From: Catajapyx aquilonaris
Lineage: Eukaryota
Reading direction: 5' to 3'
DNA: 32,950 nt
NCBI GenBank assembly: GCA_000934665.2
Contig: JYFJ02004347.1
Span: 1 to 32,950, forward strand
The notes under the pieces: generated by a model
What the model saw: the letters and a program-made list of their open reading frames with translations, nothing else
What the model was told of the DNA's origin: nothing
Database searches by the model: none
Translations under genes and position numbers: made by a program
Shown here: positions 1 to 32,950 of the stretch, one piece after another
How the letters are laid out: the number at the start of each line of letters is the position of its first letter
Position numbering within the stretch: position 1 is the stretch's first letter

Positions 1-748
1 CGGAAATAAGAGAAGGGGGAGGGGTGGTGGTGGTGGTAGTGGTGAGAAAAGGGGGAAGGGGTTCGGGTGGTTGGGGAGGGGGGAATTCGAATTTTTTGCC
101 TACGCAGCTGCGCGCGCACCTGCGGATGTTTACGACATGTACCTGTTGCTAACCAGGACATCAGCCAGGACATTGGCAGGACATCAGCCAGTACCCAGGC
201 GGTATTTTGCGATCGCGAAATACCGGCTCTGAGCCGGTACATGAGCCAGTACATGAATTACAGTGTACCAGTGGTCAACATTCAACATTATTTTATAGCT
301 GGCTAGTGGAGGACTGGTGTATAGTCCGGAGCTGTCATGTCTGAGCAAATGGTGCGGCGATATGGTCCCAGCAATTCCGGAATAAGCTCCCGAGCCTGAA
401 AGACAACCTGAGACCCGGACAACCACCAATTACCGACAGTGTCCTCACTTCTGCCTTAGTCCAAGTGATAAACACTCTCTGACTGCCATTATTTCTCCTG
501 GTGGCATATGGGCAGGCATGCTTGGCTCGCCACTTGGTCTCGTCTGACGGCTGCCGCACCTGCGCATTAGCTGCAAGACGGCGCGCCTACCCTTCCTTAA
601 AAATATCTGAAGCTTCGACGTTCCTGCCCATGCTCATCTTTACCCTGTATGTCACATGGAGTCAAAACTGTAACACCATGAAACTTATTTTTCAACTGGC
701 CCTTGTAATTAAAAATTGCATTAAAATTTTCAATCATTATGTCAACTC

Positions 749-1993
749 ACAAGGAAACTTCACGAGTTGTACATAAAGTTGCTGAATGAAACTTGGCACA
801 ATAATATAGGAAGGGAAGTTATTCACGAAAATGCAAACCATTTCGGCTGAGCAATACAAGGGCAAAAGTTATGACTTCTCGAAGTCAGCCCAGACAGCTT
901 ACCTAAGCAGGAAAGGTAAACCACTGGCATATGAAAAGAAGCATCGCAAATTAGTACTTATGAATGTTTTTAATTATGTGTTCAAAACAAAACACATTTG
1001 AACTACAACGAGCACATCTCATAAATGATAAGTTTGTGCATTGCAGACATGCATCACTTGCACTACTAGTAAAATCGAAGCAGTACTCGGAAGAGTTTGG
1101 ATCACATCAGCCCTCTCATCCAAGTAGCCAGCTTTGTAAATAGCACACTTAATGAAATGAACAAACCAAGGGGTGAAAAACCGACGATGAACAGTCTGCA
1201 GCAAAAGAAAGCTCTGCCGTTGCCAAATTGCGTAATCAAGGGCAATATGCAAAGAGAAGTCAGTTACCTACTTGGCAAAGTTTTTGTACGGCTGGAAGAA
1301 ATAAGCATCCAGCAGCTGCACCAACCCAGTGCACTTGGGTGGCACGTGACGTAAACGTGTTTTGTTTTGAACACTTAATTTTTATCTTTTATTTTTTATT
1401 TTTTTTAAATTTTACCCTGTGATGTCCCTTACGGGAGCTATAGGGGGGNGTGGCATATCACCATCAGTTTTCTATATATATAAAATTATATTTTCACTTC
1501 ATTCTCCGGTGCAAGGAAACAGGGACAATGGGAAAGGAGAGGGATTTTCGGGGAGGGAACATGGGTGCAAGGTGCAATGTCTCAAGTTTGGGCCATGTGC
1601 AGTTCCCCAGGAGGTTAGGTTGCCAGACACCTCCTTGGTGCAGGTCAGAGACCCTCCTGACGCAGGTGAAAGGAAAGTTCCCCAGGCGGGGATCGAACCT
1701 GGGGCCTTTCACACAGCAAGCCGAGACATTACCATCTCGGCCACCACACCTCCCCTCTTGAACACATAATTAAAAACATGCATAAGTGCTAATTTGCTAT
1801 GCTTCTTTTCATCTGCCAGTGCTTTACTCTTCCTGCTTAGGTAAGCTGTCCAGGCTGACTTTGAGAGGTCCTAACTTTTGACCTCATATCGCTCAGCTGA
1901 AACGATTTGCAATTTGGTGAATAACTAACCTGCCTATTTATTGTGCCAAGTTTCATTCAGCAACTCCACATACAATGTGTGAAGTTCCCTTGT
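749..1993. mobile_element. Old palindromic non-autonomous DNA element whose right arm is split by a SINE
   Basis: ~751-998 is the diverged reverse complement of ~1353-1380 plus 1758-1991 (e.g. gttgctgaatgaaacttggcacaata / tattgtgccaagtttcattcagcaac). Confidence 0.8.
1381..1757 (-). mobile_element. tRNA-derived SINE (family A) with 14-bp TSD
   Basis: Minus strand has A box TGGCCGAGATGG, B box GGTTCGATCCC and an A-rich tail at 1381-1413. Flanked by ttgaacac(t/a)taatt at 1367-1380 and 1758-1771. A homologous copy lies at ~28015-28275. Confidence 0.88.
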
Positions 1994-2269
1994 CAGATGT
2001 AGGCCAGTCCAGTCAATTGTTGTTACATGTGGTTCCCCAAGTCTTTCTGCACCACACAAGTCCAAGTTCACCCTTATTGTTCCTTTACAAGAGAGCCCTC
2101 CATTGCAACCCTTGATCCAGAATCTGCAACAAATTCCAGGCCAGTGGCCATTAATTTAAAACGTTCAGTGGAATGCAACCATCACCATAATAAAGCCCTC
2201 ATAGGATGTGCCACATGGGCATAAGTTGGAAACCTTGTGTACTACTGGGTAACAGAACTGATTATTGCA

Positions 2270-2770
2270 AAATATGAGTTTTGTACCTTTGGGTTGACGG
2301 AAAAGAGAGAAACTGTTCAAATTGCACAGTATTTCACAGAATTTATTAGTCCCTGCAGAGCCACATATTTTTCCCAGTGATGGACGACCTGTCAGACACT
2401 ATCATTGTAGAAGTGATTGAAAAAAGTTTTCAATCTCGACTGTCCGTGGTGGTGGGGCTTGTGTTTCTCCCATGACCCTGAAGAGCTACTCTGGCACGTC
2501 GGTAGCTTTGTCTACTGGCAGGGTCTCCCAAGTCAGACAGGTCTTCAGGGTCATGGGAGGAACACAAGCCCCACCACAATGGACAACTAAGGTTGAAAAC
2601 TTTTTTCAAGCACAAGTGTCAACTTTTACAATGATGGTGTCCCGCAGGTCACACATCACTAGTAAAAATGCGTGGCTCTGCAGGGTTCATAATGTATAGA
2701 AGGACTAACACATGTGTGCAATTTTACCTGTCTTTCTCTTTTCCTTCACCTCAAAGGTATGAACTTTATG
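2270..2770. mobile_element. Degenerate palindromic MITE-like element
   Basis: ~2285-2487 is inverted relative to ~2540-2760 (ggggcttgtgtttctcccatgaccctgaaga / tcttcagggtcatgggaggaacacaagcccc). Ends are eroded and approximate. Confidence 0.7.
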
Positions 2771-3545
2771 AACACCCTCGTAGCAGCATTACTTGAAAAC
2801 ATAGCTCATGGAACAGGTCAATCGGGTAATATGCTATGCAGGAGGCAACATATGATATGTATGAAGTGGTAAGCAGAGAGGTGTTTTAAAGGAACTTGTG
2901 CACATACACAAAAATAGATGATTCTTTAGTGAAGAGGGGATTAACCTTAGCAGGGTCATTCCAGCTCAACTGAGTCAGTGTTGCTCGACCATCTCCGATT
3001 TGGCTGAAAAAATCAAGGTGGTACACACCTACACCTAATGTGAAATATCAAATTTCAGCCCTATTGCACAACACTGGTGGAGGAGGTGCTCCCAAAATTT
3101 GGGCCAGCCAGGAAATCAGCCCCTTTTTGGTGAATTATTTCGGTGTGTAGCAGTGGTCAAACCCATCAAACATATATGTCAAAAAAAAGAGGTATGCGAT
3201 TGTGCTGCCACCACACCCACATGGTGCGCAGTAGACTTCTGCACATAAGCATGCACATCCACTTTCGACAACAGTACTTGAATATATCATCAACACGAAA
3301 GTACAGTGGTGGTTTCCATTTCCACCACTGTACTTCCTATATCTTCTCATTTAAAAAATCACTTATTCTTTATTGAAAGGCCCTCATGCATAGTTGCTAT
3401 TTTACAATCTTCAGCTAGGTTTAATTTCATACCCCCTCCCTTCCCCATCCACGCAGTAGCAATAGCCTGTAGTTATTTTTCGGTCATATCTAGGAAATGC
3501 ATTGAAATGTGTGACTGTGGTGTGCAATATTAATATACTTTTTAA

Positions 3546-5472
3546 AGGGAGACTCCACTCAAAGTACAAGTTGGCCTCTAAAAATCGGGGGGGAAATCCT
3601 GATTCCGAGGGTATACGGAGTTTTTCTGAGAGACGAACGGTAAGGCCAGGGCGAGTCGTCAAAGTTCGGCAATTCGAATCTGGCGCAAAAGAGCAGCGCC
3701 TCTTCCGGGTGTGGGCAGAAATTGCCGGAAGATCTTGAGCTGATCTTGAGGCGCCTTTCAGGGAGGAGTAGGATGGAGAGGAAACCTGCCCCAGCCGCCT
3801 GGCATTTTTGGTGTCCAGGGCGTTTCAGTTTGCCGAGGGGCCGCCAGTTGTCGCCAGGGTCTTTTTTGCTCTAGAATCTGGTGCTTTGTATATGGCGAAG
3901 CACTGCGTGAACCGCTGATTTTGGTGATTTAACGAAAATGGCTCGTCCTGAGTTGGACATTTTCGATGTGGATGACAACAGTAGTTATGCGAACATATTG
4001 CCCTGCCGGTCAAGTAGTGGTGACATTACGCACGGAGCATTACACTACCGGTAGCCTACTGGTCGAAAGTTTAGCATAACCCCCCAGCAGAGGTTTTTTT
4101 ATTTCTCAAGCTTAAACTTACAGTACAAATTAAAAGTGCGAGGTACCGTTGAAAGCGTTGTGAATAATTCTACAAAGCAAAAAAGGAACGGTCACTAGGT
4201 TCAACAGAGGCGCAGATATTACCTATTTTGTTTTAAAAATCATTCTTGAACACCTACATTTTCAACTATAAATATTAATAAAGAAAGGTAATCGTCACGA
4301 ATTGATGCTTTATAATTTTTATTTATGGCAAGAAGTAAACGCCGAACATAAAAGAAATTACCACAAAAATTTAAAAAACTTATCTCTCGAACTGTAATTT
4401 TTTAAATTTTCGGCAACGTGAAGAAATGCCGAAAATTTAAAAAATACAGTTCGAGTGATAATTTTGTTTAAAATTTTTGTGGTAATTTCTTTTATGTTCG
4501 GCGTTTACTTCTTGCCATAAATAAAAATTATAAAGCATCAATTCGTGATGATTACCTTTATTTATTAATATATTTATAGTTGAAAATGTAGGTGTTCGAG
4601 AATGTTTTTTTAAACAAAATAAGTAATATTGCGCCTCTATGTTGAACATAGAGTGACCGTTCCTTTTTTGCTTTGTAGAGTTATTCACGACGCCTTCAAC
4701 GGTACCTCACACTTTTAATTTGTACTGTAAGTTTAAGCTTGAGAAATTAAAAACCTCTGCTTGGGGATGATGCTTAACTTTTGACCAGTAATGTACGTTA
4801 ATGCTCCGTGCGTAATGTCACCACTACTTGACCGGCAGGGCAATATGTTCGCATAACTACTGTTGTCATCCACATCGAAAATGTCCAACTCAGGACGAGC
4901 CATTTCCGTTAAATCATCAAAATCAGCGGTTCACGCAGTGCTTCGCCATATACAAAGCACGTGCAAAGCACCAGATTCTAGAGAAAAAAAGACCCTGGCG
5001 ACAACTGGCGCGGCGAACTGAAACGCCCCGGACACAAAAAATGCCAGGCGGCTGGGGCAGGTTTCCTCTCCAACCTACTCCTCCGTGGTACGGCGGCTGC
5101 TGCTGAGAGCGACGTACCAGCAAGGCTTCCCAGACCAAGCCCGCACGGCCTCCTCCAGTACCAATTTGAGCCGTACAACGAGGAGGTGGCCACCCCCACC
5201 CACGACCCGACACCAGTACAGACCAAATATGGCATGGACCAAAGACGGCTGACATTTCAGGCAATTTCTGCCAAGTCCCGGTTGGCGGCGCGCGAGGAGG
5301 GAGCGGACTGGGCCGGGGGAGCAGCTCTTTTGCGCCAGATTCGAATTTCCGAACTTTGACGGCTCGCCGTGGCCTTACCGTTCGTCTCTCAGGAAAACTG
5401 CTTATACCCTCGGAATCAGGATTTCCCCCCCGATTTTTAGAGGCCAACTTGTATTTTGAGTGGAGTGTCCCT
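3546..5472. mobile_element. 1.9-kb near-complete palindrome, Kolobok-like non-autonomous element
   Basis: TTAA|AGGGAGACTCCACTCAAA...TTTGAGTGGAGTGTCCCT|TTAA. Arms pair up to a ~11-nt loop at ~4416-4426; the right arm has extra sequence at ~5085-5320. TTAA TSD with purine-purine start fits Kolobok rather than piggyBac (CCY). Confidence 0.85.
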
Positions 5473-6124
5473 TTAACGAGTTTCATATTTACCATTTGGC
5501 TGCAAATTTTTTTTAAAAGTATGTCACCCAAGAATCAACATATCCAAATACTGCCACAGACCTTCAGCTACTACTGCATGTTTACTCCCTGCTGATCAGT
5601 TTAGAACTCGGGTGCCACATTCACTCCAACTAGAGGTCTCTGCTGCCAAGCCTATTGATTTGTCTCTTGATCACTCCTTTGGCTCTTGCCACCAAAAATT
5701 TATGGAGGTGGAGAAGCAAGTGAAGGACACTTGGTGCATGGTCTGGACCTTTGGAGGATGCTCAGAGGCATTCCGCTTTGGCTGTTGGAGAAGCATGACA
5801 ATGCCAGAGGCACTACCTGCATGGGCATTACTCAAAGTCTGCATATGTTCAAATGATGCACCTGTGAGCACCCAGATAATGGTCCAGACCTTGCATAAAG
5901 TTATCTTCATGTTTTTCCACCTGTAGAGAAAAGAAATTTCAGGTGAGAGGCTAGGGAGCTTGGTGGTAGCAGTGTTCAACATAAGCTAACAAAATTTGGT
6001 ATCACAATAAGGAAAGGCCTAATTCAACATGTTCCTGTGCAGTTGCAGTTACAGGTGTGTGGCTTTGATGATTCCTTTTTTTCAAATTGTCAAAAATATT
6101 GTATGGCCCAATGGTAGAGTGGTT

Positions 6125-6432
6125 CACATCCACAGGGTTCCAGGACATCCCGTGGACACCGAAATCTGCAGATGTACTACATACATTGTAAAATTGTACA
6201 TTGTGCATATGACCTACAATACACATATCCTCCTACATACTTCAAATCATCTCTCGATTGCTTATAATACCCAGAACAATATAAATTCCATGTTAATAGT
6301 TGTTATACTGTATTGTAGTGCTTGGGGTCAAATTCAAGTTGAGATTTTTTTGGAACTGTCTGTTTTTCCCCCAAATATTTTTGATCCTCAGTTGGTTGAA
6401 TCCATGGATGCCGAGCACGCGGATGCCCACTG
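6125..6432 (+). mobile_element. Tigger/pogo-type MITE resembling MER2/MER2B
   Basis: Collinear motifs ggttccaggac...aaatcatctct.gatt.cttataatacc...aatagttgttatactgtattg...caaattcaagtt...gttggttgaatcc.tggatgc, recognised from memory of the MER2-family consensus. Confidence 0.7.
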
Positions 6433-6514
6433 ACCTTATTTTTGAAACACAGCAACATTTATGAGAGTATAAACATGTGGCAGTAAAGATTATTATAATG
6501 AAGTGTAAAGTGTA

Positions 6515-6961
6515 TATTCTTTTGTTTGTATGCCCTTTCTTTATCACGCCTCGCCACAATCTTTTGTTCAACATGCCCCCCCCACCCCCACCCCCACCAC
6601 GATCGTGGTCATTGGCTTTCTCTCAATACACCCAGAGGGGAAGCATATAATTTGTATAATTTTTTTTCTAATGTCAGGAAAATTAACATGTGTGCAGATT
6701 GAACACCAGTAGGTTGGAAGTTGACCCCCCCCCCCCCTCCCTCTGCTGTTGTACTGCTAGGGGTTGTCAATTGTACTGCTAACTTCGTTGTGGCCTTTTT
6801 TGATAGTGACTCCTGTCCCCCGAATGACCATCACCTATAGTCCTATACCATTTTTCCTTTTACCATGTATCCAGAGGTCGTCCCCCAAAAAGGGTCATGC
6901 CCTCAAAAGGGGCTTCATAATAAATGAATAAATAAATGAATAAATAAATAAATAAATAAAT
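6515..6961 (+). mobile_element. 5'-truncated non-LTR retroelement 3' end with (ATAA)n tail
   Basis: (ATAA)n at ~6918-6960; flanked by direct repeat gtgtaaagtgta at 6503-6514 and 6962-6973. Confidence 0.6.
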
Positions 6962-7243
6962 GTGTAAAGTGTAGACTGACAAATGGAGGGTTCCCATTAT
7001 GGACTTCTAAAACATCTTGTGTCTTCAGTACTGTCAACAAAATAGGCAACCTATGGTCATCCAACAAGCCCAGTTAGGACTTTCAATATAGAGGTGGTTG
7101 CATTCCACTGGATATTCATGCAGCTTCAGCAAACATAGGAATATGATTTGGTTTTTCCGTTGCATTTATCACAAAAACGATCCATGATTCCCAACTCTGC
7201 TTTCATACATAAAAGCAAAAGCCTCTCCACAACAACCACATAC

Positions 7244-7401
7244 CACATTCCTGTATCTGATGGCACCATGAGATGTTGATATGAGTCAAGTTGGGACATC
7301 CATCAGCCAGTGACTTGAGGGACAAGTCAGTAATATCAGAACATGACCCAAGGTCTAATCGTTGAAGCTTGGCGCAATGCTTGCTTAAGCTTTGTGCTGT
7401 G
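7244..7401 (-). CDS. FBXL20: FBXL2/FBXL20 orthologue exon (cysteine-containing LRRs)
   Basis: ttttcag|C ACA GCA...TGT G|gtatgt; (S)TAQSLSKHCAKLQRLDLGSCSDITDLSLKSLADGCPNLTHINISWCHQIQEC(G). The next exon was not found in 1-7243. Confidence 0.93.
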
Positions 7402-7467
7402 CTGAAAACAAGACATGCAACATTTCCAAGTTGGCCATAAATTACACAAAGTTTCAGCTAATGTTAC

Positions 7468-7631
7468 CTATCTGTGATCTTCTTGCAGTCATTGAGAACT
7501 AAATCTTCAATGTTATTGCACTGTTGGGCAAATGTCTTCATGGCCCCATCTCCAACAGACTGACATCCTCGCAGGCTGAGTTTTTTCAAGAAACCCCCAC
7601 ATCTCCGTGAAATATTCTCTACAACAGGGCC
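7468..7631 (-). CDS. FBXL20: FBXL2/FBXL20 orthologue exon (first LRRs)
   Basis: ctaag|GGC CCT...GAT AG|gtaac; GPVVENISRRCGGFLKKLSLRGCQSVGDGAMKTFAQQCNNIEDLVLNDCKKITD(S). AAG acceptor; phases are consistent with both neighbours. Confidence 0.94.
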
Positions 7632-7718
7632 CTTAGATATAAAACAAATTTAGAAACATCCCCTTCTGCCTTAACAATACCAAAAAGAGCACACCGCAAC
7701 CAAAAGAGGTGAACATAC

Positions 7719-7848
7719 CTCGATATCTGTCTGAAAGTCAAACAAGTCTATTCGTTGCCAGTTACTGCCATCCAAGGCGAGGACATTCCAGGCCTTGGAC
7801 ACTTGAGCACATCTGCACAACGATATCACATCCAGGTAGGAAAAAATC
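7719..7848 (-). CDS. FBXL20: FBXL2/FBXL20 orthologue exon (F-box core)
   Basis: ggcag|G ATT TTT...ATC GAG|gtatg; (R)IFSYLDVISLCRCAQVSKAWNVLALDGSNWQRIDLFDFQTDIE, near-identical to the FBXL20 F-box region. Confidence 0.96.
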
Positions 7849-8282
7849 CTGCCAATAAAAGAACTTATATAATCACATGGCAAAATTCACATTTTCATAA
7901 ATCAATGCTAAATCACTTGGCACCTAAAGTAGCAACTATATGTTTTCCCATCCAAATATATAAAAAAGAATGGATCCAATCCAGATCCTTTCACGCAAAG
8001 ATGCATCATCCAAAATCATTTCCTCTGAAGGAATTATAATCCTTTTGTCTAAACTCTACAACATTCAAAAACTTAGTTTTTAGAAACTATTTCCTCCAAA
8101 GACCAAAGACCCACTTGCAGCACTGGAGTAAACCATGGTGGGAGTATTTATCCTCCTCTTTGATTCAGGTCAACTATACTATAGGGGAGACCGGGCACAG
8201 TGGTCCATTTTTGAACATTTGAATTTTTATAAGAGTTCCTGTTATATCTACAGAGCCAATATTTTCCAACATGGTGGAGGTA

Positions 8283-8426
8283 CTATCGGGTTCAAATACT
8301 TTTGGCCACTTTATCCTGGTCTTCAAGCAACCCTTCACACACACACACACCTCCTTAATGTGGGGTCTGTGCGAAGGGTTGCTTCAAGACCAGGATAAAG
8401 TGGCCAAAAGTATTTGAACCCGACAG
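8283..8426. mobile_element. Small Tc1/mariner-type palindromic MITE
   Basis: TA|ctatcgggttcaaatacttttggccacttt...aaagtggccaaaagtatttgaacccgacag|TA. Confidence 0.85.
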
Positions 8427-8773
8427 TACATCTCTAGAAATTAATGATTATCAACAAGTCTCGCCACCTTGGCGGAACTTCCCCGTTGCTTCATCTGGCA
8501 CCTCACGGGGCCAGTTCAAACAGGAAAAAGTACTGATAAGACAGAGCTGCTGCTGGAGGAGTGAAAATCATTGCCGTCATTGATTTGAACGAGTGACACA
8601 GACGTTGGGTCTGCCAATTATTAATATAGGTAATACCTCATTATAAGGAGGTTTAGGGGATTATTTAAAACCACTCGAAACATCACTTTATTCATCATAT
8701 CACTTCTTCAATGAGGACAATGTTACCAAATGACAGGTAAGGAGTCGGGTGAGTGGTCTGCCGATTCAATATA

Positions 8774-8845
8774 CAGGGTGACTCTAAAGTCAGGATACAT
8801 AGGTAATTGGATTACATTGTTGGCTTCCAGTTGTGCCAACTCGAC
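8774..8845 (+). mobile_element. Half copy of the Tc1/mariner MITE found complete at 28582-28768
   Basis: TA|cagggtgactctaaagtcag...cataggtaatt.gatt...ttgttgg.ttcca.ttgtg.caact. Confidence 0.7.
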
Positions 8846-8877
8846 CTTTACTGACAACCAAACTTACTCTTTTTACT

Positions 8878-9342
8878 CCCCTGAATTTTGAAAATTTTTG
8901 AATTTTCTATTTCAGCTTGGTCTCTAGTGGTGTGCAAACATCACCTTGGCTGCTAATGCTCACGTTAGCATGATCAAAATACAAGCCAAAAGGTGATATT
9001 CCAAAGCCACAACACTAGCAGCTGGTCGCAGGTCCCCGGTCCTGATATCAGTGATATGTAAATGATTGATTACACTTCATTCATAAATTGCTACATAAAA
9101 TTGATTTCGAAGCATGTGAGGTGATGTTCTTCTAGTTCACGCCACCCAAGAGCGGGCTACAGTTACAGGGACGAGGGGCTGGGGACCTACAACCCACGGC
9201 CGGATGCTAGTGTTGTGGCTTCGGAATATCACCTTTTGGCTTGTATTTTGACCATGCTAATGTGAGCATTAGCAGCCGAGGTGATGTTTTCACCTATATA
9301 GGTTAAGCAGATTTAGAAAAGGCAAACATTTTTAAAATTCAG
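8878..9342. repeat. Palindromic TE remnant
   Basis: ~8878-9030 inverted with ~9198-9342 (caaaatacaagccaaaaggtgatattcc / ggaatatcaccttttggcttgtattttg). Confidence 0.75.
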
Positions 9343-10911
9343 GGCATGGCCAGAAATGGTGGACATCGGCCTGCGCCCATAAGCTCTGTAGGGCTTGCAG
9401 TGTAAAACAGCTGTAACTCGGTTAATTTTGATCGAATTAAGTTTATTTTCATTCCGCAATAAGATAATAGTATACCTACCCCGGCCTACACTGATGACTC
9501 AAAAAAATTAAAATTGCATATTATGTTCTGAGATAATTGGCTGCAGTTCCCTTATGGAGTTTTATGTGGCATTTTTCTCTTGGACCCAAACAAGCAACTT
9601 CCATTCGAAATATTTCATTGAGCTCAAAAGTGCATGAAATATAGGATGTGTGTGACAAAAAGCTGCTTCCATCCTTAAGATTGGTCCACAATGAAGTGAG
9701 ATAAGACAAATCTTATGACGCCCTTCAGTATCCACTGATCTGTGTGCATGGAGAGGATGGGTACCACATGGTGGGCCTCTTCTCCAGTGACCCCACAGCC
9801 GCCTGCTGGTACAGTCACCCATGCCAGATTGGCCATTTTGGGGTTGGGACATAACTAAGAGAGGTGCCAGTCTTTCAATGCTATTCCACATTTACTGCAC
9901 AACCTTCAATTTTGCATTATATACTTTTGCTGGATTTTTCAGGTGTATTGTGTATTTTCTTACAATCTGACATCGGGCCAATTCCACGTGAACGTGATCA
10001 CCTTTTGCACGAAAAAATTTGCCCGTCGATGAGTGTGAGATATGTTTTAATCCAGGTCAAGTTATGACCTTTCCCATAAGGATTTGGACCGCCGATGCGT
10101 GGTTACCTATCTACAGGAGCTAACTGCACTTGGATTTCAGTTAGAGGCGACCCCCTATTACATTTACATGACAACGTAAATGTATGATGTAATACATGTT
10201 TCATGCATGAAATTGTCTCCTCTTTTCGACAAAAATAGTCACTTTCTGATAGCGGTGCAAATTAATGTAACAAAGCGAGATTTTTGCAAACAAATGACAT
10301 TTTCAAAAAAGAGCCAAAGTCAAATGCCATTACAATGATATCAAAATACACTTGATAGTGTCCTCTATCAGTGGTACAAACAGAATTTTGGAATACGAAA
10401 TGGTTACGGAGCTATAGGCACTGACGTGGAGCGCTGCGCGAGTGCCCACACCCAAAGTATATAGAACTACCTGAGGTAGGGCGCTCCGGGCGCTAACCAA
10501 TCAGCAAAGAGGGGGGTGATGACGCGTCGAGAAAGCAAAATGTGGCGGGCCCTTTGAATTTCAGGCTCTCCGCATGGGAAAGATTCGCTCGCGCCTACCC
10601 TTCTAGTCCAGAATATTCAAGTACTAACCACTATGTACTATTCATGCTCCTTCAAGGTATATATGCCAGGTACTCACTTCATCTATTACTGTCGCCGTCC
10701 AGGTGGGTGGGCTCTGTCAGAGTGCACCTTGAGGTCAATGACACATGCCGGCGGAACAAAATAAAAACATCTTCCTGACATCCAAAATGACCAAATTTTT
10801 TTCTCCCTATTGGACACTCCTGAGGCAAGCATGTGACTATAAATGTGACTATAAACCAGGAGCACATTTTCGCACAATGAACGCCTTGTAGTTGTGCTGG
10901 CTCAGGTTTGA

Positions 10912-11303
10912 TGAGTGACTCACTGAGTCACGTATTGCTTCCTTATGCCGTCGCGTTCCATTTCAGTTCAGGGTGGTTCAGGGACAGACCACGGGCAGAC
11001 TGAAAGTGTTTCAGAGTAATCCACAGAGGAACGCGAGTGTCTTTGTCAGGTGAGTTTATACCAAAAATATGAAACGGCAGTGCATTGATTTTATTTATAC
11101 CGGCAAATAAAATCAGCCACAGGCTAATTTCCTAACATACGCGGCCTATTGACACTAAGCGGACCAACTTTGAAGGGCACAACAGATGGTTATAATAATA
11201 TTAACATATAGACATATGCGAGATATTGACGTTGCTCATGATTGCTTTCTGGCCTGCTAAAATGTAATTCGTAATATATCAACATTTGAATATCTGTTTT
11301 CAG
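10912..11303 (+). promoter_or_regulatory. Putative transposase promoter and 5'-UTR intron
   Basis: Paired AP-1-like TGACTCA/TGAGTCA at ~10916-10930, Inr-like TCAGTT at 10963, donor CAG|GTGAGT at 11050, acceptor tctgttttcag ending at 11303, 1 nt before the ATG at 11305. Motif evidence only. Confidence 0.5.
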
Positions 11304-11304
11304 C

Positions 11305-14019
11305 ATGGGGTCGTGTGCAATCGCGACGTGCCAAAATTATTCCAGAATAACAAAAAGGAAAGGTTTGGCGGTATCCTAGTTCACATTTCCCAAGGACCCT
11401 GACATCAGACGCGAATGGATGAGGAGGTGCAAACGTGCTGATTACCTCAATCCTGACACGGCCAGAATTTGCTCTGTCCATTTTGCCGAGGATGATTTGG
11501 AACGGGATCTAATGAGCGAATTGATGGGGACTCCAGCTACGAAGAAATTAAAAGCAGGCGCGATCCCGAGTCTGTTCCTGGTGCCTTTATCCAGCACTAC
11601 TGAAGCAATAGCTCCATCCGCCGGTACATCGTCCGACAGGGACAGTCTGTTGACAGGTGAGGCAGGCCCAGGGACATCAGAACCAGAGGCAGCCCCAGGG
11701 ACATCCATGCAGGGGAGATATGAAAGGCGACAGTGTAGGAAGCGTGCTTTAAGTAGGCTGGAAGAGCTATCGCCGAAGAAAAGAAGGACAAGAGATTCAT
11801 CTACATATGAAAAGAAGGAAACAGAGCGTCAACAAGAAGTAGCTGCCTTACAGTTTCAAGTGGCTACCCTGCAGAAAAAAATTGATGCCCAGGAGAAGCG
11901 CCATTTTGCCACAGTAAAAGCCCTGAAGTTGGAAATCAACACTCTCAAAGCATCCCACCGCAAACAAGAAAAGGAGGCAAAATTGGGTGCCATGCAAGAG
12001 GTCCACAAAATCCTGGAGCGGGTGTTTACACCAGGGCAAATAAAGCGCCTAATACAAGGAACCAAACGGGTAAAGTGGTGTAAAGAAGACATAATTGGAG
12101 CGCTGTCCCTTAGAAGCCTGAGCAAAAAGGCGTACATATTTTTAAGGGAAAAAAGAAATGTCCCCCTACCCGGTTTAACAACACTCAGGCAGTGGACTCG
12201 GTCCTTTCAATGCCATCCTGGACTATTGACCGCAGTTCTAGATGTCCTCAAGGGAAGTCAACTGCATCCAGATGTTTTCAGCCGTCGTTGCGTCCTATCC
12301 TTCGACGAAATGAACATAGATTCGAGGCTTGCCTACGATCATGAGAGCGACACTATTTTTGGACCACACAAAAATGTGCAAGTAGTCATGATCCGGGGAT
12401 TGCATTCCAACTGGAAACAAGTTGTGTACTACGCCTTCGATGAGACCATGGAGCAGAAGGTGTTAGAGGGAGTCATTTCAGCAGTAGAAGGTGCAGGATA
12501 CCATGTGGTGGCTTGCGTTAGTGACTTGGAGGGCAAGAACGCTCGCGTTTGGAACGCCCTCAATGTGACACCTACAAGTCCGTCATTTCCAAACCCCCAT
12601 GATCCTGCCAGAAAAGTGTGGGTGTTTGCAGATGCCCCCCATCTGCTGAAGCTCATCCGCAATCACTTCCTGGATGACGGGTTCATTTTACCCAGTGGAA
12701 GGAGAATAGGGAAGGATATTGTAAATCGACTCCTGGAGCAGGATAATGAGGAACTGAGGATTTGTCATCACATTCGTGATGATCACGTTCTTGTGTTCCA
12801 CCGTGACAGGCAGCGGGTGAGATTGGCCGCCCAATTATTTTCAAATCGGACTGCAGTTGCAATCACTTACCTTTTTCCGGAAGAAGTGGAGGTGTCCAAC
12901 TTTTTCCGCCTGGTGAACAATTACTTCGATGTTTTCAACTCGCGAATCCCAAATGACAGAAAATGCCCACTTAGGAGCGCTTACGGAAAATGTACTGAAC
13001 AAGTCCCAGTCTTACAGGACATGGCACGCACCTGCCGTGAACTTCACGTGGTCGGCCATAAGTCCATGCTGCCTTTTCAGCGCGGGATAGTCCAATCTAT
13101 CAATTCACTCAGGGGCCTTCAGGAAGACTTGCAGGGCACGTCCACTGCAACATACATTCTGACAGCGCGGCTCAACCAAGATGTCTTGGAGAACTTTTTT
13201 ACTCGAGTGCGTGGTTTGGGACATACTTATGACAATCCCCATCCAAGTGAGTTTAAGAACCGCTTGCGACTGCTGTTGTTGGGTGTTAATGCCAGTGATG
13301 TCCCATTAAGTGCCAGTGTGAGCGCACCAATTGATGAAGATGCTGTGGAGGAGGGGCCTTTGCTGACGGGCAGGATCCTCAAGTCTGGAGTTGATCCTCA
13401 ATTCCAAGAACTAATTAAGTCCGAAGAAGAACGCTGCGAGAAGTTGCTGGTGGACGACTTGGCGCAAGAATTGGGGATCATAATGACAGAGGCTGATACG
13501 ACCACCAGTGCGACCACCAGTGCGACAGTGGCAGACGTTCAGCCTCTTGGGCCGAAAGAGAAGGATTGCTCAATGGAAGGCTTGAAGTATCTTGCCGGCT
13601 ACATAGCTTTTCGTGCACGCAAGGTAGACAGCACTCTCGGGTTGAGGACCAGCCAGCGAAGTGGATCAAATAAACCACGGGACACCTGGATAGACGTAAT
13701 TTCAAAGGGGGGATTGTACAAGCCGAGGGAATGGTGGCTGGAAACTGTGCGGCAGTTTGAGGTGGTTTTTTGGACAGTTCATGGCAACTTTGCCTCAAAG
13801 CAAAATCACATCATCCGATTCCTCCGCGAACTGTTACAAAAAAAGTTCCCCAGGCTACACCCCGAAATTATCAGGCTCTACTCCAGGACCAGAACATTCA
13901 TCAGGATTCGTCACCTCAATGCGAGAGCAAGGAAACTGGCGGCGGCGAAGCGAGACGCAAAGAAGGCAAGGAAGTGGGCCCAATCTAGCAAGGCCCACCC
14001 ACCTGGACGGCAACAGTAA
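11305..14019 (+). pseudogene. THAP-domain P-element transposase (904 codons) with one in-frame TAG at codon 25; 866-aa ORF from 11419 remains open
   Basis: MGSCAIATCQN...AVS*FTFPKDP...W...ARICSVHF...LKAGAIPSLF (THAP C2CH), then a coiled coil, LPGLTTLRQW, catalytic-type motifs LSFDEM / VSDL / FADAPHLLKLIRN / LNQDVLENFF, QRVRLAAQLFS and C-terminal YLAGY. Confidence 0.93.
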
Positions 14020-14305
14020 TAGATGAAGTGAGTACCTGGCATATATACCTTGAAGGAGCATGAATAGTACATAGTGGTTAGTACTTGAATATTCTGGACT
14101 AGAAGGGTAGGCGCGAGCGAATCTTTCCCATGCGGAGAGCCTGAAATTCAAAGGGCCCGCCACATTTTGCTTTCTCGACGCGTCATCACCCCCCTCTTCG
14201 CTGATTGGTTAGCGCCCGGAGCGCCCTACCTGGGCAATTCTATATACTTTGCCCACACCTGCAGAAAAAAAGGAGCGGCCCACCTAGGTCCGTCTTCATG
14301 TCTCA

Positions 14306-14365
14306 GGTATAGGCTAGTATATAGGCTAGTATATAGGCTAGTATATAGGCTCAGTATCAGGCTAG
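14306..14365. repeat. 12-bp minisatellite (GTATATAGGCTA) about 4 copies
   Basis: Directly visible tandem repeat in the centre of the host palindrome. Confidence 0.85.
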
Positions 14366-15286
14366 GTGGAGATACCTCCCCGTTTTCTGGGTGTCAATAG
14401 CGTAAAACTAGGTGCATAGAATATACACTACAAGATGAGCCTAATTTTTGTCGCTTGGGTTGTGGGGCTACTCAGGGTAACCTTGAACAGGTGCTTTTAT
14501 CTACCATCGCACCATCGCAAAGAAAGCAGGAACTCATGCTCTGAAACGAAAGTTTGCACAGTAGCAGACCAAGTTTTTTTGGAACTATATTTCTTGAGTG
14601 AATTAAACACAAAGGACAAGCGTACACTATACCTGAGACATGAGACAGACCTAGGTGGGCCACTCCTTTTTTTCTGCAGGTGTGGGCACTCGCGCAGCGC
14701 TCCACGTCAGTACCTACAGCTCCGTAACCATTTCGTATTCCAAAATTCCGTTTGTATCACTGATAGAGGACACTGTGAGGTGTATTTTGATATCAATGTA
14801 ATGACATTTGACTTTGGCTCTTTTTTGAAAATGGCATTTGTTTGCAAAAATCTCGATTTTTGACATGAATTTGCACAGCTGTCGTAAAGTTAATATTTTT
14901 GTCAGAAAGAGGAGACAATTTCACGCATGAAACATGTATTACATCATGCATTTATGTTGTCATGTAAATGTAATAGGGGGTCGCCTCTGAGATCCAAGCG
15001 CAATTAGCGCCTGTAGATAGGCAACCACGCATCGGCGGACCAAATCCTTATGGGAAAGGTCATAACTTGACCTGGACTAAGACATATCCCACACTCGTCG
15101 ACGGACAAATTTTTTCGTGCAAAAGGTGATCACGTTCACGTGGAATTGCCCATCCGCAGTGTGTTGTTTGGACTTCATGCACATGCAATATGCTCCATGT
15201 TACAGGTATGCCAACATTGAATAGCCATAATTATTTCAAAGGTAACTACCAAATCAATGAGTTACTCCTATGGAAAAGTATTTCAT

Positions 15287-15316
15287 AACCCGAGCAACGC
15301 CGGGTATCCTGCTTGT
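15287..15316 (+). mobile_element. Helitron-like 3' end
   Basis: acccgagcaacgccgggt hairpin followed a few nt later by CTTG|T (canonical CTRR|T). The 5' end was not identified. Confidence 0.45.
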
Positions 15317-17617
15317 GACTAATTATTTCCAACCACAGAGGTTTTTATTGCCATATTTGGAGACACCGGTTGCTATGCTACCAGCTCGTTTTTTCCTCTC
15401 TTGATGCAATGGGGAAGTAGCCTTGGTCTGGGATTTGGGATTTTTGTTCATAACTAGCTAGCCCAGGCCTGTAAACCCACATTCCATCACTCTGTTGCAT
15501 CAAAATGACATTACTGGATAAATTACGGCACATTTAAAAGTGCCTTCAAAATTGGCGGGAAAAACGGGGCGGCCGGGTGGTGCCAATCGAAAGGGTACAC
15601 TGAAATGGCTGGTTGACTGCGAGATATGAGGAATTTGACTTTGAATTAACCGCGGACACGACGGAAAGCATTCGCAAGGCGGCTGTAGGCCATCGAGGTG
15701 GAGAAAAGGGGCCTTCATGTGCCGAATTCGGGTGACAGATAATTCCTACCAGTTGGCACCACTGTCAGCCCAGAAGCGGTTTGAGCGGCCTGGAATAAAT
15801 ACGCGCCCCGGCCGCTATCTTGCTCACGGAATGGGACGGTTTCTAACAACAGCGAAGCATTTTACGACAATGACGGGGCGCGTTCTATAACACCATTTTT
15901 GCGTTCATTTCACTTCGCGTGACGTCAACATTTTCTAGGCAAACAGTGACGTCACCATTTGCCTAAGAAAAAACGCCAATATCTCCGGAACTGAAACTGA
16001 TATCTTAAAACGGAATATGCCAAAAAAAATCCAAAAAATATGGGCGAATTTATTATGTAGTTTCCAAAATGAAGGCTACTTCCTCATTATAAGCTTTTTG
16101 CAGCAGCAGCTCTGTCTTATCTGTACTTTTGCCTGTTTGAACTGCCGTTGTGAGATGCCAGATGAAGCAATGGGGACGTTCCGCCCTTGTGGATAACCGT
16201 TAATTTCCAGCATTGTCCTCGTTGGTAATATACATCACTAATATATTCACAGGTAGTGCCATCCTTTTGGCTTTAATTTTTTTTAGAAGCTGCTCTATGC
16301 AAATGGACCACTGTACTCCGATGCCTGGAGCACAGTGGTCCACAAGTGATTGGGACCCATAATTCACACAAGAATGTTTTTTTTTTTGTTTTTAAGAAAA
16401 TTGTACATCTAACGCTAACCCCTCTAAATAAATAGGAAAAAAGAAAGGGGGGCCTTCTTTTACTGCAACGTGTGAACATAAAGTGAAACATCGTTTCTCT
16501 CCGGAATATAGACTTTGTTCTGCCACATCCATTGCTGAATGAACTTTATTTCATAATAGTGTCTGTCAAATCCATTAGCATAAAATCCTATGATGACATT
16601 AATTACTATACAGAGGTAAAAGGGGGCATGGTCATCCACAAAGAGGTGCTCACTGGTCCATGGACTACTGTGCCCCAGACGGGAGCAACTGATATGATGT
16701 TAATAATCATAGATTCCATTGCAAATGACGTTTCCAACTTTCCAGCATTTATGGGCAAAGGATGACACTATTCTGCAACATTTTTACATCAGGCCCATGC
16801 CCAGCATCTATGTCCGACATGGCATTTAAACTGTAGGTAAGAAGTTACTTCACTACCCTTCAAATAGCTTTCCCCTGATGCAGCAGGAGTGAAGGCATCT
16901 CACAGGTGGCTGTCATGTTGGCAAGAAGCACAATAGTGCCTTGTTTCACGAGGTACCAGATGAAGATGTTATTCCCAGTTCTTATATTTTCAAAACAGAA
17001 AGAACCACTGTGTCCCACTTTCCCCTACATACTGTAATAATAGCAAGAATAAAACCTGCACCCATCCAGCCTTTCGTCTTTCGACAAATATTTTGGCGGA
17101 AGTGGTCATTTGGAAGAATTTATTGTCCTTTGGAGAATTGTTTGGAGAATTTGAGAGAATTTTCCTTTGGATGACAATTTTGTTGGACAAATTGTCCATG
17201 AGCAAAATTTCATTCCACAAGATGTCATTAGATGAAAGTAGTTTGGAAAAAGCGATATGATACTCCCTACTCATCACAAACCCTTAAAAAATCAATCATG
17301 TTAACCGTGCAAGGGTCTGAGCCTTGGTAACTATTGCATTTTAGACATTCTCTTCAGCCACCATAGCTGCTCACAACCATGTGACCATCTTGTGAACCAT
17401 CACACTCATAGTAAAACCAATAAATCCAATCCACATATAGATGGATTGGTTTCTTGCAAATTAACCACTACTATCAAATAGTTCACAATAATTCGGGAAA
17501 TAATGATTCAGTGACTTCCATTGGGCGAAAATGCAATTCAGCAAATGCACTGTTTGAGGTGTTGGAAATTACATGAAAAAAAATAATAGACTTATGGATC
17601 AGATAGAAATGTAGTAC

Positions 17618-18099
17618 GGGAGATCGGGGTCGGTTGTAACACTTTTTAGTCTGGATTTTTAAATTTAGTTACATATGCATTTAGGCAAAGGTTTATGACA
17701 CTGTGGAAATAAGGCAACATTCCTCTTTGTAAAATTAACATTATAAAATCTTAAGGAGGGCAGGCGGAGTGGTGCTGCAGTAACGTATGCGCCCACGGAT
17801 GTTAAGGTCCCGGTTTCGATCCCAGCCCGGGGACACCCCCTTCATCTCGTGCAGAGTTCAGGGTCACCTCTGGCTTCGTCTGGGGTGGTATTTCCAACAG
17901 ACTAAACCACCCGGGGGAGTTCACTAAAAATGGCCACATAATGACATTGCACTGCACCTTGCACATCCCCTCCTGTCACCCTGCCCGTGGGCCCGGGCGC
18001 TACGTCATCAGGTCCAATGTATACTGTATATGAGTAATAATAAAGGTCCGTGCCATATAACTCGTAAGGAGTTCGTGCACTACCCGGATTATTATTATG

Positions 18100-18161
<62 letters not shown>

Positions 18162-18285
18162 ATCTTAAGGTTAAAAATTGATAGGTTTATGAATATTTTC
18201 CCAAGGCAAGGCAGTGTTACAACCGACCCCATCATAGGGGCGGTTGTAACAGAGGGCGGGGTTGCTTGTAACACAATGTCTGAAG
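17618..18285 (+). mobile_element. Left end of a TA-flanked pogo/Tc1-like element, interrupted by a SINE
   Basis: TA|cgggagatcggggtcggttgtaacac, with the same motif repeated (inverted and direct) at 18215-18274. A similar architecture is seen at 8183 / 16300-16345 (gcacagtggtcca). Confidence 0.55.
17757..18159 (+). mobile_element. tRNA-derived SINE (family B) with (ATT)n tail and 11-bp TSD
   Basis: B box-like ggtttcgatccc at ~17812; (ATT)n at 18088-18159; TSD aaatcttaagg at 17746-17756 and 18160-18170. Shares acattgcac...tgcac with family A. Confidence 0.85.
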
Positions 18286-19114
18286 GGGGAAATGTAATAT
18301 GGAAGAACAATTTACGGATAAGCTATTGTTTATCCGCACGTTAACAACAAGGCCTCCCGACGGTTGGCAACGTTGCGTCGCAAACAATCGGGTCCCTATT
18401 GATACTGCTGCATGGATACATGGAACTGTGCTTTATTTTTCTTTTTGGGCTTTTGGTGATTCAATTCTGGATTTTGAGGTGATTAAGTGGATGGAATAGC
18501 CCTTTGTCTTGGTATTGCTGTGTGGCTTTTTGTTATCGCAACAGTACTGTACATTGTTGAGGCCCTGCCAGGCACGGTACGTCGCCCGTGCATGATATTT
18601 TTTTGTTTTTGCGGAGCGAAAGCGGAGCTGGGCGCTTATTGTGGGTTTCTGTATCCGCAACATTTACTGTCCGTCTTGTGGCGCCGCAGGCCAACGAACG
18701 TTATTGTGGCTTTGCCAAGCGCGAAGTACACCTTCACACAGTCCGTTAAACCAACGAACTACATGACGCCAAGTTCCGCCCGCCACCACCCGGCTCTCCC
18801 CTCCAATCACGCCCACGACTCACTCTGCAGGCACACTACTGCACACGCTCAGAAAACACGGCTGGTGTGACATCATATTGTTTTTTGGGTTAACGGACTG
18901 CAGCAACCATCATGGCTTTCATATATCCCACCTTCATTAATTCTGTGGTCCTAGCACTCGTCTGAACGGTTCGCGTGGCAGGGGTAAGAAGACGCCCATT
19001 GTTATGCTCTCCCGGCAACCGGTTGTTTGCATAGCCAACATGTTTGAAGCACCGCGTCGCTATGTGCGGATAAACGATAGACTTTCCCAATTTACACCCA
19101 CTCATCTTCTAGAC

Positions 19115-19330
19115 CAGAGGCTCCCAAACTTTTTGAGTCGCGGAGCACTTTTCAGGAGAGATATTCGTGACGGAGCACTAACATCATTGAGCTGCGGAGG
19201 CATAAAAAATTTCGGGAGGCAAGGGGGGGGGGGGGGGAAGGCAGNGCAGTGCCAAATTAGGAACTCGGAAGGCGAAGGGCTGCCGCAGGCGAAAATTTTT
19301 TGGGTTCAAGATCACACAAGCTACTGAGAT
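19115..19330 (+). mobile_element. hAT (Charlie-type) left end
   Basis: TTCTAGAC|CAGAGGCTCCCAAACTTTTT: NTCTAGAN-type target and CAG..G.TCCCAAAC terminus. The right end was not found. Confidence 0.6.
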
Positions 19331-19676
19331 ATATACAGGGTGATCCAACTCTATGGCACCAACAGTTATTGGAAATATCGCGTAAGCTGCTTGTTTATAA
19401 GCAGGTCGTTGCTAAGAGATACTTTCTGGAGAATCGGGAATAGCACCTGCTGATATTAGGTCCAGTGCCCATGTAACAATATTACTGAGGGGAAAAAGGG
19501 TCATCCGTGGGAAACGGGCCTGTTCTGGTGTTCGCTGGAGGGTTTCACATGAGGTCACTAGCTGCCAAACCACAGGCCTAATCAGTCGGAACTGGACAGA
19601 CCCGGGTGTGTCAATAAATAGGCCTTCTGGTCTGTTCATTGTTGGCCGCTGTTGGCAAAACTGAGACAGGTCAACA

Positions 19677-21422
19677 CAGGGTATATAGAAGGAAGGGTAG
19701 AGCCATAACGGGCTGGGCCAATTATAGCGCAGCAGTATGTGACGTCACCGGGATGACAAAATTTCCCGCCAATTATGAAAGACAGGCTCTGGGCATTGGG
19801 CAACGGGCTTGTGCCCGCTTGTGCCTGCGATTAGAGACTGAAACTCAGGTGATGTGCCATTGTACGATGTATTCTGATTGAAGGGAATGTGCTCAGTACT
19901 CACCTCTCACTGTCGCCCACCACCTGGGCACGAATGAAGGTCGGATTGGACCCACTTCCGAGCCTTCTTTGCGTCGCCTCGCCGCTGCCCGTTTCTTCGC
20001 TCCTGCATTCAGATGGCGAATGCGAATAAATGTCCTGGTCCTGGAGTACAGCCTGATCACTTCAGGGTGGATGCTGGGAGACTTCTTTTGCAGCAATTGG
20101 CGAAGCAACAGAATCACACGCTGTTCTTTTGAGGCGAAATTGCCGTGAATAGTCCAGAACACCACCTCAAATTGTCGCACAGTTTCCAGCCACCATTCAT
20201 TAGGTTGGTATAAGCCCCCCTTTGAAATCACGTCAAGCCAAGTGTCGCGAGGTTTGGACCCACTCTGTTGACTGGTTCTTATGCCGAGTGTTTGATCTAC
20301 TTTTCTTGCTCGGAAAGCGATATAACCAGCAAGGTATCTCATGCCTTCGTTGGAGCAATCCTTTTCTTTGCGGCCAATAAGAGGCGTAACTACCTCCACT
20401 GAGCCATTGGTGATATCACTGGAGTCAGATACTCTGCTCTGCTTCTGCTCGGAGTCAATGCTGCCGATGTCCCCCTGAGCGCATCAGTTAGTGCACCAAA
20501 TGACGAAGCGATGGAGGATTCAGGGCCTTTGCTGACTCGTAAAGTGCTCCGATGTGGTGTAGACCCCAATTTGATTGTAACAATTGAGGCTGAGGAAGAA
20601 AATCGTAGCTTCTTTGAGGTGGACGACACAGCTAAAGAGTTGGGCATCACAGTATCAGACTCCAGTGATATCACCAATGACTCAGTGGAGGTAGTTACGC
20701 CTCTTATTGGCCGCAAAGAAAAGGATTGCTCCAACGAAGGCATGAGATACCTTGCTGGTTATATCGCTTTCCGAGCAAGAAAAGTAGATCAAATAACACT
20801 CTGCATAAGAACCAGTCAACAGAGTGGGTCCAAACCTCGCGACACTTGGCTTGACGTGATTTCAAAGGGGGGCTTATACCAACCTAATGAATGGTGGCTG
20901 GAAACTGTGCGACAATTTGAGGTGGTGTTCTGGACTATTCACGGCAATTTCGCCTCAAAAGAACAGCGTGTGATTCTGTTGCTTCGCCAATTGCTGCAAA
21001 AGAAGTCCCCCAGCATCCACACTGAAGTGATCAGGCTGTACTCCAGGACCAGGACATTTATTCGCATTCGCCATCTGAATGCAGGAGCGAAGAAACGGGC
21101 AGCGGCGAGGCGAGGCGACGCAAAGAAGGCTCGGAAGAATAGTGGGTCCAATCGGGCCTTCATTTGCACCCAGGTGGTGGGCGACAGTGAGAGGTGAGTA
21201 CTGAGCACACTCCCTTCAATCAGAATACATCGTACAATGGCACATCACCTGAGTTTCAGTCTCTAATCGCAGGCACAAGCGGGCACAAGCCCGTTGCCCA
21301 ATGCCCAGAGTCTGTCTTTCATAATTGGCGGGAAATTTTGTCATCCCGGTGACGTCACATACCGCTGCGCTATAATTGGCCCGGCCTGTTACGGCGCTAC
21401 CTGTAGGTTTCTATATACTTTG
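19677..21422. mobile_element. Non-autonomous foldback P element made of two inverted transposase 3' ends
   Basis: TSD GGTCAACA at 19669-19676 and 21423-21430; termini CAGGGTATATAGAA / TTCTATATACTTTG. Arms 19677-20433 and 20651-21422 both encode EGMRYLAGYIAFRARKVD...WWLETVRQFEVVFWT...RTRTFIRIRHLN, homologous to the C-terminus of the 11305-14019 transposase. Confidence 0.94.
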
Positions 21423-21594
21423 GGTCAACAGGCAGCGTTCTTTAGTTACCAGTAAATAAATAGTTCATGTAGAGTCAGGACATGCCTTACTCAGGGGGCC
21501 TGTTCGAGGGCCGCCCAAGGGCTTCTAGGGTTCTAACAGTACAGTCTGCATTGGGCATTCTCTCATTAATTGGTACATGCATGGGCATTGGACC

Positions 21595-21844
21595 CAAAGA
21601 GTTCTGCTATTATATAATATAATACCTAGAGGAGGTACTAGCCCTATCCTTTTCCATTAGACAGGCTGAGGCAGCGGCCATCTTGTTGGAGGTAATATTG
21701 TTGTTCTAACAGTTGTCTAGCAACTGGGACGACAACCGTTAATGACAACTGGGACGACAATTAGTTCAATAATGTCAGGCATCCGCCATTGTGTTGGAGG
21801 TAATATTGTTGCCTGCCTCACATTTCAGCCCGAGTGCCTCCTCT

Positions 21845-21885
<41 letters not shown>

Positions 21886-21897
21886 CAGAACGCTTTG
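21595..21897. mobile_element. 303-bp P-type MITE with (TA)n inside its inverted ends
   Basis: TSD ATTGGACC at 21587-21594 and 21898-21905; CAAAGAGTTCTGCTAT...ATAGCAGAACGCTTTG; inner IR atacctagaggagg.act. Confidence 0.85.
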
Positions 21898-22359
21898 ATT
21901 GGACCTAATATCAGCAGGTGCTAAGACTGGTAACTAAACAACGCTGCCTGTTGACCTAATATCAGCAGGTGCTAAGACTGGTAACTAAACAACGCTGCCT
22001 GTTGACCTATTATTATCAGTTGCGCCAACTGCGGCCAACAATGAACAGACCAGAAGGCCTATTTATTGACACACCCGGGTCTGTCCAGTTCCGACGGATT
22101 GGGCCTGTGGTTTGGCAGCTAGTGACCTCATGTGAAACCCTCCAGCGAACACCAGAACAGGCCTGTTTCCCACGGATGACCCTTTTTTCCCTCATTAATT
22201 GTTACATGGGCATTGGACCTAATATCAGCAGGTGCTATTCCCGATTCTCCAGAAAGTATCTCTTATTGATCTCTTAGCAAAGACCTGCTTATAAACAAGC
22301 AGCTTGCGCGATATTTCCAATAACTGTTGGTGCCATAGGGTTGGATCACCCTGTATATA

Positions 22360-22929
22360 CAGGGTGGTCGGTAAATGGCGCACAAGCTTCAGGTAGCGAG
22401 ATTCCTTGTGAAAAACCAGTATATGGAAGTGAAGGTCCTATTGCTCTACGAGGCCTGGTTAGGGCTCACGAGGCCTCCAAAGTTTGGGCCAAATCCTGAC
22501 GTCACATCCGCCCGCGAAATTCAAACACTCCCGTATCGCTACCGTACGCGGCGTGTTGCCATGTTGACATCCTCCACATGTTCACCAAACAATGGAACCG
22601 TATAAACTCGCCGGGACGTTGCCAGGAACTCGGCGACGACAGTATGGCAATTCCTGGCAACATCCCAGCCAGTTTATACGGTTCCATTGTTTGGTGAACA
22701 TGTGAATGATGTCAACATGGCAACGCCTAGCAACACCCCGTGTCCGGTGGCGATACGGTAGTGTTTGAATTTCGCGGGCAGATGTGACGTCATGATTTGG
22801 TCCAAACTTTGTAGGCTTCGTGAGCCCTAACCAGGCATCATAGAGCAATATGACCTTCACTTCCATATACTGGTTTTTCACAAGGAATCTCGCTACCTTA
22901 AGCTTGTGCGCCATTTACCGACCACCCTG
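22360..22929. mobile_element. Tc1/mariner-type fully palindromic MITE
   Basis: TA|cagggtggtcggtaaatggcgcacaagctt...aagcttgtgcgccatttaccgaccaccctg|TA; arms pair to within ~20 nt of the centre (~22640). Confidence 0.92.
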
Positions 22930-22950
22930 TATAATCATATAAAATGACGA

Positions 22951-22953
<3 letters not shown>

Positions 22954-23014
<61 letters not shown>

Positions 23015-23046
23015 TAATAATAATAATAATAATGATAATAATAATA
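22954..23046. repeat. (AAT)n microsatellite flanked by a 17-bp direct repeat
   Basis: atataaaatga(c/t)gagta at 22937-22953 and 23047-23063. Confidence 0.9.
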
Positions 23047-24008
23047 ATATAAAATGATGAGTACGCTTTAGGCGAAGTGTGAAATGAGCGCGAGGGTCTC
23101 TGGCGGGATTGGAGAATCTATGACTTTTGGCTGCTGCGTAACCGACTGCAGGTCAATTCGCTGCAATCAAATTTGCTGATGGGATTGGCTGATGGTGGGA
23201 TGGGTGACTCTTGCATGCGTTTGGAACCCCTGTTGCCAAGAGAGGCGCATCCTACGTGCATCACCAAATGGTATGTGGACGTTCGTCCCCGCAGTTTGGC
23301 CCACAATTTTCACCCCCTTTACATATTGGCCTCTGAGGTATTCGCCTGGGCTGCTCAAAAGTCATGGCTCAGACTCACATCATTTCTAGAGAGGCCTTGC
23401 ATGTAGCCTGGCAACGGCGGGGGCGGGTAGTGGCCTGACTGGCTCGGAATGGAAGGGCAGAAATGAAATTTTGCACTCTCCTGCTTGGGTGAGGCCTTGG
23501 ACACACTAAGCGGAATCGCCGCGACGGAATGTCCGGCGTGGTCCGCTCAACAATCTCAAACACATGGAAATAAACGGGCTTCTGTCGGGATAAGACACAC
23601 ACGCTGGTTTTTTCCTCGTTCTGTCGAACACCAGTGGAAGACACAGCGGAAAAAATCCGCAGTTTTCCGCCAGGGACAATAATCCCACTGCAATACATTG
23701 ATTCCAGCGGAGGAAGGCCACACTACTGACGGAGAATGCAGGTTCGCTGGCCCTGCACCGGGGGGATTGGTAGCTGAAAGGGCTGCAAGCCGGCAGTACG
23801 GTTGACGGAAATTACGCTCACAATCGAGCAAAACACTTCTTTCTGTACGTCTGGTAGACGGAGATCAGGAAATTGTGCCTTTCTGTGCATGTGGCCTACT
23901 CTCGACCCTTCGGCTGGGAAATGAGAAAATTTTCCGTACTCGCCAACATGAACTTGGATTCAGGGAGACTGAAAATGCATTGATATCCCATCGTAAGGCC
24001 CTGCCTGC

Positions 24009-24150
24009 ACTTCGAGTTATGGAGAACTTCGAGTTACAGAAATTCCAGTTAGGGAAGTTTATTTCCTATTATTTTACATTGGGACCAACCAAGGTCATAA
24101 TTTTCTGTGACTCATAGAGAACTTTGACTTATAGAAGTTTTGCTGTTGTA
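24009..24150. mobile_element. Degenerate Tigger/pogo-like right end
   Basis: Repeated ttcgagtta motifs ending in ...gacttatagaagttttgctg. Confidence 0.4.
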
Positions 24151-25832
24151 CAATGCGTCTCTCTTGGCAACAGGTGTTCCAAACACAAGCATGTGTCACC
24201 CCCTCCCAACACAACAGCGAACTGACTCGCTGGCGAAAAGAATATGTAATGAGGGCGAAAACTCAGGAAAGTTCACCAAATCGTTCGAAATGACAAACCG
24301 ATCAACCGCAAGAGCACAATTAACAGTAAATCAGTGAGCATGGATCTTGGCAAAGCCACAATAATGTTCATTGGCCCGCGGCACCACAAGCCAGAAGATT
24401 AATGTTGTGGACACACAATCCACAATAAGCGCCCACCTCGCTAATGCTTGCAATTAACAAAAATGATTGGGCTAATTAAAGGACCCTGCACTGACAGGGC
24501 ACAAAGAGCCCTCTGAACTGCAACACCTCTCTCTCTCTCNCCCCCCGCCTCCCACCACTTTGTCGCACAGGAAAGATCAGCCCCATTTTGAAAGTTTTGA
24601 ACGATAGGGCCATAACCGTTTGACAAATACACTAAGTTATTCCCGATTATCTGGGAGCAGATCACTCAAAAAATTAGTTAGAAAAGAAAAAAAAGTCTAA
24701 AAGAATGTCAATATGTCTGGCAAACAAAGAAATGCAACAGACTTTTCCCAGAAGTCAAACTCAAAATCTATGGTACGTTTTATTATTTTGATTAAAACTT
24801 ATTGAGAGCAGCATACAATATGTGCAGTAGTATATTAAAAACCTATGAATAGCTCATTTCTAGGGAATCTAGGACCATTTTCGCATTTTCCGATTTTCTG
24901 TGTTTTCGGATTTTCTGAGCACACCTGTGCATTCTTACCTGCCTGTCACCTTCATTTTTAACTTTGGCTCTATATGAAAAGTACTGATCAGACACAGACC
25001 ATGTCATCACACACTAGTGCATTAGTACCACTCATAAAGAATGAGATGACTATATGGACGATCAGTTTATTCATTTCTGTTCCCAACCCCTGGATCACCA
25101 GCATGTTTGAAAGGGTCTTGGGGAAGGCCGGGTAGAGGGAATGAAAATAAAGAAAAAAAAGAAGAAAACAAGGCAGAGAAGGAAAATTGTAGAGGGGAAA
25201 TTAATCTCAAATCTACGTAAGGGTAATTCCTAGACAACACCCTCCATTTTTTTGATTTTGATGAAATTTTGCATGCAGGTCCCAAACTGGATGAGTAAGT
25301 AAACACCCAATTTTCAGACACCTACATTCAATAGGTCAAGAGTTATGCCATGGTCAAAATTGAAGAAAATCTAAAACATGGACTCAAAAATCGCATCATA
25401 TCTCGGTGAGTACTTACTCTACCGCGACTTTTCATATGTCGATAGATTCGCAATAGTGTGGAGCAGACGATGGATGCATCAAAAGAATTTTTGCAGTGCA
25501 GGAAAATCGTCATTATCGCGAGGTCAAGTTTTGTGACCTTAGACCATGCCCATGTCTGTCGGTCGAAATGCTTGAGAATAAAAACACACTGATACCCACA
25601 CCTCTGTTCCAAACACAGGTATAAGTTTAATTTTAATTAGGATATGTCTGCTGGGCGAAAAAAAATCCAGACTACTACTGTGTCATTGAAATCTTCGATG
25701 TCTCCTGCAATCTCGATCTTATTGATTAGCAGATAGGTATTTTTTCCAGGGGTTAATTAGGTGACTAGGAAACCCCTCGAGCTAGGAAAATTTAAAATTT
25801 ACACCATTAGAACGTATGTGGTCCAGCCTATA

Positions 25833-26421
25833 CAGTGTGTTTCAGAGTCACGGGTCAAGTGTGCGCAAGGGGGTGGGGAAAAATCGTAGGTGGCGACAAC
25901 CCCGGTTGGTTTTATAAGACAATTACAATTACGAGAGTACCGGTAAGCAATTTATTTATTACGGCCGTACGGCGTGACGTCACATCCTTTCTGTATTCGA
26001 ATTGACTGGCGTGGACTGGCACATTCACTGGGTTGAAACTGTTTGAGCGGCTTTTTAGCCTTGTGGGTTGCACTGAAAAAGGTGCTCTCATGCTACACCG
26101 GCAGGGTACTGTACAACGTAGTGTACTACTGTACAGTACTGTGTACAGTATCCTGCCGGTGTAGTAGGAGAGCGCCTTTTTCAGTGCAACCCACAAGGCT
26201 AAAAGGCCGTTCAACCAGGTTCAACCCACTAGTGCACCTGCCAGTCCGCACCAGTCAATTCGAATACAGAAAGGATGTGACGTAACGCTGTATGGTCGTA
26301 ATAAATAAATTGATTACAGCCGTATTTCTAATTGTTTTATAAAACTGACTGGGGTTGTCGCCACCTACGATTTTTCCCCACCCCCTTGCGCTCACTTGAT
26401 CTGTGACTCTGAAACACCCTG
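25833..26421. mobile_element. Tc1/mariner-type fully palindromic MITE
   Basis: TA|cagtgtgtttcagagtcac...gtgactctgaaacaccctg|TA; arms pair to the centre at ~26127. Confidence 0.9.
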
Positions 26422-26469
26422 TACTGTGAGATATTGTAATGATGGGATGGGATAATGATAAGATGGGAT

Positions 26470-26612
26470 GAGGGGGAGGGGTCGTGCAGGTCCCCAGAGG
26501 TCGAGGAAAGATTGTACATAGGGTCGCGATGAAATAAGGGTGGGAAAACTGCTGGACAGTTAGGATAAATGTTTCGTCCATAAAGTCGTCTCGTCCCTTA
26601 TCAGCAGTACTG
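26470..26612 (-). mobile_element. Half copy of a TA-CAGT element; second half copy at 32073-32215 (+)
   Basis: Reverse complement tacagtactgctgataag...tatggacga...tttat.ct.act.tccagca matches 32071-32140. Confidence 0.6.
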
Positions 26613-26799
26613 TACAGCACATGTGATCATCTCTATAAGCAAGTTAAATTCGTAAAAATTGAATGGATGAAATTCACTTTGGAACAAGTCATTGATTGAT
26701 TTAGATTTTTGCAGCACATTCACCTTGGACCAAGTTCAAAAGACCACGAAGATGGGCACATTTCTTGGATCATCTTGAAGAGTTAGTATTTGAACTTAC

Positions 26800-26867
26800 C
26801 TTAAAAGCAATTCCTTTGGCAATTTTTTGTTGATTAAAGCTTCATCATCTGAGAAGACACGAGTCAG
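26800..26867 (-). CDS. FBXL20: FBXL2/FBXL20 orthologue, most 5' coding exon found (start of F-box)
   Basis: Minus strand reads tttctactttcag|CTG ACT CGT...TTA AG|gtaag = LTRVFSDDEALINKKLPKELLL(R), matching the FBXL2/20 motif DEAxINKKLPKELLLR. The phase-2 end joins exon 7719-7848 in frame. Confidence 0.92.
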
Positions 26868-27441
26868 CTGAAAGTAGAAAAGACCTTTTCAAACTCATTG
26901 TTCATACCAACAGTCCACATATAACTTACTACTCACCACCACAAAAACCACCACATTACCTGTTTAACAAGTTTCTACTTATAAACATTATACAGTTTGC
27001 TGTTAAGGCCTTCTTACTTACATGATAAAATGGCCATCATAACTGGTCACACTGCACAGTGTGGCCAAACGTGTGAATGCTTGGACAATGGCTCCCTCTC
27101 CACGCATATGTCATGATGTGGTCACAACTTTCCTTAAATTTAACCTTTGACAGCGAAATTTTTTCGGACTGTTTTTTTCTTTTCTTGATGAAAATTTGCA
27201 GTAGGAGTGATATTAATAAGAGCAAAAACAATCCCTGGAGTGAAAAAAAGGGTAGTAAGACCTCTGTGGCGGAATGAAGGTACTGACACAAGGCAGGCGC
27301 ACGTAAGACCTTCACCAATTGATTTATGCTGTGCCATAGGTCTTACTCAAGCAATTCTAAAATTAATGCTCATAAAATATCCTTTCTGAACCCCCCATTA
27401 TAACCCGATAAGGGTCTGTAGGGGGGTGGAATACCACCATA

Positions 27442-27991
27442 CAGGGTGGACCAACTTCAAGTGTCGTTTTATAACGGCGATTAATAGCAGTGATTTTGCG
27501 ATGACGTAGCAGCGACGTGTAAAATGTCCCACTTCGGCGCCATCGAAAATATTAGCGGCCAATAGCAGCACACATGTAATCAACCCTGCTGCTGGGGACA
27601 AATGTGTGTTAGCGGGGACGGTCTGGTTGGCCTCCCAATAGGCCGTGGTTTCTTTGCGACCCTGAGGAGTACCGGTTTGAATGCTCTGCAGTCTTGCTGA
27701 TCGAATGCAGGTTTGGGCATTTCTTGGTTGGTGGTTAGGGGGCACCGCACGTGCCCTGTTTTACACCGCGTGTTGCGCGGGCGAGGCAGCCTTCTTTAAG
27801 GACTGCCGGATTGGCATTGGTGCCGCATGTGGCATGTGGTTGCACAGGGTTCATTACATGTGTGCTGCTATTGGCAGCTAATATTTTCGATGGCGCCGAA
27901 GTGGGCCATTTTACACATCGCTGCTACGTCAATCGTAAAGCGCTTCTGTTAATAGCCGTAACAAAACGACACTTGAAGTTGGTCCACCCTG
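27442..27991. mobile_element. Tc1/mariner-type MITE with ~140-bp TIRs
   Basis: TA|cagggtggaccaacttcaagtgtcg...cgacacttgaagttggtccaccctg|TA. Confidence 0.9.
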
Positions 27992-28014
27992 TATTTCCCT
28001 CTAATTGTCTGTAA

Positions 28015-28275
28015 TTTTTTTCAATAACCGTGCAGGGAAGAAAGGACATATAGGGTAGGGATGGCGATTTTTGGGGAGGGAACATGGGTGCAGGTGCAAT
28101 GTTATTGTGTCGGGCCATGTGCTGTTCCCCGGGAGGTTAGGTTGCCAGACACCTCCAAGGCGTGGGTCAGAGACCCTCCTGACACAGGCGAAAGGTAAAT
28201 CCCCGGTGGGGTTCGAACCTGGGACCTTTGACTCAGCAAGCCGAGACGTTACCATCTCTGCCACCGTACCTGCTC
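28015..28275 (-). mobile_element. tRNA-derived SINE (family A)
   Basis: A box TGGCAGAGATGG, B box GGTTCGAACCC; collinear with 1510-1750. Confidence 0.88.
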
Positions 28276-28581
28276 GGAACTTCAATATGAAGTTTATTAT
28301 TTGAATTTCTCTATGATTTGAGAGAATTCATTGCCATCAAACATTATGCACAACCGTCGCCTGAGTACTGGGTTTTAATGATTGTAATGTTTCAAATTTT
28401 TCACATATTGTCGTAAATTGCTTGATTTTCTAAGGTCGTTTTTGATGGGATTCTGCATTTGCATGGCGGAACAAAGTCTGTGAGGATGGGCCGAGTTTTA
28501 TTCCCCTAAATGTAACTTTGCCTACTGCTAATAGTAGTTTGCATTATTTGTACAACTTTTTACGAGCAATTCTGCACAATA

Positions 28582-28768
28582 CAGGGTGACTCTAAAGTCA
28601 GCATTCATAGGTAATTAGATTGTATTGTTGGTTTCCACTTGTGTCAACTAGCAGATTGTTGTCATTCAGTAAAGTATGAGTTGGCAGAGTCGGCACTTGG
28701 AGTTGGCACAACTGGCAACCAACAATACAATCAAATGACCTATGTATCTTGACTTTCGAGTCACCCTG
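28582..28768. mobile_element. Tc1/mariner-type palindromic MITE
   Basis: TA|cagggtgactctaaagtca...tgactttcgagtcaccctg|TA. Confidence 0.85.
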
Positions 28769-28869
28769 TACTTCAGAATTAATAATAATAAAAATAATAA
28801 TGGATACCCTGTGATAAGTCTCCTTGGGCTTTTTAGGGGGATCATCTTTTAATTGACCGACTTTAATCA

Positions 28870-29055
28870 TTGCCTTTGATGTGATGGATTTTTATAGTGG
28901 GAGGAAACAGGAGAACCATGAGAAAACCCACGCGAACACAGAGAGAACCCATCAAAACGCGATCCACATAAGTATCCTCTGTCCGATCCGGGGATCGAAC
29001 TCGGGACCTTAGAGGTGGAGGGCTGTGGCGCTAACCACTCCGCCACCGTGTGGCC
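28870..29055 (-). mobile_element. tRNA-derived SINE (family C) with V/Meta-domain-like core
   Basis: A box TGGCGGAGTGG, B box AGTTCGATCCC, then gttctctctgtgttcgcgtgggttttctcatggttctcctgtttcctcccac. Confidence 0.78.
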
Positions 29056-29348
29056 CACCTGTACTTCATAATTGCTCGAGTAAGACCTATATGGTACAGT
29101 TTAAATCAATTGGTGAAGGTCTTACGTGCGCCTGCCTTGTTTCAGTACTTTCATTCCGCCAGAGGTCTTTGTTCTCTTTTTTTACTGAAGGAAATATTTT
29201 TGCTCTTATTTCAGTTCTTTTTTGCCAGGACGTAATAGGTACAATGATGCCTCATTTAACCTCATTGAACACAATCATGGTATAATGATCACAAGCAGTC
29301 ATAATCATGAACTTGGTTTGATAGAAGGAAACTCGTAATTTCAGTCAT

Positions 29349-29556
29349 GAGGCTACAGTGGACCAGCCCGGCTCCCTGCAATTGCAATATACAGTATTCC
29401 ATAAAACTATTACTTGCTGCATGCATGGAACACACAATCTCAGCATATGATCCCGAGCTGTCAGCCACTATTATTGTCATTCTGCAGCAAGTAATAGTTT
29501 TTTGGAATACTGTATATTGCAATTTGCAGGGAGCCAGGTTGGTCTACTGTAGCCTC
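29349..29556. mobile_element. Small palindromic MITE, AT-flanked with GAG termini (ISL2EU- or Sola-like)
   Basis: AT|gaggctacagtggacca...tggtctactgtagcctc|AT; arms ~70 bp. Confidence 0.75.
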
Positions 29557-30339
29557 ATGATTTTTTGATTTGAAAGCGAAGAGGGATTCCTCAATTAGAG
29601 TGCAGAAGGGGATTATGGACTCATGGTCAGCTGAGGGAAAGACTGTAGAGGGCATGATGTCATAGAGTTCAGTCTCACAGTTCATAAACACTAGCTATCA
29701 GGATTTATCATCCTAGTTCTGCGGCAAGTGACAGTATTTGAAGCTATTCTCTCCATCAGTTCATATCTCAGGTCAAAAGCAATCAAAATCTACTGGGTAT
29801 GATTATTTTCCACAAGAATTGTTGCTCCAGTGGCGTAAACGTCGGCATAACTTTCTGGCCATGTCATTAATACGTGGGTTGTCCAATATACCAATAATTA
29901 TTGGCAATACTGTTACCACTCGGCACCCCAGGCTGCCAGGACCTACTGTGGATAGGTATTTTTAGAGTCAGCCCTGTGGAACCCTACGTTACCGGTACCA
30001 TTTGCGAAGCATTCGCAGCAGTATGTGCTGAGCAATGCCTGTTCAAAGTGCACCCATTTACGTGAGCGCCCTAAGACAGCCCTGCTTCATCAAGATCCCT
30101 GTTTCACGTGGAAAATCTGCCAGACAGCACCATCAAGGTCTTGTGCAGATGTGTGGTGACTCTGCCTCCCATATCGTACCACTGCGAGGTTTGTACAAGC
30201 TTTTAAAGAAGGCCCCCTCCGGTACTGCAACGGACCCGACCCATGTCGAAGCCATGACAACTCGGTTGGATATGGGCTAGCGATGGACCTGCATGGAATT
30301 GGCAATGGAAATTGCAAAGCAGCATCAATACCCATCCCA

Positions 30340-30560
30340 ATTCGCCTAGTAAAGAGGAAGGCTTTGTTGCAGAGGGGACCCATTGTCTTCCACGACAACC
30401 CTTGCTGTCTTGTGGTCATTGCTGTTTGCAAATTCTCTTCAGAAATGGGAATGGGAGCTGTTGGAACATCCTCCCTATTAATCTGACATGAGTACATGTG
30501 ACTACAATCAACTACATAAATGAAGGAACCCTTTGATGGCTTTCGTTTCGGTAAGAGGGA
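30340..30560 (+). pseudogene. Mariner transposase catalytic-domain remnant
   Basis: PIVFHDN (~30379-30399), then after a frameshift KWEWELLEHPPY*SDMSTCDY (~30443-30505), i.e. the mariner HDNA...WE.L.HPPYSPDL.P.DY motifs. Confidence 0.8.
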
Positions 30561-31268
30561 AGCATATCTTACGGCGGTCTCTGTGTAACGCCTCCACAAA
30601 AACCGCTGTTAACAGTGTTAGAAGCTTTTCATGGATATGGAAAAATGTCATAAAAATAGCTGACTACACCTTGATAGTGTGAAATGGTCATTTGTGTAGC
30701 CATACTGATACAAAAATTACACCAGTGCAGTGTTGCCAACAATTATCTATGGGTTGATGTTGCCCAGTGATGAATATTAGGTTACATGTATTGTGTAACA
30801 TGTATTGCTTTTTATTTTAGGGGATGTTATTAAAAGAAAACCTGCTGTGCAAATGTAAGAATCACACCTCATGATGGTGCTGATTAGTGGGGATTTCAAA
30901 GGTCTACCCAGAACAAAATTTTAGTTAGGGCAAATAAAACGAAGGAAAAATTCATTGTTGAAAAGGTACACTATGGTCTTACTTAGGGGCTACCTCCCCA
31001 TAAATCAGGCATGAGGTGAATGAACTCGACTGCAGCTCCGACGTGCAGTGACCACTGACCCTCCTCTTGAAAGTGATGACCCTGTCACAACCAGGTACGG
31101 AAGGCAGAAAGCCCCCAAACCAGGAAGAATAAACGCAAGGAGGTAAGTATACTGTCACCTGAACACTGCAGCATTATTCAGCTCCCAACAAAACAATCAA
31201 CTCAAAATCCTCCTTATGAGGTTCAGGTGAAAACAAGAAGAAGGATATTCACTGATCCGATTCTGATA

Positions 31269-32066
31269 CAAGACTCGCTCCGAAAGTTATGCCTCCCTTT
31301 TATTGTGTTGGGCCACGACATCAGAGGAGATGCTTGATGATATGGCAGTAGAGCTTGCACCTTCCCGCCAATAATGTGTCAGTTTTGTCTCCGTGTGGTA
31401 GGTGGCAGCTGAGTAGCAGTCCAACAACATGGAGTCTGTCATTGATGTGTGTCAGAAGCAGAGGTGTGTCATGGAATTCCTCTTGGCGGAGAAAATTGCA
31501 CCGATTGATATTCACCGCCGCTTAGCGAAGGTGTATGGAGACCGAGCACAGATATGCAACTCCGTACACAGATCCCTGGTTGTGATACGCCGATTGGTGC
31601 GGATCAGCTGATCGAGGCACGCTTCATTTTTTGAGGTGACAGCTGTGCTGGGCTGTCCGGACCGTGGCTTGTCACTCGCATTCGCATCGATTACACCACT
31701 GCTGAAACGTGCCACCCACCTCCTCACTGTGCTCACATCAACTGCTCGGTCTCCGTACACCTTCACTAAGCGTCGGTGAATGTCAATCTGTGCAATTTTC
31801 TCCGCCACGAGGAAATCCTTGACACACCTCTGCTCCTGATGCACATCAATGACAGACTCCATGTTGTTGGACTGCTACTCAGCTGCCACCTACCGCAAAG
31901 ATTAGCCTTTGGCCTATTCACTGTTCCTTGACCTACCGCACGGAGACGAAACTAACACGTCATTGGTGGGAAGGTGCAAACTCTACTGCCATATCATCAA
32001 GCGTTTCCTCTGATGTCGTGGCTCAACACAATAAAATAGGAGGCATGACTTTCGGAGCGAGCCTTG
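31269..32066. mobile_element. Foldback mariner derivative made of two inverted 5' ends (galluhop/Mariner1_GG-like)
   Basis: TA|caagactcgctccgaaagttatgcctcc...aggcatgactttcggagcgagccttg|TA. Both arms start MESVIDV.Q.QRCV..FL.AEKIA.IDIHRRL.KVYGDRA; the minus copy continues VDVSTVRRWVARFSSG...DKPRSGQPST...IRTNRRIT (mariner HTH). Confidence 0.92.
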
Positions 32067-32266
32067 TACGTACAGTCCCGCTCATAAAGAATGTTACGAC
32101 ACTATGGACGACGTGTTTATTCTGACTATCCAGCATTATTCCCAACCTGATTTCGTCGTGACACTATGGACAACTTGTCCTAGATCTATGGCGACCCATA
32201 CGACCCCCTCCCTACTTTTTCCGAAATTTTTTATTACCAAAATGTTCAACCTGGTACAATGCTTAC

Positions 32267-32650
32267 CAGTGTTCGAAATTGGGATACATAGGCAGGTCGC
32301 CAGTGGCACCTGATATGTATAGCATGGTCGCCAAAACTGTATGTCTAGTCGCCATTATTTTATTTTATTATATATCATTACTGTTCCATAGCACGAAATC
32401 GCCTATAGTTATAGTGTACAGCGATGCTTCACAATTCAGAAGCATGCTTTAGTATTTTATCAACTGCTTCTTTTTAGACACGGAACTGCAATAATAGCCT
32501 ACACAAATCACATCAATGATGGATTCACTTTGTTCCTCGGTGTTGATTTTATGCTGGCAGACTCCTCTTCTTCCTCGTCAGCTGGTTTGCTGACTTTGGC
32601 AATGCTACTGCCCACAAAAAAATCGGAAATCTTCCGTTTTGCCATTTTCC
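32267..32650. mobile_element. Possible hAT-like remnant
   Basis: cagtgttcgaaatt terminus-like sequence with repeated gtcgcca motifs; a short minus-strand MAKRKISDFF... reading frame from ~32645. Confidence 0.35.
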
Positions 32651-32725
32651 TCGGGAGAGCACTTCTCGAGTCCGATCCACCTCTCTTGCCGACTGCGACT
32701 CGAAATCAGTCGAAAGACTAACTAA

Positions 32726-32905
32726 AGGCCGGTATCCACGTACGAGATTCTCGCATACGAGGAGCCACGAGGAGCCAACTGCGCATGCCCAGATACGAGA
32801 AAGTTGAAAATTTTCAACTTTTTCCCCTTTTCTCGTATCTGGGCACGCGCAGTTGGCTCCTTGCGGCTCCTCGTATGCGAGAATCTCGTACGTGGATACC
32901 AGCCT
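32726..32905. mobile_element. PIF/Harbinger-type palindromic MITE
   Basis: TAA|aggccggtatccacgtacgagattctcgcatacg...cgtatgcgagaatctcgtacgtggataccagcct|TAA. Confidence 0.88.
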
Positions 32906-32950
32906 TAAGACTATTTCGAAACTTCTCTCTCTCTCTCTCTCTCTCCCCCC

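Follow-up and report, generated by a model that had tools for sequence, protein, structure and literature searches.

The closest described systems are the canonical P element and Galileo. The P element of Drosophila melanogaster has 31-bp terminal inverted repeats (TIRs) as well as sub-terminal repeats of 11 bp, and its gene is divided into four exons (PMC3698922). In a study of its transposase (PMC8230255), residues D230, D303, E531, D339..H342, and D444 are named as catalytic or important. The TIRs of Galileo measure 0.5–1.2 kb (PMC3688188). In D. willistoni, the Galileo gene is intronless with 905 codons, and the target-site duplications (TSDs) are 7 or 8 bp in length (Goncalves et al. 2014; PMC4168063). 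That paper describes a short overlap between the open reading frame (ORF) and the TIR as well as a larger recruitment of the ORF, 69 bp in one state and >500 bp in other copies, and calls this unique to Galileo. Repair or template switching is given as the cause of the ORF-end recruitment there and in PMC3573991. The capture of an ORF end by TIRs is already published for Galileo and is not new.

Here we describe element A, a P-superfamily DNA transposon of 3,799 bp (10453–14251), and its foldback neighbour A2 (19677–21422). Both lie in the window, that is, the whole stretch of 32,950 nt that was analysed, to which all positions refer (Table 1). We conclude, with a probability of roughly 85%, that A is a recently inserted, low-copy, nearly autonomous cut-and-paste transposon of the P superfamily, with a P/THAP9-type transposase, and that A2 is a non-autonomous foldback of a sister lineage, presumably born by repair.

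Table 1. Positions of the features of elements A, A2, and B in the window.
Feature	Position	Strand	Remarks
Left TSD copy of A, CCCACACC	10445..10452	.	Identical to 14252–14259
Left TIR of A	10453..10724	+	272 nt; inner end is the antisense ORF tail AHPPGRRQ plus stop
Unique 5' leader of A	10725..11304	+	
Transposase CDS of A	11305..14019	+	904 codons and stop; TAG at codon 25
Right TIR of A	13981..14251	-	271 nt; overlaps last 12 codons and stop of the CDS
Right TSD copy of A, CCCACACC	14252..14259	.	
Host element B	9975..15150	.	High-copy foldback-like repeat
Left TSD copy of A2, GGTCAACA	19669..19676	.	
Left arm of A2	19677..20436	-	Inverted copy of 20648–21422; starts with CAGGGTATATAGAA
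Unpaired centre of A2	20437..20647	+	Transposase coding sequence running on into the right arm
Right arm of A2	20648..21422	+	Transposase 3' coding end (ORF 20511–21197) and terminal region
Right TSD copy of A2, GGTCAACA	21423..21430	.	

Termini and insertion site of element A

Global alignment of the full TIRs of A (10453–10724 against 14251–13981) gave 11 differences in 272 columns: four fall in a spacer at positions 15–21, the final 12 nt account for five, and the remaining two are found elsewhere. A repeat search delimited a core of 251 nt with 97% complementarity (10474–10724 pairing with 13981–14231) and found no internal tandem repeats in the TIRs. The outermost 14 nt, CAAAGTATATAGAA, are the same at both ends. 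With up to two mismatches allowed, this 14-mer has four matches in the window, which are exactly the four ends of A and A2; 0.25 matches were expected from the shuffle control, and four were reached in none of 100 shuffles. The TSD of A is a perfect 8 bp. The original prediction, made from the sequence of the window, had given TIRs of ~260 bp and an 8-bp TSD; the TIRs are indeed far longer than those of canonical P, with an aligned length of 272/271 nt, and the 8-bp TSD was found in A and also in A2. The 5' leader carries more contig variants than the central coding part, and it possibly contains an intron, the candidate being 11050–11303 (GT..AG) with its acceptor directly before the ATG.

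Element A is inserted in the left arm of host element B, an older repeat, a nesting that had previously been missed. The arms of B (9976–10452 and 14260–14295 against 14643–15151) enclose a loop at about 14296–14642. The other arm keeps the uninterrupted target, GAGTGCCCACACCTGCAG, and thus provides an empty site in cis for A. B itself sits in another high-copy repeat, with 3–4 letters (ATC/CATC) in common at the joint. Contig joints from 10449 to 14268 and from 9970 to 15151 were found in all four runs, the former representing other copies of the host repeat without A. Joints from 11579 to 13957 and from 11415 to 11895, at single-contig depth, represent internally deleted sister copies of A. 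Among the pieces listed, 2.1–2.2-kb contigs cover 11918–14042 or more in two of the four runs and contig pairs do so in the other two, and none of the 32 contig pieces listed of 4260 bridges the A/B junctions. A single sample, perhaps the window's own source, is the origin of all the contigs, and they do not support the assembly independently.

The window is rich in inverted repeats (76 pairs). Host element B and the other palindromes were considered as P derivatives and rejected, because their termini differ. Several of the palindromes start with TACAGGGTG after TA, an arrangement that looks Tc1/mariner-like. Nowhere in the window did an Rfam family attain its gathering score.

The transposase and its relatives

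The domains of the A transposase are ordered as THAP, HTH, the N part of an RNase H-like fold, a GTP-binding insertion, and the C part of the RNase H-like fold. The THAP domain scored 59.9 bits in Pfam over profile positions 1–87 of 87 (the stop being entered as X), and its zinc finger (C2CH) consists of C4, C9, C56, and H59. The TNP-like RNaseH_N (PF21787) and GTP-binding (PF21788) domains scored 58 and 52 bits, respectively. The P-element HTH scored 23.8 bits against a Pfam cut-off of 23, and RNaseH_C (PF21789) scored 17.3 bits, under its cut-off of 24. A phmmer comparison aligned query residues 163–624 with residues 102–564 of the Drosophila P transposase (PDB 6p5a) at an E-value of 2.4e-85. 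In this alignment, D296, D369, and E591 of the 866-aa ORF (see below) correspond to D230, D303, and E531; the DDE triad, D334/D407/E629 in the 904-codon numbering, is intact. The DAPH motif aligns with D339..H342, and D504 with D444. Element A thus carries the marks of the P superfamily: a THAP finger, a DDE core split by a GTP-binding insertion, and TIRs with a TSD in the range of 7–9 bp. Its predicted membership in that superfamily is confirmed by the Pfam domains and the 6p5a match, and the predicted lack of introns in the CDS also stands, since one 904-codon frame is collinear with P0002 (spanning 99% of the query), P0040 (one stretch, query residues 3–856), and the Drosophila P transposase (again in one stretch). 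Like canonical P, A has this domain order with the DDE triad and the GTP-binding insertion, an 8-bp TSD, and internally deleted derivatives. In contrast to the 31-bp TIRs and four exons of P, it combines 272-nt TIRs with a single coding exon.

An in-frame TAG at codon 25 (11377–11379), inside the THAP finger, had escaped the original prediction. Because of this codon, the open frame is at most 866 aa long (11419–14019), and the A copy is unable to make a THAP-bearing transposase. A G>T change at position 11379, which turns TAG into TAT, is present in all four runs of one sample, with G alongside it in X2 and X4.

The closest sequences found are P-like arthropod transposases: P0002, P0003, and P0040, together with annotated P transposases of the spider Stegodyphus mimosarum, the stick insect Dryococelus australis, and the lobster Panulirus ornatus. 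They are 42–46% identical to the A transposase along almost its entire length, and the spider, stick insect, and lobster proteins are its nearest relatives with a name, at no higher than 46% identity. Among 1.84 billion representatives, no relative was more than 50% identical over more than a fragment, and named Drosophila P, Galileo, 1360, and THAP9 were absent from the matches in the protein searches that included these representatives. P0036 (751 aa) was tried as a canonical P and rejected, as it is not one. The C-terminal motifs RTRTFIRIRHLN and KWxxSS are common to A and the closest sequences listed above.

A tree was built from 59 rows, namely the representatives P0040–P0074 (at least 600 aa), 11 earlier matches, and 13 loci; four of the 63 prepared rows (L011, L012, L034, and L036) were left out, being shorter than 450 aa. 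A falls in a clade of seven rows with an SH-aLRT value of 95. The long-TIR loci L008, L017, and L018 are scattered over the tree and many forks are unresolved, so that little can be drawn from it on the question of a long-TIR lineage. P-like elements from metagenomes (L002, L023, L017, L008, and L018) have termini related to those of A (CAAGGTGGTAGAAT and CAAGGCAGTAGAC). The metagenomic proteins are 31–36% identical to that of A, and the TIRs of these elements range from 31 to at least 185 nt, compared with 272 nt in A; the TSD of L023 is 9 bp, compared with 8 bp in A.

The ORF end in the TIRs of A

The stretch shared by the ORF and the TIR of A amounts to 27–39 nt. The last eight codons and the stop (AHPPGRQQ plus stop) lie in the cleanly matching right TIR, from 13993, and 12 codons and the stop lie within the full right repeat, from 13981; the frame stops 36–39 nt into the right TIR. 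Read as its reverse complement, the left TIR gives AHPPGRRQ followed by a stop, and both arrangements agree with what had been predicted. At the C-terminus, the right TIR borders directly on the conserved KWxxSS motif and supplies the last 8–12 non-conserved codons together with the stop; consequently, there is no spacer between the ORF and the TIR, and the same codons are found in antisense within the left TIR. Five relatives stop 2–5 residues past the SS of KWxxSS, and A stops 9 residues past it.

The foldback element A2 and its relationship to A

A2 has the same 14-nt terminus as A and a perfect 8-bp TSD. As predicted, it is a palindrome with the transposase 3' end in both arms, which are ~760 nt in length. 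The left arm carries the last ~168 transposase codons in antisense, the right arm ends in the reverse complement of CAAAGTATATAGAA, and the centre corresponds by homology to the 866-aa ORF of A from about residue 617 onwards. About 500–690 nt of coding sequence has been recruited into the arms. The differences between the arms gather in two patches, 19677–19726 and 19927–19976, the latter of which is homologous to the TIR edge of A and contains 15 of the 42 differing columns. The rest of the outer arm has three differing columns in 200 and the inner arm nine in 460, that is, about equally few. The notion that the inner extension is younger than the outer 280 nt is borne out only in part, since outside the two patches both are similar. 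A Fisher test on the arm differences gave a p value of 0.0002, which counts indel columns singly and is not to be over-read.

Over 237 aligned codons, A and A2 share 69% amino-acid identity with a dN/dS of 0.15, and 40 of 79 fourfold sites are identical. Judged from these codon comparisons, A and A2 are sister lineages long diverged under purifying selection. A2 belongs to a sister lineage with deep divergence from that of A and so does not represent a later stage of the A copy; the original prediction had regarded A as an early stage of 19677–21422, and these values do not bear this out. The clustering of the A2 arm differences at the place where the TIR of A ends hints that a TIR of ~270–280 nt ending in the ORF tail may already have been the standing architecture of both lineages. 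The TIR interiors of A and A2 aligned with a score of 41.5, against -18.1 (sd 9.8) for shuffles. Constraint on the whole 270-nt TIR was considered and rejected: with 131 matches in 242 columns, the interior is no better conserved than the fourfold sites and gives no sign that the full 270 nt is needed. Within each element the two arms are 97–99% alike, whereas divergence between the lineages reaches about 50% at neutral sites, indicating that the arms are homogenised, most simply by repair.

Discussion

By analogy with the P family, the THAP domain would anchor the transposase close to the ends, and the transposase would make staggered cuts; the stagger at integration would be 8 bp, and a template copy would serve to repair the break that excision leaves. 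In A2, the 3' end, comprising the TIR and part of the ORF, has replaced the 5' end, which accounts for the ~760-nt arms. Post-excision gap repair may go astray when a broken end pairs with the long TIR that is the wrong, inverted one on the template; copying would then proceed from the 3' end inward, with microhomology joining the two newly made strands. We infer this route solely from the structure of A2 and the literature. More generally, ORF-end recruitment and foldback collapse may be no peculiarity of Galileo but a general, repair-driven ratchet of the P superfamily that operates once TIRs are long enough to misalign in gap repair, a proposal that we regard as tentative.

A rival reading, which we consider doubtful, is that A was caught early in a progressive inward extension of the TIRs, with the ORF tail just recruited, and that A2 represents the advanced state. 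The antisense coding letters in the left arm of A could be derived only from the right end, and in all six metagenomic loci with a flanking repeat the ORF ends 49–300 nt before the TIR, which indicates that the overlap in A is derived; moreover, the D. willistoni Galileo study reports both 69-bp and >500-bp recruitment (PMC4168063). However, a dN/dS of 0.15 and identity at 40/79 fourfold sites place A and A2 in separate lineages, and the concentration of 15 of the 42 differing columns of A2 at the TIR edge of A suggests an old, shared state of ~270 nt. In addition, an ORF reading on into an adjacent TIR would explain the overlap equally well, the tail of A being only 4–7 residues longer than those of its relatives. 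It is improbable, to a greater degree, that A belongs to the Galileo branch and extends Galileo beyond Drosophilidae. The two resemble each other in the intronless frame (904 codons in A, 905 in D. willistoni Galileo and about 905–912 in Galileo), in the long TIRs and foldback derivatives, in the placement of the ORF end within the 3' TIR, with an inverted repetition of it in the 5' TIR (27–39 nt in A, 69 bp in Galileo), and in the presence of hundreds of base pairs of ORF in both TIRs (about 500–690 nt in A2, >500 bp in Galileo), the Galileo values for recruitment being those of PMC4168063. The TSD is 8 bp in both of our elements; according to the same paper, it is 7–8 bp within D. willistoni Galileo, the family norm being 7 bp. 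On the other hand, Galileo TIRs of 0.5–1.2 kb (PMC3688188) and more are often internally repetitive, whereas those of A are 272 nt without tandem repeats, and the ~760-nt arms of A2 consist of recruited ORF. The nearest named relatives of A are the P transposases of spider, stick insect, and lobster mentioned above, A strongly matches Drosophila P itself, and its host is a non-drosophilid arthropod, whereas that of Galileo is a drosophilid. This comparison of A with Galileo covers architecture and published values.

Two further readings are less likely still. That the A2 arms and the nesting of A in B are assembly artefacts of a repeat-rich region seems very improbable. The many inverted-repeat pairs of the window would favour such errors, and the contig comparison covers A and B alone; nevertheless, perfect 8-bp TSDs stand exactly at the conserved termini in both A and A2, the substitutions and indels between the arms are scattered, in the manner of genuine paralogous arms, and contigs or contig pairs in four runs, among the pieces listed, span 11918–14042 or more. 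The chance that A is a domesticated THAP9-like host gene, as its long open frame with all domains present might suggest, is negligible in view of its TIRs and TSD, its location inside a repeat, the deletion derivatives in the same sample, and the nonsense codon in the A copy. We retain the transposon with a probably repair-born foldback relative as the preferred reading. We class A as a putative new family of a known kind that shows known behaviour outside Drosophila.

Outside transposon biology, the finding is ordinary. Within the P superfamily, it is a second, independent case of ORF-end recruitment into long TIRs, which the 2014 paper treats as unique to Galileo. The nearly autonomous form and the foldback from its sister lineage lie together in one 33-kb window; each has a clean 8-bp TSD, and for one of them there is an internal empty-site control. 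The nearly intact long-TIR P-type transposase, of which a variant open at codon 25 exists in the same sample, could serve to ask whether long TIRs help transposition. If the proposed ratchet is true, the same repair would keep the arms identical while the lineages diverge, and P-like elements would repeatedly give rise to foldback-type repeats in the genomes of arthropods.

Transposase of element A

Element A, a P-superfamily transposon with long terminal inverted repeats (TIRs), carries a transposase frame whose sole break is a TAG at codon 25 (11377–11379); because of this codon, the longest open frame is limited to 11419–14019 (866 aa). A search against the Drosophila P transposase structure 6p5a gave a single aligned stretch (query 163–624, chain 102–564; E 2.4e-85), in which D296, D369, and E591 (866-aa frame numbering) are aligned to D230, D303, and E531. 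These three are the DDE triad, and D339..H342 and D444, which lie opposite DAPH and D504 of the A protein, are among the further important acidic residues in the available text of PMC8230255. The frame is collinear with its relatives across 99% of its length, and the coding part therefore lacks introns, in agreement with the earlier observation. A leader intron abutting the ATG could be present, judging from its putative GT..AG borders.

An exhaustive search retrieved 7,212 representatives at E ≤ 0.001, of which 652 reached E ≤ 1e-30; the top full-length hit shares 43% identity with the A protein. Its named neighbours, annotated as P transposases, come from Stegodyphus mimosarum, Dryococelus australis, and Panulirus ornatus.

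Features of the window and Pfam matches of the A protein
Feature	Position	Description
Element A	10453–14251
Target-site duplication (TSD) of A	10445–10452; 14252–14259	8 bp, CCCACACC, identical on both flanks
Paired TIR of A	10474–10724; 13981–14231	251 nt, 97% complementary (inverted-repeat search)
Spacers of A	10467–10473; 14232–14237	differ between arms
Putative promoter elements	10490–10530	CCAATCAG box and TGACGCGTCG motif, left TIR
Putative leader intron	11050–11303	GT..AG
Transposase frame	ATG 11305; stop 14017–14019	904 codons
THAP		59.9 bits, complete (profile 1–87 of 87), stop read as X
P-element HTH		23.8 bits, above cut-off of 23
TNP-like RNase H, N-terminal part		58 bits
GTP-binding insertion domain		52 bits
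RNase H, C-terminal part		17.3 bits, under cut-off of 24
Element A2	19677–21422	foldback relative of A
TSD of A2	both flanks of 19677–21422	GGTCAACA
Arms of A2	19677–20436; 20648–21422	inverted copies, 778 columns, 42 differences
Spacers of A2	19690–19714; 21383–21409	differ between arms
Repeat B	9975–15150	foldback-like, arms ~520 nt, termini GGGCCAATTCCACGTG
Arms of B	9976–10452 + 14260–14295; 14643–15151	inverted-repeat search
Palindromic/MITE-like elements	19330–22359; 22356–22933; 25831–26423; 27439–27994; 8771–8841; 28579–28649	TA|TACAGGGTG-type termini
Near-palindrome	3535–5483	1.95 kb, five nested inverted-repeat pairs
Two-copy repeat	1530–1751; 28053–28271	85–87% alike, tRNA-like stretch (GGTTCGAACC type)

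Terminal inverted repeats and the end of the ORF

Both ends of A start with CAAAGTATATAGAA. When up to two mismatches were allowed, this 14-mer was found at four sites in the window (10453, 14251, 19677, and 21422), against 0.25 expected from shuffles, and none of 100 shuffles gave four. Global alignment extended the TIRs to 10453 and 14251 (272 columns, 11 differences), with four differences in a short spacer (positions 15–21), five within the final 12 nt, and the other two elsewhere. The right TIR starts at 13981 and holds the final 12 codons and the stop; its cleanly matching part, from 13993, holds the final eight and the stop. The antisense AHPPGRRQ* proposed for the left arm was borne out by the sequence, and the earlier observation at 10453–14251 was confirmed overall.

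In the relatives, a shared C-terminal RTRTFIRIRHLN motif precedes a basic tail that contains KWxxSS. After the SS, the protein continues for nine residues in A and for two to five in five relatives. This tail length indicates that the TIR starts where protein conservation ends and supplies a short, non-conserved tail. Among 48 metagenomic loci with P-like transposases, most of them on contigs of ≤3.5 kb, an inverted repeat flanks the ORF in six (L002, 31 nt; L023, 32 nt; L019, at least 37 nt; L008, at least 104 nt; L017, ~115 nt; L018, at least 185 nt). In all six the ORF ends first, leaving a gap of 49–300 nt to the TIR. L023 has a 9-bp TSD, and L017 lacks a TSD. Termini of these loci (CAAGGTGGTAGAAT and CAAGGCAGTAGAC) are similar to those of A, and the six loci are scattered over the transposase tree.

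In both A and A2, the arms differ in the spacer right after the conserved 14-nt terminus and are nearly identical outside it; this difference may mean that the left and right ends are functionally distinct. The box and motif in the left TIR lie upstream of the leader, and the putative transposase promoter may be located inside the TIR. If so, the right-TIR copy would be directed inward, in antisense orientation relative to the ORF.

Relationship between A and A2

A2 begins with CAGGGTATATAGAA and ends with the complement of CAAAGTATATAGAA. Its left arm contains the last ~168 transposase codons in antisense, and its 211-nt centre and right arm together code for the transposase from residue ~617 to the end. 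A had been regarded as an early stage of the structure seen in A2, a view that the coding sequences contradict. Over 237 aligned codons, the two show 69% amino-acid identity and a dN/dS of 0.15, with dS (~1.5) near saturation, and 40 of 79 fourfold sites are identical. This divergence led us to conclude that A2 derived from a separate, long-functional sister lineage.

The non-coding TIRs of A and A2 retain recognisable homology (score 41.5 vs −18.1 ± 9.8 for 300 shuffles); conservation above that of fourfold sites was not found between them, conserved positions being confined to the terminal 14 nt and a few islands. Within each element, however, the arms are 97–99% alike, and they thus evolve in concert. 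Among the 42 differing columns of the A2 arms, 15 fall in the first 50 nt and 15 in 19927–19976, a segment mapping to within ~5–10 nt of the inner edge of A's TIR. This distribution hints at, but does not prove, a TIR of ~270–280 nt in the parent of A2, likewise ending in the ORF tail.

A2 is nested in one of the palindromic elements, where it lies at a GGTCAACAGGCAGCGTT unit, one of several such repeats. The termini of the palindromic elements look Tc1/mariner-like. The near-palindrome is unrelated to the P-like elements, and no TSD was evident at it. The two-copy repeat may be a SINE; it gave no Rfam match at the gathering score.

Insertion into repeat B and other copies

A sits within the left arm of B, a larger inverted-repeat element whose other arm retains an intact GAGTGCCCACACCTGCAG, the target site with the 8 bp in single copy. 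The region 9700–15400 was compared with Logan contigs from four runs (one sample of one study, possibly the assembly source). Contigs with the joint 10449→14268 represent other B copies without the 3.8-kb insert; their depth is 840–1,550 vs ~35–39 for window-identical contigs, these depths being per contig and not copy numbers. Joints 9970→15151 represent copies of a third repeat without B. B contig depths reach thousands vs ~35 for window-identical contigs, and B lies within another high-copy repeat, the joint sharing only three or four letters (ATC/CATC).

In each run, the central coding part of A is covered by a single contig or by a pair of adjoining contigs; the X1 contig over 11918–14152 differs from the window by 16 letters and 17 gap letters. 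The stretch 10464–11418 is covered by several variant contigs, and the joints 11579→13957 and 11415→11895 reveal internally deleted copies of the family. At position 11379, a contig with T (TAT, Tyr) was present in all four runs, with G also in X2 and X4, and the nonsense codon is thus specific to one copy or allele.

Comparison with published P-superfamily elements

In the available text of PMC3698922, canonical P is characterised by TIRs of 31 bp, a TSD of 8 bp, and four exons. Introns are absent from Galileo and 1360, whose TSDs measure 7 bp, and the TSDs of BuT5 and of repleta-group P elements span 8–9 bp (PMC3698922). TIRs measure 30–50 bp in the superfamily other than Galileo and 0.5–1.2 kb in Galileo (PMC3688188, in part), whose TIR extension is described as recruitment of neighbouring internal sequence (excerpts of PMC3573991). 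The accessible part of PMC4168063 reports for D. willistoni Galileo TSDs of 7 or 8 bp and a transposase of 905 residues; the 3' TIR of a near-complete copy overlaps the ORF by 69 bp, with an inverted copy in the 5' TIR, and copy 147 has >500 bp of the ORF in its TIRs. A Galileo survey covers Drosophilidae, and 'arthropod', 'outside', and 'non-drosophilid' are absent from its text as available (PMC10990002).

The TIR behaviour of A therefore has a published precedent. Judged against the sequence representatives searched and the published description of Galileo, A appears to represent a new P-superfamily family, whose likeness to Galileo may reflect either kinship or convergence. Together with the published Galileo states, the structures of A and A2 indicate that the window reproduces both ORF–TIR states of D. 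willistoni Galileo in another arthropod-type genome, and in an element with an 8-bp TSD.

Follow-up and report, generated by a model that had tools for sequence, protein, structure and literature searches.

A probable non-autonomous P-superfamily family with inverted arms of transposase coding sequence, represented in a host intron of Catajapyx aquilonaris

The window analyzed here, that is, the whole 32,950-nt stretch of contig JYFJ02004347.1 from Catajapyx aquilonaris, contains two P-superfamily elements that both sit in one 18,951-bp intron of an FBXL20-like gene encoded on the minus strand. The features of the locus are collected in Table 1. Exon 26800-26867 (minus strand) codes for ...DDEALINKKLPKELLL(R) and is followed by GTAAGT; exon 7719-7848 (minus strand) is preceded by AG and continues the frame as (R)IFSYLDVISLCRCAQVSKAWNVLALDGSNWQRIDLFDFQTDIE, and two further LRR exons lie at 7467-7649 and 7206-7457 on the same strand. 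Pfam detects an F-box-like domain (E = 3.8e-13), and LRR_6 rises above the cut-off only for exon 7206-7457. The name FBXL20 follows the presumed human counterpart, and the part that was put to the test is the F-box/LRR architecture. Flanking F-box and LRR exons, together with inferred intron boundaries that read GT and AG, uphold the location in a host intron that the first-pass annotation had proposed. A Pfam search of 14 other long frames in the window returned nothing relevant beyond a mariner HTH remnant and one sub-threshold match.

Table 1. Coordinates of the hairpin element, its insertion site, the neighbouring P-superfamily element and the host intron (positions are those of the window)
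Feature	Position	Strand	Basis
Intron with both P elements	7849-26799	-	GT/AG and reading-frame continuity; inferred splice sites
Neighbouring near-intact P-superfamily element, other subfamily	9976-15151	+	ORF 11305-14019, inverted ends
Host foldback repeat, left arm (received the insertion)	19330-19668, resumes 21431-21453		BLASTN, word depth
8-bp TSD GGTCAACA, left copy	19669-19676		Read directly; identical to right copy
Left arm, outer part: non-coding terminus, begins CAGGGTATATAGAA	19677-19904	-	Alignment to reverse complement of 21198-21422
Left arm, inner part: last ~177 transposase codons, inverted	19905-20436	-	Amino acid identity and global alignment
Loop: ~70 transposase codons in single copy, running on into right arm	20437-20647	+	Open frame
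Right arm, coding part: final ~182 codons and stop (21195-21197)	20648-21197	+	Open frame
Right arm, 3' non-coding terminus, ends ...TTCTATATACTTTG	21198-21422	+	Sequence, alignment
8-bp TSD GGTCAACA, right copy	21423-21430		Read directly
Host foldback repeat, right arm	21977-22359		Repeat finder, BLASTN

The hairpin element occupies positions 19677-21422 (1,746 bp) and consists of two inverted arms of ~765 bp (760 and 775 bp, of which ~530-550 bp are coding) and a 211-bp loop. BLASTN aligns the arms (19681-20436 against 21418-20648, inverted) at 95.2% identity over 771 columns, the repeat finder returns three complementary blocks (19675-19956/21141-21422, 92%; 19971-20292/20795-21116, 99%; 20291-20436/20648-20793, 98%), and in a global alignment the match reaches both tips, 19677 and 21422. 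The inverted repeat described in the first-pass annotation is therefore real, whereas the boundaries given there (20433 and 20651, with a 217-bp spacer) are ~3 nt off.

An open frame on the plus strand (20403-21197, 264 residues) runs through part of the loop-side edge of the left arm, the loop and the right arm. From its residue 13 (nt ~20439), the encoded sequence is 65% identical to residues 631-872 of the ORF of the neighbouring element (E = 1e-92), and the left arm, read on the minus strand, encodes 196 residues that share 77% amino acid identity with residues 709-848 of the same ORF (P0001). Thus, the right 986 bp of the hairpin element represent a P-type 3' end, with 252 C-terminal codons, the stop and a 225-bp non-coding terminus, and the left 760 bp repeat, in inverted orientation, the 775 bp that lie outermost in this right-hand piece. 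A foreign spacer between the arms was considered and ruled out because the loop aligns to the P-type ORF and runs into the right arm, with which it forms one continuous coding sequence. The element starts with CAGGGTATATAGAA, the opposite-strand end reads CAAAGTATATAGAA, and these CA-initiated ends are alike in 12 of the 14 terminal nucleotides. The frame and the alignments thus bear out the earlier description of a P derivative with P-type ends that is an inverted duplication of transposase coding sequence, with the transposase C-terminus encoded in both arms. By itself, the 264-residue piece has no Pfam match; by homology, the hairpin is classified as a P-superfamily derivative, its coding remnant being homologous to P-type (THAP9-like) transposases.

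The neighbouring P-superfamily element, located 4.5 kb from the hairpin element, provides the reference for this assignment. Its 879-residue ORF (11380-14019) contains, according to Pfam, the THAP domain, the Tnp_P_element HTH, the N-terminal part of the TNP-like RNase H domain and the GTP-binding insertion. The ORF aligns with the Drosophila P transposase (6p5a_A, E = 2.5e-85, residues 176-637), and its residues 733-850, the part that the hairpin arms encode, align with the C-terminal chain 6p5a_B (E = 2.6e-4). The motifs FDEM, VSDL and LNQD..E.FF are present in the alignment of this ORF with the fly transposase, where they surround the presumed catalytic acidic residues of the fly enzyme. 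Upstream of a stop codon at 11377-11379 lies an in-frame start of 24 codons (Met ~11305) that includes the first cysteines of the THAP finger; the label 'near-intact' is therefore fair, yet this copy is broken by an in-frame stop. The element ends in inverted repeats of ~740 bp (9976-10712 and 13993-15151, the right one interrupted at ~14252-14678) that are 97.7% alike in the inner block and 91.4% in the outer block (p = 7e-4). The inner edge of this inverted repeat already takes in the final 9 codons of the ORF, and the neighbour shows the same tendency of inverted ends growing inward. Beyond 9976 and 15151, the sequences are unlike each other, and a comparison of 9860-9980 with 15140-15280 for a TSD yielded no common 7-mer or 8-mer.

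At the nucleotide level, the hairpin and its neighbour are 74-75% identical (BLASTN, over 13505-13985 of the neighbour), and one perfect 23-mer per arm is the only word of at least 21 nt that they share. The 23-nt stretch reported earlier is thus genuine. The accompanying claim of a related near-intact element nearby stands insofar as the neighbour is a P relative, but it belongs to another subfamily, as this level of identity shows. A search for a full-length parent among the longer proteins of the protein collection, with the 264-residue piece as the query, gave 2 matches among 2,871 candidates, at 34-36% identity, and none that was close.

The 8-bp sequence GGTCAACA is perfectly repeated on both sides of the element, in agreement with the clean TSD announced in the first-pass annotation. 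The surrounding sequence is a foldback repeat of which 19330-19676 pairs with 22000-22359 at 91.4% identity (BLASTN), and the segment 21977-22007 is the paralogous, uninterrupted target that contains a single GGTCAACA. From this paralogous empty site, it follows that the sequence between 19677 and 21422 came as one discrete piece and duplicated 8 bp upon insertion. In the cited account, a TSD of 8 bp is a hallmark of P elements in Drosophila and of Pdre2 in zebrafish (PMC10983969). The flanking foldback repeat itself reaches word depths of at least 10^4 in the read-derived contigs, that is, it has a very high copy number.

Assemblers and long-read library preparation are known to fail on palindromes, and the mutually inverted flanks (19330-19676 and 22000-22359) hint at one large palindrome. 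It could therefore be proposed that there is no mobile unit at all, so that the hairpin would either be an artefact of the assembly or have formed at this locus by inverted duplication. We consider this reading extremely unlikely. The exact 8-bp TSD combined with the intact paralogous target indicates an insertion made by a transposase, and a single big local palindrome that includes the flanks is rejected because the two structures are not concentric (the flanking repeat is centred at ~20838 and the hairpin at ~20542) and because the flanking repeat is a separate, hugely abundant family.

Read-derived data provide a further argument against an artefact. These data consist of short-read contigs over 19300-22400 from runs X1-X3, which come from one DNA sample, perhaps that of the assembly itself. 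A 271-nt contig over 20405-20679, covering the loop and 32 nt of each arm, crosses both loop junctions. Its depth is 405 in run X1, 295 in run X2 and 245 in run X3 (where it is split at a 4-nt indel into pieces with depths of 237 and 246), and the respective depths of the collapsed arm contig are 1011, 829 and 547. The resulting arm-to-loop ratio of 2.2-2.8 is as a hairpin family predicts. Where joints or contigs pass into dissimilar flanks, the depth is only 17-48, so the loop-junction contig is ~8-18 times (about ten times) as deep as the unique-looking contigs. If a depth of 17-48, uncalibrated against a known single-copy gene, is near the single-copy level, then the junction is present in ~8-18 copies. 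Contigs from three runs that span both junctions at such depth exclude an assembler artefact and leave room for a peculiarity of the sampled individual.

Because the junction is about ten times deeper than unique-looking sequence, it is probably common to a small family. Together with the paralogous empty site, the depth of the loop junction supports the mobility suggested in the first-pass annotation: the hairpin appears to have moved as a unit. The loop contig differs from the copy in the window by 3 substitutions and a 4-nt gap, so that this copy is close to the family norm, and it shows no fork at the junction, which makes the hairpin the majority form of this sequence in the sample. Only one joint reaches 19677 from elsewhere in the flanking repeat (depth 46), and only one contig, of 675 nt, passes from the right end into dissimilar sequence (depths 48 and 37); these point to another insertion site, known from contig joints rather than base by base. 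The terminal ~150 nt have a higher depth, about 1,560-2,220 (bin 19716-19819), which suggests that further, shorter derivatives with the same tips exist. Of the five sequencing-run entries, which belong to two studies, four represent this one DNA sample, and none is listed as RNA. In run X5, from the second study, the contigs match the flanking foldback repeat only, and none lies on the hairpin.

The differences between the two arms bear on the origin of the inversion. They cluster in the terminal 58 nt and in 19929-19975, with 99% identity between the clusters: the terminal 58 nt contain 11 substitutions and a 2-nt indel, compared with 13 substitutions in the other 702 nt (Fisher p = 2e-7), and the left arm has two 5-nt deletions near 19955-19975 that shift the frame relative to the right arm. 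At 19930-19973, the high-depth read-derived contigs have the letters of the right arm, so the second cluster is private to the left arm of this copy. Formation by a single fold-back copy followed by neutral decay fails to predict such an uneven distribution. The left tip of the hairpin may be a genuine 5' end of the element or may have been converted from another copy. A two-step model with an old outer arm and a young inner arm was also tried and fits only partly, as the differences sit in two clusters.

The inverted duplication itself probably had a single origin: while an autonomous element with an internal break was being repaired, either fold-back priming or a template switch would have produced it. 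Under the fold-back model, a break in the transposase gene would be followed by resection, the 3' tail would snap back ~210 nt inward, and copying would then proceed to the end of the element; under the template-switch model, excision would leave a gap, and synthesis across it would jump from one long inverted end to the other. Both routes fit the architecture, and both are variants of abortive gap repair, the process that makes the deletion derivatives of P and of Ac/Ds. Because both ends of the resulting unit would have carried sequences that a transposase could use, the hairpin was probably mobilised in trans by a transposase of its own subfamily.

Taken with its surroundings, 19677-21422 is probably one copy of a small, non-autonomous P-superfamily family in which the inverted ends have extended inward to take in part of the transposase gene. 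We consider it likely, with the same degree of confidence, that the element is a selfish non-autonomous derivative and that its potential to form dsRNA is a by-product. As the default state, it is probably a neutral derivative rather than a selected silencer.

Comparison with known P-superfamily elements helps place this architecture. The Drosophila P element has 31-bp TIRs. The canonical P elements and Pdre2 resemble the hairpin in the THAP-type transposase, the 8-bp TSD, the CA-initiated ends and the occurrence of internally deleted copies, but the TIRs of Pdre2 are 13 bp and its sub-terminal repeats 12 bp long, and neither element is described with coding-sequence arms in the passages cited here (PMC10983969). 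The closest structural parallel is Galileo, a member of the P superfamily in Drosophila, which has long TIRs (mean 668 bp) and, in its non-autonomous '2RT' copies, recruits TIR-adjacent internal sequence in inverted orientation, lengthening the TIR (PMC3573991). Galileo and the hairpin element share a P-superfamily transposase, inverted ends of hundreds of base pairs, a unit that apparently stays mobile and sequence from inside one TIR that reappears inverted at the other end; the longest Galileo TIRs, in the portion of the survey cited here, are found in non-autonomous copies, as in the hairpin element. Galileo differs in that it recruits the non-coding F1/F2 sequences, reaching 121 bp in the copy whose TIRs are longest, compared with ~530 bp of coding sequence in the hairpin, and in that its flanking repeats are 7 bp long, unlike the 8 bp of the hairpin element, which are as in P proper (PMC3573991). 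Likened by structure, not by transposase clade, the lengthening of the Galileo TIRs and the formation of the hairpin would be the same process.

The parallel with Galileo also brings up an adaptive reading, in which the long arms are retained because the greater length of the inverted ends, or a cruciform or snap-back structure of the DNA, aids synapsis or recruitment of the transposase and, hence, the mobilisation of the element itself, as has been proposed for the long ends of Galileo. The long Galileo TIRs hold multiple binding sites for the THAP domain, according to the parts of the two studies cited here (PMC3688188; PMC3573991). The neighbouring element, with its ~740-bp ends, has extended termini as well. 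We nevertheless regard adaptive extension as very unlikely for the hairpin, in which the recruited part is coding sequence with no reason to contain binding sites. The copies number only about ten and the terminal ~150 nt are deeper, such that shorter derivatives with the same tips apparently fared better. The heptamer GCCAATT occurs twice in each sub-terminal region, yet it is not enriched in the window. As a candidate shared binding site it was rejected, with 11 matches against 7.3 expected and 11 or more in 11 of 100 shuffled sequences, which is not significant.

A selfish derivative would still have consequences at the RNA level. Any transcript that runs through the hairpin, the host pre-mRNA among them, would form a duplex of ~740 bp; the predicted free energy of the fold is about -1567 kcal/mol, compared with -544 +/- 9 kcal/mol for 8 shuffled sequences, on either strand, and the predicted structure has 740 inter-arm pairs and a longest unbroken helix of 218 bp. 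In this model, the duplex is a plausible substrate for Dicer or for ADAR. The window has 75 pairs of inverted repeats, among them a nested palindrome of 1.9 kb (3537-5481), so a hairpin in the FBXL20-like pre-mRNA is not exceptional. Animal hpRNA and endo-siRNA loci, as well as the Tc1 read-through transcripts of C. elegans, illustrate how long inverted repeats, some of them derived from transposon ends, give rise to dsRNA that enters RNAi. Such loci are defined by sequenced small RNAs, unlike the hairpin element, which is known from DNA alone.

The most consequential reading holds that the element is a functional silencer in the manner of Mu killer. Transcribed copies would form dsRNA and yield siRNAs or piRNAs directed at the 3' portion of their own subfamily's transposase mRNA, a proposition we judge unlikely, and the hairpin family would thereby repress the autonomous elements that mobilise it, which appears just as doubtful. 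Equally improbable, in our assessment, is its extension to a transposable silencer in an animal, that is, a P derivative that spreads a hairpin of its own transposase gene to about ten sites. The anatomy speaks in favor of the silencer: in the part of the account cited here, Mu killer of maize has lost internal sequence, both of its ends are of one type, and its two incomplete copies of the transposase gene meet in an inversion (PMC3440606), and the Mu killer-like shape attributed to the hairpin in the first-pass annotation agrees with this published description of two like ends and inverted partial transposase copies. In both cases, transcription of a host gene can run through the inverted duplication. 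Being intronic, the hairpin is probably transcribed along with its host gene, the predicted duplex is very stable, and the several copies suggested by contig depth raise the chance that one of them is expressed. Composite insertions of Ac/Ds provide a second precedent: alternative transposition creates inverted duplications that can start siRNA silencing, with dsRNA and 21-24-nt siRNAs as products (10.1101/2020.01.07.897926). Like the hairpin, they are inverted duplications that arise by aberrant activity of the element itself, and in both the dsRNA could come from a flanking promoter or from that of the element.

The differences from these precedents are substantial. Mu killer belongs to the Mutator superfamily of a plant, and its duplicated segment is the 5' portion of mudrA (~1.3 kb); the sections cited here describe a locus rather than a mobile family, with silencing shown genetically (PMC3440606). 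By comparison, the hairpin element contains the 3' part of a P transposase gene in duplicate, appears to be multi-copy, has a TSD and has been recognized at the genomic level only. The Ac/Ds composites, hAT elements of a plant, are large loci rather than compact mobile units, and for them siRNAs and heritable repression have been demonstrated (10.1101/2020.01.07.897926).

Several observations also weigh against the silencer directly. The adjacent element, with its 74-75% nucleotide identity, could hardly be targeted through one perfect 23-mer per arm, and no near-identical intact target emerged from the search of the protein collection, where the closest match has 34-36% identity. Consequently, the neighbouring copy, named in the first-pass annotation as a related element, is a poor target: it belongs to another subfamily, shares one 23-mer per arm and contains an in-frame stop. 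At least four other long inverted repeats are present in the window, so the structure is not special. Furthermore, for intronic duplexes in animals, editing by ADAR is a more usual fate than dicing. The read-through hairpin model of Mu killer is itself disputed, according to the same published source (PMC3440606).

We therefore return to the selfish non-autonomous derivative as the preferred interpretation. It is a P-type element from a host other than Drosophila, its inverted ends are made up for the most part of its own transposase coding sequence, and it appears to have multiplied in that form. Keyword searches of the open-access literature, in which absence is unproven, found no description of a mobile animal transposon with transposase-coding arms.

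The element bears on the question of how genomes first come to recognise an active DNA transposon. Mu killer and the Ac composite insertions, the silencing triggers with the best documentation, are inverted duplications that the transposon itself makes by accident, and both are from maize. The hairpin element of Catajapyx aquilonaris appears to be the same accident in a P-type family of an animal, with the distinction that its ends remained usable and that it increased in number. Should it give rise to small RNAs, the family would provide a natural test of whether self-made hairpins initiate silencing in animals and would allow a comparison of mobile with fixed triggers. Were the silencer reading true, every new copy that lands in transcribed sequence would supply further dsRNA directed against the autonomous element, and the family, as a mobile equivalent of Mu killer, would couple its own amplification to its own shutdown. 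Without support from small RNAs, the finding extends the Galileo-type inward growth of TIRs beyond Drosophila and into coding sequence.

The near-intact P-type element, the neighbour of the hairpin derivative and a member of another P subfamily, has inverted ends that are 97.7% identical in the inner block compared with 91.4% in the outer block, and at their inner edge these ends extend over the final 9 codons of the transposase open reading frame. A piece that is itself bounded by inverted ends of 63 nt splits the right end at ~14252-14678, and the THAP finger contains an in-frame stop (11377-11379). A target site duplication was sought for this element (9976-15151) and was not found.

Repeats and repeat-derived features across the window
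Feature	Position	Description
Repeat with tRNA-like core	1530-1751 and 28053-28271	two copies in direct orientation; 85-89% identity
Near-palindrome	3537-5481	~1.9 kb; five concentric inverted-repeat pairs
Near-intact P-type element	9976-10712 and 13993-15151	inverted ends, ~740 bp each
TTA/ATA trinucleotide microsatellites	18089-18163 and 22927-23061	one each side of the hairpin region
Foldback repeat	19330-19676, 21431-22359	insertion target of the hairpin
Inverted repeats	22356-22933, 25831-26423, 27439-27994	100-200-nt arms, 89-93%; short spacers
Inverted arms flanking a 120-residue frame	31298-32036	arms ~250-290 nt; frame 31515-31874, minus strand

The direct repeat, with a core whose likeness to tRNA was judged by eye, looks like a SINE. 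The three inverted repeats with short spacers are MITE-like or foldback-like elements, the first two of which lie within the same intron as the hairpin. Mos1-type HTH domains (HTH_48, E 3e-8) are encoded in the 120-residue frame, and the region around it probably represents a Tc1/mariner element that has long inverted ends and an internal deletion. The pairs of the near-palindrome are 93-99% complementary around a centre of 90 nt, and its long frames gave no Pfam match.

The foldback repeat, one arm of which received the hairpin, contains 51-nt direct repeats (21889-21990). Because its word depths in the read-derived DNA contigs reach 10^4-6x10^4, a family of very many copies is suggested, provided that unique sequence has a depth of ~20-50.
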